A DNA stretch of 64,000 nucleotides from Escherichia coli 042. Lineage in GTDB: Bacteria; Pseudomonadota; Gammaproteobacteria; Enterobacterales; Enterobacteriaceae. Positions 1 through 64,000 of the stretch are shown one piece after another. Where the stretch lies: the NCBI RefSeq assembly GCF_000027125.1, contig NC_017626.1. One strand, 5' to 3'. How positions within the stretch are numbered: the stretch's first letter is position 1; every line of letters starts with the position of its first letter. Both the position numbers and the translations under genes were made by a program. The notes beneath the pieces were generated by a model that saw nothing but the letters and a program-made list of their open reading frames with translations, ran no database searches and was not told the origin of the DNA.

Positions 1-99
1 AACAGACGGCAGAACATAATTTGTCGTGAGTGCCGCCAGAGCGAAGTTATGCAGCGTGTGCTGGCGTTCTATCGGGGAAACTTTCAGGAGGTGATGGAG

Positions 100-395
100 T
101 GAGGGTCAGAGTTTATATTGCCGGTCCAATGACGGGATATGAAAATTTCAACCGTGAGGCGTTTCACAAGGCGGAAGAGGAACTGAAACGGGAAGGGCAT
201 ACCGTCTTAAACCCGGCAGTACTTCCGGACGGGCTGACACAGCCGCACTACATGGATATTTGCATGGCAATGATTCGTTGTGTGGATGCGATTTACATGC
301 TGAATGGCTGGCAGCGGTCAGCGGGCGCTAAGGCAGAGCTGGCACTGGCGGAGAAACTGGGGCATGCAGTGATTTATCAGGAGGTGGCTCAATGA
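100..395 (+). CDS. Phage nin-region protein, possibly DUF4406/nucleoside 2-deoxyribosyltransferase-like
   Basis: ORF 30..395; likely GTG start at 100 after GGAGG at 88-92; motif VYIAGPMTGY recalled from DUF4406-type phage proteins. Confidence 0.45.
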
Positions 396-853
396 GAGAG
401 GTTAACTATGAGGCGCTTCGTGAGGCAGCACAAAACTATCAGTCGACGCTGGCGTGGTATCAGGCTATCCCGGACAGCCCAAATGCTGAACGGGATTGTG
501 ATGCGGCTCTTGCTGCGTTTAAGCGTCACATCCGTCATCGGGAAGCGGATATTATCGCTGATTTGCTGGATGGACTGGAAGAAGCAAAATCACAACTCAA
601 AGAGCAGCGTGAGTATTACGAAGGCGTTATCTCTGATGGGAGCAAGCGTATTGCTGAACTGGAAGCGCGGGAAGTTCAATTACCGACTCGCTACGACCTT
701 CGATATGGACACCCGATAAATGCAGATGAGCGACATGTCATGATACCTAAAGAAAATGGCAGTTGGCTTTACCTGATTGACTTAGAACACGCATTACGCG
801 TCGCTGGCATTCGCATCAAAGGAGAGGAGCATGGAAATAAAACCAGAGGATGA
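392..853 (+). CDS. Hypothetical phage protein
   Basis: 153-aa ORF, start overlaps upstream stop (ATGA), typical nin-region packing. Confidence 0.45.
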   Translation: MREVNYEALREAAQNYQSTLAWYQAIPDSPNAERDCDAALAAFKRHIRHREADIIADLLDGLEEAKSQLKEQREYYEGVISDGSKRIAELEAREVQLPTRYDLRYGHPINADERHVMIPKENGSWLYLIDLEHALRVAGIRIKGEEHGNKTRG

Positions 854-1187
854 GTTAAGCAATATCGTTTTATTTCCGGTAAAAGAGGATGACCCTCGTA
901 ATCAGGTTAATTTTCTTTATGAGCCATCGGAAAGACCATATTGTCATCACGCCTCTGTTCGGGTTGACGAAAAAGAGCGTCAGGTCCGCTGTAAAATCTG
1001 CGGTGCAGTTGTGGAGCCGTTTGACTGGATGCTCTCTGTGGCGAAAAGAGAAACCAGACTGGCAGATGATGTAAGGCTATTGCGCCAGGAGGAACAGGAA
1101 AGGCGGAAAAATATAGAAAAGTTAATTCAGATTGAGCGTAACGCGAAAGCGCGGATATGCAGGGCGACAAAATCCAGAACTGAATAA
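831..1187 (+). CDS. Hypothetical phage protein with CxxC pair
   Basis: 118-aa ORF; CHH...CKIC cysteine cluster suggests a zinc ribbon. Confidence 0.4.
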   Translation: MEIKPEDELSNIVLFPVKEDDPRNQVNFLYEPSERPYCHHASVRVDEKERQVRCKICGAVVEPFDWMLSVAKRETRLADDVRLLRQEEQERRKNIEKLIQIERNAKARICRATKSRTE

Positions 1188-1282
1188 TTAAATTTAGCAC
1201 TGTAAATAAAATCAAATCCTTAACCGGAGGGATTTCTGCACCCTCAGAACATCAGGAGGCCGTCCGAAAGGGCGGTAGTGAA

Positions 1283-1465
1283 ATGCGAAAATTCAAAATA
1301 ATTATTGAAACGGGAATAGCCGGTGGAGATTTCGAGGATGAATTCGAAGTGGATGATGATGCAACACCAGATGAAATACAGGATGAAGCTAAAGATATTT
1401 TCTTTAACTACTGCAATTACTCATACCACGAAATAAAAGACGAAGAGGAAGAACAAAATGGCTGA
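1283..1465 (+). CDS. Hypothetical small acidic protein
   Basis: 60-aa ORF, RBS-like GGAGG upstream. Confidence 0.3.
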   Translation: MRKFKIIIETGIAGGDFEDEFEVDDDATPDEIQDEAKDIFFNYCNYSYHEIKDEEEEQNG

Positions 1466-1634
1466 TTTTGGTTCAACTAAATATAACGCCAGTTTTGAAG
1501 AATGGCATGAACTGTTAATGGATTATGCAGAGTTACGCGGTGGAAGTGCCGCTGATGCTGAAGCATGGCGTGATGATTATGAAGCAGGGAAAACACCGGT
1601 CGAAGCATATTGTGATGAGTGGGGCGATGAATGA
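1458..1634 (+). CDS. Hypothetical small acidic protein
   Basis: 58-aa ORF (below the track's 60-aa cutoff) found by eye; start overlaps upstream stop and its stop overlaps next start (ATGA). Confidence 0.35.
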   Translation: MADFGSTKYNASFEEWHELLMDYAELRGGSAADAEAWRDDYEAGKTPVEAYCDEWGDE

Positions 1635-1990
1635 GCGAGATTAATTATCAGGAAGGGCATGAAAAGGTAGGGCAGGCAAAACCAGTGGCATGGCGATATC
1701 GCTACGTGAAAAAAGGCGTTACAGACTTTCAGGGGAAGCAGTGGGTTGGTGACTGGAAATATGTCCCGACAAAAGAGGATTGTAACGACAGACCAAACTA
1801 TGAAATTCAGGCGTTATTCACGGCCCCGCCAGCTTCGGTGACATCAGAAGGACTGGTTAAAGCTGTGCGCTTTTATGAACAGGTACGGCGTGAGGATCCG
1901 CCAGTTGAAACCGGAGCATGGAAAGACGCTATTGACTGGGTACTCAAGGAGGCCTGCCTGGTTGTAAACACGGGCATCAAAGGAGGCTGA
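1631..1990 (+). CDS. Hypothetical phage protein
   Basis: 119-aa ORF in overlapping gene chain. Confidence 0.45.
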   Translation: MSEINYQEGHEKVGQAKPVAWRYRYVKKGVTDFQGKQWVGDWKYVPTKEDCNDRPNYEIQALFTAPPASVTSEGLVKAVRFYEQVRREDPPVETGAWKDAIDWVLKEACLVVNTGIKGG

Positions 1991-2206
1991 ATGGGTATTG
2001 CCGCAAGTTATACCATGCATCTCTATTGTGATTGCCGCCAGTGTACGGATGGCAAATATCAGTCGCCAGATTTTGGTGAGTATATCGGTACGTCATGGGC
2101 TGGCTGTGCAAAAGAGGCACGTAAAGATGGGTGGCGAATAAGTGCCGACAAAACGCGTGCTTTTGCGCCAGGGCATAAAATTTTGAGGAGCAACAAAGGA
2201 GAGTGA
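1991..2206 (+). CDS. Hypothetical Cys-rich phage protein
   Basis: 71-aa ORF with CDCRQC motif. Confidence 0.4.
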   Translation: MGIAASYTMHLYCDCRQCTDGKYQSPDFGEYIGTSWAGCAKEARKDGWRISADKTRAFAPGHKILRSNKGE

Positions 2207-2207
2207 T

Positions 2208-2426
2208 GTGCCTACATTATTCAGAAAAGAATATCCGCGAAAAAGTAGAGCGACAGAATTTTTGTTTCTCATTCTGTTTATCGTGTTGATGATACCGATA
2301 TCCCCGTTAATTCTGGTATGGGGAATCGGAAAAATAATTGAGCCAGTTATTGAATTGTATAACGACGTGGTATGGGCTCCGTTCAACACACTGCACAATA
2401 AAATTAATCCGTATAAGGAAAACTGA
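2208..2426 (+). CDS. Small membrane protein
   Basis: 72-aa ORF with long hydrophobic segment FLFLILFIVLMIPISPLILVWGIG. Confidence 0.4.
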   Translation: MPTLFRKEYPRKSRATEFLFLILFIVLMIPISPLILVWGIGKIIEPVIELYNDVVWAPFNTLHNKINPYKEN

Positions 2427-2427
2427 T

Positions 2428-2691
2428 ATGGCAACTTTGACAAAAAAAGAACAGGCATGGTTGAACGAATTACAGGACGTTCTTGATCGCTGTCCATCAC
2501 CGAAAAAAATTGGTTTTTACACCATTGGCGATAAAAGCATTTACCTGTATGACCTGCGCCGCATGGATGAAATCATGGAGGCTCTTGATAATCGTTCGTC
2601 AATGGATTGGTGTGTTGCTGTCCATGATATGAATGCAGGGTTTGATGAAAAGATTTTGTTCCCCTCATCAGTTGAAAGCACTGCGGGTTAA
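2428..2691 (+). CDS. Hypothetical phage protein
   Basis: ATG at 2428 inside ORF 2338..2691, immediately after upstream stop. Confidence 0.4.
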   Translation: MATLTKKEQAWLNELQDVLDRCPSPKKIGFYTIGDKSIYLYDLRRMDEIMEALDNRSSMDWCVAVHDMNAGFDEKILFPSSVESTAG

Positions 2692-2701
2692 GGAGTAACA
2701 C

Positions 2702-2869
2702 ATGACCACTATTACCAAAGAACGTATTGAATTGTTCATTAAAAACCCGCTTGAAAACGGGCTTACCCGTGGTGAACAAATGGAACTGGCACGGATTGCG
2801 CTGGCATCGCTGGAAGCAGAGCCGGTTGTGTTCTGGTTTGAAAAATATCAAGAAGGGGCTACGGCATGA
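2702..2869 (+). CDS. Hypothetical phage protein, paralogous N-terminus to next gene
   Basis: 55-aa ORF by eye; shares MTT.T.E and IAL.SL.AEP motifs with ORF 2866..3210. Confidence 0.35.
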
Positions 2870-3210
2870 CGACTTTTACCAGAGAGCAGTTAATAGCTCA
2901 CGCAGAGGAGACTATTGAAGCACAGAGACTGTGCATACCGGGCACAATCGACCATGACATCATCCGCACATATAAGATGGATATTGCTGTTCTGGAAATC
3001 GCACTGGTATCGCTGGCAGCAGAGCCAGCCGGTAAATTGCATGAATACAAACCAGTGGGATATCAGCGTCTGGTCGATGAGTTAACCATGCTGGTAAAGC
3101 AGTTAACCTGGCAACTGAGGAAAGCGAAGCCAGACTGCAAATTACCGGATAAGGCGATGAGTTATCTGGAGCGGAACGGACTGATAAGCGTGGAGGATAT
3201 TTTACGATGA
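2866..3210 (+). CDS. Hypothetical phage protein
   Basis: 114-aa ORF, start overlaps upstream stop. Confidence 0.45.
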
Positions 3211-3501
3211 CCTGGCCTGAAGCATTAACAACGGTAGGAATTGCGATGGCGGTGGCGCTGGTGGTGTATTCGATTTGCCGCTGGGGATAAAAACGGTTTG
3301 CGGGAAAAGGAGAGTTAAGTAGAATTGCAGCGGGTGCTTGAGGCTATCTGTCTCAGGCATGAACACCAAAAGGCAGATAGAGAAAAGCCCCAGTTAACAT
3401 TACGCGTCCGGCAAGACGCTTAACATTAATCTGAGGCCATATCTATGCTCTACACACGTAGGTTAGCCTCTTACGTGCCGAAAGGCAAGGAGAAGCAGGC
3501 T

Positions 3502-3657
3502 ATGAAGCAGCAAAAGGCGATGCTAATCGCCCTGATCGTCATCTGTTTAACCGTCATTGTGACGGCACTGGTAACGAGGAAAGACCTCTGCGAGGTACGA
3601 ATCCGAACCGGCCAGACGGAGGTCGCTGTCTTCACAGCTTACGAACCTGAGGAGTAA
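3502..3657 (+). CDS. hokD: Hok/Gef-family type I toxin (HokD/RelF-like)
   Basis: 51-aa product MKQQKAMLIALIVICLTVIVTALVTRKDLCEVRIRTGQTEVAVFTAYEPEE matches my recollection of the Hok family (TM helix, conserved Cys, C-terminal AYE); in-frame upstream extension from 3445; hairpins downstream. Confidence 0.8.
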   Translation: MKQQKAMLIALIVICLTVIVTALVTRKDLCEVRIRTGQTEVAVFTAYEPEE

Positions 3658-3727
3658 GAGACCCGGCGGGGGAGTAATCTCCCGCCACCTCTGATGTGCC
3701 AGGCATCCTCAACGCACCCGCACTTAA

Positions 3728-3746
3728 CCCGCTTCGGCGGGTTTTT
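3728..3746 (+). terminator. Rho-independent terminator hairpin (copy 1 of a 20-bp repeat)
   Basis: cccgcttcggcggg followed by T-run; identical sequence recurs at 5563-5582. Confidence 0.6.
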
Positions 3747-3822
3747 GCATTAGTCTGGTTGACAAAAATAGAAAAATGCGAAAATATGTGGTTTACGAAT
3801 TCTAAAAAAAGCGAAACTTGAA

Positions 3823-4473
3823 ATGAATGAAAATCAGTTAGCTCCTTGTTGGGAATTTCAACCTTATCTTGCTGAAAACTATGTTCGCCACTTGTTGGCG
3901 GAGATCGCTAACGTACTTGAGCAGCTGTACTATCATAAGCACGCATTAGACAGCAACTGGTCTGAAGGTGTAAGGGCTTATGATTGGGTCAGAAATCATC
4001 TTATTCAAAATGAAGATGCAATTCCTGGCCTTGAGATGATTTCCAAGGGGTTGGACTATGTAGTTGCTTTAAATAAAGTTCCGCTACAATTTACCAAAGA
4101 TTGCATTAATAACCCCAAAAAGAAACATCGTCTGCGTCGAAATAAAGTAGAGTATGAGCAGCTCTCATTGTTTGGTGATGTTGAGGCTGAGCAAGATATT
4201 ACATGGCGAGTCATAGCTGAGCCTTTTTTATCCGAAGAGGGCGATGGTGAATTAGAGTCCACACTGCCTCGTTGGGAGGTAGCTCTTGTTGGATTTAATA
4301 CTTATGGTGCTCAGATTAGTATAGTTTCTCATCAATCTACAGCATCGATGCCGCTTATGCCTCTTGATTATAACACACTCCCTGACGAAGCGGAGATTAA
4401 TAAGGTGCCTCTTCGTCGGCGTACGAAGGATAAAGATTTGGATGTGAGCAGTGATGGAACATCAGGTGAATAA
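3823..4473 (+). CDS. Unknown 216-aa protein, upstream partner of HTH-peptidase (candidate toxin/effector)
   Basis: AT-rich ORF after TTGACA-containing promoter-like region; overlaps downstream gene by 23 nt; no family recognised by eye. Confidence 0.6.
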   Translation: MNENQLAPCWEFQPYLAENYVRHLLAEIANVLEQLYYHKHALDSNWSEGVRAYDWVRNHLIQNEDAIPGLEMISKGLDYVVALNKVPLQFTKDCINNPKKKHRLRRNKVEYEQLSLFGDVEAEQDITWRVIAEPFLSEEGDGELESTLPRWEVALVGFNTYGAQISIVSHQSTASMPLMPLDYNTLPDEAEINKVPLRRRTKDKDLDVSSDGTSGE

Positions 4474-5557
4474 CTTCACTGAGTATCGGGGTGATAAGCT
4501 CAAACTAGCGAGAATGGCTGTTGGGCTTTCTTGTGAAGAGTTAGCCGAAAAAATTGGCAAGACAAAGCAATTCGTTAGCAAACTGGAGAAGGGGTGCAGG
4601 CCATCGGAGCAATGTCTTGAGTTAATATCTTCAGCGCTTATGATTAAGTCCAGTTTTCTTTTTACTGAACGAAAATACGCTCTGGAAAGTGATGTCTGCC
4701 ATTTTCGGAGTAAGAAGTCCAGGACTCAAACGCTGACTAATAGTGTATTGGCCAGGGCTGAGATTCTTAATATTATAATTTCTGCTGTTGAAGGTGAAAT
4801 CGAATTTCCTGACGTTAACATACCGGAGCACCCAGGGGCTGAATTACTTACTCCGAATGATATTGAGCGAGTGGCAGAAGATTGTCGCCGTGCCTGGAAT
4901 TTAGGTCTTGGCCCTATATCATCAATGGTTAAATTGGCGGAGAGTTTAGGGGTAATCGTTGCGCATGTTACGGGAGTCGATGATCGTGTTGATGCTTTTA
5001 CTGTTCACAATAACAGGCCTGTTATCATCAGGAACAATGTTAAAAAAAGCATATGTAGATTTCGCTCTGATTTAGGTCATGAATTAGGGCATTTAGTAAT
5101 GCATGAGGGCATAACGACAGGTGATAAACTTACGGAATCACAAGCCGATCACTTTTCGAGCGCCTTATTAGTTCCCAGGTTATCTTTCATTAAAGAATTT
5201 CCACGAATACGAGGTAAGCAATTCGACTGGAATGCTCTGGTTGAATTTAAACTTAGATGGAAAATCAGCCTTAAAATGTGTATTTATCGAGCCAGCGCAT
5301 TAGGCTTATTGACCCAGGAACAGGCAAGAACTGGCTATATGCATCTTAATTCCAGAGGGTATACGAGAGTTGAACCTGGTGATGAACTTTTGCGCCCTGA
5401 AGAACCCGGCATGCTGGCCGAGGCGATTGAAATGCTGGATGATGCAACCTGGCTAAGAATTCTTATGAAAACTGGCTTGAGCCAAGATTTAATTCGTGAG
5501 TTGTTCTCCATCAACAGACCTATTACAAATCCAAGAAATATTTTCCAGATTGTTTGA
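4451..5557 (+). CDS. XRE-family HTH fused to ImmA/IrrE-type (HEXXH) zinc metallopeptidase
   Basis: N-terminal HTH (LARMAVGLSCEELAEKIGKTKQFVSKLEKG); C-terminal HELGHLVMHE motif typical of ImmA/IrrE (COG2856/M78-like) peptidases. Confidence 0.7.
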   Translation: MMEHQVNNFTEYRGDKLKLARMAVGLSCEELAEKIGKTKQFVSKLEKGCRPSEQCLELISSALMIKSSFLFTERKYALESDVCHFRSKKSRTQTLTNSVLARAEILNIIISAVEGEIEFPDVNIPEHPGAELLTPNDIERVAEDCRRAWNLGLGPISSMVKLAESLGVIVAHVTGVDDRVDAFTVHNNRPVIIRNNVKKSICRFRSDLGHELGHLVMHEGITTGDKLTESQADHFSSALLVPRLSFIKEFPRIRGKQFDWNALVEFKLRWKISLKMCIYRASALGLLTQEQARTGYMHLNSRGYTRVEPGDELLRPEEPGMLAEAIEMLDDATWLRILMKTGLSQDLIRELFSINRPITNPRNIFQIV

Positions 5558-5562
5558 GTATA

Positions 5563-5582
5563 CCCGCTTCGGCGGGTTTTTT
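5563..5582 (+). terminator. Rho-independent terminator hairpin (copy 2)
   Basis: cccgcttcggcggg plus T-run directly after the 4451..5557 stop. Confidence 0.6.
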
Positions 5583-5714
5583 GTTTTTATTTTCAACGTG
5601 TTTGAAGTTTTGGACGGTGCCAGAATAGAATCAAAAATACTTAAGTAGCGCGCAGGGAGAAGAGGGATGGACCCCGAACAGGGGGAGTGCTATTTATCTG
5701 GAAGGATTCTGTTG

Positions 5715-5888
5715 ATGAAAATCGAAGAATTACGTGAAATTTTTAGTGAAGATGGCCTCTATGCTGTGCGCGTTGAGAATGGGGGTATTACCTACACAGC
5801 GTTAATTCCTGATGATCATGTAGTGTTATCTGTTGAGGCATTCATTGAATACTTGGAAAGACTCGGTTTCAAGGTAGTTCGGGAATAA
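5715..5888 (+). CDS. Hypothetical small protein
   Basis: ATG at 5715 within ORF 5667..5888 (MKIEELREIF...); AT-rich upstream region. Confidence 0.35.
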   Translation: MKIEELREIFSEDGLYAVRVENGGITYTALIPDDHVVLSVEAFIEYLERLGFKVVRE

Positions 5889-5935
5889 GTTATAATACGT
5901 GAGCCAGCCTGAACAACTGGCAACCTGCAGCGCCA

Positions 5936-6220
5936 TTGGAGATGACAATGGCGCATAATTTCAAATTTCGCAATTCTGATTCTGCCTTTGCCAGCAGGCA
6001 CGGGTGGCGTTCTCACGCATTCAAATATGACTGGTATCAGCACGATCCCTGTACTGAAGAACAGGCCGAATGGCTGATTCATAACTACCGCAGACGTGGA
6101 TATGAGTTTAGGAAAGCCCTCACCCTCGATTATCGTCACTGGATAATCTACGTCAGACTCCCTTATTCCGAACGCCCACCGCGTCCGTCCCGCACATTCC
6201 AGCAACGCATCTGGAGGTAA
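5936..6220 (+). CDS. Hypothetical phage protein (rem-like position)
   Basis: 94-aa ORF directly upstream of the DUF968 gene, same position as rem in Qin. Confidence 0.4.
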   Translation: MEMTMAHNFKFRNSDSAFASRHGWRSHAFKYDWYQHDPCTEEQAEWLIHNYRRRGYEFRKALTLDYRHWIIYVRLPYSERPPRPSRTFQQRIWR

Positions 6221-6221
6221 C

Positions 6222-7268
6222 GTGCGGGTATTACTTCGACCTGTTCTGGTACCGGAACTCGGGCTGGTGATCGTTAAGCCGGGCCGTGAATCCATGCCGG
6301 TATTCCACAATACCCGGGTACTGGTGGAGCCGGAACCGAAAAGCATGCGTAATCTGCCGTCCGGGGTCGTTCCTGCCGTTCGCCAGCCGCTGGCGGAGGA
6401 TAAATCATTACTGCCATTTTTCAGCGACGAACGAGTGATTCGTGCTGCTGGTGGCGCTGGCGCATTGTCTGATTGGTTACTGCGCCATGTTAAATCCTGC
6501 CAGTGGCCACACGGCGATTATCACCACAGTGAAACCGTCATTCACCGTTATGGTACCGGCGCAATGGTGTTGTGCTGGCACTGCGACAACCAGCTGCGCG
6601 ACCAGACCTCCGAATCACTCGGGCAACTTGCTCACCAAAACCTGTCTGCATGGATGATTGACGTCATACGCCATGCAATGAATGGCTCGCAGGAACGGGA
6701 ATTATCGCTGGCTGAATTATCCTGGTGGGCGGTCCGCAATCAGGTGGCGGACGCGCTACCGGAAGCGGTATTACGTCGTTCGCTGGGGTTGCGTGCGGAA
6801 AAAATCCGCTCAATGTACCGTGAAAGCGACATCGTACCGGGAGAGCAGACCGCCACCAGCATACTGAAGCAGCGCACAAAAAATCTTGCGCCGCTGCCTC
6901 ACGCCCACCAGCAAAACCCGCCACAGGAAGAGACGGTGGTCAGCATTGCCGTTGATCCTGAGTCTCCGGAATCTTTCATGAAACGACCTAAACGTCGCCG
7001 CTGGGTTAACGAGAAATACACACGCTGGGTGAAGACACAGCCGTGTGCGTGTTGTGGTAAGCCAGCCGACGATCCCCATCACCTGATTGGTCATGGTCAG
7101 GGCGGAATGGGGACAAAATCTCACGATATTTTCACGCTACCGCTGTGTCGGGAGCATCACAACGAGCTTCATGCGGATCCGCTGGCGTTCGAAGAAAAGC
7201 ATGGTTCTCAGGTTGATTTAATTTTTCGTTTTCTTGATCACGCCTTTGCAACTGGCGTGCTTGGGTAA
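6222..7268 (+). CDS. DUF968-family phage protein (YdfU-like)
   Basis: 348 aa; C-terminal Cys/His cluster CACCGK...HHLIGHGQGG...CREHHNELH recalled from YdfU-like prophage proteins; sits upstream of rusA/Q. Confidence 0.6.
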   Translation: MRVLLRPVLVPELGLVIVKPGRESMPVFHNTRVLVEPEPKSMRNLPSGVVPAVRQPLAEDKSLLPFFSDERVIRAAGGAGALSDWLLRHVKSCQWPHGDYHHSETVIHRYGTGAMVLCWHCDNQLRDQTSESLGQLAHQNLSAWMIDVIRHAMNGSQERELSLAELSWWAVRNQVADALPEAVLRRSLGLRAEKIRSMYRESDIVPGEQTATSILKQRTKNLAPLPHAHQQNPPQEETVVSIAVDPESPESFMKRPKRRRWVNEKYTRWVKTQPCACCGKPADDPHHLIGHGQGGMGTKSHDIFTLPLCREHHNELHADPLAFEEKHGSQVDLIFRFLDHAFATGVLG

Positions 7269-7280
7269 AAGAGGTGACTG

Positions 7281-7655
7281 ATGCTCATAGATTTGGTTTT
7301 ACCTTACCCGCCGACGGTGAACACTTACTGGCGACGCCGTGGCAGCACATATTTTATCTCGGAGGAGGGAAAGCGTTATCGCCGGGCTGTGGCGCTTATT
7401 GTTCGCCAGCAGCGGCTGAAATTAAGCCTGTCCGGAAGGCTGGCGATAAAGGTGATTGCAGAGCCACCGGATAAGCGTCGTCGCGACCTGGACAATATCC
7501 TGAAAGCACCGCTGGATGCGCTGACGCATGCGGGAGTGTTAATGGACGATGAGCAGTTTGATGAAATCAATATCGTTCGTGGTCAGCCAGTATCTGGTGG
7601 ACGTCTGGGGGTGAAGATTTACCCCATAATGCTTGAAGGGCAGGTCAAAAAATGA
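7281..7655 (+). CDS. rusA: Holliday junction resolvase RusA
   Basis: 124 aa; RRRDLDNILKAPLDAL matches the conserved RusA DxDN catalytic region. Confidence 0.85.
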   Translation: MLIDLVLPYPPTVNTYWRRRGSTYFISEEGKRYRRAVALIVRQQRLKLSLSGRLAIKVIAEPPDKRRRDLDNILKAPLDALTHAGVLMDDEQFDEINIVRGQPVSGGRLGVKIYPIMLEGQVKK

Positions 7656-8473
7656 AACTGGAAGATTTACCGAAATACTACTCCCCAAAATCCCCCGGCC
7701 TGACTGATGCATCGGCCTCAACGTCGAAAGATGCGCTGAGTATCACTGATGTGATGGCCGCGCAGGGCATGACACAGAATCGGGCTGAGATGGGGTTTTC
7801 TGCGTTCCTTGGGAAAATGGGCATTAGTATGAATGACAGAGAGCGGGCAACAGAATTGCTGACAGAATATGCACTCAGGCGGTGTGATCGCGTGGCGGCG
7901 TTAAGAAAACTCCCGGCAGAAATAAAACCGGCAGTGATGCGTATTATGGCTTCGTATGCGTTTGAAGATTATGCCCGTAGCGCGGCGAGCAAAAAACAGT
8001 GCTCCTGCTGTCACGGAAAAAAATTTATTGAAAGCGAGGTTTTTACAAACAAGATCCAGTATCCGGATGGTAAGCCGCCGGTATGGGCAAAGTGTACGAA
8101 AGGTGTGTATCCGTCTTACTGGGAAGAATGGAAAAAAGTCAGGGAGGTGGTAAAAGTTGCCTGTCCGGAGTGTGGCGGAAAGGGTGAGGTTTCCACCGCC
8201 TGTAAGGATTGCCGTGGGCGTGGTGTCGCCATTCATCGTGAAGAGTCGGTAAAACGTGGTATGCCTGTTATCAGAGACTGCCAGCGTTGTGGTGGTCGTG
8301 GCTGTGAAAGACTACCATCAACGGAGGCATTTAATGCCATATGCAAAGTGACGAGTGCTATCACGCTTGATACGTGGAAAAAATCAGTGAAACGCTTTTA
8401 CGATACGTTGGTGGTTCGGTTTGACATTGAAGAGGCATGGGCGGAGCGGCAGTTAAAGAGGGTAACGCGATAG
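7652..8473 (+). CDS. Late-gene antiterminator Q-like protein (QuuQ-type) with zinc fingers
   Basis: 273 aa with repeated CxxCxGxG motifs; follows rusA and precedes a terminator and the late region. Confidence 0.6.
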   Translation: MKLEDLPKYYSPKSPGLTDASASTSKDALSITDVMAAQGMTQNRAEMGFSAFLGKMGISMNDRERATELLTEYALRRCDRVAALRKLPAEIKPAVMRIMASYAFEDYARSAASKKQCSCCHGKKFIESEVFTNKIQYPDGKPPVWAKCTKGVYPSYWEEWKKVREVVKVACPECGGKGEVSTACKDCRGRGVAIHREESVKRGMPVIRDCQRCGGRGCERLPSTEAFNAICKVTSAITLDTWKKSVKRFYDTLVVRFDIEEAWAERQLKRVTR

Positions 8474-8555
8474 TGTTGTTGATTTTTCCCGAATCTGTGG
8501 TAAATTTGCTCTAACGATGGGCGTTTTATGCCTGACGTTAGAAGATTTTTTACAC

Positions 8556-8577
8556 CCCGCCGCCTGGCGGGTTTTTT
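8556..8577 (+). terminator. Rho-independent terminator, probably tR' of the late promoter region
   Basis: cccgcc gcct ggcggg hairpin followed by TTTTTT just downstream of Q. Confidence 0.5.
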
Positions 8578-8699
8578 ATGACTGAAATCGCGTCAGTACA
8601 GTAAACGCGCTGGTGGCGGTGAATACCTGTCTTTCAGCTTGCTGGCTTTTTCGACAAGAGTTATTGGTGTGTCACGTTAACCGGGAAAGGGAAAAAGAC

Positions 8700-8897
8700 A
8701 TGCTAAAACAGCAGGATATGACAGAAACCGCCAGAGTAGTGTTTAATGAATTAAGCGTTACCGAACCGGCGACAGTCGGGGAGATAGCGCAGAATACTTA
8801 CCTTTCACGCGAACGCTGCCAGTTAATACTGACCCAGCTGGTTATGGCGGGTCTGGCAGACTATCAGTTCGGTTGTTACAGACGCCTTCCGCAGTGA
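8700..8897 (+). CDS. Hypothetical small protein, possibly winged-helix
   Basis: ATG at 8700 within ORF 8613..8897. Confidence 0.35.
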   Translation: MLKQQDMTETARVVFNELSVTEPATVGEIAQNTYLSRERCQLILTQLVMAGLADYQFGCYRRLPQ

Positions 8898-9047
8898 AGG
8901 CTTTTTTATTTGTGGTAAATGGGCGGCTGGTGGGTGTTAGGGGCACCCACCAGCCATCTGCTCATGCGTTGGGTTCACAAGCAAACCTCAGGCCCACTGC
9001 TTTGCGCAAAAGCAGAATGAGCCTATCAGAGACAGGCTTAATGATCC

Positions 9048-10097
9048 ATGCTTAATACTGTAAAAATATCCAGTTGTGAGTTAATCAACGCCGACTGCCT
9101 GGAATTTATCCGGTCGTTACCCGAAAATTCTGTTGACCTGATAGTCACGGACCCGCCGTACTTTAAAGTGAAGCCTGAAGGCTGGGATAACCAGTGGAAG
9201 GGCGACGATGATTACCTGAAGTGGCTGGACCAGTGTCTGGCGCAGTTCTGGCGGGTGCTGAAACCTGCCGGAAGTCTTTACCTGTTCTGTGGTCATCGCC
9301 TGGCATCTGATATCGAAATCATGATGCGTGAACGCTTCAGTGTGCTGAACCATATTATCTGGGCGAAGCCGTCCGGACGCTGGAACGGATGCAACAAGGA
9401 AAGCCTGCGGGCGTATTTCCCCGCCACAGAGCGCATTCTGTTCGCGGAACATTATCAGGGGCCGTATCGTCCGAAAGATGCCGGGTATGCGGCGAAGGGC
9501 AGTGCACTGAAACAGCATGTGATGGCCCCGCTGATTTCTTACTTTCGTGATGCGCGCGCGGCCCTGGGGATAACGGCAAAACAGATTGCAGATGCCACAG
9601 GAAAGAAAAACATGGTGTCGCACTGGTTCAGTGCCAGTCAGTGGCAGCTACCGAACGAAAGCGATTATCTGAAATTACAGTCGCTGTTTGCCCGGGTGGC
9701 AGAAGAGAAACATCAGCGCGGTGAACTGGAAAAGCCCCACCACCAGCTGGTGGATACGTATACGTCACTGAACCGGCAGTATGTGGAGCTGCAGAGTGAA
9801 TATAAGCATCTGCGGCGGTATTTTGGTGTGACGGCGCAGGTGCCGTACACGGATGTGTGGACACATAAACCGGTGCAGTTCTATCCCGGGAAACATCCGT
9901 GCGAAAAACCGGCAGAAATGCTGCAGCAGATAATCAGCGCAAGCAGTCGTCCGGGTGACCTGGTTGCAGATTTTTTTATGGGCTCAGGTTCAACGGTAAA
10001 AGCGGCACTGGCGCTCGGGCGTCGTGCGATTGGCGTTGAACTGGAGACCGGACGTTTTGAGCAGACAGTCAGGGAAGTTCAGGATTTAATCGTTTGA
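9048..10097 (+). CDS. DNA N6-adenine/N4-cytosine methyltransferase (beta-class), no partner nuclease seen
   Basis: IVTDPPYF (motif IV) near the N-terminus and FMGSGST (motif I) near the C-terminus. Confidence 0.8.
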   Translation: MLNTVKISSCELINADCLEFIRSLPENSVDLIVTDPPYFKVKPEGWDNQWKGDDDYLKWLDQCLAQFWRVLKPAGSLYLFCGHRLASDIEIMMRERFSVLNHIIWAKPSGRWNGCNKESLRAYFPATERILFAEHYQGPYRPKDAGYAAKGSALKQHVMAPLISYFRDARAALGITAKQIADATGKKNMVSHWFSASQWQLPNESDYLKLQSLFARVAEEKHQRGELEKPHHQLVDTYTSLNRQYVELQSEYKHLRRYFGVTAQVPYTDVWTHKPVQFYPGKHPCEKPAEMLQQIISASSRPGDLVADFFMGSGSTVKAALALGRRAIGVELETGRFEQTVREVQDLIV

Positions 10098-10146
10098 AAC
10101 GGATGAGATTGCAGAATTAATTACGCACCATTATTATTCTGCTCCC

Positions 10147-10222
10147 GGCCCTTTAGCTCAGTGGTGAGAGCGAGCGACTCATAATCGCCAGGTCGCTGGT
10201 TCAAATCCAGCAAGGGCCACCA
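10147..10222 (+). tRNA. ileZ: tRNA with CAT anticodon, Ile2 (lysidine)-type or Met
   Basis: 76-nt cloverleaf: acceptor ggccctt/aagggcc, T-arm gctgg-ttcaaat-ccagc, anticodon loop ctCATaa, 3' CCA; close to recalled E. coli tRNA-Ile2. Confidence 0.85.
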
Positions 10223-10229
10223 TCACATA

Positions 10230-10306
10230 CCGCCATTAGCTCATCAGGAAAGAGCGCCAGCCTTCGAAGCTGGTTGCGCGGAGTTCGGGTCCCCGAAGGC
10301 GGTCCA
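10230..10306 (+). tRNA. tRNA-Arg (anticodon TCG as read)
   Basis: 77-nt cloverleaf: anticodon stem ccagc/gctgg with loop ctTCGaa, 3' CCA; one mismatch each in acceptor and T stems. Confidence 0.6.
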
Positions 10307-10319
10307 TTATCTGTATCCT

Positions 10320-10396
10320 GCGTTGTTAGCTCAGCCGGACAGAGCAATTGCCTTCTAAGCAATCGGTCACTGGTTCGAATCCAGTACAACGCGCCA
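10320..10396 (+). tRNA. tRNA-Arg (anticodon TCT)
   Basis: 77-nt cloverleaf: acceptor gcgttgt/acaacgc, T-arm actgg-ttcgaat-ccagt, anticodon loop ctTCTaa, 3' CCA. Confidence 0.85.
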
Positions 10397-10440
10397 CACT
10401 TATTTTCCCTGGCTCGCTTTTGCGGGCTTTTTTTTAAATG

Positions 10441-10656
10441 TCTCACAATTCAGGCGGTTGACTGTTGTCTGGTTTGCGGGGAGTTTGTTAAAAGAAACTG
10501 GCATGGTGAATCCCCCTGTGCGGAGGGGCAATCAGCGAGTAGGTATATGGGATAATCGCGGATTCAGGTGCTGGTACTGAATTCACCGGGAGGCACCCGG
10601 CACCATGCAATGGCACATAGCGCCACTCTCCAGCCCCTCTCCGGAGGGGCTTTTCT
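10441..10656 (+). repeat. Structured repeat unit 1 (sRNA-like: promoter-like box, hairpins, terminator)
   Basis: Shares with unit 2 the blocks tcacaattcag, ttgac, ttgttaaaa, gcatggtgaatccccctg.gcggagggg, gtataat/ggataat, caccgggaggcacccggcaccatg and terminator gcccctctccggaggggc+T-run. Confidence 0.55.
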
Positions 10657-10908
10657 GTGCCGGATACATCACAGTTTCTGGAACCTTAGGTACTACAGTA
10701 TCAGTCAGGGTGCTATATTTTCAGATGTGATGAAAGCCTGTCAGCAGGCAGGGCGTATCGGAAATGACCCAGTAGAGAAAACGTTGACTCAGATACCGGT
10801 GCTGAGTTACCGGGAAACCGGCATCACATGACCGCTATCCTTCCAGGCCCATCCGCTCCGGTGGGCCTTTTTACTGCAGAAAACAGGTTCCCCGTTAAAT
10901 GCTATGTT

Positions 10909-11141
10909 GCTCACAATTCAGTAAGTTGACAGTTGCCTGTCAGACTGGGCATTTGTTAAAAAAATTTCGCATGGTGAATCCCCCTGAGCGGAGGGGCGAC
11001 TGGTGACGGTATAATCTCTGATTATCAAAACGAGAATGACGCGGGTTTAGTGGCACCGGACTGAACTCACCGGGAGGCACCCGGCACCATGTGCATGATG
11101 ATACAGATACGCGGCTTTAGCCCCTCTCCGGAGGGGCTTTC
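10909..11141 (+). repeat. Structured repeat unit 2 (sRNA-like)
   Basis: Second diverged copy of the same ~220-bp unit, with a perfect TATAAT at 11010-11015. Confidence 0.55.
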
Positions 11142-11371
11142 TTATGGACAAAAAAAGCCCGCGCTGGGAGACGCGGGCGGCAAGGAATAAACAATAAAAC
11201 GTGAAGTAATATTTCAGCTGGCGAATAATACCCCATAGTAATCACTCTGCGCAACTGCGCGGTCTTTTTCGAATTGCGGGCTGTAGTCTCCCTTCTGCCA
11301 TTGTCCTGTAACTTCCGGACTTCAGCCTGCTCCTTATCTGACTCACAACATTATCCCGCCCGGGAGGATTC

Positions 11372-13225
11372 ATGGCATTTAAACACTATGACGTGGTCAG
11401 GGCGGCATCGCCGTCAGACCTTGCGAAACGACTGACACAAAAACTGAAGGAGGGCTGGCAGCCGTTTGGTAGTCCGGTGGCCATAACCCCTTATACCCTG
11501 ATGCAGGCGATTGCAGCAGAAGGTGATGTGGTCGTCAGTGGTGCAACTGAGCCGGAGTGGTACTACGTCATCGTACTGGCCGGGCAATCCAATGCCATGG
11601 CTTACGGTGAAGGGCTTCCGCTTCCGGATTCATACGATGCGCCCCATCCGCGCATTAAGCAACTGGCCCGTCGTAACACAGTGACTCCCGGTGGTGAAGT
11701 ATGCGTATTTAACGACATCATTCCTGCTGACCATTGTCTGCATGATGTTCAGGATATGAGTACGATTAACCATCCCCGGGCTGACCTGAGCAAAGGGCAG
11801 TACGGCTGTGTCGGACAGGGCTTACATATTGCCAAAAAACTGCTTCCGTATATCCCTAATAATGCGGGGATCCTGCTGGTACCATGCTGTCGTGGTGGTT
11901 CGGCATTCACCCAGGGCACGGAGGGGACATTCAGCGAGTCCACGGGAGCCAGTCAGGATTCGGCTCGCTGGGGAGTGGGTAAGCCGTTATATCAGGATCT
12001 GCTTTTCCGCACGAAGGCAGCATTGCAGAAAAACCCGAAAAACGTTTTGCTGGCGATATGCTGGATGCAGGGGGAATTCGATATGACGAATGCCAGTTAC
12101 GCCCAGCAGCCAGCAGCATTTCTTGCAATGGTACAGCAGTTCCGTGCTGACCTTGCCGGGCTGGCAGCGCAGTGTCACGGTGGAAGTCCGGCATCAGTCC
12201 CCTGGATTTGTGGCGACACGACATACGCGTGGAAACAAGAACACGGTACGCAATATGAAGTGGTATATGGTGCATATAAAGGTAAAGAATCCCAGCAGAT
12301 TTATTTTGTTCCCTTTATGACCGATGGTAGCGGAGTTAATACACCGACAAACAACCCGTCAGAAGATCCTGATATTGCCGGGTCTGGTTATTACGGTTCG
12401 GCATCCCGAACGAACAAAAACTGGGTATCATCAAATCGCCCGACGCATTTCAGCTCATGGGCGCGTCGTGGCATTATTCCCGATCGTATGGCAACTGCTA
12501 TTCTGAACGTAGCCGGTCGCACCTTAGCCTTCATTAGTGGTAAGGCACCGGAAATCAAACCCTCGCCCGGCGGCGACACGCCATTGGGGCCGTCTGAAGA
12601 TGCATCCATACGCACAATCTCCCTGTTGCCGACAGCCGGAGACGCTGCTGCGCAGGGCTGGAGCATTAAGAATGGCGGAATTCAGTTGTCAGATGGTGTA
12701 TTTAAGATCACCAAGCAGAGCAATAAAGCCTGGTCCCTGACGCGCCCGGTGGATGACGCAGTCTCCCTGCTGACACGGGGTGGCAGACTGAGCTGTAAGT
12801 TTCGACTGTCAGGCGCACTGACCAACAATCAGTTCGGTCTGGGAATTTATCTGTATACCGATGTAGCGTTACCTGACGTCGTGGCGATGACCGGGACTGG
12901 TAACCCGTTCCTGATGTCGTTCTTCACCCAGACCACAGACGGCAAACTGAATCTGATGCATCACAAGAAAGCAGGAAACACAAAGTTGGGCGAGTTCGGG
13001 AATTACAGTAACGACTGGCAGACGCTGGAGCTGGTGTTCACCGCCGGCAGTGCCACGGTTACTCCGAAACTGAATGGAGTGGCTGGCCCGGCATTCCAGG
13101 TCATAAAAGACAGTCTGACACTGGGGCTGAATGCGCTGACGCTGACGGATATTACCAAAAATGCAGCGTATGGCGTTGAGATAGAAAGTCTGGTGCTGGA
13201 GATAAATGCACCGGCATCATCATAA
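11372..13225 (+). CDS. Phage NanS-p-like sialate O-acetylesterase (DUF1737 + SGNH hydrolase)
   Basis: 617 aa; N-terminal MAFKHYDVV... and GQSNAMAYGEG esterase motif; occupies the post-tRNA position before the lysis genes. Confidence 0.75.
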   Translation: MAFKHYDVVRAASPSDLAKRLTQKLKEGWQPFGSPVAITPYTLMQAIAAEGDVVVSGATEPEWYYVIVLAGQSNAMAYGEGLPLPDSYDAPHPRIKQLARRNTVTPGGEVCVFNDIIPADHCLHDVQDMSTINHPRADLSKGQYGCVGQGLHIAKKLLPYIPNNAGILLVPCCRGGSAFTQGTEGTFSESTGASQDSARWGVGKPLYQDLLFRTKAALQKNPKNVLLAICWMQGEFDMTNASYAQQPAAFLAMVQQFRADLAGLAAQCHGGSPASVPWICGDTTYAWKQEHGTQYEVVYGAYKGKESQQIYFVPFMTDGSGVNTPTNNPSEDPDIAGSGYYGSASRTNKNWVSSNRPTHFSSWARRGIIPDRMATAILNVAGRTLAFISGKAPEIKPSPGGDTPLGPSEDASIRTISLLPTAGDAAAQGWSIKNGGIQLSDGVFKITKQSNKAWSLTRPVDDAVSLLTRGGRLSCKFRLSGALTNNQFGLGIYLYTDVALPDVVAMTGTGNPFLMSFFTQTTDGKLNLMHHKKAGNTKLGEFGNYSNDWQTLELVFTAGSATVTPKLNGVAGPAFQVIKDSLTLGLNALTLTDITKNAAYGVEIESLVLEINAPASS

Positions 13226-13375
13226 AAAGTGAGCCAGCCAAATGGAAGGTATCGTTAAACTCACCGGTAGTGTCAGTGGGTCGTCTGAGATGCCTGCATG
13301 AGTTATCAGAGCCATCAGTACTTAACTGGTGGCTTTTTTTATTGTTGTCAGCTTCCGGATAACGGGAGACGGGGT

Positions 13376-13591
13376 ATGTACCAGATGGAAAAAATCACAA
13401 CAGGTGTGTCATACACCACGTCAGCGGTGGGAACGGGCTACTGGTTCCTGCAGTTGCTGGACAGGGTTTCCCCGTCTCAGTGGGCGGCAATAGGCGTGCT
13501 GGGGAGTCTGCTGTTTGGGCTGCTGACATATCTGACTAACCTGTATTTCAAAATCAGAGAGGACCGTCGTAAGGCTGCACGGGGAGAGTAA
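13376..13591 (+). CDS. Holin, S21-type pinholin with dual start
   Basis: 71 aa [10 protein letters not shown]...[24 protein letters not shown]...[13 protein letters not shown] matches recalled phage 21 S; two in-frame Met (M1, M4) as in antiholin/holin pairs. Confidence 0.85.
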
Positions 13592-13595
13592 TTCA

Positions 13596-13911
13596 ATGAC
13601 TCAAAACTATGAACTGATTGTGAAAGGGATCCGCAATTTTGAGAATAAAGTTACGGTAACTTTAGCGTTACGGGACAAAAAAACGCTTTGACGGTGAAAT
13701 TTTTGACCTGGACATCTCGCTGGACCGTGTTGAAGGTGCCGCGCTGGAGTTTTATGAGGCAGCAGCCAGAAGGAGCATCAGACAGGTCTTCCTGGATGTT
13801 GCTGCCGGGTTATGTGAAGGGGACGAGCTGTTGCCAGAAACGCGCCCCTGTTCAGAGGCGCGGTATACCATAAAAATTAACAGTTCTGATAACTCGATTA
13901 CGGGTTGTTAG
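13596..13911 (+). pseudogene. ydfR-like small gene split by a frameshift at an A7 run
   Basis: ATG 13596 reads 31 codons to TGA at 13689-13691; the +1 frame continues open from 13684 to TAG 13909-13911 with no start codon; junction is the A7 tract 13677-13683. Confidence 0.5.
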
Positions 13912-13966
13912 CTTTTTGCAGTTGGCTTTCCAGTATCTTTCATTGGTAGCATCCTGATAAATATCC

Positions 13967-14500
13967 ATGAGCGCAAAAATCAAATACGGCCTGTCAGCTG
14001 CTGTTCTGGCGCTGATTGCTGCAGGCGCGTCTGCTCCTCAGATACTTGACCAGTTTCTGGACGAAAAAGAGGGTAACCACACAACGGCATACCGCGATGG
14101 TTCCGGCATCTGGACCATCTGTCGGGGGGCCACGATGGTGGATGGAAAACCCGTTTTTCCCGGTATGAAACTGTCGAAGGAAAAATGCGACCAGGTCAAC
14201 GCCATTGAGCGTGATAAGGCGCTGGCATGGGTGGAGAAAAACATCAAAGTGCCATTGAGCGAACCCCAGAAAGCGGGGATCGCGTCATTCTGTCCGTACA
14301 ACATTGGTCCCGGTAAGTGTTTCCCGTCGACGTTTTATAAACGAATTAATGCAGGTGATCGCAGGGGAGCGTGTGAGGCGATTCGCTGGTGGATTAAGGA
14401 CGGTGGCAGAGACTGCCGTATTCGTTCAAACAACTGCTACGGTCAGGTATCCCGTCGTGACCAGGAGAGCGCGCTGGCGTGCTGGGGTATCGACAGATAA
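13967..14500 (+). CDS. SAR endolysin (phage lysozyme, R21-like)
   Basis: 177 aa; N-terminal signal-anchor LSAAVLALIAAGASAP followed by lysozyme fold, T4-lysozyme-like (GH24) family as recalled for R21. Confidence 0.85.
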   Translation: MSAKIKYGLSAAVLALIAAGASAPQILDQFLDEKEGNHTTAYRDGSGIWTICRGATMVDGKPVFPGMKLSKEKCDQVNAIERDKALAWVEKNIKVPLSEPQKAGIASFCPYNIGPGKCFPSTFYKRINAGDRRGACEAIRWWIKDGGRDCRIRSNNCYGQVSRRDQESALACWGIDR

Positions 14501-14659
14501 GCAGAATATTTTGCTGAAAAATAAGGCATGGCCACGCGGGCGGATAACATGAAATCCTGCGAAGTGGCGAAACGTAAGTGAATAAAAGTAAAAACCCCGT
14601 TTGTTGGCACCAAGCGGGGTTTTGTGTTTCCTGACTCCGGAAAAGTCAAAGGAGAAAGT

Positions 14660-14797
14660 GTGTTTGATTTTAGCAAACTGATTCGGGAGATTCGAGTGAT
14701 GGCTGAAAAATTATCCACCTGGAAGTTCATTCTTATCTGGCTGGTGTTTGTGATTATGGCCTCCGGTTATTTCATCGGTCAGATACGCTGGTGGTGA
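14660..14797 (+). CDS. Possible small membrane protein between R and Rz
   Basis: GTG 14660 (or ATG 14699) after GGAG; hydrophobic [20 protein letters not shown]; stop overlaps Rz start. Confidence 0.25.
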
Positions 14798-14798
14798 A

Positions 14799-15263
14799 AT
14801 GAACCGCGTACTGTGCGTGGTCATCATTGCCCTGCTGGTGGCCTGTGGTGCGCTTAGTCTGGGGCTGAATCATTACCGTGATAACGCCATTACCTACAAA
14901 GCCCAGCGCGACAAAAATGTCAGAGAACTGAAGCTGGCGAACGCGGCAATTACTGACATGCAGATGCGTCAGCGTGATGTTGCTGCGCTCGATGCAAAAT
15001 ACACGAAGGAGTTAGCTGATGCGAAAGCTGAAAATGATGCTCTGCGTGATGATGTTGCCGCTGGTCGTCGTCGGTTGCACATCAAAGCAGTCTGTCAGTC
15101 AGTGCGTGAAGCCACCACCGCCTCCGGCGTGGATAATGCAGCCTCCCCCCGACTGGCAGACACCGCTGAACGGGATTATTTCACCCTCAGAGCGCGACTG
15201 ATAATAATGCAAAAACAACTTGAAGGGGCACAGCTATACATTCGAGAGCAATGCCTCAGATAA
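14799..15263 (+). CDS. Rz: Rz i-spanin
   Basis: 154 aa, near-identical over most of its length to recalled lambda Rz ([17 protein letters not shown]...). Confidence 0.9.
15019..15201 (+). CDS. Rz1: Rz1 o-spanin lipoprotein, embedded in Rz in +1 frame
   Basis: 60 aa with lipobox VVGC and proline-rich [20 protein letters not shown] as in lambda Rz1. Confidence 0.85.
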
Positions 15264-15570
15264 AAACCGGCCAAGGATAATCCGCTGAAGATTCGCCGGT
15301 GGCTAAAGTGTGCCAAGAGTTCAATTTACGCAATTACTCCTGTCGATGCTATGCACCGTCTTTGTGAAGTCAATGGATACCTGATTTATTTCTGTGCGCT
15401 GTATCGTCGCTGTACTCTTGCATTAATTATGACTGTAGCCTGACGGGGAACTCCTTCTGCACAAGTGTGGGGGAATAATCAAAAACGATGCACACCGGGG
15501 TTACCGGGTACACATATTTCATCATGCCAGCGAGTCCGGTTCTGGTACGGAAGAAACCGGACGTTATGAT

Positions 15571-15996
15571 TTAGTGCGGAAATATTTGTGTAGTGTTCTG
15601 AATGTTCTCAGTAAAGAGTAATGAATTATCAAAGGTATAGTAATATCTTTTGTTTTCGTGGATATTTGTAATCCATCTGAAAACCCCTGCTGTAGCAAGA
15701 TTTTTCCTGTATTCGTAAAATGATAACTCTCCTGATTTGAATCCTTTTAAGGTGGCTTCTATAAGGCATTTATTTTTTGAAAATCTTACATTTACAACCT
15801 TACCCTGTCCTTTTATTAAAACCGTATTATCGTTTTCAAGAACAAGATGAATATTCTCTGTGGCTAAATAGTAAATGTAATGTGAGACATTGTGACGTTT
15901 TAGTTCAGAATAAAACCAGTGATAGTTTAAATTATTTCGCACTTTATCGAATATTTGTTTAAAAATGGCAACCTGAGCCATTGTAGTACCTTCCAT
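15571..15996 (-). CDS. Hypothetical cargo protein, possibly DUF1398/YbcV-like
   Basis: 141-aa AT-rich ORF on the minus strand between Rz and cos, the position of bor in lambda. Confidence 0.45.
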
Positions 15997-16038
15997 GTGA
16001 TATGAGGGGGCGTAGTCTGCACGATTATCTAAATTGCT

Positions 16039-16272
16039 TCAATCTGGTCTGACCTGTTTTCTGAGCAATTCAGTAATGTCACTCTTTTCTTTGTTTGCTT
16101 CAGGCGAAACTCTTTTTTCTGAGCACAGTCTCCGGCGGCAGGCTTCAATGACCCAGGCTGAGAAATTCCCGGACCCTTTTTGAACAAGAGCGATGTTAAT
16201 TTGTTCAATCATTTGGTTAGGAAAGCGGATGTTGCGGGTTGTTGTTCTGCGGGTTCTGTTCTTCGTTGACAT
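16039..16272 (-). CDS. Ribbon-helix-helix (Arc/MetJ-like) DNA-binding protein
   Basis: 77 aa; basic N-terminus then NIRFPNQMIEQINIALVQKG...FSAWVIEACRRRL resembles the RHH beta-strand plus two helices. Confidence 0.5.
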   Translation of the reverse strand: MSTKNRTRRTTTRNIRFPNQMIEQINIALVQKGSGNFSAWVIEACRRRLCSEKRVSPEANKEKSDITELLRKQVRPD

Positions 16273-16471
16273 GAGGTTGCCCTGTATTCAGTGTCGCTGA
16301 TTTGTATTGTCTGAAGTTGTTTTTACGTTAGGTTGATGCAGATCAATTAATACGATACCTGCGTCATAATTGATTATTTGACGTGGTTTGATGGCCTCCA
16401 CGCACGTTGTGATATGTAGATGATAATCATTATCGCTTTACGGGTCCTTTCCGGTGATCCGACAGGTTACG

Positions 16472-16483
16472 GGGCGGCGACCT
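16472..16483 (+). other. cos: cos site (cosN 12-nt cohesive end) with cosB downstream
   Basis: cgggtcctttccggtgatccgacaggttacg / gggcggcgacct cgcgg...tatttatgaaaatttt matches the lambda genome ends as I recall them. Confidence 0.8.
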
Positions 16484-16659
16484 CGCGGTTTTTCACTATT
16501 TATGAAAATTTTTCAGGGAAAATCGTGTCGGTACTTCTCGAATATAACTTTTTGTTTTTTTTAATATTACATCCGTAAAGGTCCGACATGAAAGTGTCCG
16601 AAAATGACTTTTTCTGGCGTTTTCATGTCGGGCCTTGTATTTGATAATGGGTTGTTTTC

Positions 16660-17208
16660 ATGAAGGTTAATAAAAAGAGGCTTGCCGAAATTTTCAACGT
16701 GGACCCGCGGACGATTGAACGCTGGCAGTCTCAGGGACTCCCTTGCGCCTCCAAAGGTAGTAAGGGCATTGAATCTGTATTTGATACTGCCATGGCAATT
16801 CAGTGGTATGCGCAGAGGGAAACTGATATCGAAAACGAAAAGCTCCGCAAAGAACTGGACGATTTGCGTGCGGCAGCGGAGTCAGATTTACAACCCGGCA
16901 CCATTGACTATGAACGCTACCGGCTCACAAAAGCGCAGGCAGATGCGCAGGAACTGAAAAATGCCCGTGAAGACGGAGTAGTGCTGGAAACTGAACTGTT
17001 TACCTTCATTCTGCAACGTGTGGCACAGGAGATTTCGGGGATACTTGTGCGTGTGCCGTTGACATTACAGCGTAAATATTCGGACATTTCACCATCACAC
17101 CTTGATGTGGTGAAAACTGAAATCGCGAAAGCCTCCAATGTTGCAGCTAAGGCCGGTGAAAACGTGGGCGGGTGGATCGATGATTTCAGACGCGCAGAAG
17201 GCAGCTAA
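16660..17208 (+). CDS. nu1: Terminase small subunit Nu1
   Basis: 182 aa [12 protein letters not shown]...IENEKL, lambda Nu1-like N-terminal HTH. Confidence 0.9.
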
Positions 17209-19108
17209 TGCAGCCGGTGCGATAGCTACAGGGCTTTTATCTCTCATTATTCCTGTTCCACTGACGACAGTTCAGTGGGCCAATAAACATTATTACCTTC
17301 CTAAAGAGTCGTCTTATACCCCCGGGCGGTGGGAAACACTGCCGTTTCAGGTTGGCATCATGAACTGTATGGGCAACGATCTGATTCGCACGGTTAACCT
17401 GATTAAATCTGCCCGTGTTGGTTATACAAAGATGTTGCTGGGAGTGGAGGCTTATTTTATTGAGCATAAATCACGCAACAGCCTTCTTTTTCAGCCCACG
17501 GACTCAGCTGCTGAAGATTTTATGAAATCTCATGTTGAGCCAACGATAAGGGATGTTCCTGCATTGCTGGAGCTGGCTCCATGGTTCGGAAGAAAACACC
17601 GCGATAATACGCTCACCCTGAAGCGTTTTTCCTCCGGTGTGGGGTTCTGGTGTCTGGGTGGTGCGGCAGCAAAAAACTACCGTGAAAAATCCGTGGATGT
17701 GGTCTGTTATGACGAGCTTTCCTCGTTCGAACCGGATGTTGAAAAAGAGGGTTCGCCAACCCTGCTGGGGGATAAACGTATTGAGGGCTCTGTATGGCCA
17801 AAATCCATTCGCGGCTCGACGCCTAAAATCAAAGGCTCCTGCCAGATCGAAAAAGCCGCTAACGAGTCGGCACACTTCATGCGTTTTTATGTGCCCTGTC
17901 CGCACTGTGGGGAGGAGCAGTATCTGAAATTTGGCGATGATGCCTCGCCTTTCGGTCTTAAGTGGGAGAAGAATAAACCAGAAAGTGTTTTCTACCTTTG
18001 TGAGCATCATGGCTGTGTGATCCATCAGTCTGAGCTTGACCAGAGTAACGGGCGGTGGATCTGTGAAAACACGGGCATGTGGACCCGTGACGGCCTGATG
18101 TTTTTCAGCGCCCGGGGTGATGAAATTCCGCCGCCGCGTTCCATCACTTTCCATATCTGGACGGCGTACAGTCCGTTCACCACCTGGGTACAGATTGTCT
18201 ATGACTGGCTGGATGCACTGAAAGATCCCAACGGCCTGAAAACCTTTGTGAACACCACGCTGGGCGAGACCTGGGAAGAGGCCGTGGGCGAAAAACTCGA
18301 TCACCAGGTACTGATGGATAAGGTTGTGCGTTACACGGCGGCGGTGCCTGCCCGGGTGGTTTATCTGACGGCGGGCATTGACTCGCAGCGAAACCGTTTC
18401 GAGATGTATGTCTGGGGATGGGCTCCGGGAGAGGAAGCCTTTCTGGTGGATAAAATCATCATTATGGGGCGTCCCGATGAGGAAGAGACGCTGTTACGTT
18501 TGGATGCGGCGATCAACAAAAAATACCGCCATGCAGACGGAACCGAAATGACTATTTCCCGTGTCTGCTGGGACATCGGGGGGATCGATGGCGAAATCGT
18601 TTATCAGAGGTCAAAAAAACACGGTGTTTTCCGGGTGCTGCCGGTAAAAGGCGCATCTGTCTATGGCAAGCCGGTGATCACCATGCCAAAAACCCGCAAT
18701 CAGCGGGGCGTGTATCTGTGTGAAGTGGGGACGGACACCGCAAAAGAAATTCTCTATGCCCGTATGAAAGCCGATCCCACGCCTGTGGATGAAGCCACGT
18801 CGTATGCCATCCGTTTTCCTGATGATCCGGAGATTTTTTCGCAGACAGAGGCGCAGCAACTGGTCGCGGAAGAGCTTGTGGAGAAGTGGGAAAAAGGAAA
18901 GATGCGTCTGCTGTGGGATAACAAAAAGCGGCGTAACGAAGCGCTGGACTGCCTGGTGTATGCCTACGCGGCATTACGTGTGTCCGTGCAACGCTGGCAG
19001 CTTGATCTGGCTGTACTGGCAAAATCCCGGGAAGAAGAGACGACCCGGCCAACCCTTAAAGAACTGGCAGCGAAGCTGTCCGGAGGAGTGAATGGTTACA
19101 GTCGCTGA
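17180..19108 (+). CDS. A: Terminase large subunit A
   Basis: Long stretches identical to recalled lambda gpA ([11 protein letters not shown]..., [25 protein letters not shown]); ATG 17180 overlaps the Nu1 end. Confidence 0.9.
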
Positions 19109-19298
19109 ACTGCAGGCGCTGCGTCAGGCGCGCCTTGATTTATTAACCGGTAAACGGGTGGTGTCTGTCCAGAAAGATGGTCGCAGAATTGAATATACGG
19201 CGGCTTCTCTGGATGAGCTTAACCGGGCGATCAATGATGCGGAGTCGGTACTGGGGACAACCCGGCGTCGCCGTCGTCCGCTGGGAGTGAGGTTATGA
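19092..19298 (+). CDS. W: Head-tail joining protein W
   Basis: 68 aa, lambda W size and position. Confidence 0.85.
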   Translation: MVTVAELQALRQARLDLLTGKRVVSVQKDGRRIEYTAASLDELNRAINDAESVLGTTRRRRRPLGVRL

Positions 19299-20887
19299 AA
19301 CGAACGCCTGTCCTGATTGATGTGAACGGCGTTCCGCTTCGTGATAGTCTCAGCTACAACGGGGGCGGTGCAGGATTTGGCGGGCAAATGGCTGAGTGGT
19401 TGCCACCGGCGCAGAGTGCCGATGCGGCCCTGCTGCCCGCGTTGCGTCTGGGGAATGCCCGGGCAGATGATCTGGTGCGCAATAACGGAATAGCGGCTAA
19501 TGCGGTGGCTCTGCATAAGGATCACATTGTCGGGCATATGTTTCTGATCAGCTACCGTCCGAACTGGCGCTGGCTGGGGATGCGGGAGACCGCAGCAAAA
19601 AGCTTTGTCGATGAGGTGGAGGCGGCCTGGTCGGAATACGCCGAAGGGATGTTTGGCGAGATCGACGTGGAAGGAAAACGCACCTTCACGGAATTTATCC
19701 GTGAAGGTGTGGGCGTTCATGCGTTTAACGGCGAAATCTTTGTGCAGCCGGTCTGGGATACGGAAACCACGCAGTTATTCCGTACGCGTTTTAAAGCCGT
19801 GAGTCCGAAACGGGTGGACACGCCTGGACACGGTATGGGGAACCGTTTTCTGCGGGCCGGTGTGGAGGTCGATCGATATGGCCGTGCCGTCGCGTACCAT
19901 ATCTGTGAGGATGATTTTCCGTTCTCTGGTAGTGGACGATGGGAACGGATCCCGCGTGAACTTCCCACCGGGCGTCCGGCCATGCTGCATATTTTCGAGC
20001 CGGTGGAGGACGGGCAGACCCGTGGGGCTAATCAGTTTTACAGCGTCATGGAACGGCTGAAGATGCTCGATTCCCTGCAGGCAACACAGCTTCAGTCGGC
20101 CATAGTGAAGGCGATGTATGCAGCGACGATTGAAAGTGAACTTGATACCGAAAAGGCCTTTGAATATATCGCCGGCGCGCCACAGGAGCAGAAGGATAAT
20201 CCGCTTATTAATATTCTGGAGAAGTTCTCCAGCTGGTATGACACGAATAACGTGACACTGGGCGGTGTCAAAATTCCGCACCTTTTCCCTGGTGATGATC
20301 TGAAACTACAGACTGCGCAGGATTCAGACAATGGATTTTCTGCGCTTGAACAGGCGCTGCTGCGGTATATCGCCGCCGGTCTTGGCGTTTCCTACGAACA
20401 GTTGTCCCGTGATTACTCGAAGGTCAGTTACTCAAGTGCCCGCGCCTCCGCCAATGAGTCGTGGCGCTATTTTATGGGGCGGCGAAAATTTATTGCGGCC
20501 CGGCTGGCCACGCAGATGTTTTCCTGCTGGCTGGAAGAGGCACTTCTTCGGGGGATTATTCGTCCGCCACGGGCACGTTTTGATTTTTATCAGGCGCGAT
20601 CAGCCTGGTCACGGGCAGAGTGGATTGGTGCCGGAAGAATGGCCATTGACGGGCTCAAGGAAGTCCAGGAATCAGTGATGCGCATTGAGGCCGGACTGAG
20701 CACGTATGAGAAAGAGCTGGCGCTGATGGGCGAGGATTATCAGGACATTTTCCGCCAGCAGGTCAGGGAATCTGCTGAGCGGCAAAAAGCCGGACTCTCA
20801 CGTCCGGTGTGGATAGCGCAGGCGTATCAGCAGCAGATAGCGGAGAGTCGCAGGCCGGAAGAGGAGACAACACCACGTGAGACGTAA
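19295..20887 (+). CDS. B: Portal protein B
   Basis: 530 aa, lambda gpB size and position. Confidence 0.9.
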   Translation: MKRTPVLIDVNGVPLRDSLSYNGGGAGFGGQMAEWLPPAQSADAALLPALRLGNARADDLVRNNGIAANAVALHKDHIVGHMFLISYRPNWRWLGMRETAAKSFVDEVEAAWSEYAEGMFGEIDVEGKRTFTEFIREGVGVHAFNGEIFVQPVWDTETTQLFRTRFKAVSPKRVDTPGHGMGNRFLRAGVEVDRYGRAVAYHICEDDFPFSGSGRWERIPRELPTGRPAMLHIFEPVEDGQTRGANQFYSVMERLKMLDSLQATQLQSAIVKAMYAATIESELDTEKAFEYIAGAPQEQKDNPLINILEKFSSWYDTNNVTLGGVKIPHLFPGDDLKLQTAQDSDNGFSALEQALLRYIAAGLGVSYEQLSRDYSKVSYSSARASANESWRYFMGRRKFIAARLATQMFSCWLEEALLRGIIRPPRARFDFYQARSAWSRAEWIGAGRMAIDGLKEVQESVMRIEAGLSTYEKELALMGEDYQDIFRQQVRESAERQKAGLSRPVWIAQAYQQQIAESRRPEEETTPRET

Positions 20888-22382
20888 TCTTTCACACATT
20901 ATTGCCGCAGCATTCAATGAACCGCTGCTTCTGGAGCCCGCCTATGCGCGGGTTTTCTTTTGCGCGCTCGGGCGCGAGATGGGGGCAGCAAGTCTTTCGG
21001 TACCACAACAGCAGGTACAGCTTGATGCTCCCGGAATGCTGGCTGAAACGGACGAGTATATGGCCGGAGGTAAACGACCGGCCCGTGTTTACCGGGTGGT
21101 GAACGGTATTGCTGTACTGCCGGTGACCGGCACGCTGGTGCACCGGCTGGGTGGTATGCGGCCATTTTCCGGAATGACAGGCTATGACGGCATTGTCGCC
21201 TGTCTTCAGCAGGCAATGGCGGATAGCCAGGTGCGGGGCGTACTGCTGGACATTGACAGTCCGGGCGGGCAGGCCGCCGGCGCGTTTGACTGCGCTGACA
21301 TGATTTACCGCCTCCGTCAGCAGAAGCCGGTCTGGGCACTGTGCAATGACACGGCCTGTTCTGCAGCCATGCTGCTGGCGTCTGCCTGCTCCCGACGGCT
21401 GGTTACCCAGACATCCCGTATCGGCTCCATTGGCGTGATGATGAGCCATGTCAGCTATGCCGGTCATCTGGCGCAGGCCGGTGTGGATATCACGCTGATT
21501 TACTCAGGGGCGCACAAGGTGGATGGCAATCAGTTTGAAGCGTTGCCGGCAGAGGTTCGCCAGGACATGCAGCAGCGGATTGATGCGGCGCGCCGGATGT
21601 TTGCCGAAAAAGTGGCGATGTTTACCGGTCTGTCTGTTGATGCAGTCACGGGAACAGAGGCCGCCGTTTTTGAAGGTCAGTCCGGCATTGAGGCCGGGCT
21701 GGCGGATGAATTAATCAATGCGTCGGATGCCATCAGTGTGATGGCCACGGCGCTGAACAGTAATGTCAGAGGAGGCACTATGCCGCAATTAACTGCAACG
21801 GAAGCCGCCGTGCAGGAGAACCAGCGAGTGATGGGGATCCTGACATGCCAGGAAGCGAAAGGACGTGAACAGCTTGCCACGATGCTGGCAGGGCAACAGG
21901 GCATGAGCGTTGAACAGGCCCGGGCGATTCTGGCCGCGGCGGCACCGCAGCAGCCGGTGGCATCCGCGCAGAGTGAAGCCGATCGCATTATGGCGTGTGA
22001 AGAAGCGAACGGTCGTGAACAACTGGCGGCAACGCTGGCGGCGATGCCGGAGATGACGGTGGAAAAAGCCCGCCCGATCCTGGCGGCTGCACCACTGGCG
22101 GATGCCGGGCCCTCACTTCGTGATCAGATCATGGCCCTGGATGAGGCAAAAGGGGCAGAAGCGCAGGCTGAAAAACTGGCGGCCTGCCCGGGAATGACCG
22201 TGGAGAACGCCCGGGCTGTGCTGGCTGCGGGATCAGGTAAGGCCGAACCGGTCTCTGCATCCACAACCGCCCTGTTTGAACATTTCATGGCGAATCATTC
22301 ACCGGCAGCGGTGCGGGGTGGCGTGTCACAGACGTCAGCAGACGGTGATGCGGACGTGAAAATGCTCATGGCCATGCCATGA
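20877..22382 (+). CDS. C: Head protease/scaffold C (S49 peptidase; Nu3-like C-terminus with triplicated module)
   Basis: N-terminus FNEPLLLEPAYARVFFCAL as in lambda C; three tandem ~42-aa repeats near the C-terminus. Confidence 0.85.
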   Translation: MRRNLSHIIAAAFNEPLLLEPAYARVFFCALGREMGAASLSVPQQQVQLDAPGMLAETDEYMAGGKRPARVYRVVNGIAVLPVTGTLVHRLGGMRPFSGMTGYDGIVACLQQAMADSQVRGVLLDIDSPGGQAAGAFDCADMIYRLRQQKPVWALCNDTACSAAMLLASACSRRLVTQTSRIGSIGVMMSHVSYAGHLAQAGVDITLIYSGAHKVDGNQFEALPAEVRQDMQQRIDAARRMFAEKVAMFTGLSVDAVTGTEAAVFEGQSGIEAGLADELINASDAISVMATALNSNVRGGTMPQLTATEAAVQENQRVMGILTCQEAKGREQLATMLAGQQGMSVEQARAILAAAAPQQPVASAQSEADRIMACEEANGREQLAATLAAMPEMTVEKARPILAAAPLADAGPSLRDQIMALDEAKGAEAQAEKLAACPGMTVENARAVLAAGSGKAEPVSASTTALFEHFMANHSPAAVRGGVSQTSADGDADVKMLMAMP

Positions 22383-22418
22383 AGTCAGTGCTGACCATCA
22401 ATATGAGGTTTTAACAAA

Positions 22419-22766
22419 ATGGTGACGAAAACCATCACTGAACAGCGTGCGGAAGTACGTATTTTTGCCGGTAATGATCCGGCTCATACCGCCACAGGCA
22501 GCAGCGGGATTTCTTCTGCAACACCGGCTCTGACGCCCCTGATGCTGGATGAAGCCACCGGGAAACTGGTGGTCTGGGATGGACAGAAAGCCGGTAGTGC
22601 GGTTGGCATACTGGTACTGCCGCTTGAAGGCACAGAGACGGTGCTGACCTATTACAAGTCGGGGACCTTTGCGACGGAGGCAATCCGCTGGCCTGACAGT
22701 GTGGATGAACACAAAAAGGCAAATGCCTTTGCCGGCACAGCCCTGAGTCACGCGGCTCTGCCGTAA
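22419..22766 (+). CDS. D: Head decoration protein D
   Basis: 115 aa; DPAHTAT...TPLMLD...WDG...YKSGTF motifs as in lambda gpD. Confidence 0.9.
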   Translation: MVTKTITEQRAEVRIFAGNDPAHTATGSSGISSATPALTPLMLDEATGKLVVWDGQKAGSAVGILVLPLEGTETVLTYYKSGTFATEAIRWPDSVDEHKKANAFAGTALSHAALP

Positions 22767-22823
22767 CACGTTATCAGGCCACCATGGTGGCCTGACTGAT
22801 TTCTGAATGAAAGGAACTGATTT

Positions 22824-23852
22824 ATGGGATTGTTTACGACCCGCCAGTTACTCGGTTATACCGAACAAAAAGTTAAATTCCGTGCGCTATTTCTGGAGCT
22901 GTTTTTCCGCCGTACGGTGAATTTCCACACCGAAGAGGTGATGCTGGACAAAATTACCGGAAAAACGCCGGTGGCGGCCTATGTCTCCCCGATCGTTGAA
23001 GGAAAAGTGCTGCGCCATCGTGGTGGTGAAACCCGCGTGTTGCGTCCGGGCTACGTCAAGCCGAAACACGAATTTAATTACCAGCAGGCGGTTGAGCGCC
23101 TTCCCGGTGAAGATCCGGCTCAGCTGAACGACCCGGCCTACCGTCGTCTGCGTATCATTACCGATAACCTCAAACAGGAAGAGCACGCTATTGTCCAGGT
23201 GGAAGAAATGCAGGCGGTGAATGCCGTGCTGTATGGCAAATACACCATGGAAGGGGAACAGTTTGACACGGTCGAGGTGGATTTCGGACGCTCTGAAGGA
23301 AATAACATTGAGCAGGCCGACGGTAAAAAATGGTCTGAGCAGGACCGTGATACGTTTGATCCGACGCATGATATTGACCTTTACTGCGATCAGGCCAGCG
23401 GTCTTGTGAATATTGCCATTATGGACGGTACGGTCTGGCGTCTGCTGAATGGCTTTAAGCTGTTCCGCGAAAAACTGGATACCCGTCGCGGCTCAAATTC
23501 ACAACTCGAAACGGCAGTGAAAGACCTGGGGGCGGTGGTGTCTTTCAAAGGGTATTACGGTGATCTGGCCATTGTGGTGGCGAAAACGTCTTATGTGGCA
23601 GACGACGGTACCGAAAAACGTTATCTGCCGGAGGGCACACTGGTCCTGGGGAATACGGCAGCAGAGGGCATTCGTTGCTATGGTGCCATTCAGGATGCGC
23701 AGGCGTTGTCCGAAGGTGTGGTGGCCTCTTCCCGTTATCCGAAACACTGGCTGACTGTGGGCGATCCGGCCCGTGAATTCACCATGACGCAGTCCGCACC
23801 GCTGATGGTGCTGCCGGATCCGGATGAGTTTGTGGTGGTGCAGGTGAAATAA
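22824..23852 (+). CDS. E: Major capsid protein E
   Basis: 342 aa, lambda gpE size and position. Confidence 0.9.
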   Translation: MGLFTTRQLLGYTEQKVKFRALFLELFFRRTVNFHTEEVMLDKITGKTPVAAYVSPIVEGKVLRHRGGETRVLRPGYVKPKHEFNYQQAVERLPGEDPAQLNDPAYRRLRIITDNLKQEEHAIVQVEEMQAVNAVLYGKYTMEGEQFDTVEVDFGRSEGNNIEQADGKKWSEQDRDTFDPTHDIDLYCDQASGLVNIAIMDGTVWRLLNGFKLFREKLDTRRGSNSQLETAVKDLGAVVSFKGYYGDLAIVVAKTSYVADDGTEKRYLPEGTLVLGNTAAEGIRCYGAIQDAQALSEGVVASSRYPKHWLTVGDPAREFTMTQSAPLMVLPDPDEFVVVQVK

Positions 23853-23894
23853 TCCGTGAGCGGGGGCGAAATGCCCCCGTGTCTTTTTTCACAG

Positions 23895-24287
23895 GAGGCT
23901 GAGATGGCAACAAAAGAAGAAAATCTGAATCGTCTTCGTCAACTGGCTGGCCTGCTGGGGCGCGAGGCGGATATGTCGGGGAGTGCTGCGGATATTGCTC
24001 AACGTGTGTCTGAGTGGGAAGAGGAGCTTGCTGTTTCCCCGGAGGGCATTATGCACTCTGATGAGAGCGGGGCTGATCAAAATCACACAGACGATGGTGA
24101 GCAGTTGAACAACACGGATGCTCCGGATGATGTTAAAGCCGTCCGGGTACGGAAGTGCCTGCAAGTAATGGGGTATTGCCCGGAGACAGGTCGTCCCGTT
24201 GAGCTGGCGTTACGGGGTATGCGTGTTCTGGTGCCATCATCACTGGCAACGGCCATGATACAGCACGGAACGGCTGAATATGCGTGA
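23895..24287 (+). CDS. FI: DNA packaging protein FI
   Basis: ATG 23895 within ORF 23856..24287; ~130 aa as lambda FI. Confidence 0.7.
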   Translation, partial: EAEMATKEENLNRLRQLAGLLGREADMSGSAADIAQRVSEWEEELAVSPEGIMHSDESGADQNHTDDGEQLNNTDAPDDVKAVRVRKCLQVMGYCPETGRPVELALRGMRVLVPSSLATAMIQHGTAEYA

Positions 24288-24633
24288 TTTTCAGAATGCC
24301 TTTGATGCTGCCCTTGCCGGGGTGGACAGTACGATCGTTGAAGTGATGGGGATCCGTGCGCAGTTCACCTCCGGAGCACAACGTGGCGGCGAAGTTCAGG
24401 GGGTTTTTGACGATCCGGAGTCGCTGGGTTTTGCCGGTGGCGGGGTCCGTATTGAAGGAAGCAGCCCGTCATTATTTGTGCGGACGGATACGGTGCGTGC
24501 CGTGCGGCGTGGTGACACGCTGACCATTAACGGCGAGATGTTCTGGGTGGATCGTGTTTCTCCGGATGACGGGGGAAGCTGTTATCTCTGGCTCAACCGT
24601 GGGCAACCACCCGCTGTTAACCGGCGACGATAA
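24280..24633 (+). CDS. FII: Head-tail connector FII
   Basis: 117 aa, lambda FII size and position. Confidence 0.85.
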   Translation: MRDFQNAFDAALAGVDSTIVEVMGIRAQFTSGAQRGGEVQGVFDDPESLGFAGGGVRIEGSSPSLFVRTDTVRAVRRGDTLTINGEMFWVDRVSPDDGGSCYLWLNRGQPPAVNRRR

Positions 24634-24648
24634 ACGCAGGGTGAAATT

Positions 24649-25224
24649 ATGGCGATAAAAGGGCTTGATCAGGCGATTGATAATCTGAGCCGGGTTCGTA
24701 AAAACGCCATTCCGGCTGCTTCTGCAATGACCATTAACCGCGTGGCCACAACGGCGATTAATCAGTCTTCGTCACAGGTTGCCCGGGAAACCAGGGTGAG
24801 ACGGAAACTGGTAAAGGAACGGTCCAGACTGAAACGGGCGACGGTCAGAAATCCGAATGCCAGAATTATCGTTAACCGCGGTGATCTCCCTGTGATTAAG
24901 CTGGGGATCAGAATGCTGGGGCGTCGTCCGAACAGCATACTCAAAGCCGGTCAGCATCGTTATCAGCGGGCATTTATCCAGCGATTAAATAATGGGCGCT
25001 GGCATGTTATGCAACGTCTTCCCCAGGCCAGATATGAGGAGGGCAATGACGACAAGGGAAGGAAAAAGCGTAATCGCCTTCCCATTCAGGTGGTGAAAAT
25101 CCCGATGGCGGCCCCACTGAAACAGGCATTTGATGAGAATGTTGACCGTATCCGGCGTGAACGCCTGCCCGGAGAACTGGCATCCGCGCTGAAACAACAA
25201 CTGAGGATTGCGATAAAACGATGA
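24649..25224 (+). CDS. Z: Tail completion protein Z
   Basis: 191 aa, lambda Z size and position. Confidence 0.85.
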   Translation: MAIKGLDQAIDNLSRVRKNAIPAASAMTINRVATTAINQSSSQVARETRVRRKLVKERSRLKRATVRNPNARIIVNRGDLPVIKLGIRMLGRRPNSILKAGQHRYQRAFIQRLNNGRWHVMQRLPQARYEEGNDDKGRKKRNRLPIQVVKIPMAAPLKQAFDENVDRIRRERLPGELASALKQQLRIAIKR

Positions 25225-25616
25225 AACACACTGATATCCGTGCTGCAGTGCTGGATGTACTCGAGCAGCATGAACACGGGGCGACGCTGTTTGATGGTCG
25301 CCCCGTTGTTTTTGACGAAGAGGATTTTCCTGCGATCGCGGTTTATCTGACGGATGCAGAGTATACCGGTGAAGAGCTGGATGCAGATACCTGGCGGGCC
25401 ACACTGCATATTGAGGTGTTTTTACCGGCACAGGTACCGGATTCAGAGCTTGATCAGTGGATGGAAAGCCGGATTTATCCGGCGATGACTGCGATCCCGG
25501 CACTGGCAGGACTGATTACCACGATGGTTACGCAGGGCTATGAGTATCGTCGTGATGACGATATGGCGTTATGGAGCTCTGCGGATCTGACTTATTCCAT
25601 TACATACGAGATGTGA
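25221..25616 (+). CDS. U: Tail terminator U
   Basis: 131 aa, lambda U size and position. Confidence 0.85.
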
Positions 25617-25623
25617 GGACGAT

Positions 25624-26376
25624 ATGGCAACACCAAATCCCCTGGAGCCAGTAAAAGGTGCCGGTACCACTCTGTGGGTTTACAACGGCAAGGGTGATGC
25701 TTATGCAAACCCGTTGTCAGACGCTGACTGGCAGCGACTGGCTAAGGTGAAGGATCTGACGCCGGGCGAGATGACGGCAGAATCCTACGATGATAACTAC
25801 CTGGATGATGAAGACGCAGACTGGACCGCGACCGGGCAGGGGCAGAAATCTGCAGGTGATACCAGTTTTACGCTGGCCTGGAAACCGGGAGAGGAAGGTC
25901 AGAAAGGGCTTATAGGCTGGTTTGAAAGCGGCGATGTCCGGGCCTATAAAATCCGTTTTCCGAATGGCACGGTGGATGTGTTTCGTGGCTGGGTCAGCAG
26001 TATCGGTAAGGCCGTGACGGCGAAAGAAGTGATCACCCGCACGGTGAAAGTCACTAACGTGGGTAAACCTTCTGTAGCGGAAGAACGCAGCAAAATTACG
26101 CCGGTCAGTGCGATTAAGGTGACGCCGACATCCGGTACGGTGGCAAAAGGGAAAACAACCACCCTGACGGTTTCTTTTGAGCCGGAAAGTGCAACCGACA
26201 AGACGTTCAGAGCGGTTTCCGCCGATCCGTCGAAAGCCACCATTAGTGTGAAAGATATGACAATTACGGTAAACGGCATGGCGACAGGTAAGGTGCAGAT
26301 CCCTGTGGTGAGCGGAAATGGTCAGTTCGCCGCAGTGGCTGAAGTCACCGTTACTGAAGCGGGCGCTGCAGGGTAA
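25624..26376 (+). CDS. V: Major tail tube protein V (with C-terminal Ig-like domain)
   Basis: 250 aa, lambda V size and position. Confidence 0.9.
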
Positions 26377-26389
26377 ACGGAGGTAATAC

Positions 26390-26821
26390 ATGTTTCTGAA
26401 AACAGAACAATTTGAATATAACGGTGTGTCTGTCACGCTTTCCGAATTGTCTGCGCTGCAGCGTATCGAGCATCTTGCCCTCCTGAAACGGCGTGCAGAA
26501 CAGGCAGAATCCAGCGGCAACCTGCAGGTAAGCGTGGAAGATCTCGTCAGAACCGGCGCGTTTCTGGTGGCGATGTCCCTGTGGCATAACCATCCGCAGA
26601 AAACGGGGTCACCGTCAATGAATGAGGCCGTGATGAAGATAGAGCAGGAAGTGCTCACCACCTGGCCTGCCGATGCCATTGCCCGGGCGGAAGACGTGGT
26701 GTTGTGCCTGTCCGGGATGATCGAAGCTGTTCGTCCGGATACTGATATTACTGAAGTGGCGAAAAATAACACGCTGACTGATGATGATTTTTCTGCGGGA
26801 AAGTCTTCGACGGCGAGCTGA
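26390..26821 (+). CDS. G: Tail assembly chaperone G
   Basis: 143 aa; ends ...DDFSAGKSSTAS just after the slippery heptamer. Confidence 0.9.
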   Translation: MFLKTEQFEYNGVSVTLSELSALQRIEHLALLKRRAEQAESSGNLQVSVEDLVRTGAFLVAMSLWHNHPQKTGSPSMNEAVMKIEQEVLTTWPADAIARAEDVVLCLSGMIEAVRPDTDITEVAKNNTLTDDDFSAGKSSTAS

Positions 26822-27261
26822 ACTTTGCCCTCAGACTGGCGCGTGAGATGGGGAGACCCGACTGGCGCGCCATGCTTGCCGGGATGACATCCACCGAATA
26901 TGCCGACTGGCACCGTTTTTACCGCACGCATTATTTTCAGGATACCCAGCTGGATATGCATTTTTCCGGGCTGACGTACGCTGTACTCAGCCTGTTTTTT
27001 TGCGATCCGGATATGCATCCCTCTGATTTCAGTCTGCTTGTCCCCCGGCATGAGGAAGAGCAGGTGGAGAGGCCGGATGAGGACAAAATGCTGATGCAGA
27101 AAGCGGCAGGACTTGCCGGAGGCGTCCGGTTCGGTGGGGACGGAGGGCGCGATATTTTATCGTCTGCGGATGTGGCGGATGTCATGGTGGATGATGCCGC
27201 ATTAATGATGGCTTCAGCGGGGATTCCGGGAGGTGTGAGATATGTCCCAGCCGGTTGGTGA
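26390..27261 (+). CDS. T: G-T fusion made by -1 programmed ribosomal frameshift
   Basis: G GGA AAG slippery heptamer at 26797-26803; the -1 frame is open from the slip site to 27261. Confidence 0.8.
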
Positions 27262-29812
27262 TCTTGTTATTGACCTTAGTCTGGATGCTGTCCGTTTCGA
27301 TGAGCAGATGAGCCGGGTAAGGCGTCATTTTTCAGGTCTGGATACCGACGCCAGAAAAACCGCCAGTGCTGTTGAACAGGGCCTGAGCCGCCAGGCGCTG
27401 GTTGCACAAAAAGCCGGGATTTCCGTCGGGCAGTATAAAGCGGCCATGCGAACCCTGCCCGCACAGTTTACGGATATCGCCACGCAGCTTGCCGGTGGTC
27501 AGAATCCCTGGTTGATCCTGCTGCAACAGGGCGGTCAGGTGAAGGACTCCTTCGGCGGGATGATCCCCATGTTCAGGGGGCTTGCCGGTGCGATCACCCT
27601 GCCGATGGTCGGGGTCACCTCGCTGGCGGTGGCGACAGGTGCGCTGGCGTACGCCTGGTACCAGGGCGACGCCACGCTTTCAGAATTTAATAAAACGCTG
27701 GTCCTTTCCGGCAATCAGGCCGGACTGACTGCCGATCGTATGCTGACGCTCTCAAGAGCCGGGCAGGCAGCAGGGCTGACGTTTAACCAGGCGAGAGAGT
27801 CACTGGCAGCCCTGGTGAATGCCGGTGTGCGTGGTGGTGAACAGTTTGATGCCATCAACCAGAGTGTCGCGCGTTTTGCGTCTGCATCCGGAGTGGAGGT
27901 AGATAAAGTCGCTGAAGCCTTCGGGAAGCTGACCACTGACCCGACGTCGGGACTGATGGCGATGGCGCGCCAGTTCCGTAACGTGACGGCAGAGCAGATT
28001 GCGTATGTTGCACAACTGCAGCGTTCCGGAGACGAGGCCGGGGCCTTACAGGCGGCGAACGATATCGCCACGAAAGGCTTTGATGAGCAGACCCGTCGCC
28101 TGAAAGAAAACATGGGAACACTGGAGACCTGGGCGGATAAAACAGGGAAGGCATTCAAATCGATGTGGGATGCCATTCTGGATATCGGTCGTCCGGAATT
28201 CTCAGCGGATATGCTCGCCAGTGCACAGAAGGCATTTGATGAGGCGGATAAAAAATGGCAGTGGTACCAGAGTCGGAGCCAGCGCCGCGGTAAAACCTCC
28301 TCTTTCCGGGCCAACCTTCAGGGCGCATGGGATGACCGGGAAAATGCCCGTCTGGGTCTGGCAGCGGCAACGCTGCAGTCGGATATGGAAAAAGCCGGTG
28401 AACTGGCGGCAAGGGACAGGGCTGAGCGTGAGTCGTCACAGCTGAAGTATACCGGAGAGGCGCAGAAGGCGTATGAGCGCCTGCTGACGCCACTGGAGAA
28501 ATATACCGCCCGGCAGGAAGAGCTGAATAAGGCCCTGAAAGACGGGAAAATCCTGCAGGCGGATTACAACACGCTGATGGCGTCGGCAAAAAAGGATTAT
28601 GAGTCGACGCAGAAAAAGCCGTCCGGTGTGAAGGTGTCTGCCGGTGAGCGCCAGGAAGACCAGGCGCATGCAGCCCTGCTGGCGCTTGAAACTGAGCTCA
28701 GGACGCTGGAGAAGCACAGCGGTGCGAATGAAAAAATCAGCCAGCAGCGCCGTGATTTATGGAAAGCGGAAAATCAGTATGTGGTCCTGAAAGAGGCCGC
28801 CACGAAACGGCAGTTATCTGAGCAGGAAAAATCCCTGCTGGCTCATGAGAAAGAGACGCTGGAGTACAAACGCCAGCTGGCTGAGCTGGGCGACAAGATT
28901 GAACACCAGAAGCGGCTGAATGAGCTGGCACAGCAGGCGGCGCGGTTTGAACAGCAGCAAAGCGCGAAGCAGGCGGCAATCAGCGCAAAAGCCCGCGGCC
29001 TCACCGACCGTCAGGCGCAGCGGGAGTCGGAAGAGCAGCGCCTTCGTGAGGTGTACGGTGATAATCCGGCTGCGCTGGCGAAGGCCACATCGGCACTGAA
29101 GAACACCTGGTCTGCGGAGGAGCAGCTTCGTGGAAGCTGGATGGCCGGGATGAAGTCCGGCTGGGGCGAGTGGGCGGAAAGTGCGACGGACAGTTTTTCG
29201 CAGGTTAAAAACGCGGCCACGCAGACCTTTGATGGTATTGCACAGAATATGGCGGCGATGCTGACCGGCAGTGAACAGAACTGGCGCAGCTTCACCCGTT
29301 CCGTGCTGTCCATGATGACAGAAATTCTGCTTAAGCAGGCAATGGTGGGGATTGTCGGGAGTATCGGCAGCGCTATTGGCGGGGCTGTTGGTGGCGGCGC
29401 ATCCGCGTCAGGCGGTACAGCCATTCAGGCCGCTGCGGCGAAATTCCATTTTGCAACCGGAGGATTTACGGGAACCGGCGGCAAATATGAGCCAGCGGGG
29501 ATTGTTCATCGTGGTGAATTTGTCTTCACGAAGGAGGCAACCAGCCGGATTGGTGTCGGCAACCTGTACCGCCTGATGCGGGGCTATGCGGAAGGTGGTT
29601 ATGTGGGCGGTGCCGGAAGTCCGGCGCAGATGCGGCGGGCTGAAGGCATTAATTTTAATCAGAACAATCACGTGGTGATTCAGAACGACGGTACGAATGG
29701 TCTGCCAGGTCCACAGATGATGAAGGCAGTGTATGACATGGCCCGCAAGGGTGCCCGTGATGAAATTCAGGCACAGATGCGCGATGGTGGTCTGTTCTCC
29801 GGAGGTGGATGA
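27242..29812 (+). CDS. H: Tail tape measure protein H
   Basis: 856 aa, lambda gpH size and position; coiled-coil-rich with Gly-rich C-terminal region. Confidence 0.9.
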   Translation: MSQPVGDLVIDLSLDAVRFDEQMSRVRRHFSGLDTDARKTASAVEQGLSRQALVAQKAGISVGQYKAAMRTLPAQFTDIATQLAGGQNPWLILLQQGGQVKDSFGGMIPMFRGLAGAITLPMVGVTSLAVATGALAYAWYQGDATLSEFNKTLVLSGNQAGLTADRMLTLSRAGQAAGLTFNQARESLAALVNAGVRGGEQFDAINQSVARFASASGVEVDKVAEAFGKLTTDPTSGLMAMARQFRNVTAEQIAYVAQLQRSGDEAGALQAANDIATKGFDEQTRRLKENMGTLETWADKTGKAFKSMWDAILDIGRPEFSADMLASAQKAFDEADKKWQWYQSRSQRRGKTSSFRANLQGAWDDRENARLGLAAATLQSDMEKAGELAARDRAERESSQLKYTGEAQKAYERLLTPLEKYTARQEELNKALKDGKILQADYNTLMASAKKDYESTQKKPSGVKVSAGERQEDQAHAALLALETELRTLEKHSGANEKISQQRRDLWKAENQYVVLKEAATKRQLSEQEKSLLAHEKETLEYKRQLAELGDKIEHQKRLNELAQQAARFEQQQSAKQAAISAKARGLTDRQAQRESEEQRLREVYGDNPAALAKATSALKNTWSAEEQLRGSWMAGMKSGWGEWAESATDSFSQVKNAATQTFDGIAQNMAAMLTGSEQNWRSFTRSVLSMMTEILLKQAMVGIVGSIGSAIGGAVGGGASASGGTAIQAAAAKFHFATGGFTGTGGKYEPAGIVHRGEFVFTKEATSRIGVGNLYRLMRGYAEGGYVGGAGSPAQMRRAEGINFNQNNHVVIQNDGTNGLPGPQMMKAVYDMARKGARDEIQAQMRDGGLFSGGG

Positions 29813-30141
29813 TGAAGACCTTCCGCTGGAAAGTGAAACCCGGTATGGATGTGGCTTCGGCCCCTTCTGTAAGAAAGGTGCGCTTTGGTGATGGCTATTC
29901 TCAGCGAGCGCCTGCCGGGCTGAATGCCAACCTGAAAACGTACAGCGTGACGCTTTCTGTCCCCCGTGAGGAGGCCACGGTACTGGAGTCGTTTCTGGAA
30001 GAGCACGGGGGCTGGAAAGCCTTTCTGTGGACGCCGCCTTATGAGTGGCGGCAGATAAAGGTGACCTGCGCAAAATGGTCGTCGCGGGTCAGTATGCTGC
30101 GTGTTGAGTTCAGCGCAGAGTTTGAACAGGTGGTGAACTGA
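29809..30141 (+). CDS. M: Tail tip protein M
   Basis: 110 aa, lambda M size and position. Confidence 0.9.
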   Translation: MMKTFRWKVKPGMDVASAPSVRKVRFGDGYSQRAPAGLNANLKTYSVTLSVPREEATVLESFLEEHGGWKAFLWTPPYEWRQIKVTCAKWSSRVSMLRVEFSAEFEQVVN

Positions 30142-30839
30142 TGCAGGATATCCGGCAGGAAACACTGAATGAATGCACCCGTGCGGAGCAGTCGGCCAGC
30201 GTGGTGCTCTGGGAAATCGACCTGACAGAGGTCGGTGGAGAACGTTATTTTTTCTGTAATGAGCAGAACGAAAAAGGTGAGCCGGTCACCTGGCAGGGGC
30301 GACAGTATCAGCCGTATCCCATTCAGGGGAGTGGTTTTGAACTGAATGGCAAAGGCACCAGTACGCGCCCCACGCTGACGGTTTCTAACCTGTACGGTAT
30401 GGTCACCGGGATGGCGGAAGATCTGCAGAGTCTGGTCGGCGGAACGGTGGTCCGGCGTAAGATTTACGCCCGTTTTCTGGATGCGGTGAACTTCGTCAAC
30501 GGAAACAGTGACGCCGATCCGGAGCAGGAGGTGATCAGCCGCTGGCGCATCGAGCAGTGCAGCGAACTGAGCGCGGTGAGTGCCTCCTTTGTACTGTCCA
30601 CGCCGACGGAAACGGATGGCGCTGTTTTTCCGGGGCGTATCATGCTGGCCAACACCTGCACCTGGACCTATCGCGGTGATGAGTGCGGTTATCACGGTCC
30701 GGCAGTCGCGGATGAATATGACCAGCCGACGTCCGATATCACGAAGGATAAATGCAGCAAATGCCTGAGCGGCTGTAAGTTTCGCAATAACGTCGGCAAC
30801 TTTGGCGGCTTCCTTTCCATTAACAAACTTTCGCAGTAA
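30141..30839 (+). CDS. L: Tail tip protein L
   Basis: 232 aa, same length as lambda L. Confidence 0.9.
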   Translation: MQDIRQETLNECTRAEQSASVVLWEIDLTEVGGERYFFCNEQNEKGEPVTWQGRQYQPYPIQGSGFELNGKGTSTRPTLTVSNLYGMVTGMAEDLQSLVGGTVVRRKIYARFLDAVNFVNGNSDADPEQEVISRWRIEQCSELSAVSASFVLSTPTETDGAVFPGRIMLANTCTWTYRGDECGYHGPAVADEYDQPTSDITKDKCSKCLSGCKFRNNVGNFGGFLSINKLSQ

Positions 30840-30843
30840 TCCC

Positions 30844-31587
30844 ATGACAGAGACAGAATCAGCGATTCTGGCGCACGCCCGGCGATGTGCGCCAGCGGAG
30901 TCGTGCGGCTTCGTGGTGAGAGCGCCGGAGGGGGAAAGATATTTTCCCGGCGTGAATATTTCCGGTGAGCCGGAGGATTATTTCCGGATGGCTCCGGAGG
31001 ACTGGCTGCAGGCAGAAATGCAGGGTGAGATTGTGGCGCTGGTCCACAGCCACCCCGGTGGTCTGCCCTGGCTGAGTGAGGCTGACCGGCGGCTGCAGGT
31101 GCAGAGTGATTTGCCGTGGTGGCTGGTCTGCCGGGGGGCGATTCATAAGTTCCGCTGTGTGCCGCATCTCACCGGGCGGCGCTTTGAGCACGGGGTGACG
31201 GACTGTTACACGCTGTTCCGGGATGCTTATCATCTGGCGGGGATTGAGATGCCGAATTTTCATCGCGGGGATGACTGGTGGCGTCACGGTCAGAATCTCT
31301 ATCTTGACAATATGGAGGCTACTGGTTTTTACCGTGTCGCACTGACAGAGGCGCAGCCGGGCGATGTGCTGCTGTGCTGTTTTGGTTCATCGGTGCCGAA
31401 TCATGCCGCCATTTACTGTGGTGACGGCGAGCTGCTGCACCATATTCCTGAACAACTGAGCAAACGAGAGAGGTACACCGACAAATGGCAGCGACGCACA
31501 CACTCCCTCTGGCGTCACCGGGCATGGCACGCATCTGCCTTTACGGGGATTTGCAACGATTTGGCCGCCGCATCGACCTTCGTGTGA
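30844..31587 (+). CDS. K: Tail tip assembly protein K (JAB/MPN plus NlpC/P60-like)
   Basis: ATG 30844 just after the L stop; HSHP motif. Confidence 0.8.
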   Translation: MTETESAILAHARRCAPAESCGFVVRAPEGERYFPGVNISGEPEDYFRMAPEDWLQAEMQGEIVALVHSHPGGLPWLSEADRRLQVQSDLPWWLVCRGAIHKFRCVPHLTGRRFEHGVTDCYTLFRDAYHLAGIEMPNFHRGDDWWRHGQNLYLDNMEATGFYRVALTEAQPGDVLLCCFGSSVPNHAAIYCGDGELLHHIPEQLSKRERYTDKWQRRTHSLWRHRAWHASAFTGICNDLAAASTFV

Positions 31588-32126
31588 AAACGGGGGCTGA
31601 AGCCATCCGGGCACTGGCCACACAGCTCCCGGCGTTTCGTCAGAAACTGAGCGATGGCTGGTATCAGGTACGGATTGCCGGGCGGGATGCAGGAGAAACC
31701 GAATTATCATCCCGTCTTAATGAGCCGCTGGCAAATGGTGCCGTGATCCACATCGTACCGCGTCTGGCGGGTGCCAAAAGTGGTGGTGTTTTTCAGGCAG
31801 TGCTGGGTGCGGCGCTGATTGCTACGGCAATCTGGATGCCAGGAATCAGTATCGCTTTCAGTAACATTCTCTTTTCTATGGGGGCAGCGATGACGCTTGG
31901 TGGTGTCGCACAGATGCTGGCCCCTAAACCCAAAACTCCACGTACACAGACAACGGATAACGGCAAACAGAACACCTATTTCTCCTCACTGGATAACATG
32001 GTTGCCCAGGGCAATGTCCTGCCTGTTCTGTACGGTGAAATGCGCGTGGGGTCACGTGTGGCATCTCAGGAGATCAGCACGGCAGATGAAGGGGATGGTG
32101 GTCAGGTTGTGGTAATTGGGCGGTAA
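31485..32126 (+). CDS. I: Tail assembly protein I
   Basis: 213 aa; lambda I-like by position and size; exact start uncertain because it overlaps the K ORF. Confidence 0.75.
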   Translation: MAATHTLPLASPGMARICLYGDLQRFGRRIDLRVKTGAEAIRALATQLPAFRQKLSDGWYQVRIAGRDAGETELSSRLNEPLANGAVIHIVPRLAGAKSGGVFQAVLGAALIATAIWMPGISIAFSNILFSMGAAMTLGGVAQMLAPKPKTPRTQTTDNGKQNTYFSSLDNMVAQGNVLPVLYGEMRVGSRVASQEISTADEGDGGQVVVIGR

Positions 32127-32198
32127 TATTATTTACTCATGTTCTAACTGATTTAATATTTATATCGAACACTGATAATTATTCTATTGGTTAGCTAT

Positions 32199-32537
32199 AT
32201 GAACAAAACGATTTTATTCTGCACGATTATTGCCTTAACAGGATGTAAATCTTTGGATTACGTAAAATCCGGAAAACCTGTAATGGAAGGTAATTCATTA
32301 AAAAATATTGATGAATTGTCAGGCTGCATATCCAGACAATGGGCTGGTAATGGAACACCTATAACATCCCTTCCTATTGAGAATGGGGTAAGCCTTTTAG
32401 TTCCACAGGCTATGGGGGGATATGATGTTGTGCTTGATATCAAAAAAGCAGGAAATGGCAGTAGTTTTACTCTTTATGAACGTGTACCAGCATTAACGCC
32501 AAAAATTTTTGCTGATAGTGTTAATGCATGTAAATAA
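32199..32537 (+). CDS. Lipoprotein cargo gene between I and J
   Basis: MNKTILFCTIIALTGC signal peptide with lipobox; AT-rich; inserted in the I-J gap that is empty in lambda. Confidence 0.6.
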   Translation: MNKTILFCTIIALTGCKSLDYVKSGKPVMEGNSLKNIDELSGCISRQWAGNGTPITSLPIENGVSLLVPQAMGGYDVVLDIKKAGNGSSFTLYERVPALTPKIFADSVNACK

Positions 32538-32603
32538 TAGTTAATCCTGCTGTAACTCATGAGCCGCCTTTTGGGCGGCTTTGTTGTTTATGGAGTGTGA
32601 GGA

Positions 32604-35600
32604 ATGGGTAAAGGAAGCAGTAAGGGGCATACCCCGCGCGAAGCGAAGGACAACCTGAAATCCACGCAATTACTGAGTGTGATCGATGCCATCAGCGAAG
32701 GGCCGATTGAAGGTCCGGTGGATGGATTAAAAAGCGTGCTGCTGAACAGTACACCGGTGCTGGACAGTGAGGGGAATACCAACATCTCCGGTGTCACGGT
32801 GGTGTTCCGGGCAGGTGAGCAGGAGCAGACACCGCCGGAGGGATTTGAATCCTCCGGTTCCGAGACGGTGCTGGGTACGGAAGTGAAATACGACACGCCG
32901 ATCACCCGGACCATCACGTCTGCAAACATCGACCGTCTGCGCTTTACCTTCGGTGTGCAGGCTCTGGTGGAAACCACCTCAAAGGGGGACCGGAATCCGT
33001 CGGAAGTCCGCCTGCTGGTTCAGATACAACGTAACGGTGGCTGGGTGACGGAAAAAGACATCACCATTAAGGGCAAAACCACCTCGCAGTATCTGGCCTC
33101 GGTGGTGGTGGGTAACCTGCCGCCGCGCCCGTTTAATATCCGGATGCGCAGAATGACGCCGGACAGCACCACAGACCAGCTGCAGAACAAAACGCTCTGG
33201 TCGTCATACACCGAAATCATCGATGTGAAACAGTGCTACCCGAACACGGCACTGGTCGGCGTGCAGGTGGATTCGGAGCAGTTCGGCAGCCAGCAGGTGA
33301 GCCGTAATTATCATCTGCGCGGGCGTATTCTGCAGGTGCCGTCGAATTATAACCCGCAGACGCGGCAATACAGCGGTATCTGGGACGGAACGTTTAAACC
33401 GGCATACAGCAACAACATGGCCTGGTGTCTGTGGGATATGCTGACCCATCCGCGCTACGGCATGGGGAAACGTCTTGGTGCGGCGGATGTGGATAAATGG
33501 GCGCTGTATGTCATCGGCCAGAATTGCGACCAGTCGGTGCCGGATGGCTTTGGTGGCACGGAGCCGCGTATTACCTGTAATGCGTACCTGACCACGCAGC
33601 GCAAGGCGTGGGATGTGCTCAGTGATTTCTGCTCGGCGATGCGCTGTATGCCGGTATGGAACGGGCAGACGCTGACGTTTGTGCAGGACCGGCCATCGGA
33701 TAAGGTGTGGACCTATAACCGCAGTAATGTGGTGATGCCGGATGATGGCGCGCCGTTCCGCTACAGCTTCAGCGCCCTGAAAGACCGCCATAATGCCGTT
33801 GAGGTGAACTGGATTGACCCGAACAACGGCTGGGAGACGGCGACAGAGCTTGTGGAGGATACGCAGGCCATTGCCCGTTACGGTCGTAACGTCACGAAGA
33901 TGGATGCTTTTGGCTGTACCAGCCGGGGGCAGGCACACCGCGCCGGGCTGTGGCTGATTAAAACAGAACTGCTGGAAACGCAGACCGTGGACTTCAGCGT
34001 GGGCGCAGAAGGGCTTCGCCATGTGCCGGGCGATGTCATTGAAATCTGTGATGATGACTATGCCGGTATCAGCACCGGCGGGCGCGTGCTGGCGGTAAAC
34101 AGCCAGACCCGGACGCTGACGCTCGACCGTGAAATCACGCTGCCATCCTCCGGCACCACGCTGATAAGCCTGGTTGACGGACAGGGGAATCCGGTCAGCG
34201 TGGAGGTCCAGTCCGTCACCGACGGCGTGAAGGTGAAAGTGAGCCGTGTTCCTGACGGCGTTGCCGAATACAGCGTGTGGGGGCTGAAGCTGCCGACGCT
34301 GCGCCAGCGCCTGTTCCGCTGCGTGAGTATCCGTGAAAACGATGACGGCACGTATGCCATCACCGCCGTGCAGCATGTACCGGAAAAAGAAGCCATCGTG
34401 GATAACGGGGCGCACTTTGACGGCGACCAGAGCGGCACGGTGAATGGTGTCACGCCGCCAGCGGTGCAGCACCTGACTGCCGAAGTCACCGCAGACAGCG
34501 GGGAGTATCAGGTACTGGCCCGCTGGGACACGCCGAAGGTGGTGAAGGGGGTGAGCTTTATGCTTCGCCTGACCGTGGCAGCGGATGACGGCAGTGAGCG
34601 GCTGGTCAGCACGGCCAGGACGACGGAAACCACATACCGCTTCACGCAACTGGCGCTGGGAAACTACAGGCTGACAGTCCGGGCGGCAAATGCCTGGGGG
34701 CAGCAGGGCGATCCGGCATCGGTATCGTTCCGGATTGCCGCACCGGCAGCGCCGTCGCGGATTGAGCTGACGCCGGGCTATTTTCAGATAACCGCCACGC
34801 CGTATCTTGCCGTTTATGATCCGACGGTACAGTTTGAGTTCTGGTTCTCAGAAAAGCGGATTGCGGATATCAGGCAGGTTGAAACCGCAGCCCGCTATCT
34901 TGGCTCGGCGCTGTACTGGATAGCTGCCAGTATCAATATCAAGCCGGGCCATGATTATTATTTTTATATCCGCAGTGTGAATACTGTTGGCAAATCGGCA
35001 TTCGTGGAGGCTGTCGGTCGGGCGAGCGATGATGCGGAAGGTTACCTGGATTTTTTCAAAGGAGAAATCGGGAAAACACATCTGGCCCAGGAGCTGTGGA
35101 CGCAGATTGATAACGGTCAGCTTGCGCCGGACCTGGCTGAAATCAGGACGTCCATTACGAATGTCAGCAATGAAATCACGCAGACCGTCAATAAAAAACT
35201 GGAAAATCAGAGTGCGGCAATCCAGCAGATACAGAAAGTTCAGGTTGATACAAATAATAACCTGAACAGCATGTGGGCCGTGAAACTGCAGCAGATGCAG
35301 GACGGACGCCTTTATATTGCGGGTATCGGTGCCGGTATTGAGAATACGCCAGCAGGAATGCAGAGTCAGGTGCTGCTGGCGGCAGACAGGATTGCGATGA
35401 TTAATCCTGCGAATGGCAACACAAAGCCGATGTTTGTTGGTCAGGGCGATCAGATATTTATGAATGAAGTGTTCCTGAAATATCTGACGGCTCCCACCAT
35501 TACCAGCGGCGGTAATCCTCCGGCATTTTCCCTGACACCGGACGGGCGGCTGACGGCGAAAAATGCCGATATCAGCGGTAACGTGAATGCGAACTCCGGG

Positions 35601-36083
35601 ACGCTCAACAACGTCACGATTAACGAGAACTGTCGGGTTCTGGGAAAATTGTCCGCGAACCAGATTGAAGGCGATCTCGTTAAAACAGTGGGCAAAGCTT
35701 TCCCCCGGGACTCCCGTGCACCGGAGCGGTGGCCATCAGGAACCATTACCGTCAGGGTTTATGACGATCAGCCGTTTGACCGGCAGATTGTTATTCCGGC
35801 GGTGGCATTCAGCGGCGCTAAACATGAGAAAGAGCATACTGATATTTACTCCTCATGCCGTCTGATAGTGCGGAAAAACGGTGCTGAAATTTATAACCGT
35901 ACCGCGCTGGATAATACGCTGATTTACAGTGGTGTTATTGATATGCCTGCCGGTCACGGTCACATGACACTGGAGTTTTCGGTGTCAGCATGGCTGGTAA
36001 ATAACTGGTATCCCACAGCAAGTATCAGCGATTTGCTGGTTGTGGTGATGAAGAAAGCCACTGCAGGCATCACGATTAGCTGA
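32604..36083 (+). CDS. J: Tail tip / host specificity protein J
   Basis: 1159 aa, lambda gpJ size and position. Confidence 0.9.
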
Positions 36084-36150
36084 ATTTTATAACCCAGATA
36101 CGGGCGCCAGAAATGGCGCCTTTTTTATTGCAGAAAAGCGAGAGGTAATT

Positions 36151-36750
36151 ATGCGTAAATTATGTGCTGTTATTTTGTCCGCAGTAGTCTGGCAGGTCGC
36201 CGCTGCTACGCCAGCGAGTGCAGCAGAACATCAGTCCACGCTGAGCGCGGGGTATCTCCATGCCTCGACGAACGTTCCCGGTAGTGATGATCTGAACGGG
36301 ATTAACGTGAAATACCGTTATGAGTTTACGGACGCGCTGGGGCTGATTACGTCCTTCAGTTATGCCAATGCTGAGGATGAGCAAAAAACGCGCTACAGCG
36401 ATACCCGCTGGCATGAAGATTCCGTGCGTAACCGCTGGTTCAGCGTGATGGCGGGGCCGTCTGTACGCGTGAATGAATGGTTCAGCGCGTATGCGATGGT
36501 GGGTGTGGCTTACAGCCGTGTGTCGACTTTCTCCGGGGATTATCTCCGCGTAACTGACAACAAGGGGAAAACGCACGATGTGCTGACCGGAAGTGATGAC
36601 GGTCGCCACAGCAACACGTCTCTGGCGTGGGGGGCTGGCGTGCAGTTTAATCCGACCGAATCCGTGACCATTGACCTTGCTTATGAAGGTTCCGGTAGTG
36701 GCGACTGGCGAACGGATGCATTTATTGTTGGTATCGGATACCGTTTCTGA
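36151..36750 (+). CDS. lom: Lom-like outer membrane protein (Ail/Lom family)
   Basis: 199 aa; signal peptide, beta-barrel with C-terminal ...GIGYRF, directly after J. Confidence 0.85.
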   Translation: MRKLCAVILSAVVWQVAAATPASAAEHQSTLSAGYLHASTNVPGSDDLNGINVKYRYEFTDALGLITSFSYANAEDEQKTRYSDTRWHEDSVRNRWFSVMAGPSVRVNEWFSAYAMVGVAYSRVSTFSGDYLRVTDNKGKTHDVLTGSDDGRHSNTSLAWGAGVQFNPTESVTIDLAYEGSGSGDWRTDAFIVGIGYRF

Positions 36751-36901
36751 CAACAGACGCCGATTTATCTTCTGTAAATATTGTTATGATACGCAGGTTC
36801 ATCCACCTTATGGGGTGAACTGCGTTTGAGGAAACGTAAAGTTACACTGTCCTGAAGCCCGTGGCGTCACTGCTGCGGGCTTTTTTTATTGGTGGAAAAG
36901 T

Positions 36902-39900
36902 ATGACAGTAAAAATTTCTGGCGTGCTTAAAGATGGCACAGGAAAACCAGTACAGAACTGCACCATTGTGCTGAAGGCCAGACGAACCAGCAGCACGGTG
37001 GTGGTGAACACGGTGGCCTCTGAAAATCCGGATGAAGCCGGACGTTACAGCATGGATGTTGAGCATGGTCAGTACAGCGTCACCCTGCTGGTTGAAGGTT
37101 TTCCGCCTTCACATGCCGGGACCATTACCGTCTATGAAGGTTCCAGATCAGGTACGCTGAATGATTTTCTCGGTGCCATGACGGAGGATGATGTCCGACC
37201 GGAGGCACTGCGCCGCTTTGAGCAGATGGTGGAAGAGGTGTCACGTAACGCCTCCGCGGTTGCACAGAATACGGCAGCCGCGAAAAAATCAGCCAGCGAT
37301 GCCAGTGCATCAGCCAGCGAGGCGGCAACTCATGCAACCGATGCTGCAGCCTCAGCACGTGCCGCCAGCACGTCAGCCGGACAGGCCGCGTCGTCGGCTC
37401 AGTCAGCGTCTTCCAGCGCAGGAACGGCATCGACAAAGACCCGTGAAGCAGCAAAAAGTGCTGCTGCTGCAGAGTCATCAAAAAGCGCGGCAGCTACCAG
37501 CGCCAGTGCCGCGAAAACGTCAGAAACGAATGCCGCAGCATCACAAAAATCGGCAGCCACTTCTGCATCCACAGCGACCACGAAGGCGTCAGAAGCTGCC
37601 ACCTCGGCACGGGGTGCGGCGGCCTCAAAAGAGGCAGCGAAATCTTCAGAAACGAATGCATCATCAAGTGCCAGTAGTGCAGCTTCCTCGGCAACGGCGG
37701 CAGGAAATTCCGCGAAGGCGGCAAAAACGTCCGAGACGAACGCTAAGTCTTCTGAAACAGCAGCGGGACAGAGCGCCTCAGCTGCGGCAGGTTCAAAAAC
37801 AGCGGCTGCATTATCTGCCAGTGCCGCGTCAACAAGTGCCGGGCAGGCCTCAGCCAGTGCCACCGCCGCCGGAAAATCGGCAGAAAGCGCCGCATCATCC
37901 GCTTCAACAGCCACAACGAAGGCTGGCAAAGCCACTGAGCAAGCCACTGCAGCAGCGAGGTCTGCTTCTGCAGCAAAAACCTCTGAAACAAATGCAAAGA
38001 CTTCAGCAGACAATGCTGCTTCCTCTAAGGCGGCAGCCGCATCGTCAGCCAGTTCAGCGGCGTCATCGGCATCATCTGCGTCTGCTTCAAAAGATGAGGC
38101 GACCAGACAAGCGTCAGCAGCGAAAGGTAGTGCCACGACAGCAACAACGAAAGCATCAGAGGCGGCAGGCAGTGCGACGGCTGCATCTCAGAGCAAAGTT
38201 GCTGCTGAATCCGCGGCAACGCGCGCCGAGACAGCAGCAAAACGGGCAGAGGATATTGCATCCGCCGTGGCGCTGGAGGATGCGAGCACGACGAAAAAGG
38301 GGATAGTACAGCTCAGCAGTGCAACAAACAGCACCAGTGAAAAGCTGGCGGCAACGCCAAAGGCAGTTAAAACTGTTAAAGATAGTTCAGTTCAAAAAAC
38401 TGGCGACACAATGGGAGGGCAGTTAAAAATCAGCACGATAAATGCTCTTCGAATATTCAACCAAGCCTTTGGCCTTATTTTTAGGCGTTCCGAAGATCAT
38501 CTTCATCTTATTCCGACTAATGAAGGGGAGGGGGAAAATGGAGACATCGGTTCATTAAGACCATTCTCTATAAACTTAAGATCAGGGTTGGTGTCCATCG
38601 GTAATGGACTAAAAGTTGGTGGTAGTGTTACTGGTAATTTGACCGGAAACGCAGATACTGCGACCAAGATCAAGACAGCACGTAAGATTGGGGGCGTGGC
38701 ATTTGATGGATCGGCAGATATCAACTTGCCTGGAGTCAACGCTACCGGTAATCAAAACACTACAGGTAATGCTGCGACCGCCACGAAACTTCAGGCAGCC
38801 AGAACGATTAACGGTGTGTCATTTGATGGTAGTGCAAATATCACATTGACCCCTTCAAATATTGGGGCATTGGCATTAACTGGAGGGACTCTTTCAGGTG
38901 GTTTAACTGCTGCTGGTGAGGTTATTTCAAGGTCAGCAAATGGTCTGCGTATTGCCTATGGCAACTATGGATTCTTTATCCGAAATGATGGATCAAACAC
39001 ATATTTTATGTTGACAGATTCGGGTAACAGTCTTGGTACGCACAATAGCTTAAGGCCGTTTATAATTAGTAACCATACTGGCAATGTTACAATTGCAACT
39101 AAATTAAACGCGAGTGGTGGTATCACTGGATCTTTATCGGGTAATGCAAGCACAGCAACCAAATTGCAAACTGCAAGGACAATTAACGGCGTAAAATTTG
39201 ACGGCTCGGCAAATATTGAAGCGTTTCCGCCAGGTGTTCCGCTGCCGTGGCCATCAGATACACCACCTGCAGGTTATGCAATCATGCAGGGGCAGACGTT
39301 TGATAAGGCAGCATATCCGAAACTGGCTATTGCCTATCCTTCAGGTGTTATTCCAGATATGCGCGGCTGGACAATCAAGGGCAAACCCGCCAGTGGCCGG
39401 GCCGTATTGTCTCAGGAACAGGACGGCATTAAATCGCACACCCACAGCGCCAGCGCATCCAGTACGGATTTGGGGACGAAAAACACATCGTCGTTTGATT
39501 ACGGAACCAAATCCACGAATAACACCGGGGCGCATACCCATAGTATTAGCGGGACTGCAAATAGTGCCGGTGCGCACCAACACAAGAGTTCCGGTGCATT
39601 TGGTGGCACGAACACGAGCATTTTCCCTAATGGTTATACCGCGATTTCAAATCTAAGCGCGGGGATTATGAGCACAACAAGCGGTAGTGGCCTGACTCGT
39701 AATGCAGGGAAGACATCATCAGATGGTGCTCATACCCACTCGCTGTCCGGCACTGCTGCAAGCGCAGGCGCACATGCACATACTGTCGGTATTGGTGCTC
39801 ATACGCACTCCGTTGCGATTGGCTCACATGGACACACCATCACCGTTAACGCTGCTGGTAACGCGGAAAACACCGTCAAAAACATCGCATTTAACTATAT

Positions 39901-39916
39901 TGTGAGGCTTGCATAA
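36902..39916 (+). CDS. stf: Side tail fibre protein with long Ala/Ser/Thr-rich repetitive region
   Basis: 1004 aa; repeated KTSETNA-containing modules at roughly aa 100-470; repeats of '[G/N]GV(S/K)FDGSA' in the C-terminal half. Confidence 0.85.
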
Positions 39917-40500
39917 TGGTATTCAGAATGAGTGAACAACCACGGACCATAACAATTTATAATCTGCTGGCCGGAACTAATGAATTTATTGGTGAAGGTG
40001 ATGCATATATTCCGCCTCATACAGGTCTGCCAGCAAACAGTACCGATATTGCACCGCCAGATATTCCGGCAGGCTTCGTGGCTGTTTTCAACAGTGATGA
40101 GGCATCGTGGCATCTCGTTGAAGATCATCGGGGTAAAACGGTTTATGACGTGGCTTCCGGCGACGCGTTATTTATTTCTGAACTCGGTCCGTTACCGGAA
40201 AATGTTACCTGGTTATCGCCGGAAGGGGAGTTTCAGAAGTGGAACGGCACAGCCTGGGTGAAGGATACGGAAGCAGAAAAACTGTTCCGGATCCGGGAGG
40301 CGGAAGAAACAAAAAACAACCTGATGCAGGTAGCCAGTGAGCATATTGCGCCGCTTCAGGATGCTGCAGATCTGGAAATTGCAACGGAGGAAGAAACCTC
40401 ATTGCTGGAAGCCTGGAAAAAGTATCGGGTGTTGCTGAACCGTGTTGATACATCAACTGCACCTGATATTGAGTGGCCTACGAACCCTGTCAGGGAGTAA
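39916..40500 (+). CDS. tfa: Tail fibre assembly protein
   Basis: 194 aa directly after stf with ATGA overlap. Confidence 0.8.
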
Positions 40501-40554
40501 TCATTGGGATTATGCCGCAGCACGTCTTAAGCAAGAACGTGCTGCGGTTGGATG

Positions 40555-41223
40555 CTATTTTTTCCCTGAAGCGGAAAACATTACTACAGTACCTTGAACC
40601 TTGGTTTTAACATTCTCGAAATGCTCTGAGAGTATATGTGTTAAGCCTTCTTCGGAATCTTTTGTGTTTGAAAAGATGCCTTTCTGATTGTAAATGCGCA
40701 TCAGTTTTTGACCGAAGCTATTGTGCACAACTCCATCGCCAAGAATTGTGGCTCCGTATAGAGTTCCATCGTCAGTTAAGGCCTGCGCCGCATTGCGTAT
40801 TACACAGCTTTTTGTAGATATATTTCCAGGCAGGCAGTGAAGAAGGTAAAACATGGAAATGGAATCAAATTGACCATGTAACGCCGCGGGATAAGGTTCA
40901 AAAACATCATGGCTAATTTTATGTTTAATTTTTGATTCCCCAGCCCTTGTAGATGCCGCGTTCAGGCTAGCTTCGTTCAAATCCATTAAAGATATCAGAC
41001 TACTCTCAGGTACGTGAGTAAGGTAAAACCCAGTTCCAACACCAATATCCAGATGGTTGTTACCTAAATGTTCCAGAAAGTGTGGAAGAAGGTGTTCCTT
41101 TGTAGGACATCCCCATGCAAGCCGATTTGATACTCCCAAAACCCACCAGTCATAAAGCTTTAGGGTAAGTGGTGTGTAAATTTTAGCCCCATCATCTGTG
41201 TTTTTTTTCATTAATTTCACCAT
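40555..41223 (-). CDS. Class I SAM-dependent methyltransferase (cargo gene)
   Basis: 222 aa, AT-rich, opposite strand; HLDIGVGTGF resembles the Rossmann motif I of SAM methyltransferases. Confidence 0.6.
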   Translation of the reverse strand: MVKLMKKNTDDGAKIYTPLTLKLYDWWVLGVSNRLAWGCPTKEHLLPHFLEHLGNNHLDIGVGTGFYLTHVPESSLISLMDLNEASLNAASTRAGESKIKHKISHDVFEPYPAALHGQFDSISMFYLLHCLPGNISTKSCVIRNAAQALTDDGTLYGATILGDGVVHNSFGQKLMRIYNQKGIFSNTKDSEEGLTHILSEHFENVKTKVQGTVVMFSASGKK

Positions 41224-41279
41224 GTTATAGTTTTATTTGTGAATTAAATCAATTATGGCGATGAATTACAAGGGGTTAA

Positions 41280-41549
41280 ATGCTGCCGCAGCATAGCGAT
41301 ATTGAAATAGCCTGGTATGCTTCGATACAGCAGGAGCCGAATGGCTGGAAGACCGTCACCACACAGTTCTACATCCAGGAATTCAGTGAGTATATTGCGC
41401 CACTGCAGGATGCTGTAGATCTGGAAATCGCAACGGAGGAAGAAAGATCGTTGCTGGAGGCATGGAATAAATATCGGGTATTGTTGAATCGTGTTGATAC
41501 ATCAACTGCACCTGATATTGAGTGGCCTGCAAATCCTGTCAGGGAGTAA
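41280..41549 (+). pseudogene. Truncated second copy of tail fibre assembly gene
   Basis: 89-aa ORF whose last ~55 aa nearly duplicate the C-terminus of Tfa 39916..40500. Confidence 0.5.
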
Positions 41550-42322
41550 TCATTGGGATTATGCCGCAGACACGTCGTATGCAGGAACGTGCTGCGGTTA
41601 GTTTGTGAGCTTTCGATAGTGGTTGTTATTTTTGCCCTTATTTGTTCCGGAGGCCATGGTTCAATGGTCCGTCTGCCCCCTGTGGTGATGTCAGCAAAAT
41701 CAGCCACTGCGCGAACCACAATAGCCCGGGAAGATGCTGAAGATCACCAGGTAAAGCTGTCAGCGCAGAAACTGGAAGAACTGCTCGCATCAATGGTTAA
41801 GGATGAGGTTGATCGCAATGATGGGATTTATTGACGTCAGCGAGAGCAGAAGGAAGAACTGAATAACCTGAATGATTTACGCTCAATCAGAGCGATGATG
41901 ATTGGCAGTAATTAGCGGTCAATTTCGGTTTTTTTGGCTGTGCGCTCCCCGCCCAGCATTGCGCGTCAATTAGCCCCAAAAAAACGAAAAAGTTACAATC
42001 AAGTAAAAAATTCCTTCTGCAAAACTAAAAAAGATTTCAATAAAATCAGACAGTTAAAAGCATAAAAAAAGGTACAAAAAAAACATCTCAAAGTCTTGTT
42101 TTTTGCTTCAAATACAATTGGTTATTGTGTTTTTTGAAACCTACCAGTCTGGTACATGGATATCGATACCACCGCCAATTATAAGCTGGGCGGTGCACAG
42201 CAACACGATAGCGTACGCCTCGATCCGTGGGTGTTTATGTTCTCAGCAGGATATCGTTTTTAATTCCGCACAAAAACGACCCCGTAATATACGGGGTCAA
42301 TAAGGACATGGTATAAAGGGTA

Positions 42323-42829
42323 TTATTTCTTCGCTTCTACGCCATCAGTTTCAGAGCGAATTAAAAATTTCTCAGTTGTTTGCGGAATATGCTGAATCAG
42401 CCAGTCGGCCATTTCTTTTTCCTCATTTAAAATCGCTTCGATGGTTGGAATTGAAGCTGTATCACCGGCATTTTTTGCTGCTGCTAATAGTGAGGTGTAA
42501 CAGGCGATTTCAAATTGCTCGAAGACATATCCGCTAATAGAGCCTTTGACTATTTCATCAGAAGGGAATATACCACCGATTGACTGCCCAAGCGCAGCCA
42601 TTTTACTCATGGAATCTTTAATGACTGAACGTGAAATGTCATTACGATCAAGAATAGTTTCCAGTTGAACAATCTGGTTTTTGGTTTCACTAAGATGTTG
42701 TTCAATACGAGCGCGTAGTTCAGGATAATTATCTATACGACTAGCCATGGATTCAAGCATAGATTCGGCTTGCTTTTCCATTGCGTGGGCGTCACGTAAC
42801 CAGTCATGATAATGTTCAATACGATTCAT
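42323..42829 (-). CDS. yciE: YciE (ferritin-like, DUF892)
   Basis: 168 aa; recalled as E. coli YciE by sequence and position next to yciF. Confidence 0.85.
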   Translation of the reverse strand: MNRIEHYHDWLRDAHAMEKQAESMLESMASRIDNYPELRARIEQHLSETKNQIVQLETILDRNDISRSVIKDSMSKMAALGQSIGGIFPSDEIVKGSISGYVFEQFEIACYTSLLAAAKNAGDTASIPTIEAILNEEKEMADWLIQHIPQTTEKFLIRSETDGVEAKK

Positions 42830-42874
42830 GAAAATGTCCTCTTTATAAAATGACTAAAAGTTAAAGTTCATATT

Positions 42875-43375
42875 TCAGGCTTTATTTTCGGCTTTCTTAT
42901 TTACGTTATTAAGTGCCAGATCAGTCAGTTTGATGTCGGTGGCCTTTTCTTCTTCCAGGGTTTCTTTCAGAAGCTTCGCTGCTTTACGATAACCTAATTG
43001 TTCAGCCAGCGTTGCTAAGGTCCCGTAACTGGCGATCTCATAGTGCTCGACCTTCTGTGCAGCGGCAATCAGTGCGGCATCACGCACTTCGTTTTTCTCG
43101 GTGCTTTCGATGACCTCATTAGCTTCATCAATTAGACCTTCCATTGCCACACATTTCATGCGCTTAATTTTCAGGTTCGATTCGGACTCCACAACTTGAT
43201 CAATACGTTCAATCTGTCCATGAGTTTCCTCGAGGTGCGCATGAAAAGCCTGACTTAATTTTTCGTTTGATGTTGCTCTTGCGAGTTTTGCCAGTGCCCG
43301 GGTTAATTGTTTTTCTGCGCTGTAGGTATCTGAAAGCAGGTGAATAAATACATCTTCAATGGTCTTCATATTCAT
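42875..43375 (-). CDS. yciF: YciF (DUF892 stress protein)
   Basis: Start taken at MNMKTIEDVF... inside ORF 42875..43423. Confidence 0.85.
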   Translation of the reverse strand: MNMKTIEDVFIHLLSDTYSAEKQLTRALAKLARATSNEKLSQAFHAHLEETHGQIERIDQVVESESNLKIKRMKCVAMEGLIDEANEVIESTEKNEVRDAALIAAAQKVEHYEIASYGTLATLAEQLGYRKAAKLLKETLEEEKATDIKLTDLALNNVNKKAENKA

Positions 43376-43460
43376 ATTTTTCTCCAGTGAAATCACTGCG
43401 AGCCATACGGCCCGCAGATGCAATTATCTTTATCAGCTGATATTAATAATTAACGGTGAA

Positions 43461-43640
43461 TCAGGATTTGCCTGATTTATTACCACCGCTTTGTTGACCG
43501 CCTTTTTTACCCGCTTCAGATGCGCGTTGCGGATCATTTTTAAAATTACCGCCGCTATGCTGACCGCCTTTACGGCCAGCGTCGGATGCCTTTTCACGGT
43601 CTTCGGCGAAATTTCCTGAACCACCACGATGTTCGGCCAT
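43461..43640 (-). CDS. yciG: YciG (KGG-repeat stress protein)
   Basis: Start taken at MAEHRGGSGNF...; KGG repeats. Confidence 0.8.
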   Translation of the reverse strand: MAEHRGGSGNFAEDREKASDAGRKGGQHSGGNFKNDPQRASEAGKKGGQQSGGNKSGKS

Positions 43641-44020
43641 GTTATTTCTCCCGTTGCGTTGCATTGTTTCATTAATATGAGTGTTGTGTGTCGACACTCA
43701 TTAAAATTAGTCGCTAATGAAAATTAGTCAAATTAAGCGCAACGAGAAGAAAGAGGGAAAATATATTATGAGGAACATTCTGGATATATTAACAATTGCC
43801 TGAGGAATAAGTGACTTAGAGAAAATTATTTATTTTACTGGTGTTATGTTGCGGGATTAATTTGTTTGATTATATTACTGTTGGGCGGAAAAAAGACGTA
43901 AGTTGACGTTCGACAGGGGTAAGCGAAACGGTAAAAAGATAAATAATAAATGAATTTAGGATTTTTCCAGCTTCGTTAAAGAAAGTTAAAATGCCGCCAG
44001 CGGAACTGGCGGCTGTGGGA

Positions 44021-44827
44021 TTAACTGCGCGTCGCCGCTTTCATCGGTTGTACAAAAGCTTTCAGTGCCGCCAGCATTTTCTCTGGCTCATTAATATGTT
44101 GCTCGATGATTTTAACGATGGCCGAACCAGAAATCGCGCCCGCAGCTCCTGCATCAATCGCTGCTTTTACCTGATCCGGGGCGGAAATACCAAAGCCCTG
44201 CAATGGAGGCGCAGCATTGTATTCTTTCAGCTTCGTGACCAGATGATTGAGGGGTAACGCGGCGCGGTTTTCTGCGCCGGTCACGCCCGCACGTGACAAT
44301 AAATAGGTGTATCCACGACCGTAGGAGGCTATCTGGCGCAGCAAATCATCGTCGGCATTCGGCGGGCAAATAAAGATAGGTGCGACATTATGACGCAACG
44401 CGGCCTGGCGGAAGGGAGCGGACTCTTCCACTGGCACATCGGCAACCAGCACCGAATCGACGCCGACTTTCTCGCACTGGGCATAAAACTCATCAATGCC
44501 TTTGTTAAACACCAGGTTGGCATACATCAAAAGGCCGATGGGAATGGTCGGGTGCTTCTGGCGAATCAGTGCCAGCATCTCAAAGCACTGTGCCGGGGTC
44601 ACACCTGCCGCAAAGGCACGCAGTGTGGCGTTTTGAATCGTCGGGCCATCCGCCAGTGGGTCGGAGAAGGGGATACCTAACTCCAGCGCGTCAGCACCGG
44701 CTTCAATTAGCGTGTCGATAATTTTCAGCGACTGCTCAATGCCCGGATCACCGAGCGTGACGAAAGGAACGAATGCGCCTTCTTTGCGCTCCTTCAACTG
44801 GGCAAACAGAGATTCGTAGCGTTCCAT
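44021..44827 (-). CDS. trpA: Tryptophan synthase alpha subunit
   Basis: 268 aa [28 protein letters not shown]..., matches recalled E. coli TrpA. Confidence 0.97.
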
Positions 44828-46020
44828 CAGATTTCCCCTCGAGCTTTCAAAATATCGTGAACGGTGAAGATGTCTTTATCGCCGCGACCGGAAAGGTTAA
44901 CCACCAGTAGCTGCTCTTTTTCCGGGTTTTCGCGCATCATTTTCAGCGCATGGGCCAGGGCGTGGGAGGACTCCAGCGCCGGGATAATCCCTTCGTGCAG
45001 GCAGAGTGTTTTGAAGGCTTCCAGTGCTTCATCATCGGTAATTGACACATAATCAGCGCGCCCAGTGCTGTTGAGATACGCGTGTTGTGGGCCGACAGAC
45101 GGGAAATCCAGTCCGGCAGAAATGGAGTAAGATTCTTCAATCTGCCCGTCTTCGGTTTGCATCATCGGCGCTTTCATACCGAAATAGATGCCCACGCGAC
45201 CATGTTTTAACGGTGCGCCGTGCTCGCCGGTTTCGATACCGTGACCGCCAGGCTCCACACCAATCAGGCCGACGTCGGTTTCGTTGATGAAATCAGCAAA
45301 CATGCCGATGGCATTTGAACCGCCGCCAACACAAGCGATAACCGCATCCGGCAGGCGACCTTCTCTTTCCAGAATCTGTGCTTTGGTTTCTTCGCCAATC
45401 ATCCGCTGGAACTCACGGACAATGGTCGGATAAGGATGTGGGCCAGCTGCGGTGCCCAGCATATAGTGCGCGGTTTCATAACTGCCGGACCAGTCGCGCA
45501 GCGCCTCATTACAGGCATCTTTCAGCGTCGCGGAACCGCTATGCACCGGGATCACTTCCGCGCCCATTAAATGCATACGAAAAACGTTAGGCGACTGGCG
45601 TTCAACGTCTTTGGCACCCATATAAATACGGCATTTCAGGCCGAGCAGGGCGCTGGCAAGGGCCGACGCCACGCCATGCTGACCGGCACCGGTTTCGGCG
45701 ATGATTTCGGTTTTACCCATCCGCTTCGCCAGTAAAGCCTGACCGAGCACCTGGTTAGTTTTATGCGCGCCGCCGTGCAGCAAATCTTCGCGCTTGAGAT
45801 ACAGCGTGGTGTTAGTGCCAGCCGTGATGTTCTGGCATTTGGTGAGTGCGGTTGGACGCCCGGCATAGTTTTTCAGCAGGTCGTTGAACTGGGCCTGAAA
45901 TTCAGGATCTTTTTGCGCGCTGACAAAAGCTTCTTCCAGCTGGCGCAGAGCAGGCATCAGGATTTGTGGCACGTACATGCCGCCAAACTCACCAAAATAG
46001 GGGTTAAGTAATGTTGTCAT
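44827..46020 (-). CDS. trpB: Tryptophan synthase beta subunit
   Basis: 397 aa [21 protein letters not shown]..., overlaps the trpA start. Confidence 0.97.
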
Positions 46021-46031
46021 TGTTCCTTTCC

Positions 46032-47393
46032 TTAATATGCGCGCAGCGTCTGGAAAACCGAGGCCAAAAGACGTGCGTCTTTGATGCCCGGTTGCGACTC
46101 TACAGCAGAATTAAAATCAAGTCCGGCGCAGCCGGTTTGTGCCGCTTCCACGCAGTTATCTGCGCCTAAGCCCCCCGCCAGCAGAACGTTGCCAAGCGAT
46201 TGACCGTTTAACAGTGACCAGTCGAAACGTTGCCCGCTTCCACCCTGGCCGTTGTCTAAAACATATTTATCAACGTGCTGAAGCTCGCGGGCGGGCAGGG
46301 TTTCACCGACGCTTAATGCTTTCCAGATGGCAATGTTTGCGGGCAGCGCGCCACGCAATGTGTCGATATATTGTTGATCTTCATTACCATGCAGTTGCAC
46401 TGCCGCAAGTGATAACACCTTAGCTTTGTCCACCACATCGGCAATATCGTGATTGCGGAACACGCCAACATACTGCAACGGTGCCGCAGCCATCACTTCC
46501 TGCGCCTGTTCAACGTTGACGCAACGCGGTGATGTCGCAACAAAAATCAACCCACCGTAAATCGCGCCCGCGTCATAAGCTGCTTTAGCATCTTGCCCAC
46601 GCGTCAGGCCACATACTTTATTCTCACCCAGCAACACCCGGCGCACGGCGGCGTTCAAATCGTCATGGGCCATCAACGCCGAACCAATCAGAAAACCGTT
46701 AGCGAAGTGGCTTAACTCGCGCACCTGAGCGTAAGTATTGATGCCGGATTCGCTGATTACCGTCACGTTGTGCCCCAGTTTCGGCGCAAGCTCGCGGGTA
46801 CGGTTGAGATCAATCGACAAATCACGCAGATCGCGGTTGTTGATGCCAACGACCTTTGCCCCCAATGCAATGGCACGCTCCAGTTCCTCTTCATTACTGA
46901 CTTCGGTCAGCACACCCATCTCCAGACTGTGGGCGACGGCAGCAAGCTGGCGATATTGTTCGTCATCCAGTACTGAAAGCATTAATAAGCAGGCATCGGC
47001 CTGGTAATAGCGCGCCAGATAGATCTGGTAAGGATCGATAATGAAGTCTTTACATAAAATCGGCTGCGGGGCGATTTGGCTGACGATGGGGAGGAAATCA
47101 AAGCTCCCCTGAAAATATTTCTCATCAGTCAGCACCGAAATTGCCGAAGCGTAATGTTTATAAATGGCGGCAATGCGTGCCGGATCGAAATCATCACGGA
47201 TCACGCCTTTTGACGGCGACGCTTTTTTGCACTCCAGAATAAACGACGTGCGTGCACCCTGAAGTGCATCATAAAAATGTCGCGTGCTCGGCTGAACCTC
47301 ATTCTGAAAACTGGCCAGCGGTTGCTGCTCTTTGCGGGTTTCTACCCAAATCGCCTTGTCTGCGACGATTTTCGCTAAAACGGTTTGCATCAT
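46032..47393 (-). CDS. trpC: Bifunctional indole-3-glycerol-phosphate synthase / phosphoribosylanthranilate isomerase
   Basis: 453 aa [18 protein letters not shown]... Confidence 0.97.
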
Positions 47394-48989
47394 TTACCCT
47401 CGTGCCGCCAGTGCGGTGACTCTGTCGTAAGCGGAACCACTGCGCAGTACCTCAAGAACGGTTTGCGCATTGGCTTGCAGATCTTCATGGCCATGCAGGC
47501 GCATTAACATGGCGACATTCGCCGCGACGGCTGCTTCATGGGCGGCGTCGCCTTTACCTTGTAACAAGCGTGTTAAAATGTCACGGTTTTCTTCCGGTGT
47601 TCCGCCTGCCAGTTGCTCCTGGTGGTAGGGTGTCAGGCCAAAATCTTCTGCAGTTAGCTGATAGCTCTTAATTTCACCGTCATGCAGTTCGGCAACGATT
47701 GTCGGCGCGTGTAATGAAACTTCATCCATCCCGCCGCTGTGCACTACCGCAGCGCGTTGATACCCCAGCACGCGCAAGGTTTCGGCAATCGGCAGCACCA
47801 GTTCCGGACTATAAACACCAATTAGCGCCAGCGGCGGATGCGCCGGGTTAATCAATGGCCCCAGCACATTGAACAGGGTGCGGGTTTTCAGTTGCTGGCG
47901 AACCGGCATCGCGTGGCGGAATCCGGTGTGATATTTCGGCGCAAAGAGGAAACAGACGCCTAACTCATCCAGCGCCTGGCGCGATTTATCGGCGTTCATA
48001 TCAAGATTAATACCGAACGCCGCCAGCAGATCCGACGAGCCGGATTTACTGGAGACGCTACGGTTGCCGTGTTTCGCCACTTTCAGCCCACAGGCCGCGG
48101 CGACAAAAGCACTGGCGGTAGAAATATTGATACTGTTGCTGCCGTCACCACCGGTACCGACGATATCGGCAAACAGATAATCCGGGCGCGGGAACGGCGC
48201 GGCGTTTTCCAGTAGCGCGGTTGCTGCTCCGGCGATTTCGTTTGGGTGCTCGCCGCGAATTTTCATGCTTACCAGAGCCGCCGCGAGCTGTTCTGGCTTC
48301 AGCTCGCCATGCACCACTGCTGAAAACAGCTGGTGGCTTTCTTGCTGGCTAAGCGTCTGCGCCTGATACAGTTTTTCCAGAATCGGTTGCAGCGTGTTAG
48401 TCGGTTCCAGTTTCTGCTGCGCCCAGGCCAATGTTTGTTCCAGCAGGCGAGCGCCCTGGGTAGTAAGAATGGATTCCGGATGGAACTGGAATCCACAAAC
48501 GCGATCTGCATCGTGACGCACTGCCATCACCATGCCATTAAAATGGGCGTTGATGGTTAAACCGGCCGGAATGTTACTGCCAACCAGCGAGTGATAACGC
48601 GCCACTGGCAGCGGGTTTGTTAATCCGGCAAACATCGCCTGACCGTCGTGTTCAATGCTGGAGGCTTTACCGTGAAGAATTTCGCCCGCCTGACCGACAT
48701 ACCCCCCATAAGCTTCGACAATCGCCTGATGACCGAGGCAAATGCCAATAATAGCCAGCTTGCCGCGCAGGCGGGTGAGGAGTTCCGGCATACAACCGGC
48801 TTCGCTTGGCACTCCGGGGCCAGGAGAAAGCATCAGCACCGGATTGCTCATCGTCGCCAGGCGTTCAATTAAAGTCTGCGCCGGAATATGGTTGCGGTAA
48901 ATCACCACGTTATGACCATTGCTGCGCAACTGATCTGCCAGGTTGTAAGTAAAAGAGTCGATATTATCGAGCAGCAGAATGTCAGCCAT
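47394..48989 (-). CDS. trpD: Anthranilate synthase component II / anthranilate phosphoribosyltransferase
   Basis: 531 aa [17 protein letters not shown]... Confidence 0.97.
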
Positions 48990-50551
48990 CAGAAAGTCTC
49001 CTGTGCATGATGCGCGGTGGCAATAGCGCGCAGTACAGCGCGGGCTTTATTACGGGTTTCGTCGGCTTCCGACTGCGGAACAGAATCAAGTACCACGCCA
49101 GCACCGGCTTGCACGGTGGCGATACCGTTTTCCACCAGCGCCGAGCGGATCACAATGCAGGTGTCGAGATCGCCATGCGCGGTGAAATAACCTACCGCGC
49201 CGCCGTAGCTGCCGCGGCGACGACCTTCCGCCTCGGCAATTAACTGCATGGCGCGCACTTTCGGCGCACCGCTTAACGTGCCCATATTCATACAGGCGCG
49301 GTAAGCGTGCAGGGCGTCGAGATCGTGGCGCAGCTCACCGACCACGCGGGAGACCAGGTGCATCACATAAGAATAACGGTCAACTTTGGTGAGATCGGCG
49401 ACGTAGCGACTACCGGGAGTGCAAATACGCGCCAGGTCATTACGGGCGAGATCCACCAGCATCAGATGTTCAGAAAGCTCTTTATGATCGGTACGCATTT
49501 CCAGTTCGATGCGGCTGTCGAGGTCTCTGTCCAGCGAACCATCGGCACGACGACCGCGTGGACGTGTTCCGGCAATCGGGTAGATCTCAATCTGGCGGCT
49601 GGTGGCGTCATACTTGAGCGAGCTCTCCGGCGACGCGCCAAACAGGGTGAAATCATTATCCTGCATAAAAAACATATACGGGCTGGGATTACTCTTTTTC
49701 AGCACGTAATAGGCCGCCAGCGGTGACGGGCAGGGCAGAGAGAAACGGCGAGATGGCACCACCTGGAAAATTTCTCCGGCGCGAATCGCTTTTTGCAACA
49801 AACGCACTACGCCACCGAACTCTTCATCGCTCTGGTTACATTCACAATGCATATGCGGCACGGAAACCACCGGCAGCGGTGGCGCGGTTTCGGTCAGCTG
49901 CTGGCGAAGATCGTTCAGGCGAGCAGTGAGACGTTGTTTTTCTTCTTCATTCGGAGCAAAAAGACTGGCCTGAATGCGGGTGCTTTTTTTCTGATGGTCA
50001 ATCACCATCAGCGTTTCAGCGAGATAAAAACAGAAATCAGGACAGTTATTTTCCGCTGCCAGTTGTGGTAAATCTTCAAATCCCGCCACAAGGTCATAAG
50101 AGAACAGGCCGCCGAAGAACATGGCTTCTCGTTCTTCCTTCGGTACATTCAACAGATTCTGCAATAAGCGGAAAGCGTCAAAAACCGAAAGGGAGCATAA
50201 GCGGGCGTCTTCATCCAGCAGTGGACTGACAGGGGGGAAGCGCAGCACACGGCAGTTTGGTGATTGTTCACTTTCCACACCCGCAGGCAGGGCGTTATCC
50301 AGTAGTGCCAGCAGGGCTTCGCCATTGCCGGAAAGTGCCTGAATTGTGACAGTGTCACCTAATGCTGTAATGCGCAGCGCACTGTCTATCAGCAGCAGAC
50401 TTTTTAAATCATCTTTGCTGTCGATATCTGCGGATTCCAGCAGCAGCGTTGCTGGACGATGCCCACACAACTGGTGAAAAAGCGCAGTCGGGTTGTCGCG
50501 ATAAGCGCCTTCGCAGGTTAGCAGTTCGAGAGTCGGTTTTTGTGTTTGCAT
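48989..50551 (-). CDS. trpE: Anthranilate synthase component I
   Basis: 520 aa [28 protein letters not shown]... Confidence 0.97.
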
Positions 50552-50562
50552 TGTTATTCTCT

Positions 50563-50589
50563 AATTTTGTTCAAAAAAAGCCCGCTCAT
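50563..50589 (-). terminator. trp attenuator terminator
   Basis: agcccgcctaatgagcgggc plus U-run on the minus strand, between trpL and trpE. Confidence 0.85.
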
Positions 50590-50641
50590 TAGGCGGGCTG
50601 GGTATCTGATTGCTTTACGCATGGTGAATACACTGCCCGTT

Positions 50642-50686
50642 TCAGGAAGTGCGCCACCAACCTTTCAGTACGAAAATTGCTTTCAT
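50642..50686 (-). CDS. trpL: trp operon leader peptide
   Basis: Reverse complement reads atgaaagcaattttcgtactgaaaggttggtggcgcacttcctga = [14 protein letters not shown] with tandem Trp codons. Confidence 0.95.
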
Positions 50687-50823
50687 TGTCGATACCCTTT
50701 TTACGTGAACTTGCGTACTAGTTAACTAGTTCGATGATTAATTGTCAACAGCTCATTTCAGAATATTTGCCAGAACCGTTATGATGTCGGCGCAAAAAAC
50801 ATTATCCAGAACGGGAGTGCGCC

Positions 50824-51705
50824 TTGAGCGACACGAATTACGCAGTGATTTACGACCTGCACAGCCATACCACAGCTTCCGATGGCTGCCTGACGCCAGA
50901 AGCATTGGTGCACCGTGCAGTCGAGATGCGCGTCGGCACCCTGGCGATCACCGACCATGACACCACAGCTGCAATCGCGCCAGCAAGAGAGGAAATTTCA
51001 CGTTCGGGACTGGCGCTGAATCTTATACCCGGCGTGGAAATTTCCACGGTCTGGGAAAATCATGAAATTCATATTGTCGGGCTGAATATTGATATTACTC
51101 ATCCGCTAATGTGTGAGTTCCTCGCGCAGCAGACAGAACGGCGCAATCAGCGGGCGCAGCTGATTGCCGAAAGACTTGAAAAAGCGCAGATACCAGGTGC
51201 GCTGGAAGGCGCGCAACGACTGGCGCAGGGCGGTGCGGTGACGCGCGGTCATTTTGCTCGTTTCCTTGTGGAGTGCGGCAAAGCCAGTTCAATGGCGGAT
51301 GTCTTTAAAAAATATCTGGCGCGCGGGAAAACCGGATACGTTCCGCCACAGTGGTGTACAATAGAACAAGCTATTGATGTCATTCATCATTCTGGCGGTA
51401 AGGCGGTGCTAGCTCATCCTGGGCGGTACAATCTTAGTGCTAAATGGCTGAAAAGATTGGTTGCGCATTTTGCTGAACACCACGGCGACGCGATGGAAGT
51501 CGCGCAGTGCCAGCAATCGCCCAATGAACGCACCCAGCTGGCGACACTTGCGCGTCAGCATCATTTATGGGCATCACAAGGATCTGATTTTCATCAGCCG
51601 TGCCCGTGGATTGAACTGGGTCGTAAACTCTGGCTGCCTGCAGGCGTTGAAGGCGTCTGGCAGCTATGGGAACAGCCGCAGAACACCACAGAGAGGGAAT
51701 TATGA
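50824..51705 (+). CDS. trpH: PHP-domain phosphoesterase TrpH/YciV
   Basis: 293 aa; YDLHSHTTASDG PHP motif; non-ATG start. Confidence 0.9.
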   Translation: MSDTNYAVIYDLHSHTTASDGCLTPEALVHRAVEMRVGTLAITDHDTTAAIAPAREEISRSGLALNLIPGVEISTVWENHEIHIVGLNIDITHPLMCEFLAQQTERRNQRAQLIAERLEKAQIPGALEGAQRLAQGGAVTRGHFARFLVECGKASSMADVFKKYLARGKTGYVPPQWCTIEQAIDVIHHSGGKAVLAHPGRYNLSAKWLKRLVAHFAEHHGDAMEVAQCQQSPNERTQLATLARQHHLWASQGSDFHQPCPWIELGRKLWLPAGVEGVWQLWEQPQNTTEREL

Positions 51706-52322
51706 GCCAGTTTTTTTATATTCATCCTGATAACCCGCAGCAACGACTGATCAACCAGGCGGTGGAGATCGTGCGTAAAGGCGGGGTGATTGTTTATCCA
51801 ACTGATTCCGGCTATGCGCTCGGCTGTAAAATTGAAGATAAAAACGCCATGGAGCGTATTTGTCGAATTCGCCAGCTGCCGGACGGTCACAACTTTACCC
51901 TGATGTGTCGCGATCTTTCTGAGCTCTCGACCTATTCATTCGTGGATAACGTTGCGTTTCGTTTGATGAAAAACAACACGCCGGGCAACTATACCTTCAT
52001 CCTGAAGGGGACGAAGGAAGTGCCACGCCGTCTGTTGCAGGAAAAACGCAAAACAATCGGTATGCGTGTGCCTTCTAACCCGATTGCGCAGGCGTTGCTT
52101 GAAGCATTGGGCGAACCGATGCTTTCCACTTCGCTAATGCTGCCAGGCAGCGAATTTACCGAATCCGACCCGGAAGAAATTAAAGACCGTCTGGAAAAAC
52201 AGGTGGATTTGATTATTCACGGCGGCTATCTCGGGCAGAAACCAACAACGGTTATCGATCTTACTGATGATACGCCGGTCGTATTGCGTGAAGGCGTAGG
52301 TGATGTGAAGCCTTTCTTATAA
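51702..52322 (+). CDS. yciO: YciO (Sua5/YrdC-family RNA-binding protein)
   Basis: Start at MSQFFYIHPDNPQQ... inside ORF 51666..52322. Confidence 0.9.
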   Translation: MSQFFYIHPDNPQQRLINQAVEIVRKGGVIVYPTDSGYALGCKIEDKNAMERICRIRQLPDGHNFTLMCRDLSELSTYSFVDNVAFRLMKNNTPGNYTFILKGTKEVPRRLLQEKRKTIGMRVPSNPIAQALLEALGEPMLSTSLMLPGSEFTESDPEEIKDRLEKQVDLIIHGGYLGQKPTTVIDLTDDTPVVLREGVGDVKPFL

Positions 52323-52349
52323 CAAATTGCGTGCCACGGATGGAAGACT

Positions 52350-54251
52350 ATGGCAGGGAAGTTTCGCTGCATTTTGCTGTTGATAGCAGGGCTGTTTGTA
52401 TCATCTCTAAGTTATGCAGAAAACACGGAGATCCCTTCTTATGAAGAAGGGATCTCGCTCTTTGATGTTGAAGCCACTCTGCAACCGGACGGGGTGCTCG
52501 ACATCAAAGAGAACATTCATTTTCAGGCGCGAAATCAGCAGATTAAGCACGGATTTTATCGTGATTTACCACGACTATGGATGCAGCCTAATGGTGACGC
52601 TGCACTGCTGAACTATCATATTGTTGGCGTCACCCGTGATGGTGTTCCTGAACCCTGGCATCTTGACTGGCATATCGGTTTAATGAGTATTGTCGTGGGC
52701 GATAAACAACGTTTCTTGCCTCAAGGTGACTATCATTATCAAATTCATTATCAGGTTAAAAATGCTTTCCTGCGTGAGGGAGATTCTGATCTGTTAATCT
52801 GGAACGTGACCGGTAACAAGTGGCCGTTTGAAATCTATAAGACCCGATTTTCTCTCCAGTTCTCTAATATTGCGGGTAATCCATTTAGCGAAATCGATCT
52901 CTTTACCGGAGAAGAGGGCGACACATATCGAAATGGCCGCATCCTTGAGGACGGAAGAATTGAATCCCGCGATCCGTTTTATCGTGAAGACTTCACGGTC
53001 CTCTACCGCTGGCCTCACGCTTTACTTAGCAATGCCCCGGCTCTACAAACGACGAATATTTTCAGCCATCTTCTTTTACCCTCCACGTCATCGTTGTTAA
53101 TTTGGTTTCCGTGTCTGTTCCTGGTTTGTGGATGGTTATATCTCTGGAAGCGCAGGCCGCAATTTACGCCGGTAGATGTGATTGAAACCGATGTCATTCC
53201 GCCAGATTACACACCCGGCATGTTACGTCTCGATGCGAAGCTGGTTTACGACGATAAAGGTTTTTGTGCCGATATCGTAAATCTGATTGTGAAAGGCAAA
53301 ATTCATCTGGAAGATCAGTATGACAAGAACCAGCAAATCCTGATTCGTGTTAATGAAGGCGCGACCAGAAATAATGCGGTATTACTGCCCGCAGAGCAGT
53401 TATTACTGGAAGCGTTATTTCGTAAAGGCGATAAGGTCGTTCTTACGGGGAGACGCAACAGAGTCTTACGCAGGGCATTTTTACGGATGCAGAAATTTTA
53501 TCTGCCGCGTAAAAAGTCTTCGTTTTACCGATCTGATGCGTTTTTGCAATGGGGCGGAATGGCAATATTGGCGGTCATTCTCTACGGTAACCTGAGTCCC
53601 GTAGGCTGGGCAGGAATGAGTCTGGTAGGCGATATGTGTATTATGATCTGCTGGCTTCTTCCTTTTTTATTTTGTTCCCTTGAGCTTTTATTTGCCCGCG
53701 ATGATGACAAGCCTTGCGTTAATCGTGTAATCATCACTTTGTTTTTACCACTGATTTGTTCAGGCATGGCTATTTACTCTCTCTACATCAATGTCGGAGA
53801 TGTATTCTTTTACTGGTATATGCCAGCGGGTTATTTTAGCGCTGTTGTCCTGACCGGTTATCTCACTGGCATGGGGTATATTTTTCTGCCAAAGTTTACC
53901 CAAACTGGGCAGCAACGTTATGCCCACGGTGAAGCTATCGTTAACTATCTTGCGCGTAAAGAGGCAGCAACACACAGTGGGCGGCGGCGGAAAGGGGAAA
54001 CACGGAAACTGGATTACGCGTTGTTAGGTTGGGCGGTCTCGGCAAACCTTGGCAGAGAATGGGCAGCACGTATCACCCCATCACTCACAGCGGCTGTTCG
54101 CGCCCCGGAAATTGCCCGTAGTGGCGTTTTATTCTCATTACAGACGCACCTGAGTTGCGGGGCCTATACCAGTTTGTTGGGGCGGAGCTATTCCGGTGGT
54201 GGTTCTGGCGCTGGTGGCGGTGCGGGTGGCGGAGGCGGTGGTGGCTGGTAA
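52350..54251 (+). CDS. yciQ: YciQ membrane protein (DUF2207) with poly-Gly C-terminus
   Basis: 633 aa; signal peptide, several TM helices, ends GGGAGGGGGGGW. Confidence 0.9.
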   Translation: MAGKFRCILLLIAGLFVSSLSYAENTEIPSYEEGISLFDVEATLQPDGVLDIKENIHFQARNQQIKHGFYRDLPRLWMQPNGDAALLNYHIVGVTRDGVPEPWHLDWHIGLMSIVVGDKQRFLPQGDYHYQIHYQVKNAFLREGDSDLLIWNVTGNKWPFEIYKTRFSLQFSNIAGNPFSEIDLFTGEEGDTYRNGRILEDGRIESRDPFYREDFTVLYRWPHALLSNAPALQTTNIFSHLLLPSTSSLLIWFPCLFLVCGWLYLWKRRPQFTPVDVIETDVIPPDYTPGMLRLDAKLVYDDKGFCADIVNLIVKGKIHLEDQYDKNQQILIRVNEGATRNNAVLLPAEQLLLEALFRKGDKVVLTGRRNRVLRRAFLRMQKFYLPRKKSSFYRSDAFLQWGGMAILAVILYGNLSPVGWAGMSLVGDMCIMICWLLPFLFCSLELLFARDDDKPCVNRVIITLFLPLICSGMAIYSLYINVGDVFFYWYMPAGYFSAVVLTGYLTGMGYIFLPKFTQTGQQRYAHGEAIVNYLARKEAATHSGRRRKGETRKLDYALLGWAVSANLGREWAARITPSLTAAVRAPEIARSGVLFSLQTHLSCGAYTSLLGRSYSGGGSGAGGGAGGGGGGGW

Positions 54252-54463
54252 TCAAGCTGATGTTAATCGAAACAAGCTTTAACCATAAAGATAGTGTAGT
54301 ATGTTGCGCCTCAAAGCCAGGCCAGTTAAAACGTCGAGTCGTTTACTTAAGGCCTGAAGAGTTCAAACAGACTTTACTATCAGTGAGTCAGATGTAAGTT
54401 CTGACTCACTGTTGCACAAAAGCATATCAGACGCCTGGGAAGGCGACACCAAAAGGAAGCTCT

Positions 54464-55339
54464 ATGAGCGAAAAGCTACAGAAAGTGCTGGCGCGTGCCG
54501 GCCACGGTTCTCGCCGTGAAATCGAATCTATTATTGAAGCCGGTCGTGTGAGTGTTGATGGCAAAATTGCTAAACTCGGCGATCGTGTTGAAATTACCCC
54601 TGGATTGAAAATCCGTATCGATGGTCACCTGATTTCGGTACGTGAGTCCGCTGAACAAATTTGTCGCGTTCTGGCCTATTACAAACCGGAAGGTGAGTTG
54701 TGTACCCGTAACGATCCGGAAGGGCGTCCAACGGTATTTGACCGTCTGCCAAAGCTGCGTGGCGCACGCTGGATTGCCGTAGGTCGCCTGGACGTTAACA
54801 CCTGTGGTCTGCTGCTGTTCACCACCGACGGTGAACTGGCAAACCGTTTAATGCATCCAAGCCGTGAAGTTGAACGTGAATATGCCGTGCGTGTATTTGG
54901 TCAGGTTGACGACGCGAAACTGCGTGATTTGAGTCGTGGCGTGCAGCTGGAAGATGGTCCGGCAGCTTTTAAAACCATCAAGTTCAGCGGCGGCGAAGGG
55001 ATCAACCAGTGGTACAACGTTACTCTGACCGAAGGCCGTAACCGTGAAGTTCGTCGTCTTTGGGAAGCGGTTGGTGTGCAGGTAAGCCGCTTGATCCGTG
55101 TTCGTTACGGTGATATCCCACTGCCAAAAGGTCTGCCACGCGGTGGCTGGACGGAGCTGGACCTCGCCCAGACTAACTATCTGCGCGAACTGGTGGAGCT
55201 ACCGCCAGAAACCAGCTCTAAAGTCGCTGTAGAAAAAGACCGTCGTCGTATGAAGGCGAATCAGATTCGTCGTGCGGTTAAGCGTCACAGTCAGGTGAGC
55301 GGCGGTCGTCGCTCTGGTGGACGTAATAATAACGGTTAA
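54464..55339 (+). CDS. rluB: 23S rRNA pseudouridine synthase B
   Basis: 291 aa; S4 domain then [11 protein letters not shown] catalytic motif and basic tail. Confidence 0.95.
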
Positions 55340-55378
55340 TCAAAGTATGCCGGACGTCATATCCGGCATTTTTACAGA

Positions 55379-55969
55379 TTAGTAATCAATCCCTATCTGC
55401 GCTTTTACACCGGCATCAAACGCATGTTTGACGGGGCGTAATTCACTTACCGTATCCGCCAGTTCAAGAATATCCCGATGACAGCCCCGACCCGTAATAA
55501 TGACAGTTTGCTGATGTGGACGTTCATTTAACGCCTGCACCACTTCTTCCAGTGGCAAATAGTCATACGCCACCATATACGTCAGCTCATCGAGCAAAAC
55601 CATATCCAGTGAAGGATCGGCAAGCATCCGCTTTGCATGTTGCCAGACTTCGCGGCAGGCGGCGGTATCAGACTCGCGGTTTTGTGTATCCCAGGTAAAG
55701 CCCGTTGCCATTACCTGAAATTCAACGCCGTGTGGCTCCAGCAGATTGCGTTCGCCATTAGGCCAGGTGCCTTTAATAAACTGCACGACGCCCACTTTTT
55801 TTCCGTGACCAACTGCGCGTGTTGCCGTACCAAATGCCGCGGTGGTTTTGCCTTTTCCATTGCCGGTAAAGACGATGATAATACCGCGTTCATCCTGGGA
55901 CTGGGCCACACGGGCATCTACTTTTTCTTTCACTCGCTGCTGACGCTGTTGGTAGCGTTCATCACTCAT
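55379..55969 (-). CDS. btuR: Cob(I)alamin adenosyltransferase
   Basis: 196 aa; P-loop GNGKGKTTAA. Confidence 0.95.
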   Translation of the reverse strand: MSDERYQQRQQRVKEKVDARVAQSQDERGIIIVFTGNGKGKTTAAFGTATRAVGHGKKVGVVQFIKGTWPNGERNLLEPHGVEFQVMATGFTWDTQNRESDTAACREVWQHAKRMLADPSLDMVLLDELTYMVAYDYLPLEEVVQALNERPHQQTVIITGRGCHRDILELADTVSELRPVKHAFDAGVKAQIGIDY

Positions 55970-56724
55970 TGGGAAATTCCTGGTTTACGGCCCGGTTGGG
56001 CGTCAAAGGTCATGCCGGTTTTACGGCGGCTGTCATCACCCATCAGCCAGAGGTAGAGCGGCATGATATCAGCGGGTGTTTTAAGTTTCTGTGGATCTTC
56101 GGTCGGGAAGGCGCTGGCACGCATTGCGGTGCGCGTACCGCCTGGGTTAATACAGTTGACGCGCAGGCGCTGCTGATATTCATCGGCCAGTACCTGCATC
56201 ATCCCTTCGGTGGCAAATTTCGACGCTGCATATGCGCCCCAGTTTGCACGCCCCTGACGTCCAACGCTTGATGAAGTAAAGACCAGTGAACCCGCGTCCG
56301 ATTTGAGTAATAAAGGAAGCAGTGCCTGGGTGAGCATAAAGGTGGCATTAACGTTGACCTGCATAACGTCCTGCCAGACCTGCGGATTTTGTTCGCTCAT
56401 TGGGCAAACATCGCCGAGCAATCCGGCATTATGCAAAACACCATCCAGACGCGGATAATTAACGGCAATGCGCTGTGCCAGTTGTTGGCAATCTTCGGAC
56501 GTGCAGGTCAGCAAATCGAGAATAAACCACTGTGGCTGACGCCCTGTTTCTTCGTTGATGTGGCTGGCTACCTGACGTAATTTTTCTTCATTACGGCCCA
56601 ACAGAATCACTGTCGCACCATAGCGTGCATACGTTATCGCGGCTTCACGACCAATACCATCGCTGGCTCCTGTTACCAGGATAATGCGATCATTGAGTAA
56701 ATCTTGTTTTGGCTGGTAATGCAT
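55966..56724 (-). CDS. yciK: Short-chain dehydrogenase/reductase YciK
   Basis: 252 aa; TGASDGIG cofactor motif and YAASK active-site motif. Confidence 0.95.
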   Translation of the reverse strand: MHYQPKQDLLNDRIILVTGASDGIGREAAITYARYGATVILLGRNEEKLRQVASHINEETGRQPQWFILDLLTCTSEDCQQLAQRIAVNYPRLDGVLHNAGLLGDVCPMSEQNPQVWQDVMQVNVNATFMLTQALLPLLLKSDAGSLVFTSSSVGRQGRANWGAYAASKFATEGMMQVLADEYQQRLRVNCINPGGTRTAMRASAFPTEDPQKLKTPADIMPLYLWLMGDDSRRKTGMTFDAQPGRKPGISQ

Positions 56725-56943
56725 GGCTACTCCTCAACGACGTTGTCTGTCGCGCTGCCAGTGTACTTTAAGACTTTGGGGCTTTATGCCTGAAACAGAA
56801 GGGCATTTCAATCAGCCTGGGGCGATAACACCGCAAAATGGATACTTTGTCATACTTTCGCTGCAATAACATCTCTGCGAGACGGCTTAACATGCCTGTT
56901 GTAAACTGTGAGCCAAAGCGTTGTTTAACCAAGGTGGGGACTC

Positions 56944-57993
56944 GTGGAATTGTTGTCTGAATATGGTTTGTTTTTGGCGAAAATCGTTACCGTTGTGCTA
57001 GCGATTGCGGCGATTGCCGCCATTATTGTCAATGTTGCTCAACGTAATAAACGCCAGCGTGGCGAGTTACGGGTCAACAATCTCAGCGAACAGTATAAGG
57101 AGATGAAAGAAGAACTGGCCGCGGCGCTGATGGACACTCATCAGCAAAAACAGTGGCATAAAGCGCAGAAGAAAAAGCACAAGCAAGAAGCGAAAGCAGC
57201 GAAAGCGAAAGCCAAACTGGGCGAGGTGGCAACTGACAGTAAACCTCGCGTCTGGGTGCTGGATTTTAAAGGCAGCATGGACGCCCATGAAGTGAACTCG
57301 CTACGTGAAGAGATAACGGCGATACTCGCAGCATTTAAACCGCAGGATCAGGTTGTGCTACGTCTGGAAAGCCCTGGTGGCATGGTGCATGGTTACGGGC
57401 TGGCGGCTTCGCAGCTGCAGCGTCTGCGTGATAAAAACATTCCTTTAACTGTTACGGTAGACAAAGTTGCTGCCAGTGGCGGTTACATGATGGCCTGTGT
57501 GGCAGACAAAATTGTTTCCGCACCGTTTGCTATTGTGGGTTCCATTGGCGTGGTGGCACAAATGCCCAACTTTAACCGCTTCCTGAAAAGCAAAGATATT
57601 GATATCGAACTGCACACCGCCGGGCAGTATAAGCGCACGCTGACCTTGCTGGGTGAAAACACCGAAGAAGGGCGGGAGAAATTCCGCGAAGAGCTGAACG
57701 AAACGCATCAGTTATTTAAAGATTTTGTGAAGCGTATGCGTCCGTCTCTGGATATTGAACAGGTGGCAACGGGTGAACACTGGTACGGACAACAGGCGGT
57801 AGAGAAAGGCCTGGTTGATGAAATCAACACCAGTGATGAAGTTATTCTTAGCCTGATGGAAGGCCGTGAAGTGGTCAATGTACGCTATATGCAGCGTAAA
57901 CGACTCATTGACCGATTCACCGGCAGCGCGGCAGAGAGCGCCGATCGATTGTTGCTACGCTGGTGGCAGCGGGGGCAAAAGCCATTGATGTAA
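56944..57993 (+). CDS. sohB: S49-family inner-membrane peptidase SohB
   Basis: 349 aa; N-terminal TM helix; S49 fold. Confidence 0.95.
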   Translation: MELLSEYGLFLAKIVTVVLAIAAIAAIIVNVAQRNKRQRGELRVNNLSEQYKEMKEELAAALMDTHQQKQWHKAQKKKHKQEAKAAKAKAKLGEVATDSKPRVWVLDFKGSMDAHEVNSLREEITAILAAFKPQDQVVLRLESPGGMVHGYGLAASQLQRLRDKNIPLTVTVDKVAASGGYMMACVADKIVSAPFAIVGSIGVVAQMPNFNRFLKSKDIDIELHTAGQYKRTLTLLGENTEEGREKFREELNETHQLFKDFVKRMRPSLDIEQVATGEHWYGQQAVEKGLVDEINTSDEVILSLMEGREVVNVRYMQRKRLIDRFTGSAAESADRLLLRWWQRGQKPLM

Positions 57994-58028
57994 AAGACAA
58001 ACGCGAGGGTAAGACCTCGCGTTTTGCT

Positions 58029-58280
58029 TTAATCAACCAGGTGATATTTTTCTGAAAGCACATGGGCCAGGTGTTTGAACATATTAAACACCGCAGTGCT
58101 TTTGGCTGTTGGCAATCCTTGTTCATCTAAAAAGTAGTCGCCGGTAAATACCAGCACGCCATTACGCTGCGTGACGCCGGTGGCTTCAATCCCTGCGAGC
58201 GTATCCTCATGCTCACGAATGATTTTATTGGCCTCTTTCAACAGCGTTTCGCGGTCGATGGGTTGTGTCTCTTTGTTCAT
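58029..58280 (-). CDS. yciN: YciN (DUF2498)
   Basis: 83 aa between sohB and topA. Confidence 0.9.
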
Positions 58281-58659
58281 TATTTACTCCTTAAACAAGG
58301 ACATTAGTCTACGCCAGGCATGGCTTGCAGACAAATATACCACGCTGGTGGCAAGAGCGCCTTACTGGCAACTTTGGATTTTGCATGCTAATAAAGTTGC
58401 GTATCGGATTTTATCAGGTACAGTGTGACGCTTTCGTCAATCTGGCAATAGATTTGCTTGACATTCGACCAAAATTCCGTCGTGCTATAGCGCCTGTAGG
58501 CCAAGACCTGTTAACTCAGTCACCTGAATTTTCGTGAACAGAGTCACGACAAGGGGTTGATATCCGCAGAGAACGAGTCCATATCGGTAACTCGTTGCCA
58601 GTGGAAGGTTTATCAACGTGCGACGCATTCCTGGAAGAATCAAATTAGGTAAGGTGAAT

Positions 58660-61257
58660 ATGGGTAAAGCTCTTGTCATCGTTGAGTCCCCGGCAAAAGC
58701 CAAAACGATCAACAAGTATCTGGGTAGTGACTACGTGGTGAAATCCAGCGTCGGTCACATCCGCGATTTGCCGACCAGTGGCTCAGCTGCCAAAAAGAGT
58801 GCCGACTCTACCTCCACCAAGACGGCTAAAAAGCCTAAAAAGGATGAACGTGGCGCTCTCGTCAACCGTATGGGGGTTGACCCGTGGCACAATTGGGAGG
58901 CGCACTATGAAGTGTTGCCTGGTAAAGAGAAGGTCGTCTCTGAACTGAAACAACTGGCTGAAAAAGCAGACCACATCTATCTCGCAACCGACCTTGACCG
59001 CGAAGGGGAAGCCATTGCATGGCACCTGCGGGAAGTGATTGGTGGTGATGATGCGCGCTATAGCCGAGTGGTGTTTAACGAAATTACTAAAAACGCGATC
59101 CGCCAGGCATTTAACAAACCAGGTGAGCTGAATATTGATCGTGTTAATGCCCAGCAGGCGCGTCGTTTTATGGACCGCGTGGTGGGATATATGGTCTCTC
59201 CACTGCTGTGGAAAAAGATCGCCCGCGGTCTCTCTGCGGGAAGGGTACAGTCCGTTGCTGTTCGTCTGGTGGTGGAGCGTGAGCGTGAAATTAAAGCCTT
59301 CGTCCCGGAAGAATTCTGGGAAGTAGACGCTAATACCACGACGCCTTCTGGCGATGCACTGGCGTTGCAGGTGACTCATCAAAACGACAAACCTTTCCGC
59401 CCGGTTAATAAAGAACAGACTCAGGCGGCACTGAGTTTGCTGGAAAAAGCGCGTTACAGCGTTCTGGAACGCGAAGATAAACCTACCAGCAGCAAGCCTG
59501 GTGCGCCGTTTATCACTTCTACTTTGCAACAGGCAGCCAGCACACGTCTTGGTTTTGGCGTTAAAAAAACCATGATGATGGCGCAGCGTTTGTATGAAGC
59601 AGGCTATATCACTTACATGCGTACCGACTCCACCAACCTGAGTCAGGACGCGGTAAATATGGTTCGCGGTTATATCAGCGATAATTTTGGTAAGAAATAT
59701 CTGCCGGAAAGTCCGAATCAGTACGCCAGCAAAGAAAACTCACAGGAAGCGCACGAAGCGATTCGTCCTTCTGACGTCAATGTAATGGCGGAATCGCTGA
59801 AGGATATGGAAGCAGATGCGCAGAAACTGTACCAGTTAATCTGGCGTCAGTTCGTTGCCTGCCAGATGACCTCAGCGAAATATGACTCCACGACGCTGAC
59901 CGTTGGTGCGGGCGATTTCCGCCTGAAAGCACGCGGTCGTATTTTGCGCTTTGATGGCTGGACGAAAGTGATGCCTGCACTGCGTAAAGGCGATGAAGAT
60001 CGTATCTTACCGGCAGTCGATAAAGGCGATGCTTTGACACTCGTTGAACTGACACCAGCCCAGCACTTTACCAAGCCGCCAGCCCGTTTCAGTGAAGCAT
60101 CGCTGGTTAAAGAGCTGGAAAAACGCGGTATCGGTCGTCCGTCTACCTATGCGTCGATCATTTCGACCATTCAGGATCGTGGCTATGTGCGTGTAGAAAA
60201 CCGTCGTTTCTATGCGGAAAAAATGGGCGAAATCGTCACCGATCGCCTTGAAGAAAATTTCCGTGAGTTAATGAACTACGACTTCACCGCACAGATGGAA
60301 AACAGCCTCGACCAGGTGGCAAATCACGAAGCAGAGTGGAAAGCTGTACTGGATCACTTCTTCTCGGATTTCACCCAGCAGTTAGATAAAGCTGAAAAAG
60401 ATCCGGAAGAGGGTGGTATGCGCCCGAACCAGATGGTTCTGACCAGCATCGACTGCCCGACCTGTGGTCGCAAAATGGGTATTCGCACAGCGAGCACCGG
60501 GGTATTCCTTGGCTGTTCCGGCTACGCTCTGCCACCGAAAGAGCGTTGCAAAACCACCATCAACCTGGTGCCGGAAAACGAAGTGCTGAACGTGCTGGAA
60601 GGTGAAGACGCTGAAACCAACGCGCTGCGCGCAAAACGTCGTTGCCCGAAATGCGGCACGGCGATGGACAGCTATCTCATCGATCCGAAACGTAAGTTGC
60701 ATGTCTGTGGTAATAACCCAACCTGCGACGGTTACGAGATCGAAGAGGGCGAATTCCGCATTAAAGGTTATGACGGCCCGATCGTTGAGTGTGAAAAATG
60801 TGGATCTGAAATGCACCTGAAAATGGGGCGTTTCGGTAAATACATGGCCTGCACTAACGAAGAGTGTAAAAACACGCGTAAGATTTTACGTAACGGCGAA
60901 GTGGCACCACCGAAAGAAGATCCGGTGCCATTACCGGAGCTGCCGTGCGAAAAATCAGATGCTTATTTCGTGCTGCGTGACGGTGCTGCCGGTGTGTTCC
61001 TGGCGGCCAATACCTTCCCGAAATCGCGTGAAACACGTGCGCCACTGGTGGAAGAGCTTTATCGCTTCCGCGACCGTCTGCCGGAAAAACTGCGTTATCT
61101 GGCCGATGCGCCACAGCAGGATCCGGAAGGTAATAAGACCATGGTTCGCTTTAGCCGTAAAACCAAACAGCAATATGTCTCTTCGGAAAAAGACGGAAAG
61201 GCGACTGGCTGGTCAGCATTTTATGTTGATGGCAAATGGGTTGAAGGGAAAAAATAA
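58660..61257 (+). CDS. topA: DNA topoisomerase I
   Basis: Start [21 protein letters not shown] inside ORF 58618..61257; TOPRIM N-terminus, C-terminal zinc ribbons. Confidence 0.97.
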
Positions 61258-61442
61258 CCTTTAATTCTGTCAGGTTTTTATAAACAAAGGGTCGCGAAAG
61301 CGGCCCTTTTTTATTGCATATTATTTTTTCTTCACACCTATACACTAAGGCTATAAATGATATAGTGGTTATAGTTAGCACCTTTTTTATTATTAAATCG
61401 TATTAGTCACCCGCCAGGTGTGACGAAAAAACGATGTTCTGA

Positions 61443-62441
<999 letters not shown>

Positions 62442-62771
62442 TTTCTTGCGTTATTTCCGGCACCTTTTATGTAGAGAAGGTGCCGGAATATATTCTCTTT
62501 TGTTGCTTATTTGTATCCGCTGCACAATATTTTTATCCCTCATATTTATAGGGTAAATTACTTGTAAAGTAGTGTCTAATTACCCGCCTCGCAAACTCCA
62601 GTTTTCAAATATCTATTTCAGGTCAAAAGATTGAATTATTCACTGGAGACGATTCGTAAATTCGCTGGATTTTTGACTAAAGTTTCTTTAGGATTTGTCT
62701 CATCGTATGATTAATTACACCAATCGTTCAACGTCTTGCTGATAAGTGATGGCGATTATATGAGGTTAGCA

Positions 62772-62900
62772 ATGCCTTCTGGAAATCAGGAACCCCGCCG
62801 GGACCCTGAATTAAAACGCAAAGCCTGGCTGGCGGTATTTCTTGGTTCTGCACTTTTCTGGGTGGTTGTCGCACTGCTGATTTGGAAAGTGTGGGGATAA
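62772..62900 (+). CDS. ymiA: Small membrane protein (YmiA-like)
   Basis: 42-aa ORF by eye with one TM helix; position between cysB and acnA. Confidence 0.4.
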   Translation: MPSGNQEPRRDPELKRKAWLAVFLGSALFWVVVALLIWKVWG

Positions 62901-62902
62901 CT

Positions 62903-63070
62903 ATGGTCGGTCAGGAGCAACTGGAGTCGTCACCATTATGTCAGCATAGTGACAATGAACCAGAAACGAAACGGGAATGTTCCGTCGTTATTCCAGACGA
63001 CTGGCAACTAACAACGCAGCAGCAAGCCTTTATAGAACTGTTTGGTGAAGATGATCAGCCGAAACAATAA
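62903..63070 (+). CDS. yciX: Small protein YciX-like
   Basis: ATG 62903 inside ORF 62882..63070. Confidence 0.5.
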   Translation: MVGQEQLESSPLCQHSDNEPETKRECSVVIPDDWQLTTQQQAFIELFGEDDQPKQ

Positions 63071-63442
63071 TTATCATCATTCTTATTACCCATTTTTAAT
63101 CAATTAAAGGGCTTTTAATACACCGCAGCAATAACAGGTTGAGTTATCTCAACACAAAGTAATAACCGTTAAGGGTGTAGCCTATGATCAACACAAATAT
63201 GAAATATTGGTCCTGGATGGGCGCATTTTCTCTGTCGATGCTCTTCTGGGCCGAACTCCTCTGGATCATTACTCACTGATCCCTGACCCCGCTGCGGCGG
63301 GGTTTTCATTTGCTTTGCCACAAGGTTTCTCCTCTTTTATCAATTTGGGTTGTTATCAAATCGTTACGCGATGTTTGTGTTATCTTTAATATTCACCCTG
63401 AAGAGAATCAGGGCTTCGCAACCCTGTCATTAAGGAGGAGCT

Positions 63443-64000
63443 ATGTCGTCAACCCTACGAGAAGCCAGTAAGGACACGTTGCAGGCCAAAGATAAAACTT
63501 ACCACTACTACAGCCTGCCGCTTGCTGCCAAATCACTGGGCGATATCACCCGTCTGCCTAAGTCACTCAAAGTTTTGCTCGAAAACCTGCTGCGCTGGCA
63601 GGATGGTAACTCGGTTACCGAAGAGGATATCCACGCGCTGGTGGGATGGCTGAAAAATGCTCATGCTGTCCGTGAAATTGCCTACCGCCCGGCAAGGGTG
63701 TTGATGCAGGACTTTACCGGCGTACCTGCCGTTGTTGATCTGGCGGCAATGCGCGAAGCGGTTAAACGCCTCGGCGGCGATACTGCAAAGGTTAACCCGC
63801 TCTCACCGGTCGACCTGGTCATTGACCACTCGGTGACCGTCGATCGTTTTGGTGATGATGAGGCATTTGAAGAAAACGTGCGCCTGGAAATGGAGCGCAA
63901 CCACGAACGTTATGTGTTCCTGAAATGGGGAAAGCAGGCGTTCAGTCGTTTTAGCGTCGTGCCGCCAGGCACAGGCATTTGCCATCAGGTTAACCTCGAA
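63443..64000 (+). CDS. acnA: Aconitate hydratase A, N-terminal part (runs off window)
   Basis: MSSTLREASKDTLQAKDKTYHYYSLPLAAKSLGD...; ORF continues past position 64000. Confidence 0.95.
   Translation, partial: MSSTLREASKDTLQAKDKTYHYYSLPLAAKSLGDITRLPKSLKVLLENLLRWQDGNSVTEEDIHALVGWLKNAHAVREIAYRPARVLMQDFTGVPAVVDLAAMREAVKRLGGDTAKVNPLSPVDLVIDHSVTVDRFGDDEAFEENVRLEMERNHERYVFLKWGKQAFSRFSVVPPGTGICHQVNLE

Follow-up and report, generated by a model that had tools for sequence, protein, structure and literature searches.

A probable small RNA gene island with tandem STnc100 paralogues in a lambdoid prophage of Escherichia coli 042

The region described here (positions 10397-11371 of the window, that is, of the whole 64,000-nucleotide stretch of DNA that was analysed) lies between three prophage tRNA genes and an esterase ORF (Table 1). 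Gene order in the window is Q, methylase, the three tRNAs, the units described below, esterase, holin, lysozyme, Rz and terminase. In a 100%-identical genome with PGAP annotation, hokD, rem, DUF968, RusA, antiterminator Q, a small ORF, a DNA methyltransferase and three tRNAs are followed by an intergenic region and then by esterase, holin, lysozyme, Rz and terminase. The locus belongs to the part of a lambdoid prophage known as the late or 'moron' region; this is the location expected for an STnc100 gene, and prophages Sp4 and Sp5 of O157 Sakai are arranged alike. The order in Sp5 is Q, ileZ-argN-argO, stx2A, stx2B, STnc100/EcOnc27, AsxR and esterase ECs_1207. Since stx2AB lies between tRNAs and esterase in this frame, a preliminary description of the sequence was correct in placing the units in the slot where Stx phages carry stxAB. 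STnc100 is nevertheless no substitute for stx, being found just 3' of stx2B in Stx2 phages.

Table 1. Features between the tRNA cluster and the esterase gene, with both neighbours (positions in the window)
Feature	Position	Strand	Basis or remark
tRNA-Ile/Met(CAT), tRNA-Arg(TCG), tRNA-Arg(TCT)	10147-10396		ileZ-argN-argO-like cluster
Intrinsic terminator closing the tRNA cluster	10411-10436	+	Terminator scan (7-bp stem + T8); left edge of island
Unit 1, STnc100-family sRNA gene	10458-10662	+	Rfam, fold, identity to Sakai Sp4 EcOnc05 copy
Unit 1 TTGACT box	10458-10463	+	
Unit 1 -35-like TTGTCT	10465-10470	+	
Unit 1 extended -10 TGtTAAAAG	10486-10494	+	
Unit 1 predicted RNA	~10501-10658	+	Start by homology to PasD2 5' end
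Unit 1 closing stem	10501-10508/10601-10608	+	
Unit 1 hairpin 1 (GC hairpin)	10513-10528	+	
Unit 1 VAR1	10529-10559	+	Contains GATAAT, 10551-10556
Unit 1 hairpin 2	10560-10584	+	
Unit 1 hairpin 3 (ccggg-aggca-cccgg)	10586-10600	+	
Unit 1 VAR2	10609-10631	+	Candidate seed
Unit 1 terminator	10632-10651	+	
Middle unit, diverged third copy	10701-10874	+	STnc100 30.1 bits, independent fold
Middle unit extended -10 TGcTATATT	10711-10719	+	4-6 nt 5' of closing stem
Middle unit predicted RNA	~10724-10874	+	
Middle unit closing stem	10725-10732/10822-10829	+	
Middle unit hairpin 1	10736-10749	+	
Middle unit hairpin 2	10785-10809	+	
Middle unit hairpin 3	10810-10821	+	
Middle unit VAR2, single-stranded	10830-10844	+	GACCGCUAUCCUUCC
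Middle unit terminator + T5	10845-10868	+	The 10848-10872 hairpin of the preliminary description
Unit 2, STnc100-family sRNA gene	10926-11149	+	Rfam, fold
Unit 2 TTGACA box	10926-10931	+	
Unit 2 -35-like TTGCCT	10933-10938	+	
Unit 2 extended -10 TGtTAAAAA	10954-10962	+	
Unit 2 predicted RNA	~10969-11146	+	
Unit 2 closing stem	10969-10976/11085-11092	+	
Unit 2 hairpin 1 (GC hairpin)	10979-10999	+	
Unit 2 VAR1	11000-11042	+	Contains TATAAT, 11010-11015
Unit 2 hairpin 2	11043-11068	+	
Unit 2 hairpin 3 (ccggg-aggca-cccgg)	11070-11084	+	
Unit 2 VAR2, single-stranded	11093-11118	+	
Unit 2 terminator	11119-11138	+	
Convergent sRNA, EcOnc08/21/42 type	11150-11262	-	Minus-strand terminator, Sp4 identity, probe match
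Minus-strand terminator	Stem 11178-11157, T7 11156-11150	-	Terminator scan
Region equivalent to Sakai Hfq-CRAC peak	~11152-11224	-	
Terminator-like hairpin in conserved leader 5' of esterase gene	11247-11268	+	Terminator scan; kept in Sakai Sp4 and Sp5
nanS-p-like esterase gene, 617 aa	11372-13225		Right neighbour of sRNA island

A scan of the whole 64-kb window with Rfam covariance models returned two full-length matches to RF02076, STnc100 (206-position model, gathering score 47 bits). Unit 1 scored 136.3 bits (E = 7e-30; 10472-10662) and unit 2 165.4 bits (E = 2.5e-37; 10940-11149), each over model positions 1-206; aligned with one another, they show 81% mean column identity over 270 columns. 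On this evidence, units 1 and 2 are STnc100 genes, members of a known sRNA gene family of lambda-like prophages. The preliminary description, which had suggested such a scan, read the region as two diverged copies of one unit, duplicated sRNA genes with their own promoters and terminators in a lambdoid moron slot. Membership of STnc100 supports this core idea, and every sequence feature it listed is present, at or within 1-2 nt of where it was placed. The two copies it recognised are real, but the count has to be raised to three, as a permissive Rfam scan gave a further plus-strand STnc100 match between them (10701-10874; 30.1 bits, E = 1.8e-4). Matches to OmrA-B (25 bits, minus strand), Ysr49 and anti-hemB fell below the gathering score and were taken as chance.

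STnc100 is among the sRNAs most often annotated in bacterial genomes, with its function given as unknown (PMC9029176). It occurs in multiple copies among the prophages of E. coli and Salmonella. In EDL933, RNA-seq reads were obtained for 11 copies, one of which was also seen on a Northern blot (PMC5331693), and the copy 75 nt 3' of stx2B overlaps the Hfq-bound EcOnc27/sRNA103 (PMC12370729; PMC12711010; PMC7873438). Tree et al. 2014 (PMC4104026, Table S2) include EcOnc05, EcOnc06 and EcOnc27 among the sRNAs found by Hfq-CRAC and give Northern bands for them. Over 153 nt, the RNA predicted for unit 1 has 100% identity with the copy in Sakai Sp4, and the published EcOnc05 Northern probe has 0 mismatches at 10530-10564, compared with one for the EcOnc06 probe. 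At the sequence level, unit 1 is therefore identical to the experimentally detected EcOnc05 of O157 Sakai, for which a discrete, Hfq-associated sRNA has been published (Hfq-CRAC and Northern, PMC4104026 Table S2).

The middle unit scores below the STnc100 gathering score (30.1 vs 47 bits). However, it folds alone into the STnc100 architecture (z = -2.8). Three pairs of its closing stem, AUGUGAUG/CAUCACAU, depart from the canonical GCAUGGUG/CACCAUGC, and all three are compensated; the other helices are all present with changed sequence. We found the middle unit in 672 of 5426 complete E. coli genomes (~12%), as two variants, of which one (>=99% identity) accounts for 344 records and the other (about 91%) for 327; it is annotated in none of these 672. 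In E. coli ATCC 11775 and 55989 it is 100% identical to the copy in the window. Between the variants, hairpin 1 and the terminator are kept by register-shifted or compensated stems. Since all helices are retained with compensated changes, together with a TGnTATATT motif, we rejected the idea that this copy is a decayed remnant. At least 80% of the exact 851-bp array is held by 352 of the 5426 genomes. Nor are tandem arrays rare, 2-4 copies being present at 12 of 120 viral loci.

When folded alone from their predicted 5' ends, all three units adopt one common minimum free energy architecture, comprising the closing stem, hairpin 1, a variable hairpin, hairpins 2 and 3, a largely single-stranded stretch and the terminator. 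All three thus possess the conserved STnc100 structure (closing stem, hairpins 1-3 and terminator), and the folds of unit 1 and of unit 2 (from G10969, -64.8 kcal/mol) agree with the family fold. The covariation analysis across homologous prophages proposed in the preliminary description also supports this fold, in 44 diverse copies. Copies were collected from viral contigs by the 16-nt motif CATGGTGAATCCNCCT, giving 120 loci and 94 distinct units; 48 representatives were taken at 3% divergence, and the 44 left after removal of four unrelated chance matches to the motif (L006, L007, L008 and L112), dropped before the covariation test, were aligned with MAFFT. The Rfam consensus structure was then transferred to the alignment by way of unit 2, and pairs were counted. 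Among the 44 copies, hairpin 2 is 99% paired, with compensatory changes in 6 of its 7 pairs, and the terminator has such changes in 5 of 9. The closing stem is 97% paired; because its 5' arm belonged to, and was fixed by, the search motif, it gives no information on covariation. Hairpins 1 and 3 are nearly invariant, and the four minor Rfam helices (1, 4, 5 and 8) are unsupported (29-56% paired). The observed covariation score was reached by 0 of 500 shuffles, and sliding the 3' partners by 1-3 columns lowered pairing from 83% to 40-51%.

This scaffold is interrupted by two variable segments: VAR1 separates hairpin 1 from hairpin 2, and VAR2 joins the closing stem to the terminator. The closing stem and hairpin 1 have a column entropy of 0.12 and hairpins 2-3 one of 0.46, compared with 1.3-1.7 for VAR1/VAR2. 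Among the 44 copies, 13 types of VAR1 and 13 of VAR2 occur in 23 different pairings, and for one set all four possible pairings are present; the cassettes therefore reassort. Unit 1, the middle unit and unit 2 differ in VAR2, and compared with the Sakai copies, unit 2 has an Sp5-like 5' half joined to a different VAR2 cassette. Such reassortment, and the patchwork of Sp4-like and Sp5-like segments in the window, might be expected if the conserved blocks were recombination modules that promote moron exchange between lambdoid prophages, with no selected RNA function. We consider this very unlikely, since family members have documented transcripts and Hfq binding and since compensatory changes that preserve helices imply selection on RNA structure, beyond DNA identity. 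A more tentative suggestion, possible though doubtful, is that the middle unit is a functional third STnc100/PasD subfamily and that tandem arrays arise by cassette shuffling, in which conserved scaffold blocks recombine and reassort VAR1/VAR2, giving fast-diversifying prophage sRNA specificities.

That the units instead encode small proteins seems to us extremely improbable. Antisense to unit 1, PGAP places a fragment of a pseudo 'hypothetical protein', and it also calls ORFs antisense to PasD1/PasD2; one EDL933 copy has ribosome footprints (RCV 3.2; PMC5331693). However, no ORF is conserved in strand, frame or length across family members, which bears out the earlier remark that no convincing ORF spans the units. 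In the 19 of 44 members examined, the longest ORFs vary in strand, frame, start codon and length (19-61 aa), and we rejected protein coding on account of this inconsistency. Additionally, translation from the ATG at GCATGG would run for 25 codons in unit 1 but only 11 in unit 2, and indels between copies are not multiples of three.

The 5' ends of the RNAs can be placed by alignment with PasD2 of EPEC, a 172-nt RNA whose 5' end was mapped to NC_011601 position 741157 by RNA-seq and Northern blotting (PMC8550237 Table S6). This end falls on the G of GCATGGTG, with TTGACT and, after 18 nt, TAAAAA upstream of it, and it aligns to G10501 in unit 1 and G10969 in unit 2. Starts at ~10501 and ~10969 would give RNAs of about 158 and 178 nt, and not the 90-120 nt originally proposed; the prediction for the middle unit is 151 nt (overall range about 150-180). 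The likely promoters are extended -10 motifs, TGnTAAAA(A/G) or, in the middle unit, TGnTATATT, some 5-7 nt 5' of the RNA start. The -35-like TTGTCT (unit 1) and TTGCCT (unit 2) lie 18 nt 5' of the extended -10 hexamer and align with the PasD -35, and a conserved CTCACAATTCAG...TTGAC block is present upstream of them. Among the 44 copies, the TTTGTTAAAAA block is conserved (entropy 0.46), whereas its flanks vary (1.2-1.4). A generic sigma-70 scan gave no plus-strand promoter at any unit, so the promoter calls are drawn from homology and conservation only. We rejected the TTGAC box as a -35, since it lies 25 nt from the TAAAA(A/G) hexamer and the PasD -35 aligns 7 nt downstream of it. The -10-like GATAAT and TATAAT picked out previously were likewise discarded as promoters: both fall within hypervariable VAR1, are not homologous and lack a conserved -35 or TG.

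Two polymorphisms 3' of stx2B have been associated with HUS (Paganini et al.). They fall within the promoter reading proposed here, and locus L064 carries both changes. If true, the extended -10 reading TGnTAAAAA would offer a concrete explanation for them. Published Northern sizes of close homologues are 177-247 nt. Tree et al. (PMC4104026) give about 222 nt for EcOnc05, about 235/247 nt for EcOnc27 and 271 nt for EcOnc08. The EcOnc05 and EcOnc27 bands exceed the predicted 155-182 nt; the real transcripts may start further 5' or read through weak U-tracts.

Of the two extra terminator-like hairpins in the preliminary description, both present, one terminates the middle unit (Table 1) and the other, at 11154-11180, is a minus-strand terminator: the plus-strand A-run beside it is a T7 run on the minus strand. 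The sequence at 11151-11262 is 93.75% identical over 112 nt to the EcOnc08 locus of Sakai Sp4, and the EcOnc08/21/42 probe matches at 11224-11258, minus-sense, with 5 of 35 mismatches. The predicted RNA thus resembles the EcOnc08/21/42 group both in its identity to the Sp4 Hfq-CRAC locus and in being convergent with an STnc100 copy, and its 3' end resembles the EPEC RIL-seq candidate E2348C_1409-1408 IGR. Tree et al. (2014, PMC4104026) described 'convergent sRNA dyads' from eight or more Sakai prophages, where they lie 3' of PR'. We rejected AsxR/AgvB as the identity of this hairpin, since RF02702/RF02703 gave no match at E <= 1 in 10350-11400 and the cassette is unrelated in the Sp5 alignment.

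Terminator-like sites are about 4-fold over-represented here, with 14 in 8400-11450 compared with 3.5 +/- 1.7 in shuffles. Five plus-strand terminator-like hairpins lie between the tRNAs and the esterase gene, 3' of Q and 5' of the lysis cassette, as might be expected of a cis-acting stack that, in lysogens, keeps tRNA/moron transcription out of the esterase and lysis genes and is overridden by Q, the short RNAs being by-products. We regard this as quite unlikely to be the main explanation, although such an insulator role may coexist with an sRNA role. A single terminator would be enough for insulation; the covarying internal hairpins and conserved promoter block are left unexplained, as are the Hfq crosslinking and Northern detection of an identical sequence; and the unit also occurs 3' of stx2B, where stx needs co-transcription with the late genes.

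We consider it probable that the tRNA-esterase intergenic region is an sRNA-gene island, with three plus-strand STnc100 paralogues and one convergent minus-strand EcOnc08-like RNA, in which the three paralogues would be independently transcribed, Hfq-associated, base-pairing sRNAs with VAR2 as the seed. Each plus-strand unit would be an independent gene, with its own extended -10 promoter, an RNA of ~150-180 nt and an intrinsic terminator; in the RNA, the 5' end would pair with an internal segment in an 8-bp stem that closes a three-hairpin domain, and the variable stretch and the terminator would follow. In lysogens, the RNAs would be made from the units' own promoters and bind Hfq via the terminator/U-tail region. 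Base-pairing with mRNAs would involve the variable stretch that directly precedes the terminator, which is where the PasD seed lies. Since the cassettes at this position differ among the three copies, their targets would differ too. In the lytic cycle, Q-modified RNA polymerase from upstream would pass all the unit terminators, in line with established lambdoid biology, and reach the esterase and lysis genes. VAR2 ends C/U-rich in unit 1 and the middle unit (CACUCUCC and CUAUCCUUCC); that these ends could pair with Shine-Dalgarno regions is speculation only.

One aspect of the conservation pattern argues against VAR2 as the seed. VAR2, the putative seed, varies more than any other part of the RNA and the structured 5' domain varies least, the opposite of the pattern in most base-pairing sRNAs. 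The main rival to the VAR2-seed reading is that the conserved 5' domain is itself functional, in binding a protein, phage or host factor or as a decoy, and that the variable cassettes are tolerated spacers. The entropy values given above are as this would predict, and hairpin 2 is maintained through compensatory changes. Furthermore, no direct target has been validated in the literature for any canonical STnc100 (PMC7873438; PMC9029176; PMC5030294): overexpression of sRNA103 raised espA and fimZ transcripts, apparently indirectly (PMC5030294), and its effects on espA/fimZ are reported to be indirect or in silico only (PMC7873438; PMC5030294). We nevertheless judge a function confined to the 5' domain to be rather unlikely. 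PasD1 and PasD2 (172-173 nt, Northern-detected) form Hfq RIL-seq chimeras and have the seed UGUGAG immediately 5' of the terminator (PMC8550237), and both the chimeras and the target motif map to the segment homologous to VAR2. For EcOnc27 and EcOnc05 of Sakai, the Hfq-CRAC peaks fall within the 3' part of the transcript, and the same-slot anti-sRNAs AsxR/AgvB join a variable functional region to a conserved scaffold.

The locus is real but ordinary, belonging to a known and widely annotated family, and its importance is limited accordingly: this is a re-identification of an often-annotated enterobacterial sRNA family whose function is listed as unknown. Modestly new are the unannotated middle copy, the cassette organisation with its reassortment, and a promoter reading that covers the HUS-associated polymorphisms. 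The tandem triple array, with a diverged middle copy missed at current Rfam thresholds and present in about 12% of complete E. coli genomes, may be of use to specialists, and the scaffold-plus-cassette organisation suggests a route by which prophage sRNA repertoires diversify.

Among known systems, EcOnc05/EcOnc06 (Sakai Sp4/Sp17) share with the window the fold, the slot after ileZ-argN-argO and before the esterase, and a convergent EcOnc08 partner, which in the window is at the position of unit 2; there are three copies in tandem in the window compared with one in Sp4. EcOnc27/sRNA103 resembles the window units in family, slot, promoter block TTTGTTAAAAAAATTTCGCATGG and the presence of a convergent antisense sRNA, but has other VAR1/VAR2 cassettes and another terminator sequence. 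Its convergent partner is AsxR, whereas that of the window is EcOnc08-like, and the window is without stx2AB. AsxR/AgvB (RF02703/RF02702) occupy a slot like that of the 11150-11262 RNA, convergent with an STnc100 copy (the 'sRNA dyad' of Tree et al. 2014), but their conserved ~42-nt 3' region, AGTATCTCATGC(A/T)(A/T)TTGCCCGAACCCA(C/T)TCGGGC, is absent from the minus-strand cassette of the window.

PasD1/PasD2 of EPEC E2348/69, equivalent to EcOnc13, belong to the same superfamily as the window units, and a 2026 preprint concluded that they and STnc100 have a common ancestry (10.64898/2026.05.13.724894). They share the GCATGGTGAATCC start, the architecture and a location 5' of esterase/holin genes, and provide the only mapped 5' end and seed position. 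In contrast, hairpin 3, the closing stem, the terminator and the seed (UGUGAG) differ. PasD1/PasD2 score 38-41 bits on the STnc100 model and have BLAST similarity to the window units over only ~40 nt, and the units are thus not PasD. Indeed, we rejected that identity because the match to E2348/69 is confined to the 5' end (42 nt, 78.6%), without the UGUGAG seed or the GCUGCGCA terminator, and because the 3' half differs in the alignment, the PasD probe having at least 10 of 24 mismatches to the units.

Two polymorphisms downstream of stx2B have been associated with HUS (Paganini et al, 2025). Counted from the end of stx2B, the first is a T<->C SNP near +90 and the second the deletion of a T near +103. 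On our reading of the sequence, both map to the promoter of EcOnc27, the STnc100 copy at this position in Sakai Sp5, where they would affect the TG of the extended -10 (TGtTAAAAA) and the discriminator. Both changes are also present in locus L064 (TTCGTTAAAAAAA-TTCG; alignment A4), a comparison copy on another contig. This suggests that the HUS-associated polymorphisms may change transcription of the EcOnc27/STnc100 sRNA.

A CTCACAATTCAG-N4-5-TTGAC block is conserved in both unit 1 and unit 2 as well as in the Sakai Sp4 and Sp5 copies. This block might be part of a longer transcript, which could account for the larger Northern sizes. Tandem copies of STnc100 occur elsewhere, in that other viral contigs (L065 7212-7967, L115 9118-9615) carry directly abutting arrays of two or three canonical units, spaced at about 260-273 bp and with variable (VAR) cassettes that differ from unit to unit. 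Tandem amplification of STnc100 is thus recurrent and takes several architectures.

Convergent with the STnc100 units of the window is a candidate sRNA of the EcOnc08/21/42 type, which possibly extends farther, towards 11343-11420. The published Northern band for EcOnc08 is about 271 nt (Tree et al, 2014; PMC4104026), and an RNA of that length would overlap the esterase gene in antisense, covering its 5' UTR and the start codon at 11372. RefSeq 'hypothetical protein' CDSs or pseudogenes run antisense to unit 1 and to its distant EPEC relatives PasD1 and PasD2, and are probably spurious ORFs over sRNA genes. The other Rfam matches in the window, all at gathering level, include the trp operon leader, indicating that the prophage sits close to the trp locus.

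Features in the window and in comparison loci (L-numbers)
Feature	Position	Strand	Remarks
Terminator-like hairpins with T6 runs (2)	8556-8571, 8884-8901	+	Intergenic 8473-9048, 3' of Q antiterminator gene
CTCACAATTCAG-N4-5-TTGAC block	10441-10463 (unit 1), 10909-10931 (unit 2)		Upstream of inferred promoter
Antisense 'hypothetical protein' calls	L001 1698-1939; L002 1801-2199; L003 6092-6217 (= window 10491-10616)	- (window)	RefSeq annotation
EcOnc08/21/42-type convergent sRNA (candidate)	11150-11262	-	Strong terminator
Promoter-like site ATGCCA-17-GATAAT	11378-11350	-	Sequence motif
sok antitoxin RNA	3332-3507		Rfam; adjoins hokD in prophage
IS009	40259-40457		Rfam
trp operon leader	50572-50665	-	Rfam
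STnc180	63111-63313		Rfam
Polymorphism site, Sakai Sp5	L004 3935-3951		3' of stx2B

Finally, the two hairpins downstream of Q are candidate tR' sites, and the intergenic region that carries them might be the source of a short PR'-derived RNA comparable to StxS or lambda 6S RNA.

What the first reader, a model, noticed from the sequence alone, without database searches (positions are those of the whole stretch)
13596..13911. Holin-endolysin spacer holds a ydfR-like gene split at an A7 homopolymer
ATG 13596 opens a 31-codon frame that stops at 13689-13691 right after a run of seven A (13677-13683). The +1 frame continues without stops or start codons to 13909-13911. Removing one A would give a single ~105-aa protein in the position where Qin carries ydfR, as I recall. 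This could be a pseudogene, a sequencing error in the homopolymer, or slippage-dependent expression.
Basis: partly seen in the sequence, partly recalled or inferred. Interest (0 to 1): 0.45.

Follow-up and report, generated by a model that had tools for sequence, protein, structure and literature searches.

The report
Frameshifted ydfR pseudogene in prophage
A small accessory gene of unknown function (ydfR) in the lysis region of an E. coli prophage has been broken by one extra A in a run of six; this is an ordinary recent mutation that genome annotators already flag as a pseudogene.

Summary
ATG 13596 opens a 31-codon frame through an A7 run (13677-13683) to TGA 13689-13691, and the +1 frame stays open to TAG 13909-13911. 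Deleting one A gives a 104-aa protein that matches Pfam DUF1327 (E 5.7e-39) and phrog_2735 end to end. It lies between a class II holin and an endolysin, as ydfR does in K-12 Qin.

E. coli 55989 carries the same 326 nt with A6 and an intact gene. Phage mEp460 has AAAAAC.

A 67-nt probe matched 3,293 complete E. coli records:
- 21 have the exact A7 sequence.
- 10 have 67-nt matches with one mismatch; the one I read has A7.
- About 1,870 have the A6 form.
- 2 have A5 and none has A8.
- All 21 matching phage records are in frame.

All 18 A7 loci I fetched are annotated by PGAP as "YdfR family protein, frameshifted". They fall in four different lysis-cassette backgrounds.

I conclude that this is a real, recent, recurrent +1 slippage mutation in a dispensable accessory gene. 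It is not an isolated sequencing error and not a conserved recoding signal.

One curiosity: the premature stop lies in CTT TGA C, the prfB +1 shift heptamer, but without its Shine-Dalgarno stimulator. Trace rescue is possible but untested. Already known; low interest.

The parts
13376..13591 (+). Class II (phage-21-type) holin, 71 aa, intact. It ends 4 nt before the ydfR start.
   Evidence: PHROG holin families phrog_9876 and phrog_20. PGAP 'class II holin family protein' WP_000284510.1 at collinear coordinates in CB7453.
13596..13911 (+). ydfR-family (DUF1327) gene, 316 nt, inactivated by a +1 A frameshift (pseudogene).
   Evidence: PGAP annotates the identical coordinates in CB7453 and strain 729 as 'YdfR family protein, frameshifted'.
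13596..13691 (+). Frame-0 remnant: 31 codons plus TGA, which is YdfR residues 1-29 followed by Thr-Leu. A GGAG Shine-Dalgarno sequence lies 9 nt upstream of the ATG.
   Evidence: The structure model places the break just after beta-strand 2.
13677..13683 (+). A7 homopolymer. Intact relatives have A6 (GAC AAA AAA CGC, D-K-K-R), AAAAAC (mEp460) or AAAGAA (K-12).
13684..13911 (+). Rest of the ydfR coding sequence, now in the +1 frame (residues 30-104). It holds most of the family-invariant residues: F31, G33, E34, I35, D37, G47, A48, L50-E54, A57, V68, A69, L72.
13686..13692 (+). CTT TGA C, the frame-0 premature stop in the same heptamer as the prfB +1 shift site. A +1 slip here would restore the YdfR frame with R30-F31 replaced by T-L. 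No Shine-Dalgarno-like element lies 3 nt upstream, and the E-site codon would be ACG.
   Evidence: Read directly from the sequence. Shift-site properties from PMC5009743 and PMC2377451. Activity was not tested.
13967..14500 (+). Endolysin, 177 aa, intact. It has a hydrophobic N-terminus that looks like a signal-anchor-release (SAR) domain.
   Evidence: phrog_7 endolysin E 5.8e-63. PGAP 'lysozyme' WP_001274711.1. The SAR reading comes from inspecting the sequence MSAKIKYGLSAAVLALIAAGASAPQI.
14799..15263 (+). Rz-like spanin, intact, with an embedded Rz1-like ORF at 15019-15201.
   Evidence: phrog_13 Rz-like spanin E 1.2e-73. The embedded ORF is listed.

Best explanation
This is a genuine, evolutionarily recent frameshift mutation. 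Replication slippage added one A to an A6 run (codons Lys28-Lys29) of a ydfR-family (DUF1327) accessory gene in the late/lysis operon of a lambdoid prophage integrated in ompW. Translation from ATG 13596 now ends at TGA 13689. The 31-residue peptide holds only the first two predicted beta-strands and lacks most conserved residues, so the gene is a pseudogene. The neighbouring holin, endolysin and spanin genes are intact, and nothing indicates that the mutation affects lysis. Shown: the tract length, the frame break, family membership of the repaired ORF, the A6 state in near-identical relatives, and the rarity and recurrence of A7. Inferred: that the truncated product has no function, and that ydfR is dispensable for the phage.
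For: Searches show the anatomy. In one search, E. coli 55989 is identical over 326 nt except for A6 and has an intact 104-aa gene (WP_000193273.1); plaque-forming phage mEp460 has AAAAAC and an intact gene. The repaired protein is a full-length DUF1327 and phrog_2735 member. One search puts most invariant family residues downstream of the break. In one search, 21 records are exact A7, 10 are 67-nt matches with one mismatch (A7 confirmed in the one I read), and about 1,870 have the 66-nt A6 form, out of 3,293 matching records. Searches found A5 in 2 records and A8 in none. One search found 0 of 21 phage records with A7. In some searches, all 18 A7 loci fetched are annotated 'frameshifted' by PGAP, and they lie in four different cassette backgrounds, which fits a slippage hotspot. 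Searches show that the window and CB7453 share the A7 prophage with 19 SNPs over 33 kb while their chromosomal flanks differ at 76 sites in 8 kb. The allele is therefore inherited or transmitted, not a one-off artefact. Relatives with DKE (AAA GAA; K-12) have no A6 run at this position, so the A6 run is confined to the DKK alleles.
Against: I could not inspect reads for this window, so an assembly error here cannot be formally excluded. The premature stop sits in CTT TGA C, and the A7 run itself allows Lys-tRNA +1 re-pairing, so some full-length protein may still be made (untested). A7 (about 31 records) is commoner than A5 (2). That could mean the A7 state is better tolerated, but it could equally reflect clonal sampling.
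Confidence: 0.85

Rival explanations
1. Leaky 'pseudo-pseudogene'. The A7 allele would still deliver biologically useful amounts of near-wild-type YdfR by one of three routes: a +1 ribosomal slip at CTT TGA C (13686-13692, giving ...DKKTL-DGEIF...), a +1 slip of Lys-tRNA on the A run (giving the wild-type sequence), or transcriptional slippage producing A6 mRNA.
For: The frame-0 stop context is exactly the prfB shift heptamer CUU UGA C. The NAR 2016 review (PMC5009743) calls CUU_U by far the most efficient +1 shift site and says the C after UGA disfavours termination. Both candidate shift sites lie within 12 nt of the lesion, so the product would differ from wild type by at most 2 residues. 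Unprogrammed frameshift suppression of about 1% has been measured in E. coli (PMC10861913). A7 alleles outnumber A5 alleles.
Against: There is no Shine-Dalgarno-like element 3 nt upstream of CTT; the nearest GGGA is 10 nt away. PMC2377451 reports that this spacing is critical and that SD mutations greatly reduce shifting. The E-site codon would be ACG, with G:C pairs at positions 2 and 3, which is that paper's lowest-efficiency class. [quoted passage not shown] The local RNA has no unusual structure (z = +0.63). The arrangement is not conserved: it is rare in genomes and absent from phage records. CGC TTT GAC is simply the R-F-D coding sequence of intact alleles.
Confidence: 0.08
2. Homopolymer sequencing or assembly error in the source genome. 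The real sequence would be A6 and the gene intact.
For: Single-base homopolymer indels are a typical long-read consensus error. Reads for this window are not available to me. The A6 allele is about 60 times commoner.
Against: The identical 411-nt A7 allele occurs in 8 other complete-genome records, and the 67-nt A7 core in 21, with A7 also confirmed in one of 10 further one-mismatch records. These include three isolates of clone 729, three of the 33F4 clone, and strains from Korea, Denmark, Germany, the USA, Switzerland, China, Japan and South Africa. The nearest relative of the window (CB7453, collinear from 8962 to 49961) has the same A7.
Confidence: 0.05
3. Phase-variable (contingency) switch. 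The A tract would be selected to toggle ydfR ON and OFF at high frequency.
For: The frameshift has arisen in, or spread to, four cassette backgrounds, and both +1 (A7) and -1 (A5) variants exist.
Against: The tract is only 6-7 nt long. OFF states are about 1% of records. Clonal sets are uniform (729 x3, 33F4 x3, and the 10 OkiPb records give the same one-mismatch match) rather than mixed. Many family members have an interrupted tract, AAAGAA or AAAAAC, with no sign that a run is maintained.
Confidence: 0.02

Closest known systems
YdfR of the E. coli K-12 Qin cryptic prophage (P76160; Pfam DUF1327 / PF07041; NCBI 'YdfR family protein')
   Same: It has the same family (PF07041 E 5.7e-39 after repair) and the same place in the lysis cassette, with the same 4-nt gap after the holin. 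The conserved N-terminal core of about 75 residues is shared. K-12 YdfR has been reported to bind the catalytic N-terminal domain of RNase E through residues 1-72 and possibly to bind RNA (PMC13232886). Its biological role is otherwise unknown.
   Different: The window copy is frameshifted after codon 29. It has K29 (AAA) where K-12 has E29 (GAA), which is what makes the A run. Its C-terminal tail is the 104-aa '...PCSEARYTIKINSSDNSITGC' variant rather than the K-12 tail. Its stop lies 55 nt before the endolysin start, whereas in K-12 it overlaps that start.
RefSeq/PGAP 'YdfR family protein, frameshifted' pseudogenes (e.g. QQA32_RS14510 in APEC E19035, ACZ0NG_RS18925 in CB7453)
   Same: The sequence is identical over at least 411 nt, including A7, and the neighbouring genes are the same.
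   Different: Nothing at the locus differs. The window comes from a different but related host: the prophage part differs from CB7453 at 19 sites and the chromosomal flank at 76.
prfB (release factor 2) programmed +1 frameshift site
   Same: The heptamer CUU UGA C is identical, and a +1 shift there would restore the productive frame (sequence; PMC5009743).
   Different: It lacks the Shine-Dalgarno stimulator 3 nt upstream, is not conserved among homologues, and arose as a by-product of a one-base insertion into R-F-D coding sequence. It works like a possible 'shifty stop' at best and is not a member of that class.
'Pseudo-pseudogenes' rescued by transcriptional slippage on A/T runs (Baranov et al. 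2005, PMC1088944)
   Same: An ORF is disrupted by a one-base change in an A run whose length varies between strains.
   Different: Those cases involve runs of about 9 or more. This run is 7, below the length at which slippage is evident.

Membership tests
YdfR / DUF1327 (PF07041) | Sequence match to the family profile over its whole length | tested here: met
   After removing one A, PF07041 matches residues 1-96 to model positions 1-90 of 93 at E 5.7e-39, and phrog_2735 matches 1-104 to 1-105 of 105 at E 3.5e-55. There are 260 homologues, all Escherichia, Shigella or Salmonella.
YdfR / DUF1327 (PF07041) | Position between the class II holin and the endolysin of a lambdoid lysis cassette | tested here: met
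   Window order is holin 13376-13591, ydfR 13596-13911, endolysin 13967-14500. The same order is seen in K-12 Qin, E. coli 55989 and phage mEp460.
YdfR / DUF1327 (PF07041) | Uninterrupted open reading frame (a functional member) | tested here: not met
   Frame 0 stops at 13689-13691 after 31 codons. It belongs to the family by descent but is a pseudogene.
Programmed +1 ribosomal frameshift, prfB type | Shift site CUU U followed by a poorly terminating stop (UGA C) | tested here: met
   CTT TGA C lies at 13686-13692 in frame 0.
Programmed +1 ribosomal frameshift, prfB type | Internal Shine-Dalgarno-like stimulator about 3 nt upstream of the shift codon | tested here: not met
   The upstream sequence is GGGACAAAAAAACG-CTT. 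The only G-rich element ends 10 nt before CTT. The spacing requirement is from PMC2377451.
Programmed +1 ribosomal frameshift, prfB type | The two-frame arrangement is conserved among homologues | tested here: not met
   A7 is in about 31 of 3,293 E. coli records and 0 of 21 phage records. The rest are in frame.
Programmed +1 ribosomal frameshift, prfB type | Measured production of the trans-frame protein | not testable with these tools
   This needs a reporter assay or mass spectrometry.
Transcriptional-slippage-dependent gene | A or T run long enough for efficient RNA polymerase slippage (about 9 or more in most bacteria) | tested here: not met
   The run is 7. The threshold is from PMC1088944.
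Transcriptional-slippage-dependent gene | Run length and ORF overlap conserved among homologues | tested here: not met
   Homologues have A6, A5C or AAAGAA and a single ORF.
Phase-variable contingency locus | ON and OFF tract lengths mixed within clones or lineages | tested here: not met
   Clonal sets are uniform: 729 x3 and 33F4 x3 are all exact A7, and the 10 OkiPb records give the same one-mismatch match. Within-culture heterogeneity could not be tested.
Phage-21-type pinholin / SAR-endolysin lysis cassette (context) | Class II holin, endolysin with an N-terminal hydrophobic SAR-like segment, and nested Rz/Rz1 spanins | tested here: met
   PHROG holin, endolysin and Rz-like spanin hits, plus the embedded 60-aa ORF at 15019-15201. 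The SAR character was judged by eye from the N-terminal sequence only.

The most novel reading that the evidence does not exclude
The A7 allele is not dead. Because the extra A places the premature stop in the prfB-type shifty context CTT TGA C, directly after a slippery A run, a small fraction of ribosomes would return to the YdfR frame within two codons of the lesion and make near-wild-type protein. This would make A7 a tolerated low-expression allele, and would explain why it has arisen or spread in four cassette backgrounds and outnumbers the A5 allele.
Probability: 0.08. Interest if true: 0.3.

Novelty: already known. Interest (0 to 1): 0.1.

Why it matters
It matters little by itself. 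For annotation, 13596-13911 should be called a single frameshifted ydfR pseudogene, not two small ORFs. The case illustrates a short A6 run acting as a recurrent slippage hotspot in a mosaic prophage gene. It also suggests that ydfR is dispensable for keeping the prophage, and probably for spreading it. [quoted passage not shown] Naturally paired A6 and A7 prophages that are otherwise identical, such as 55989 versus this window over the gene, would serve as ready-made isogenic material for testing what YdfR does during lytic growth.

Tried and rejected
- **NCBIfam.** The scan of the repaired and truncated proteins gave no family hits. The first attempts failed because my holin coordinates were wrong.
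- **Structure.** An AlphaFold2 model from a 21-sequence alignment had only moderate confidence (pLDDT 66.9): three strands followed by a long helix. Foldseek against the PDB gave nothing significant (best E 0.1, TM below 0.35), so the fold gave no clue to function.
- **RNA stimulator.** Folding 13660-13780 as RNA showed no unusual stability (z = +0.63), so I rejected a structured frameshift stimulator.
- **A8 allele.** No full-length exact match exists.
- **Second copy.** The window has no second ydfR copy.
- **C-terminal fragment.** Separate expression by re-initiation is unlikely, because the +1 frame has no ATG or GTG and only one TTG, at 13831.
- **Source genome.** I could not identify it. 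The nearest record is CB7453, collinear from 8962 with 95 mismatches, but it is not identical and its early region differs.
- **Shift efficiency.** I found no published figure for CUU UGA C without the Shine-Dalgarno element in the papers I could read.
- **One origin or several.** The data cannot separate a single A7 origin spread by recombination from several independent slippage events. Four backgrounds with private SNPs favour recurrence.

Full report
**Observation**

- ATG 13596 follows a GGAG Shine-Dalgarno sequence and lies 4 nt after the holin stop.
- The frame-0 product is MTQNYELIVKGIRNFENKVTVTLALRDKKTL.
- The A7 run is at 13677-13683, where codons 28 and 29 are AAA AAA and codon 30 is ACG.
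- The stop is TGA 13689-13691.
- The +1 frame is open from 13666 to TAG 13909-13911. It contains no ATG or GTG and a single TTG at 13831.

A7 runs are common in this window: there are 13 A7 and 8 T7 runs in 64 kb. What is not chance is that the two frames join at the run into one family member. tblastn with the repaired protein finds residues 1-29 and 28-104 in two frames at 100% identity (E 5.5e-54).

**What it is**

With one A removed, the ORF encodes 104 aa. This protein matches Pfam DUF1327 (PF07041) over residues 1-96 at E 5.7e-39 and phrog_2735 end to end at E 3.5e-55.

The surrounding genes form a phage-21-type lysis cassette:
- class II holin at 13376-13591
- endolysin at 13967-14500
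- Rz-like spanin at 14799-15263, with a nested Rz1-like ORF at 15019-15201

K-12 Qin has the same order, essQ-ydfR-rrrQ-rzpQ/rzoQ, with the same 4-nt holin-ydfR gap.

The cassette belongs to a lambdoid prophage inserted in ompW, beside yciE and the trp operon.

**Comparison with relatives**

Across 326 nt, E. coli 55989 differs from the window only in having A6 (GAC AAA AAA CGC, which is D-K-K-R), and it has an intact 104-aa gene. The plaque-forming phage mEp460 has AAAAAC (D-K-N-R) and is also intact. K-12 has AAAGAA (D-K-E-R). In the wider family, residue 29 is E, K or N, while K28 is invariant. The A6 run is therefore confined to the K29 alleles, and the window carries that run plus one more A.

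Most invariant family residues are now out of frame: F31, G33, E34, I35, D37, G47, A48, L50-E54, A57, V68, A69 and L72. In a moderate-confidence model (pLDDT 66.9), the break falls just after the second of three beta-strands that precede a long helix.

**Frequency**

I probed complete E. coli genomes with 65-68-nt sequences centred on the tract.

| Tract state | Records |
|---|---|
| Exact A7 | 21 |
| 67-nt match with one mismatch (OkiPb series; the one I read has A7) | 10 |
| A6 (66-nt span) | about 1,870 |
| More divergent (90-95% band, not inspected) | most of the remainder |
| Exact A5 | 2 |
| Exact A8 | 0 |
| All records matching the 67-nt probe | 3,293 |

None of the 21 matching phage records has A7; all are in frame.

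I fetched 18 A7 loci, and PGAP annotates every one as "YdfR family protein, frameshifted". They fall into four cassette backgrounds:

| Background | Cassette | Strains |
|---|---|---|
| A | SASA esterase, holin WP_000284510, 316-nt allele | window, CB7453, APEC E19035, clone 729, HCP5S3_I4, GPEC505-623 |
| B | tolA-like gene, essD holin, 316-nt allele | 13P477T, E371 |
| C | Q, tRNA Ile-Lys-Thr-Gly, 352-nt allele | AR_0089, S51, QA-1986 630, FDN-4, VTB96937v, 33F4 clone, GPEC172, GPEC102, OkiPb |
| D | SASA esterase, 352-nt allele | TUM10008 |

Some of these alleles carry private SNPs. That pattern fits recurrent slippage at a small hotspot, although a single origin spread by recombination inside this mosaic gene cannot be excluded.

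**Real mutation or artefact**

I cannot see reads for this window. However, the allele recurs in independently sequenced strains from many countries and hosts, including clonal triplets.

The nearest relative, CB7453, is collinear with the window from 8962 to 49961 and has the same A7. The two differ at only 19 sites across the 33-kb prophage part but at 76 sites in the 8-kb chromosomal flank. The A7-bearing prophage, or its lysis module, has therefore been inherited or moved between hosts while carrying the lesion. This also suggests that ydfR is dispensable.

**Could it be expressed by slippage**

A conserved recoding signal is ruled out by the rarity of A7 and by the in-frame state of every phage copy. 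Three further points argue against efficient rescue:
- The local RNA shows no unusual structure (z = +0.63).
- No stimulatory element is present near the stop.

One detail is worth recording. The extra A places the frame-0 stop in CTT TGA C (13686-13692), which is the same heptamer as the prfB +1 shift site. The NAR 2016 review describes CUU_U as by far the most efficient +1 shift site and says the C after UGA weakens termination (PMC5009743). A +1 slip there would give ...DKKTL-DGEIF..., which differs from wild type at two residues. A +1 slip of Lys-tRNA on the A run would give the wild-type sequence.

The prfB stimulator, a Shine-Dalgarno-like sequence 3 nt upstream, is absent here. The E-site codon would be ACG, the least favourable class in PMC2377451. 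The heptamer is simply the R-F-D coding sequence of intact alleles. I therefore expect trace rescue at most, of the order seen for unprogrammed suppression (about 1% in one measured case, PMC10861913). None of this was tested.

**Function of the family**

The function of the family is unknown. The only experimental lead I found is a 2026 report on K-12 YdfR. It binds the catalytic N-terminal domain of RNase E in two-hybrid and pull-down assays through residues 1-72, and it co-purifies with RNA (PMC13232886). The 31-residue product here would lack most of that region. The fold search gave no significant match.

**Verdict**

This is an ordinary, recent, recurrent +1 homopolymer frameshift that has turned a dispensable prophage accessory gene into a pseudogene. 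Identical RefSeq loci are already annotated this way. Novelty: already known. Interest: low.

Noticed in passing
window 13686-13692: The premature stop created by the extra A lies in CTT TGA C, the same heptamer as the prfB programmed +1 shift site. A slip there would restore the YdfR frame two codons after the lesion. The prfB Shine-Dalgarno stimulator is absent.
   Followed up: partly
window 10147-10396: Three tRNA genes lie downstream of the Q antiterminator and a DNA methyltransferase. ARAGORN calls them Met(CAT), Arg(TCG) and Arg(TCT). PGAP labels the first tRNA-Ile at collinear coordinates in strain 729 and CB7453. From memory, this resembles the ileZ-argN-argO cluster of Stx-like lambdoid phages.
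   Followed up: no
window 11372-13225: A 617-aa SASA-family carbohydrate esterase sits directly upstream of the holin in the late operon. PGAP names it in identical loci. From memory, it resembles the NanS-p esterases of Stx phages.
   Followed up: no
window 8962-49961 compared with L012 (CB7453): The prophage part differs from CB7453 at only 19 sites in about 33 kb, with none between 10303 and 16607. The adjoining yciE-trp chromosomal flank differs at 76 sites in about 8 kb. The region before 8962 is mosaic (89-97% identity). This suggests the prophage moved between hosts or the flank recombined.
   Followed up: partly
window about 42138-42263: A truncated ompW remnant lies at the right prophage end (annotated at these coordinates in the collinear CB7453 record). 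The prophage therefore interrupts ompW next to yciE, yciF, yciG and trpA-E.
   Followed up: no
window 14660-14797: A small ORF of 45 aa (WP_000459345.1 in APEC E19035) with a hydrophobic segment lies between the endolysin and Rz and ends 1 nt before the Rz start. Only some genome annotations include it, and its function is unknown.
   Followed up: no
proteins P0005, P0002, P0107, P0079, P0114: The database holds other damaged ydfR variants: holin-YdfR fusion proteins (139 and 175 aa), an 84-aa form frameshifted further downstream, an 80-aa form with an in-frame deletion, and 69-aa partial forms. The gene appears to decay in several different ways across E. coli prophages.
   Followed up: no
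window 13912-13966: The 55-nt spacer before the endolysin ATG has no obvious Shine-Dalgarno sequence. In K-12 Qin the ydfR stop overlaps the rrrQ start instead. I did not examine whether early termination of ydfR translation affects endolysin translation.
   Followed up: no

Follow-up and report, generated by a model that had tools for sequence, protein, structure and literature searches.

The sar RNA of phage P22 is antisense to the ribosome-binding site of ant, and the OOP RNA of lambda overlaps the 3' end of a phage gene. Phage P2 keeps its lysA gene between K and lysB, i.e. in the same slot between endolysin and spanin that is considered here. A classical moron is preceded by a promoter, followed by a terminator, and expressed in the lysogen. 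In lambdoid late operons, intrinsic terminators are read through by Q-modified RNA polymerase. Lysis timing governs the release of Shiga toxin from Stx phages; to our knowledge, the lysis cassette of the H-19B-type Stx phages has been regarded as fully understood, with four genes (S, R, Rz, Rz1). Small size, a transmembrane segment, and an aromatic or charged tail are among the protein features of type I toxins listed by Fozo et al. (PMC2887945), and one type I locus, hokW-sokW in prophage Sp5, has been demonstrated to aid lysis and the release of phage (PMC8621323).

We analysed a 64,000-nucleotide stretch of DNA from Escherichia coli 042 (contig NC_017626.1; hereafter the window), in which positions 13298–15263 form a lysis cassette of the phage 21 type within a lambdoid prophage of E. 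coli (Table 1). A frameshifted DUF1327 gene is another component of this cassette. The endolysin, annotated in H-19B as 'similar to bacteriophage 21 R', has a hydrophobic N-terminus that looks like a SAR (signal-arrest-release) sequence. Its gene is separated from Rz by 298 nt. This gap is 94–95% identical to H-19B and to many Stx1 and Stx2 phages and has matches in 2060 of 5426 complete E. coli genomes; a match over at least 80% of a 351-nt query around the small gene was found in 870 of the 5426. In K-12 Qin, rrrQ (endolysin, also 177 aa) and rzpQ (spanin) overlap with zero intervening sequence, so the segment between R and Rz is optional. The preliminary description of this DNA, which placed a terminator and a small hydrophobic open reading frame (ORF) as an insertion between endolysin and Rz, thus had the layout right. 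Our best reading of positions 14590–14797, which we put at about an even chance, is a mobile cassette resembling a type I toxin–antitoxin locus and consisting of a hairpin, a probable cis-antisense RNA, and the gene for a 45-aa membrane protein.

Table 1. Features of the lysis cassette and of the segment between R and Rz, by position in the window
Feature	Position	Strand	Basis
S21-type pinholin	13376–13591	+	PF04971, E 9e-33
R21-type endolysin, 177 aa	13967–14500	+	PF00959, E 2e-24; phrog_7 endolysin
Spacer, R stop to hairpin (82–90 nt)	14501–14589	+	Alignments; partly kept in E. coli and Salmonella
Predicted cis-antisense RNA, ~78–80 nt	14583–14661	−	Start ~14661/14660; ends inferred
Hairpin HP1, A-tract 5', T-run 3'	14590–14629	both	Terminator scan, fold, covariation
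Second small stem-loop, HP1 to start codon	14627–14655		Folds
Shine-Dalgarno (SD) AGGAG for the GTG start	14650–14654	+	Sequence; GGAG/GAGG at −9 conserved in homologues
Small gene, 45 aa	14660–14797	+	PHROG 6632, E 1e-29; dN/dS; family alignment; hydropathy
Predicted extended −10 TGCTAAAAT, hexamer 14672 to 14667	14667–14675	−	Frozen sites, promoter scores
Possible internal start: GGGAG 14685–14689, 9 nt, ATG of M14 (14699)	14685–14701	+	Codon bias
Weak −35 TCGAAT, 17-nt spacer	14690–14695	−	Complement of codons I11–R12 (ATT CGA)
Exit junction: WW-stop codons TGGTGGTGA, SD-like (GGAGGTGA), A, Rz ATG 14799	14789–14801	+	Sequence
Rz i-spanin	14799–15263	+	PF03245, E 1e-52
Rz1 o-spanin, embedded in Rz	15019–15201	+	PF06085, E 5e-20

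The small ORF ends at TGA 14795–14797 and can start either at GTG 14660, giving 45 aa, or at an internal ATG, 14699, giving 32 aa. The product annotated in RefSeq is the form of 45 aa, labelled a hypothetical protein (WP_000459345.1). The match to the PHROG 6632 profile (E 1.2e-29) covers residues 1–45 of the 45-position profile, whose family is of unknown function; distant members match at E 1e-9 to 1e-14. An exhaustive HMM search recovered a compact small-protein family of 40 clusters, with homologues in E. albertii, E. fergusonii, Salmonella, Citrobacter, Yersinia, Edwardsiella, Izhakiella, Sodalis, and Providencia, as well as in an Azoarcus MAG and in metagenomes. All ten sequences compared have exactly 45 codons, indels being absent across ten lineages. 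Pairwise dN/dS was 0.05–0.29 wherever dS was at least 0.4, dS often being saturated; for the genera compared (Escherichia, Salmonella, Citrobacter, Yersinia, Edwardsiella, Izhakiella, and Sodalis) it is summarised as 0.05–0.2. Judged by these comparisons, the small ORF is a genuine gene under purifying selection.

Conservation of the ORF in homologous cassettes had been chosen beforehand as the observation on which the preliminary description would stand or fall, and the ORF is conserved in them. The same description had left room for a remnant, which we no longer entertain for an ORF that is intact, fixed in length, and under purifying selection in distant hosts. A fuller version of that idea, in which a larger insertion between R and Rz (e.g. 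the antirepressor gene of some Stx phages) is decaying and the ORF is fortuitous, would give an origin to the 82–90 nt between the R stop and the hairpin, a stretch without assigned function, and would suit the longer or shorter ORFs found in some annotations. We give it almost no credence, given dN/dS of 0.05–0.2 with saturated dS, the lack of indels, and the conserved module boundaries. One of the longer ORFs, of 72 aa in Stx2_EH2201, also speaks against decay: its N-terminal extension is broken in the window by a 1-nt indel, which separates the window from H-19B and leaves the 45-aa frame intact. Both this 72-aa version and a 57-aa version (from GTG 14624) run through the hairpin and were set aside as ORF-calling artefacts. 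A 95-aa minus-strand ORF (14443–14730) had no family match and was treated as spurious.

The encoded protein has a charged N-terminal helix, a transmembrane segment at residues 23–39, and a C-terminal RWW (GQIRWW). Its best 17-residue Kyte-Doolittle window (2.5) falls on those same residues, 23–39, in agreement with the earlier account of a hydrophobic ORF of 32–45 aa running from 14660 or 14699 to 14797. Conserved residues of the N-terminal helix are S5 K6, E10, R12, M14, and W21 K/R22 F23, followed by the one transmembrane segment, and the tail is often RWW or KWW across the family. We predict a tail-anchored inner-membrane protein. Sequence searches of Pfam, NCBIfam, PADLOC, and PDB gave no match, no holin profile in Pfam or PHROG matched, and no homology was found to known families of type I toxins, holins, or antiholins. 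Full-text literature searches returned nothing on the gene or the predicted antisense RNA, nor did the Sakai small-gene study or Tree et al. 2014 yield anything in their supplements.

Upstream of the gene, where the preliminary description had placed an intrinsic terminator, the terminator scan, folding, and covariation agree on a hairpin with a T-run (HP1). Its stem comprises 13 pairs (14591–14623) around the core CCCCG 14595–14599 / CGGGG 14615–14619. On the plus strand, the minimum free energy is −18.9 kcal/mol (z = −2.8 vs shuffles), and the tail, TTTTGTGTTT, also given as UUUUGUGUUU, reaches 14629. On the minus strand, the fold has −15.6 kcal/mol with the tail UUUUUACUUUU; read from 14594 down to 14582 the minus-strand tail is TTTTTACTTTTAT, and the tail at the end of the antisense RNA is UUUUUACUUUUAU. 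HP1 has the GC-rich stem-loop and U-run that define an intrinsic (Rho-independent) terminator. The scan returned four terminator-like sites where 2.6 were expected, and the single hit at HP1 is not significant alone; we take HP1 as real because it is conserved across homologous leaders and not because of that hit. Across 16 homologous leaders, 9 of the 13 pairs show compensatory changes and 90% of cells are paired; none of 500 shuffles did as well, and no slid register equals it. T-rich tails flank the hairpin on both sides in most family members, and the plus-strand T-run is strong in nearly all of them. From this covariation HP1 can be called a conserved structure, and in either direction of transcription it resembles an intrinsic terminator, which makes it a predicted two-way terminator.

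The second stem-loop, between HP1 and the start codon, keeps a constant position with a lineage-specific stem sequence, and its minus-strand counterpart would form the 5' stem-loop of the predicted antisense RNA. RNAalifold supported HP1 and left the second hairpin unsupported. The idea that the second hairpin occludes the SD on the plus-strand mRNA was dropped, the probability of an unpaired SD being about that of shuffled controls in most lineages. A search of 12500–16500 against Rfam at a permissive threshold gave only a chance-level match to rimP (E 0.67). None of the sRNAs AgvB, AsxR, and Pas was located at the hairpin or ORF; the Pas sRNAs sit between sialate esterase and holin genes.

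The 5' codons of the small gene carry a non-coding constraint, as the aligned codons make clear. Among 13 gap-free aligned sequences, third-position entropy is 0 at codons 3, 4, 5, and 6, where the amino acids vary (D/N/Y; F/I/L, encoded by TTT/ATT/CTT; S/I, encoded by AGC/ATC), and 12 of the 13 have CGA, a rare codon, at position 12. Third-position entropy differs between codons 3–13 and codons 15–45 (p = 6e-4), and at the conserved C-terminal residues synonymous sites vary freely. Since the third positions of the interleaved codons 2, 7, and 8 vary, youth of the segment is not enough to explain the frozen 5' sites. Read in the minus-strand direction, these invariant bases give TTTGnTAAnAT, an extended −10, and the variable bases fall at −13, −9, and −6, which are the uninformative positions of TGnTAnnAT. 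Frozen third positions beneath variable amino acids would make this a clean example of a promoter embedded in coding sequence. The accompanying −35 is weak (3 of 6 consensus matches), and the promoter scan did not list the antisense site at TGCTAAAAT. The antisense promoter that it did list, from 14782 to 14753 (CTGACC-18-CATAAT), was rejected on reading the alignment, which shows no conservation of it in Salmonella or E. fergusonii. For the plus strand, the scan gave no promoter in 14500–14660, and none was seen by eye between hairpin and start codon.

The −10 of the best minus-strand promoter ends within a few bases of ORF nucleotide +7 in 13 of the 15 members first scored. None of the 79 long ORFs of the window reaches a minus-strand −10 score of 6.6 at that position; among the 19 family members, by comparison, scores of 6.8 or more are reached by 14 and a score of 5.3 by two others, the background fraction being 0.013. 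Three of three unrelated ORFs that occupy the same slot in other phages score 6.6–7.2 at the same minus-strand position (TATACT, TGCTAGACT). A clear −10 at the expected position is absent in three to five of the 19 members: L117 is one exception, L018 and L020 have it at a shifted position only, and L017 and L116 are weak. We therefore consider probable a cis-antisense RNA of about 80 nt, transcribed from a sigma-70 extended −10 lying in codons 3–6. Such an RNA, with a predicted start site that stays fixed, would span the GTG start and the SD and finish at HP1 plus its U-tail. Its predicted fold, a 5' stem-loop plus terminator, has z = −3.4 in the window, and this two-hairpin architecture recurs in seven of seven lineages (z = −2.9 to −5.9).

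The 3' end of the gene adjoins Rz closely. The preliminary description had the stop codon overlap the Rz start; in fact TGA ends at 14797, and A14798 lies between it and the Rz ATG at 14799. The WW-stop codons read UGGUGGUGA, which is SD-like and stands immediately ahead of the ATG of the next gene. Among 80 close relatives taken from an IMG/VR scan, all of them 98% identical, the order endolysin, ORF, one base, i-spanin is present in 80, and the junction TGAaATG in 79; the order is also found in six divergent lineages.

Alternatively, the frozen 5' codons might be kept for the sake of translation from the plus strand, and much else at the locus can be read along with them. There would then be no antisense RNA: the hairpin would be a plus-strand insulator terminator or a stabiliser of the S-R message, and the gene, expressed from the late transcript, would encode an accessory lysis protein of a conventional kind, which resembles an antiholin or acts as partner to the transmembrane segment of Rz. 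The frozen sites would aid translation by keeping the initiation region unstructured for the weak GTG, and by supplying an internal SD and ATG that yield two products, as dual-start holin genes do. The GGGAG lying 9 nt ahead of the M14 ATG is what this reading leads one to expect, with its synonymous bias to xGG GAG (in 12 of 13 sequences, the last base of codon 9 is G and the next codon is GAG, and M14 is near-invariant). The endolysin slot held constant in the 80 close relatives and six divergent lineages, the strong plus-strand T-run, and the precedent of P2 lysA in the same slot also agree with it. However, an A/U-rich initiation region leaves the invariant third-position C of codon 5 and the rare CGA at codon 12 unexplained, it does not predict that the variable nucleotides coincide exactly with the uninformative positions of an extended −10 on the opposite strand, and a minus-strand −10 is seen at the same place in unrelated ORFs of the slot. 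Copies of the cassette that lie apart from lysis genes, and its pairing with three or more unrelated holin families, count against it as well, and on balance we find this explanation somewhat unlikely. A 32-aa short form from the M14 ATG is possible also under our preferred reading, because that start site lies outside the predicted antisense RNA.

Hairpin and small gene move as one unit, as judged from their joint occurrence in homologues. A GC-rich hairpin, preceded by an A-tract and followed by a T-run, lies 23–40 nt 5' of the start codon in 18 of the 19 family members with DNA, the exception being L117, a GC-rich outlier. In Rac-SA53 the nucleotide match spans hairpin to stop codon, within a tail/baseplate gene region. 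The spacer at 14501–14589 is missing from E. fergusonii and Rac-SA53 and is therefore outside the mobile unit. In lysis cassettes, the unit lies between a PF00959 endolysin and a PF03245 spanin (window, Salmonella, Providencia), a GH19 endolysin and a DUF2514 spanin (E. fergusonii), a GH108 endolysin and a DUF2514 spanin (Edwardsiella), or a phrog_873 endolysin and a PF03245 spanin (Citrobacter), making at least four families of endolysin and two of spanin; the holins that accompany it belong to no fewer than three unrelated families. It is also found 3' of a gpV-like baseplate gene (Rac-SA53, Yersinia), 3' of a DUF2612 structural gene (Izhakiella), between T7-like internal virion genes (Azoarcus), and in lambda-like tail operons (L116, L118). 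In L115 it stands alone with ParE-type and YafQ/RelB genes on either side, as a tandem duplicate with a 704-bp repeat; in this relative only, a promoter-like site (TTTACA-17-TATCAT) precedes each copy by about 345 nt. In the second L115 copy the N-terminus differs, but the C-terminus is unchanged and TATACT recurs on the minus strand. The L020 cassette adjoins PrlF/YhaV. Such traits, taken with the size, transmembrane segment, and tail of the protein, are those by which Fozo et al. found type I toxins (PMC2887945).

The variety of holin and endolysin families, together with the non-lysis locations, makes a specific holin or SAR-endolysin partner unlikely, and the members in tail operons show that the function of the small protein is independent of neighbouring lysis genes. 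The extra lysis regulator proposed in the preliminary description is possible, if weakened by the family members in tail/baseplate operons and in a toxin–antitoxin island. That the segment is a single mobile unit, with an apparently two-way hairpin and a conserved antisense promoter signature in the 5' end of its ORF, is new relative to that description.

The slot between R and Rz acts as a cargo site, where in other phages unrelated small membrane-protein ORFs sit behind the same hairpin and leader. PhiR5_2 carries ORFs of 60 and 43 aa (phrog_1115, 4906), and GER2 one of 37 aa ending in IRWW-stop (phrog_4493). In E. fergusonii a further module of the same layout lies immediately upstream; a hairpin of its own precedes an ORF of 50 aa that ends in KWW-stop (phrog_12997) and has no similarity to the ORF of the window. 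The ending WW-stop plus TGAnATG is also seen in other cargo ORFs. Mobility across many contexts, and interchangeable small membrane cargos with the diversity expected of an arms-race gene (phrog_1115, 4493, 4906, and 12997), would be natural for a moron: a gene of lysogenic conversion or superinfection exclusion that benefits the lysogen, for which the lysis cassette is merely a tolerated insertion site. HK97 gp15, for comparison, blocks DNA entry of other phages. We regard a moron as very unlikely, since with no plus-strand promoter and a terminator directly upstream expression in the lysogen should be minimal. The start codon, moreover, is non-ATG in 13 of the 19 members, and PADLOC gives no match.

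If the locus is a type I-like cassette, as we prefer, its operation might be as follows. In the lysogen, plus-strand transcription that leaks in would halt at the hairpin, and the antisense RNA would mask the ribosome-binding site on any transcripts that pass it. After induction, Q-modified RNA polymerase would pass through the hairpin; the abundant late transcript would outnumber and titrate the antisense RNA, and the membrane protein would be made. Ribosomes terminating at UGGUGGUGA would re-initiate on Rz, one base downstream, and for this reason we propose that the insertion does not silence the spanin. Finally, as infection ends, the small protein would most likely act on the inner membrane, where it would help lysis along or set its timing. 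Such a role is plausible and the most economical guess for the copy in the window; against a function bound up with lysis genes stand the family members in tail operons. The existence of the antisense RNA, its regulatory logic, the toxicity of the protein, and any role in lysis are what we infer from the locus. A more elaborate version, which we think quite unlikely, is a widespread lysis safety-catch that had gone unrecognised, a domesticated type I toxin–antitoxin locus gated by Q that makes both the 45-aa and the 32-aa form. The antisense RNA would silence the long form only, and the ratio of the two would tune membrane depolarisation and lysis timing independently of the family of holin, endolysin, or spanin, with the interchangeable cargos as alternative clocks.

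Many H-19B-type Stx phages, then, carry a fifth, strongly conserved lysis-cassette gene that is usually unannotated or called 'hypothetical'. Because lysis timing governs Shiga-toxin release, any modulator at the R-Rz position would be of practical interest. If the antisense RNA is real, the cassette would represent a new type I-like toxin–antitoxin family that is terminator-gated, lacks a sense promoter, and is coupled to a spanin. It would also be a case of a potentially toxic membrane protein kept silent in the lysogen and released only under antitermination.

Compared with the described systems, the cassette resembles the lambdoid morons (such as HK97 gene 15) in being an extra gene for a small inner-membrane protein, placed between otherwise adjacent genes and equipped with its own transcription signals. 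It is optional, as a moron in the sense of Juhala and Hendrix would be; unlike one, it has its terminator in front and none after the ORF, no sense promoter, and a sole promoter-like element that points backwards. With P2 lysA, the releasin gp25 of Mu, and the antiholins (lambda S107, S21-71) it shares the status of an optional late membrane-protein gene in a lysis cassette, and with the dual-start holin genes it shares, possibly, two products from two starts. In contrast to these accessory lysis genes, it is found also outside lysis cassettes and with several holin and endolysin families, and its product has no homology to theirs and is much smaller than P2 LysA or Mu gp25.

The predicted antisense RNA is closest to P22 sar and lambda OOP, which are likewise short (about 70–80 nt), constitutively promoted, and ended by an intrinsic terminator, and which are outcompeted by the sense transcript only in a particular phase of infection. 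Like the RNA predicted here, sar overlaps a translation-initiation region, whereas OOP overlaps a 3' end. The target in the present case is a small late membrane protein and not a lysis-lysogeny regulator, and the RNA itself is a prediction; the comparison rests partly on a review (PMC12197685).

In design the cassette resembles the type I toxin–antitoxin loci, from which it departs in several respects. Pfam, NCBIfam, and PDB searches gave no match to Hok, Ldr/Fst, Ibs, TisB, ShoB, Zor, DinQ, or SymE, homology to known toxin families being needed for membership in a family and not for the type I class. The window contains no sense promoter for a toxin mRNA, so the own promoter of a classical type I locus is lacking, and the terminator precedes the gene. 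We propose that the gene is read only within the Q-antiterminated late operon, and we predict that it is translationally coupled to the spanin gene. There are also similarities. Like hokW-sokW of the Stx2 prophage Sp5, the cassette is prophage-borne; in one relative, L115, it is tandemly duplicated and stands alone among toxin–antitoxin genes. The 45-aa protein is small and hydrophobic, as type I toxins are (<70 aa), with one transmembrane segment and an aromatic and charged C-terminus. As in the SymE/SymR layout and in Hok/Sok, an antisense RNA, here predicted at about 80 nt, would cover the SD and start codon and end at a terminator of its own.

Modules built like the cassette of hairpin and small membrane gene (PHROG 6632 family) also occur outside the window. 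In an E. fergusonii prophage (locus L009, 3686-3907), the PHROG 6632 module has immediately 5' of it another one with an identical layout, which consists of a hairpin and T-run, an SD, a 50-aa TM ORF with a KWW* end, and then TGAtATG. Both modules thus stand in tandem between the GH19 endolysin and the DUF2514 spanin. Different small membrane ORFs were found behind the same leader in phages PhiR5_2 (phrog_1115 and 4906; locus L013, 1583-1911) and GER2 (phrog_4493; locus L014, 1647-1760). Since the GER2 ORF is the counterpart of the PhiR5_2 ORF begun at the internal Met13 of the latter, a long and a short version may exist in this family as well. At a further locus (L115, 2098-3379; GCA_900156195.1), located among type II toxin-antitoxin genes, the cassette is itself duplicated in tandem (704 bp). 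Over the 300 nt upstream the two copies are 97% identical, and they also share the C-terminal codons of the small protein but differ in its N-terminal half.

The stretch from the endolysin stop to the hairpin (14501-14589), which includes a small GGATAACAnGAAATCC inverted repeat, is kept in E. coli and in part in Salmonella; it is outside the mobile unit. Between holin and endolysin, the DUF1327 (ydfR-like) gene (13596-13900) is disrupted, its reading frame ending after a 31-aa ORF (13596-13691) and continuing out of frame. The identical sequence is a pseudogene in RefSeq; the Stx2_EH2201 copy is intact at 345 nt.

Downstream of Rz, two genes were matched to annotated DUF1398 (YdfO-like) and YlcI/YnfO-family genes of a strain identical to the window across the 351-nt query. 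Their interval is the usual moron region, with lysis genes on one side and terminase genes on the other.

Features flanking the lysis genes (window coordinates)
Feature	Coordinates	Strand	Location
Terminator-like site (hairpin and T-run)	13308-13336	+	Inside 13226-13375
Genes for 141-aa and 77-aa proteins	15571-16272	-	3' of Rz, opposite strand

Elsewhere in the window, Rfam matches at the gathering threshold comprised sok antitoxin RNA, three tRNAs, two STnc100 copies, IS009, the trp leader (- strand), and STnc180 (3332-3507, 10147-10393, 10472-11149, 40259-40457, 50572-50665, and 63111-63313). The sok match means that the prophage with these lysis genes also carries a hok/sok locus.

Upstream of the holin gene, the gap that separates it from the sialate O-acetylesterase gene (11372-13225) contains the tabulated terminator-like site. 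According to a 2026 preprint, the prophage sRNAs PasA and PasC are located between esterase and holin genes.

Follow-up and report, generated by a model that had tools for sequence, protein, structure and literature searches.

Two small protein families of lambda-like phages are relevant to the locus described here, the DUF1398 proteins (YdfO, YbcV, and p78 of phage lambda) and the YlcI/YnfO proteins. The lambda gene lambdap78 (47042-47575c) is a DUF1398 homologue with a 5' end that is over-extended in the annotation. Lambda additionally carries ylcI, a 64-aa ORF at 48109-48303c that is absent from the reference annotation and whose first 50 residues are nearly identical to those of the protein described below. 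The structure of E. coli YdfO was solved by NMR (PDB 2HH8) and features an internally duplicated (alpha2-beta3)x2 alpha/beta platform, an orphan fold without a catalytic signature. A genomic-SELEX site for PdhR has been reported inside K-12 ynfO/ydfO, and a pdhR mutation lowers ybcV mRNA 10-fold (PMC7660256). An imidazolium ionic liquid induces ydfO 12- to 116-fold, and overexpression of this gene has been linked to raised oxidative-stress resistance (PMC4077768). CRISPRi knock-down of lambdap78 did not affect lambda plating (PMC10695390). A literature search with the names DUF1398 and DUF3950 found no study that defines the function of either family. Both genes belong to the right end of the best-studied phage, and the lambda reference omits one of them.

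The window analysed here is a stretch of 64,000 nucleotides from Escherichia coli 042 (NC_017626.1), and it contains one gene of each family between Rz and cos. The best-supported description is that this pair is the already annotated, ordinary ydfO/ynfO (ybcV/ylcI) set, which is neither a novel module nor a toxin-antitoxin pair. We favor, with moderate confidence, the reading that these are two separately transcribed accessory ("moron"-type) genes of the lambda right end, one coding for a small DNA-binding repressor and the other for a host-regulated soluble cytoplasmic protein.

Layout of the right-end locus

The late region of the window runs from tRNA genes and a gene for a 617-aa SASA-family esterase through holin and lysozyme (13967..14500), Rz (14799..15263, with Rz1 embedded within it), and the two ORFs under study to a nu1-like gene (16660..17208), the large-terminase gene, and then the head and tail genes. 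The packaging and morphogenesis genes of this prophage are intact. The two minus-strand ORFs were confirmed at 15571..15981 and 16039..16272, both between Rz and a lambda-type cos, and they are 57 bp apart on the same strand. The features of the locus are listed below.

15481..15515, minus strand: hairpin followed by UUUUU, at which the minus-strand transcript may end (RNA fold, z-score -2.7 for a 131-nt stretch)
15571..15981, minus strand: DUF1398 gene of the ydfO/ybcV/lambdap78 type, 136 aa (Pfam, similarity to PDB 2HH8)
15989..15994, minus strand: GGAAGG Shine-Dalgarno sequence, 7 nt upstream of the ATG at 15981 (read from the sequence)
16014..16042, minus strand: putative DUF1398 promoter with a -35 TTGAAG at 16042-16037, a 17-nt spacer, and a -10 CAGACT at 16019-16014
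16039..16272, minus strand: gene of the ynfO/ylcI family, 77 aa (Pfam PF13132, NCBIfam NF041551)
16042..16058, minus strand: palindromic box AACAGGTCAGACCAGAT with the core GGTCAGACC at 16046-16054, an exact match to a PdhR SELEX site
16110..16471, no strand assigned: lambda right-end block, 97% identical to lambda 48141-48502 (blastn)
16342..16374, no strand assigned: inverted repeat ATCAATTAATACG / CGTCATAATTGAT, a candidate operator or promoter element (repeat search)
16472..16483, plus strand: 12-nt cohesive end of cosN, GGGCGGCGACCT (read from the sequence)

The lambda right-end block takes in the N-terminal coding part of ylcI, the DNA upstream of this gene, and cos on its cosQ side. The lambda alignment ends at 16471, therefore the cohesive end GGGCGGCGACCT is located at 16472-16483, and the ynfO start codon lies 199 bp from cosN. 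A terminator scan predicted no terminator between ynfO and the DUF1398 gene. The same scan did not call the hairpin at 15481..15515, which is located 60-90 nt downstream of the DUF1398 stop codon. A search of Rfam at a permissive threshold over 15000-17000 gave nothing but matches to eukaryotic miRNAs on the cosB side, all of them sub-threshold and taken as noise.

The original prediction was of an AT-rich, minus-strand gene pair at the position where lambda carries bor. Both genes are real, as is evident from their Pfam matches (E 3.9e-43 and 3.7e-20) and their low dN/dS. The description as AT-rich holds for the DUF1398 gene (31% GC) and does not hold for ynfO, which has 45% GC compared with 51% for the whole window. 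The reference to bor is misleading, because lambda has bor together with homologues of both genes, and the window merely lacks bor and ybcW. The pair does have the hallmarks of a moron, a separate transcription unit of atypical composition in the late region, in that it lies on the strand opposite to Rz and nu1, the GC content of the DUF1398 gene is low, and this gene is preceded by a conserved, putative promoter block.

The DUF1398 gene and its upstream block

The Pfam DUF1398 model (PF07166) matches the downstream protein over its full length (E 3.9e-43, model positions 1-119 of 119). The protein is ~78% identical to YdfO and has the YdfO fold as in PDB 2HH8, which bears out the earlier, uncertain suggestion that the gene is DUF1398/YbcV-like. 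The predicted ORF of 141 aa is also real, however, its start codon was probably placed 5 codons too far upstream. The second ATG at 15981, which gives a protein of 136 aa, is preferred over the ATG at 15996 because the GGAAGG sequence lies 7 nt upstream of it, the first ATG is without a Shine-Dalgarno sequence, and every distant homologue begins at the equivalent methionine. The ATG at 15981 is also the RefSeq/PGAP start, and the GGAAGG is kept in the lambda, Qin, and DLP12-like copies.

The near-invariant residues of the family are L27, T41, G99, Y35, N43, W103, and Y114, and to judge by their type they do not suggest catalysis. A Foldseek search of AFDB50 with the YdfO fold returned 237 clusters at E<=1e-3, and this fold family consists of stand-alone proteins of ~130 aa in Bacteroidota, Firmicutes, and Proteobacteria. 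Neither the DUF1398 protein nor YnfO has a hydrophobic segment, and both are soluble. The labels "head protein" (PHROG 413) and "putative envelope protein" (the lambda annotation) were ruled out, since the protein combines solubility with an orphan cytoplasmic fold and its gene lies outside the head gene block. NCBIfam gave only TrpE noise for this protein, far under the cut-off.

The region upstream of the DUF1398 gene features a conserved block. The putative -35 element overlaps the ynfO stop codon, and both hexamers with their exact 17-nt spacing are kept in the window, in Qin ydfO, in lambda p78, and in a ycgX-like paralogue with 44% protein identity. The block common to all copies down to this paralogue is an invariant ATTGAA, the 17-nt spacer, and CA-N-ACT. 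The homology between the Qin-type and lambda-type loci starts exactly at AGGTCAGACCAGATTGAA, ~75 bp upstream of the DUF1398 ATG. From this conservation we infer that the 5' block is a weak promoter of the DUF1398 gene itself, with transcription starting near 16007. The proposed promoter has only 4/6 and 3/6 consensus matches and falls below the threshold of a promoter consensus scan, which called no minus-strand promoter upstream of either gene. No conserved RNA structure was found in the block (-3.6 kcal/mol).

The palindromic box AACAGGTCAGACCAGAT sits just upstream of the putative -35 element. This 17-mer is an exact copy of the K-12 ynfO/ydfO PdhR site, and its core GGTCAGACC is kept upstream of lambda p78 and ybcV. 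In the proposed mechanism the DUF1398 gene would be read from its own weak promoter, which is flanked by the GGTCAGACC box. PdhR, the host pyruvate sensor, binds the box in the K-12 homologues and may exert the same control in the window prophage. For the DUF1398 protein, binding to a host partner or ligand is probable, as is a modulating effect on the stress or carbon physiology of the lysogen. Expression of the pair apart from the late operon, which had been proposed from the sequence, is plausible given the opposite orientation of the two genes and the host regulation of their homologues in K-12 cryptic prophages (PMC7660256, PMC4077768).

YnfO and its probable ribbon-helix-helix fold

YnfO matches Pfam DUF3950 (PF13132) with an E-value of 3.7e-20 over model positions 1-30 of 30, and NCBIfam YlcI_YnfO_N (NF041551) with 35.2 bits, for a cut-off of 30. 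The protein divides into a conserved basic domain (residues 1-52) and a variable tail (residues 53-77). Across alleles the first ~50 residues hardly change, and the tails differ. YnfO as a whole is very basic, with a pI of 10.9. Its variable tail is probably a product of recombination at the 3' end of ynfO/ylcI.

The suggestion that the upstream protein is an Arc-like ribbon-helix-helix (RHH) protein is plausible. The AF2 model features a non-helical segment at residues 1-18 and helices at 19-32 and 34-54, with a core pLDDT of ~87. This model is of a monomer (pTM 0.37), and the RHH strand forms only in the dimer. The two helices are joined by the turn K32-G33-S34-G35, so that YnfO has the order of strand, helix A, G-x-[ST] turn, and helix B that is found in RHH proteins, with residues 1-18 as the putative strand. 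hhalign gave YnfO a probability of 44% (pairwise E 2.3e-4) against a set of eight RHH proteins (Arc, Mnt, AmrZ, CopG, NikR, ParD, FitA, and RelB) that was typed by hand and whose identities were verified against the PDB. Against Arc, Mnt, and AmrZ alone the probability was 38%, and both alignments are in the correct register. In the gap-free alignment of YnfO 13-39 with Arc 10-36, RNIRFP falls on FNLRWP of Arc, which pairs N14 with N11, R16 with R13, and F17-P18 with W14-P15. N11 and R13 are base-contacting residues of Arc.

HMMER searches of the PDB with the single YnfO sequence and with its profile gave no match, and a Foldseek search of the PDB with the monomer model (pTM 0.37) gave nothing usable. 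The HMM searches that had been proposed as a check identified the DUF1398 and DUF3950 families and, for YnfO, no Pfam RHH family at E<=10. Because HMMER and Foldseek found nothing, the N-terminal domain of YnfO is considered likely but not proven to be an Arc-type ribbon-helix-helix. If it is, the N-terminal 50 residues would form an RHH dimer that binds DNA through a beta-ribbon carrying N14 and R16 and that acts as a transcriptional repressor.

A 13-nt inverted repeat at 16342-16374 is located 70-100 bp upstream of the ynfO start and is kept in the lambda and O121 copies; taken alone this repeat is not statistically compelling. A consensus scan found no consensus sigma-70 promoter upstream of ynfO. 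A comparison of the upstream regions of lambda-type and YYZ-type ylcI genes for a shared operator found only 7-mers at chance level. A tblastn match of YlcI to Pasteurella phage Pmp7 (41% identity) is antisense to an annotated repressor gene and was taken as spurious.

Selection, linkage, and comparison with known systems

Pairwise Nei-Gojobori comparisons of the DUF1398 genes of the window, lambda, O157 (ybcV), and K-12 (ydfO) gave dN/dS of 0.18-0.39 at dS of 0.36-0.64. For the N-terminal 50 codons of ylcI compared with the YYZ-2008 allele, the same method gave dN/dS of 0.08-0.11 at dS of 0.74-0.90. Both genes are under purifying selection and are thus functional. Because the low dN/dS relative to YYZ-2008 is found in different flanks, ylcI is kept as a protein and not as mere cos-proximal DNA. 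These values make it barely credible that the two genes are non-functional, hitch-hiking ORFs that are retained through their closeness to cos. In favor of hitch-hiking, no function has been assigned to the genes and plaque formation does not require lambdap78, however, dN/dS is well below 1 for both genes, that of ylcI being so low at a dS of ~0.8 in different flanks, and DUF1398 is conserved across phyla.

The 1-kb region was matched in 4,234 of 5,426 complete E. coli genomes (78%). It also matched 155 phage records, among them lambda, HK629/630, DE3, and numerous Stx phages. A 5.8-kb stretch is 100% identical to a RefSeq-annotated prophage in the chromosome of an E. coli blood isolate, where the genes are labeled "DUF1398 domain-containing protein" (136 aa) and "ynfO: YlcI/YnfO family protein". 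With their presence in lambda and in this number of E. coli genomes, the two genes are in essence ubiquitous, conserved lambdoid genes, an outcome that the original prediction had named as counting against it; they are nevertheless accessory and not essential.

The two genes also occur apart. Megablast located the ylcI N-terminus with its upstream block at 8,377 places in 3,786 E. coli genomes and the DUF1398 gene at 3,409 places in 2,716 E. coli genomes, a ratio of ~2.5 to 1, and by tblastn 155 phage records contain YlcI and 43 contain DUF1398. ylcI is found alone in an O121 prophage, in the order Rha pseudogene, ylcI, cos, and small terminase gene, and in YYZ-2008, where it lies beside HNH and small-terminase genes and has unrelated upstream DNA. 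Conversely, the DUF1398 homologues with 25-44% identity stand by themselves in the chromosome, behind long upstream intergenic regions, and the ycgX-like gene next to bluR is one of these homologues. A YlcI profile matched 0 of the 124 ORFs that neighbor DUF1398 homologues; this negative result rests on the YlcI-specific profile, since a generic RHH HMM built from the eight proteins gives YnfO itself only 2.3 bits. In IMG/VR, ynfO and the DUF1398 gene are adjacent in 155 of 155 viral loci with enough flank, all of them near-identical copies, so that these scans added no distant contexts. At the end that is packaged last and injected first, the first gene facing inward is always ylcI, and the putative DNA-reading strand of its product is invariant across phages with unrelated upstream DNA.

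Read-through or co-transcription from ynfO into the DUF1398 gene, and with it a functional coupling of the two, is possible in the Qin-type arrangement because the genes are 57 bp apart, no terminator is predicted between them, and they are adjacent in all of these IMG/VR loci. The evidence is against an obligate coupling of the two genes. The original prediction of an antitoxin-toxin or regulator-effector operon is not supported, because the genes are often separate, ybcW lies between them in lambda and DLP12, the DUF1398 gene has its own promoter-like 5' block, and no toxin or defence family was identified. A regulator-effector operon without toxin activity, an autoregulated lysogenic-conversion unit in which YnfO represses its own promoter, the DUF1398 promoter, or both, is unlikely. 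It would account for two adjacent genes on the same strand with no terminator between them, for the overlap of the ynfO stop codon with the putative DUF1398 -35 element and the palindrome just upstream, and for the constant adjacency in the near-identical viral loci with enough flank, and RHH proteins such as Arc, Mnt, and CopG are typically repressors. However, the palindrome and the promoter block go with the DUF1398 gene even where ylcI is 600 bp away on the far side of an opposite-strand gene (lambda, DLP12) or absent (the ycgX-like gene), and in K-12 the box is bound by PdhR. Additionally, most ylcI copies have no DUF1398 partner, and the ylcI of YYZ-2008 has an identical DNA-reading strand yet unrelated upstream DNA. 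A type II toxin-antitoxin system, in which an RHH antitoxin (YnfO) neutralizes a DUF1398 toxin, is very unlikely. A small RHH gene followed by a larger gene at a spacing of 57 bp resembles toxin-antitoxin operons, and a HicB-like PHROG family was matched weakly (E 0.055), but neither protein matches a toxin, antitoxin, or defence family in Pfam, NCBIfam, or PADLOC, and PHROGs likewise gave no toxin family; a PADLOC match to Csx23 (E 0.025) is noise. The conserved DUF1398 residues are not catalytic in type, and the tail of YnfO, the part expected to bind a toxin, is variable and modeled with low confidence. DUF1398 genes are often solitary and their fold family is widespread as stand-alone cellular proteins, ylcI is often solitary as well, so that the homologues are not obligatorily linked as one operon, and the opposite-strand ybcW splits the pair in lambda and DLP12. 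No lethality was reported when E. coli was made to overproduce YdfO and YbcV, for NMR and in the ASKA collection (PMC2853380), which suggests that they are tolerated.

A role for YlcI/YnfO that is tied to the DNA end, either by binding near cos for packaging, circularization, or phage exclusion or as a first-expressed gene, is a long shot. It would fit the location of ylcI, which is always at the lysis/packaging junction, 199 bp from cosN in the lambda-type loci and beside the HNH and small-terminase genes in YYZ-2008, and the unusual uniformity of the ylcI-cos block (16110..16471), which is 95-99% identical in 3,400 of the 3,796 matching E. coli records. The right end of lambda is also the end that enters the cell first. 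Morons such as bor, however, are generally inserted at the lysis/packaging junction, which means that position alone proves little, and the uniformity is explicable by linkage to cos. A minimal cos of ~200 bp is enough for cosmid packaging without ylcI, and ylcI is antisense to the late transcript. An even longer shot is that YlcI/YnfO is an Arc-like repressor whose conserved position matters for its function, that acts on entry, or from the prophage on the incoming ends of related phages, and that maybe gates DUF1398 in the Qin-type arrangement. If this were true, a prophage YlcI could block circularization, packaging, or early transcription of related phages. The reading as two separately transcribed accessory genes of the lambda right end is preferred. 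Concrete and cheap experimental leads are the Arc-like strand of YlcI and the PdhR-type box in the conserved block 5' of the DUF1398 gene.

The closest known arrangement is that of ydfO-ynfO in the K-12 Qin prophage. The window resembles Qin in both families, their order, strand, and spacing, and their site, which has the lysis genes on one side and nohA/cos on the other; DNA identity over the region is ~90%, and the PdhR-type box is identical. The DUF1398 allele differs, with ~78% protein identity and a dN of 0.14, and Qin is a remnant whereas the packaging and morphogenesis genes of the window are intact. In lambda and DLP12 the genes occupy the same right-end place, identity is 97% over the N-terminal domain of ylcI and its upstream DNA as far as cosN, and the DUF1398 5' block is kept. 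Two features of lambda and DLP12 are missing from the window, namely bor, downstream of the DUF1398 gene, and a 614-bp insert with the opposite-strand ybcW (lambdap79) between the DUF1398 gene and ylcI. Their YlcI also differs, with 64 aa and another tail, and their DUF1398 protein is 76% identical to that of the window. P22 Arc and Mnt are, like YnfO, small phage proteins, and YnfO shares with Arc the N-x-R-[FW]-P motif and two helices of matching length, but the similarity is marginal (38-44% hhalign probability) and the window has no ant-type target gene. As with bor and other late morons of lambda, the two genes of the window are opposite-strand accessory genes between Rz and cos; the atypical composition of the DUF1398 gene and the dispensability of its lambda homologue lambdap78 for lytic growth are further points in common. 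Bor, in contrast, is an outer-membrane lipoprotein with a serum-resistance phenotype, whereas the two proteins of the window are cytoplasmic.

The conserved block upstream of DUF1398 genes

The DUF1398 genes are preceded by a conserved 5' block, and the block in the window overlaps the PdhR-type box, an exact match to a K-12 PdhR SELEX site (PMC7660256). The two elements are as follows.

Window 16007-16058, minus strand: conserved 5' block preceding DUF1398 genes, ~50 bp long (CAGACCAGATTGAA ... TGCAnACTACGC); also present at 3920-4000 of L006, a compared locus.
Window 16029-16073: 10-nt inverted repeat, CTAAATTGCT / AGCAATTCAG, flanking the PdhR-type box on both sides at the ynfO 3' end.

The 5' block is more conserved than the coding sequence, even for the ycgX-like paralogue that adjoins bluR, which suggests from sequence comparison that it is a common regulatory element. 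In K-12, PdhR SELEX sites coincide with this block. The inverted repeat is found only at the Qin-type junction, where ydfO and ynfO are adjacent, and lambda does not have it.

The DUF1398 fold also occurs within larger Bacteroidota proteins among the AFDB50 matches, which are putative fusions; one of them is annotated as a cofactor-independent phosphoglycerate mutase.

A0A1G4V648: 638 aa.
A0A1G9G8I9: 401 aa.
A0A840KBN5: 264 aa.

Taken together, the putative fusions, the PdhR binding, and the glycogen phenotype of ybcV in the ASKA collection hint that the DUF1398 family is tied to central carbon metabolism.

Lambda annotation and apparently lambda-derived database entries

The lambda reference record NC_001416 labels lambdap78, its DUF1398 gene, a 'head protein' of 177 aa, whereas translation from the conserved start yields 136 aa; the idea that lambdap78 is a head or envelope protein was rejected, as no evidence supports it. 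The same record leaves a YlcI/YnfO ORF without annotation.

L001 (the lambda stretch) 2673-2867, lambda 48109-48303, complement: YlcI/YnfO ORF, 64 aa.

Hundreds of ENA contigs, each ~3.5 kb long, contain the right end of lambda with errors dispersed through it, and its proteins also appear under the labels Staphylococcus, Bacillus, Klebsiella, and spider. The suspect entries are listed below.

Protein matches: P0020-P0120 and P0139-P0239.
Phage records: OR974317-25.
'Campylobacter phage CJLB-4': MW057783.

The suspect entries look like mislabelled lambda or contamination by lambda control DNA, namely the 3.6-kb amplicon used as a nanopore control, and they swell the counts of both the DUF1398 and YlcI/YnfO families in metagenome databases.

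Neighbouring genes and the gaps around Rz

Upstream of the holin, window 10147-13225 features a tRNA-Met/Arg/Arg cluster, ~1 kb of sequence, and a 617-aa SASA-family (NanS-p-like) esterase. In an identical RefSeq locus, the kilobase between the cluster and the esterase carries a DUF3927 gene and an IraM anti-adapter gene (minus strand). In Stx phages, stx presumably sits at the place of this region.

Rz is flanked by two non-coding gaps of ~300 bp each.

Window 14500-14799: non-coding gap.
Window 15264-15570: non-coding gap.

Window 15394-15570 shares homology with the spacer that separates bor from p78 in lambda; at the sequence level, this fits a clean loss or absence of morons (ant/rha, bor) in the window. 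The corresponding positions are occupied by ant or rha in the related prophages YYZ-2008 and O121, and by bor in lambda.

Follow-up and report, generated by a model that had tools for sequence, protein, structure and literature searches.

The cohesive-end packaging site (cos) of a mosaic lambdoid prophage in Escherichia coli 042 most probably has the packaging specificity of phage 21; from comparison of the sequences we put the probability of this reading at about 93%. The site lies in a stretch of 64,000 nucleotides (the window, to which all positions refer), in which the prophage is inserted at ompW, beside the trp operon. The original prediction was that of a lambda-identical cos at 16440-16660. 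This proved right for cosQ, cosN and the left flank but wrong for cosB, which is a phage 21 allele. The element itself is ordinary and already known, being a well-characterised phage 21-type cos.

In 2015 Feiss et al. (PMC4669245) described that lambda and phage 21 have cosQ and cosN in common and that each excludes the DNA of the other more than 1000-fold via the interaction of TerS with cosB; cosB and terminase differences of the kind found between lambda and 21 lead to mutually exclusive packaging specificity. A complex cosB is defined by three R sequences, of which R2 is inverted, and by an IHF site between R3 and R2. The specificity resides in contacts of the recognition helix of TerS with the R sites, the key determinants being bp 56 and 59 of R3 and residues 20 and 24 of TerS, and the spacing from cosN to R3 is critical (Feiss et al., 2015; Murialdo and Feiss, 2022, PMC9026076). 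Termination of packaging requires cosQ, cosN and I2 and is indifferent to the type of cosB (PMC4669245, PMC9026076). Since lambda and 21 share both cosN and cosQ and differ in cosB and TerS, identity in cosN and cosQ is no indicator of lambda packaging specificity.

Cohesive end, cosQ and nicking site

For the comparison the genome ends of lambda (NC_001416) and of phage 21 (OL657228, complete and annotated) were joined and the junctions aligned to the window. The subsites around the nicks are the following.

16442-16448, plus strand: cosQ (GGGTCCT), the subsite for termination of packaging, 30 bases upstream of the nick in the top strand; 7/7 to lambda 48473-48479
16467-16488, no strand: cosN, the 22-bp nicking site, identical to lambda and phage 21
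16472-16483, plus strand: cohesive-end sequence GGGCGGCGACCT, 12 nt, 12/12 to lambda and phage 21; the predicted left end of the DNA in the virion
16489-16520, plus strand: spacer between cosN and cosB with the I2 region (I2 is annotated in M81255)

The cohesive end had been placed correctly: GGGCGGCGACCT has a single exact match in the 64,000 nucleotides, at 16472-16483 on the plus strand. The 12-mer by itself is weak evidence for a cos, because with at most one mismatch allowed 29 of 100 shuffles of the window contained at least one match; it is the flanks that decide. An origin of the 12-mer by chance, which these shuffles would allow, is refuted by hundreds of flanking bases that are 97-99% identical to the ends of lambda and phage 21, and we give it no weight.

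cosQ is also identical to the annotated cosQ of phage 21 (OL657228 42902-42908), and its distance to the nick is equal in the window, lambda and phage 21. cosN shows two-fold symmetry at 10 of its 22 positions; the predicted nicks lie at 16471/16472 in the top strand and at 16483/16484 in the bottom strand. From cosQ to the nick (16440-16471) the window agrees with the lambda right end in 32/32 positions and with phage 21 in 28/32. To the right of the nick the relation is reversed: bases 1-41 match lambda in 39/41 and phage 21 in 41/41 positions, the first base differing from lambda being 16489, and 16484-16512 matches phage 21 in 29/29 and lambda in 27/29. Alignment to the lambda genome ends, the check proposed with the original prediction, thus found cosN identical and without the divergence that would have spoken against it, but it also found divergence that begins 18 bases into the left end and is complete at cosB. 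Over the whole of 16440-16660 there are 159/224 matches to lambda and 215/221 to phage 21.

A 52-aa open reading frame across cosN (16420-16578), which overlaps cosQ, cosN and R3 and is unannotated in RefSeq relatives, was taken as spurious. An Rfam search gave no match at cos.

The subsites of cosB

The subsite annotation of phage 21, which is experimentally based, was carried over to the window with a constant offset of 16471.

16521-16536, plus strand: R3, AATCGTGTCGGTACTT, to which the binding of TerS is critical, at bp 50-65 counted from the nick; no difference from R3 as annotated in phage 21
16545-16557, minus strand: I1, the IHF site, TAACTTTTTGTTT, read on the minus strand as AAACAAAAAGTTA; identical to the annotated phage 21 I1
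16578-16593, minus strand: R2, TTTCATGTCGGACCTT (minus strand), in the opposite orientation to R3 and R1; same sequence as the R2 annotated in phage 21
16621-16637, plus strand: R1, TTTCATGTCGGGCCTTG; identical to the annotated phage 21 R1

Taken from bp 42 up to the terminase gene (16513-16659), cosB is identical to phage 21 in 145/147 positions (98.6%) and to lambda in 87/150 (58%). Within bp 1-188 two bases differ from phage 21 (16569 and 16607), both of them between annotated sites. I1 has one mismatch to the IHF consensus WATCAANNNNTTR, and R2 and R1 together form an inverted repeat of 27 nt that is 81% complementary.

The cores of the R boxes begin 53, 112 and 153 bases from the nick as compared with 53, 114 and 155 in lambda, which is within 2 bp; that of R3 begins at bp 53 as in lambda, so that the critical spacing from cosN to R3 is kept. 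The core itself reads C(G/A)TGTCGG in the window and CGTTTCC in lambda. The cohesive end, cosQ, the layout of R3, I1, R2 and R1, their spacing and the adjoining terS and terL are those of a lambda-like cohesive-end site with a complex cosB. Judged from the alignments, the architecture of cosB is kept and its recognition sequence is different from that of lambda.

A cos of this appearance might belong to a phage-inducible chromosomal island (PICI) or to another satellite that hijacks the terminase of a helper, and the cosQ and cosN of PICIs hardly differ from their counterparts in lambda-like phages (PMC9026076). In PICIs, however, cos has no repeated R boxes and rpp comes after it (PMC9026076), whereas in the window three R boxes and I1 are present and cos is followed by genes for full-length TerS and TerL and by a complete morphogenesis operon. 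Contradicted by the gene content, an origin from a satellite is scarcely conceivable.

Terminase and packaging specificity

Directly downstream of cosB lie terS and terL, and upstream of cos lies Rz, the third gene that had been described as near-identical to lambda.

16660-17208, plus strand: small terminase subunit (TerS), phage 21 gp1 allele, 182 aa; 181/182 to gp1 (99.5%), 93/182 to lambda Nu1 (51.1%)
17180-19108, plus strand: large terminase subunit (TerL), phage 21 gp2 allele, 642 aa; 641/642 to gp2 (99.8%), 64.3% to lambda A
14799-15263: Rz; 83.8% to lambda Rz, 82.5% to phage 21

None of the three descriptions held. TerS and TerL belong to phage 21 and not to lambda, and the identity of Rz to lambda reaches 94% (nucleotides) only in the 3′ ~390 nt of the gene. 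With cosB, TerS and TerL being phage 21 alleles, the predicted lambda-type packaging also had to be given up.

TerS, which is recognized by Pfam as Phage_Nu1 (E = 2.4e-80) and aligns in its N-terminus to the lambda TerS structures 6hn7 and 1j9i, has a single change from gp1, S140 for P140, outside the N-terminal DNA-binding domain. TerL contains the Pfam domains GpA_ATPase and GpA_nuclease. At the published lambda/21 determinants the window is 21-type in 4/4: bp 56 and 59 of R3 are G and G (core CGTGTCGG), T and C in lambda, and residues 20 and 24 of TerS are E and S, Q and E in lambda. R3 thus lacks T56 and C59 and TerS lacks Q20 and E24, all of which lambda specificity calls for; the R boxes and I1 match cosB-21, the DNA-binding domain is that of TerS-21 and TerL is the cognate TerL-21. 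With 4/4 determinants of the 21 type, a 21-specific terminase, and not that of lambda, should be the one to cut and package this cos.

For a lambda-identical cos with the packaging specificity of Nu1 and A speak the full match of cosQ and cosN and the 362 bases left of the nick, which are 97% lambda. Against it stand a cosB that is only 58% lambda, the R-box core C(G/A)TGTCGG in place of CGTTTCC, the identities of 51% for TerS and 64% for TerL to the lambda proteins and the four determinants. It is refuted by direct alignment, and we regard it as very improbable.

Phage 21 specificity also agrees with the surroundings. In a window-wide nucleotide BLAST the head block (16472-24025) was 97.4% identical to phage 21 and 66-69% to lambda; the tail genes (77-95%) form the sole block that is comparably close to both. 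Among 50,697 phage records the best matches right of cosN were the phage 21 records M81255, X02501 and OL657228, and lambda-type records matched the left part only.

In annotations the locus should be named as a terminase/cos module of the phage 21 type that is attached to a lambda-type right end. The assignment also predicts cross-packaging among helpers, satellites (PICIs) and cosmids: a 21-specific system could package this cos and a lambda-specific one could not.

In Rz the first ~25 residues are unlike lambda Rz and the remainder is near-identical to it. Embedded in the gene in another frame is a 60-aa open reading frame (15019-15201), which has the place and size expected of Rz1 (o-spanin).

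Proposed mechanism of packaging

By the lambda/21 paradigm, packaging would proceed as follows. After induction and rolling-circle replication, dimers of TerS (gp1 allele) would bind to R3, R2 and R1, and IHF would bend the DNA at I1. TerL (gp2 allele), thereby anchored on cosN, would nick the strands 12 bases apart. The end bearing cosB would then be moved rightwards into the prohead, the terminase and head genes first, until packaging stops at the next cos, for which cosQ, cosN and I2 would be needed and a matching cosB would not. From this analogy we infer that cos is cleaved in E. coli 042. As lambda and 21 have the same cosQ and cosN, and termination does not depend on the type of cosB, full function is to be expected of a lambda-type right end combined with a 21-type cosB.

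The junction at cosN

To the left of cosQ the window has a different relative.

16039-16272, minus strand: ynfO/DUF3950 (Pfam DUF3950)
16110-16441, no strand: lambda-type right-end module left of cosQ, overlapping the 5′ part of ynfO/DUF3950

The sequence from 16110 to 16471 is identical to lambda 48141-48502 in 351/362 positions (97%) and to phage 21 in 208/396. The last base that is lambda-like and not 21-like is 16461 and the first that is 21-like and not lambda-like is 16489; the switch from lambda on the left to 21 on the right therefore lies inside the shared 27 bp (16462-16488) around the nick sites. By these alignments the cos is a natural chimera of a lambda-type right-end module and a 21-type cosB/terminase/head module.

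The junction (at least 80% of 16250-16750 covered) is present in 634 of 5,426 complete E. coli genomes, and the 21-type cos module (16441-16760) in 824 E. coli genomes. In the phage collection no record covered at least 80% of 16100-17300, since phage records that are linear begin and end at cos or close to it. As a search with the whole junction fails on such records, the record ends were compared directly; this revealed no isolated phage with the exact junction of lambda-left and 21-right, though it is present in those 634 E. coli chromosomes. Three phages were considered as carriers and rejected: ev017 has a 21-type and not a lambda-type right end, and 4A7 and 1W share the window sequence from cosQ rightwards only. 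The noh genes of E. coli K-12 had been expected to be of the 21 type, which proved wrong; nohD and its cos are lambda-type. A lambda-type cosB with nohD was found in 3,984 of the 5,426 genomes, largely as the DLP12-type remnant.

The nearest known system is the cos of phage 21 (M81255, X02501, OL657228), which has the same order cosQ-cosN-I2-R3-I1-R2-R1 followed by gp1 and gp2, and in which cosQ, cosN, the spacer to bp 41, R3, I1, R2 and R1 are identical. It differs in the module left of cosQ, which contains TonB-like and hypothetical genes in phage 21 and the lambda-type ynfO/DUF1398 in the window, and in four bases of the interval from cosQ to cosN (16440, 16454, 16455 and 16461). Phage 21 furthermore integrates at icd rather than ompW, and its early region and lysis genes are also different. 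With the cos of lambda (NC_001416) the window shares the architecture, the spacing, cosQ, the 22-bp cosN and 97% of the 362 right-end bases; it differs in cosB (58%), where lambda has T56/C59 for G56/G59, and in TerS (51%) and TerL (64%).

The isolated lambdoid phages 4A7 and 1W (Bievrevirus) are ~99% identical to the window from cosQ rightwards (16441-16757 and 16441-16825), including the 21-type cosB and TerS, and have a third, unrelated sequence left of cosQ. The left edge of cosQ is therefore a recurrent mosaic boundary, and since these phages have been isolated with another right end, a 21-type cosB is viable with right ends that are not those of phage 21. In all, there are at least three unrelated right-end modules to which the cosB-21 module was found attached.

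One may ask whether such joints are made at cosN by the packaging machinery itself, which would make cos a terminase-driven hotspot of module shuffling rather than a place of ordinary homologous recombination. Packaging could be initiated at one cos and terminated at another, in a heterologous tandem prophage or in a mixed concatemer; alternatively, the identical cohesive ends of two different phages could anneal. We consider this origin of the joints doubtful. As is expected for this phage group, the junction shows cos in the role of a mosaic boundary that recurs among lambdoid phages.

The prophage and its mobility

As had been predicted, the cohesive-end site is of the lambda family and lies within a mosaic lambdoid prophage, the early region of which is not lambda-like; the window-wide BLAST yielded no alignment to lambda in 1-14861. 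The gene order is: Q-type antiterminator, DNA methyltransferase, three tRNAs, SASA/NanS-type esterase, class II holin, a ydfR-family gene, lysozyme, Rz/Rz1, DUF1398, ynfO, cos, terS, terL, the complete operon for head and tail, lom and the genes for the tail fibres. Next come a truncated ompW remnant (42138-42263), yciEFG and the trp operon. The left part of the prophage, with integrase and repressor, lies outside the window.

From ~9,000 to 42,500 the window is colinear with a prophage of E. coli strain CB7453 (NZ_CM144245.1), with ~20 differences. The latter is ~51 kb long, starts at an integrase next to ompW and contains integrase, excisionase, a repressor/cro pair, replication genes, Q and a lysis cassette; its head and tail genes are all annotated as intact. 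The ~20 differences fall in the 32.5 kb from 10001 to 42500, as compared with 74 (~1%) in the 7.5 kb of chromosome from 42501 to 50000 (yciE to trpE). A near-identical prophage beside a chromosomal flank that is ~1% divergent suggests that the prophage spread horizontally into different backgrounds recently, which would imply mobility.

These data bear on the question whether the cos is a fossil, intact in sequence and never used in a defective prophage, like cos/nohD of the cryptic prophage DLP12. Unused cos sites are common, as the lambda-type cos/nohD remnants in 3,984 of 5,426 genomes indicate, the left end of the prophage is outside the window, and the prophage of the relative CB7453 is ~51 kb long with a ydfR-family gene that is frameshifted. 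A length of ~51 kb is near the upper packaging limit of heads of lambda size. Against a fossil argue the packaging, head and tail genes from 16660 to about 40500, which are all full length and either 97-99.8% identical to functional phage 21 genes or annotated as intact. The integrase, excisionase, repressor/cro, replication genes, Q and lysis cassette of the CB7453 prophage argue in the same direction, as do the ~20 differences from that copy in 33 kb against ~1% in the chromosomal flank, which suggest recent horizontal spread and with it mobility. We therefore hold a fossil to be unlikely, though of the alternatives it is the one with the most weight, and prefer a packaging site of phage 21 specificity.

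Other features of the window

The ydfR-family gene lies at 13596-13911, between the holin and lysozyme genes, and is annotated as frameshifted in CB7453. As the window differs little or not at all from CB7453 at this place, its copy is probably frameshifted too.

The window from 1 to ~9000 contains a different variant of the early region, for which the best match was strain E300010 (98.9%); as CB7453 is not colinear there, the annotation was compared with E300010. A mosaic joint between the early/nin-like region and the late region thus lies near 9 kb. Positions 1-9000 harbor many small genes of unknown function, hokD, DUF968, RusA and the Q-type antiterminator; the sok antitoxin RNA that accompanies hokD was found as an Rfam match at 3332-3507.

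Downstream of the antiterminator and the DNA methyltransferase are three tRNA genes (10147-10396). The first has the anticodon CAT and is called Met by ARAGORN and tRNA-Ile in RefSeq; the others are Arg-TCG and Arg-TCT. A tRNA trio after the antiterminator is typical of the late regions of Stx phages; no stx genes follow the cluster at 10147-10396. Two copies of the sRNA STnc100 (Rfam; 10472-10662 with 136 bits and 10940-11149 with 165 bits) lie in the interval from the tRNA cluster to the gene for the SASA-family (NanS-like) esterase (11372-13225).

At the right end of the prophage a full-length Rfam match to IS009 (40259-40457, 225 bits) lies inside an annotated tail fibre assembly gene (39916-40500). 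It is followed by a class I SAM-dependent methyltransferase gene on the minus strand (40555-41223), a second gene for tail fibre assembly (41373-41549) and a DUF4376 gene that is interrupted by an internal stop (41646-41915). The latter two are fragments, possibly left behind by an earlier prophage or by an exchange of tail-fibre cassettes. The attachment site is at the 126-bp 3′ remnant of ompW (42138-42263). The chromosomal flank beyond it contains the trp operon leader (minus strand, 50572-50665) and the sRNA STnc180 (63111-63313), both ordinary features of E. coli.
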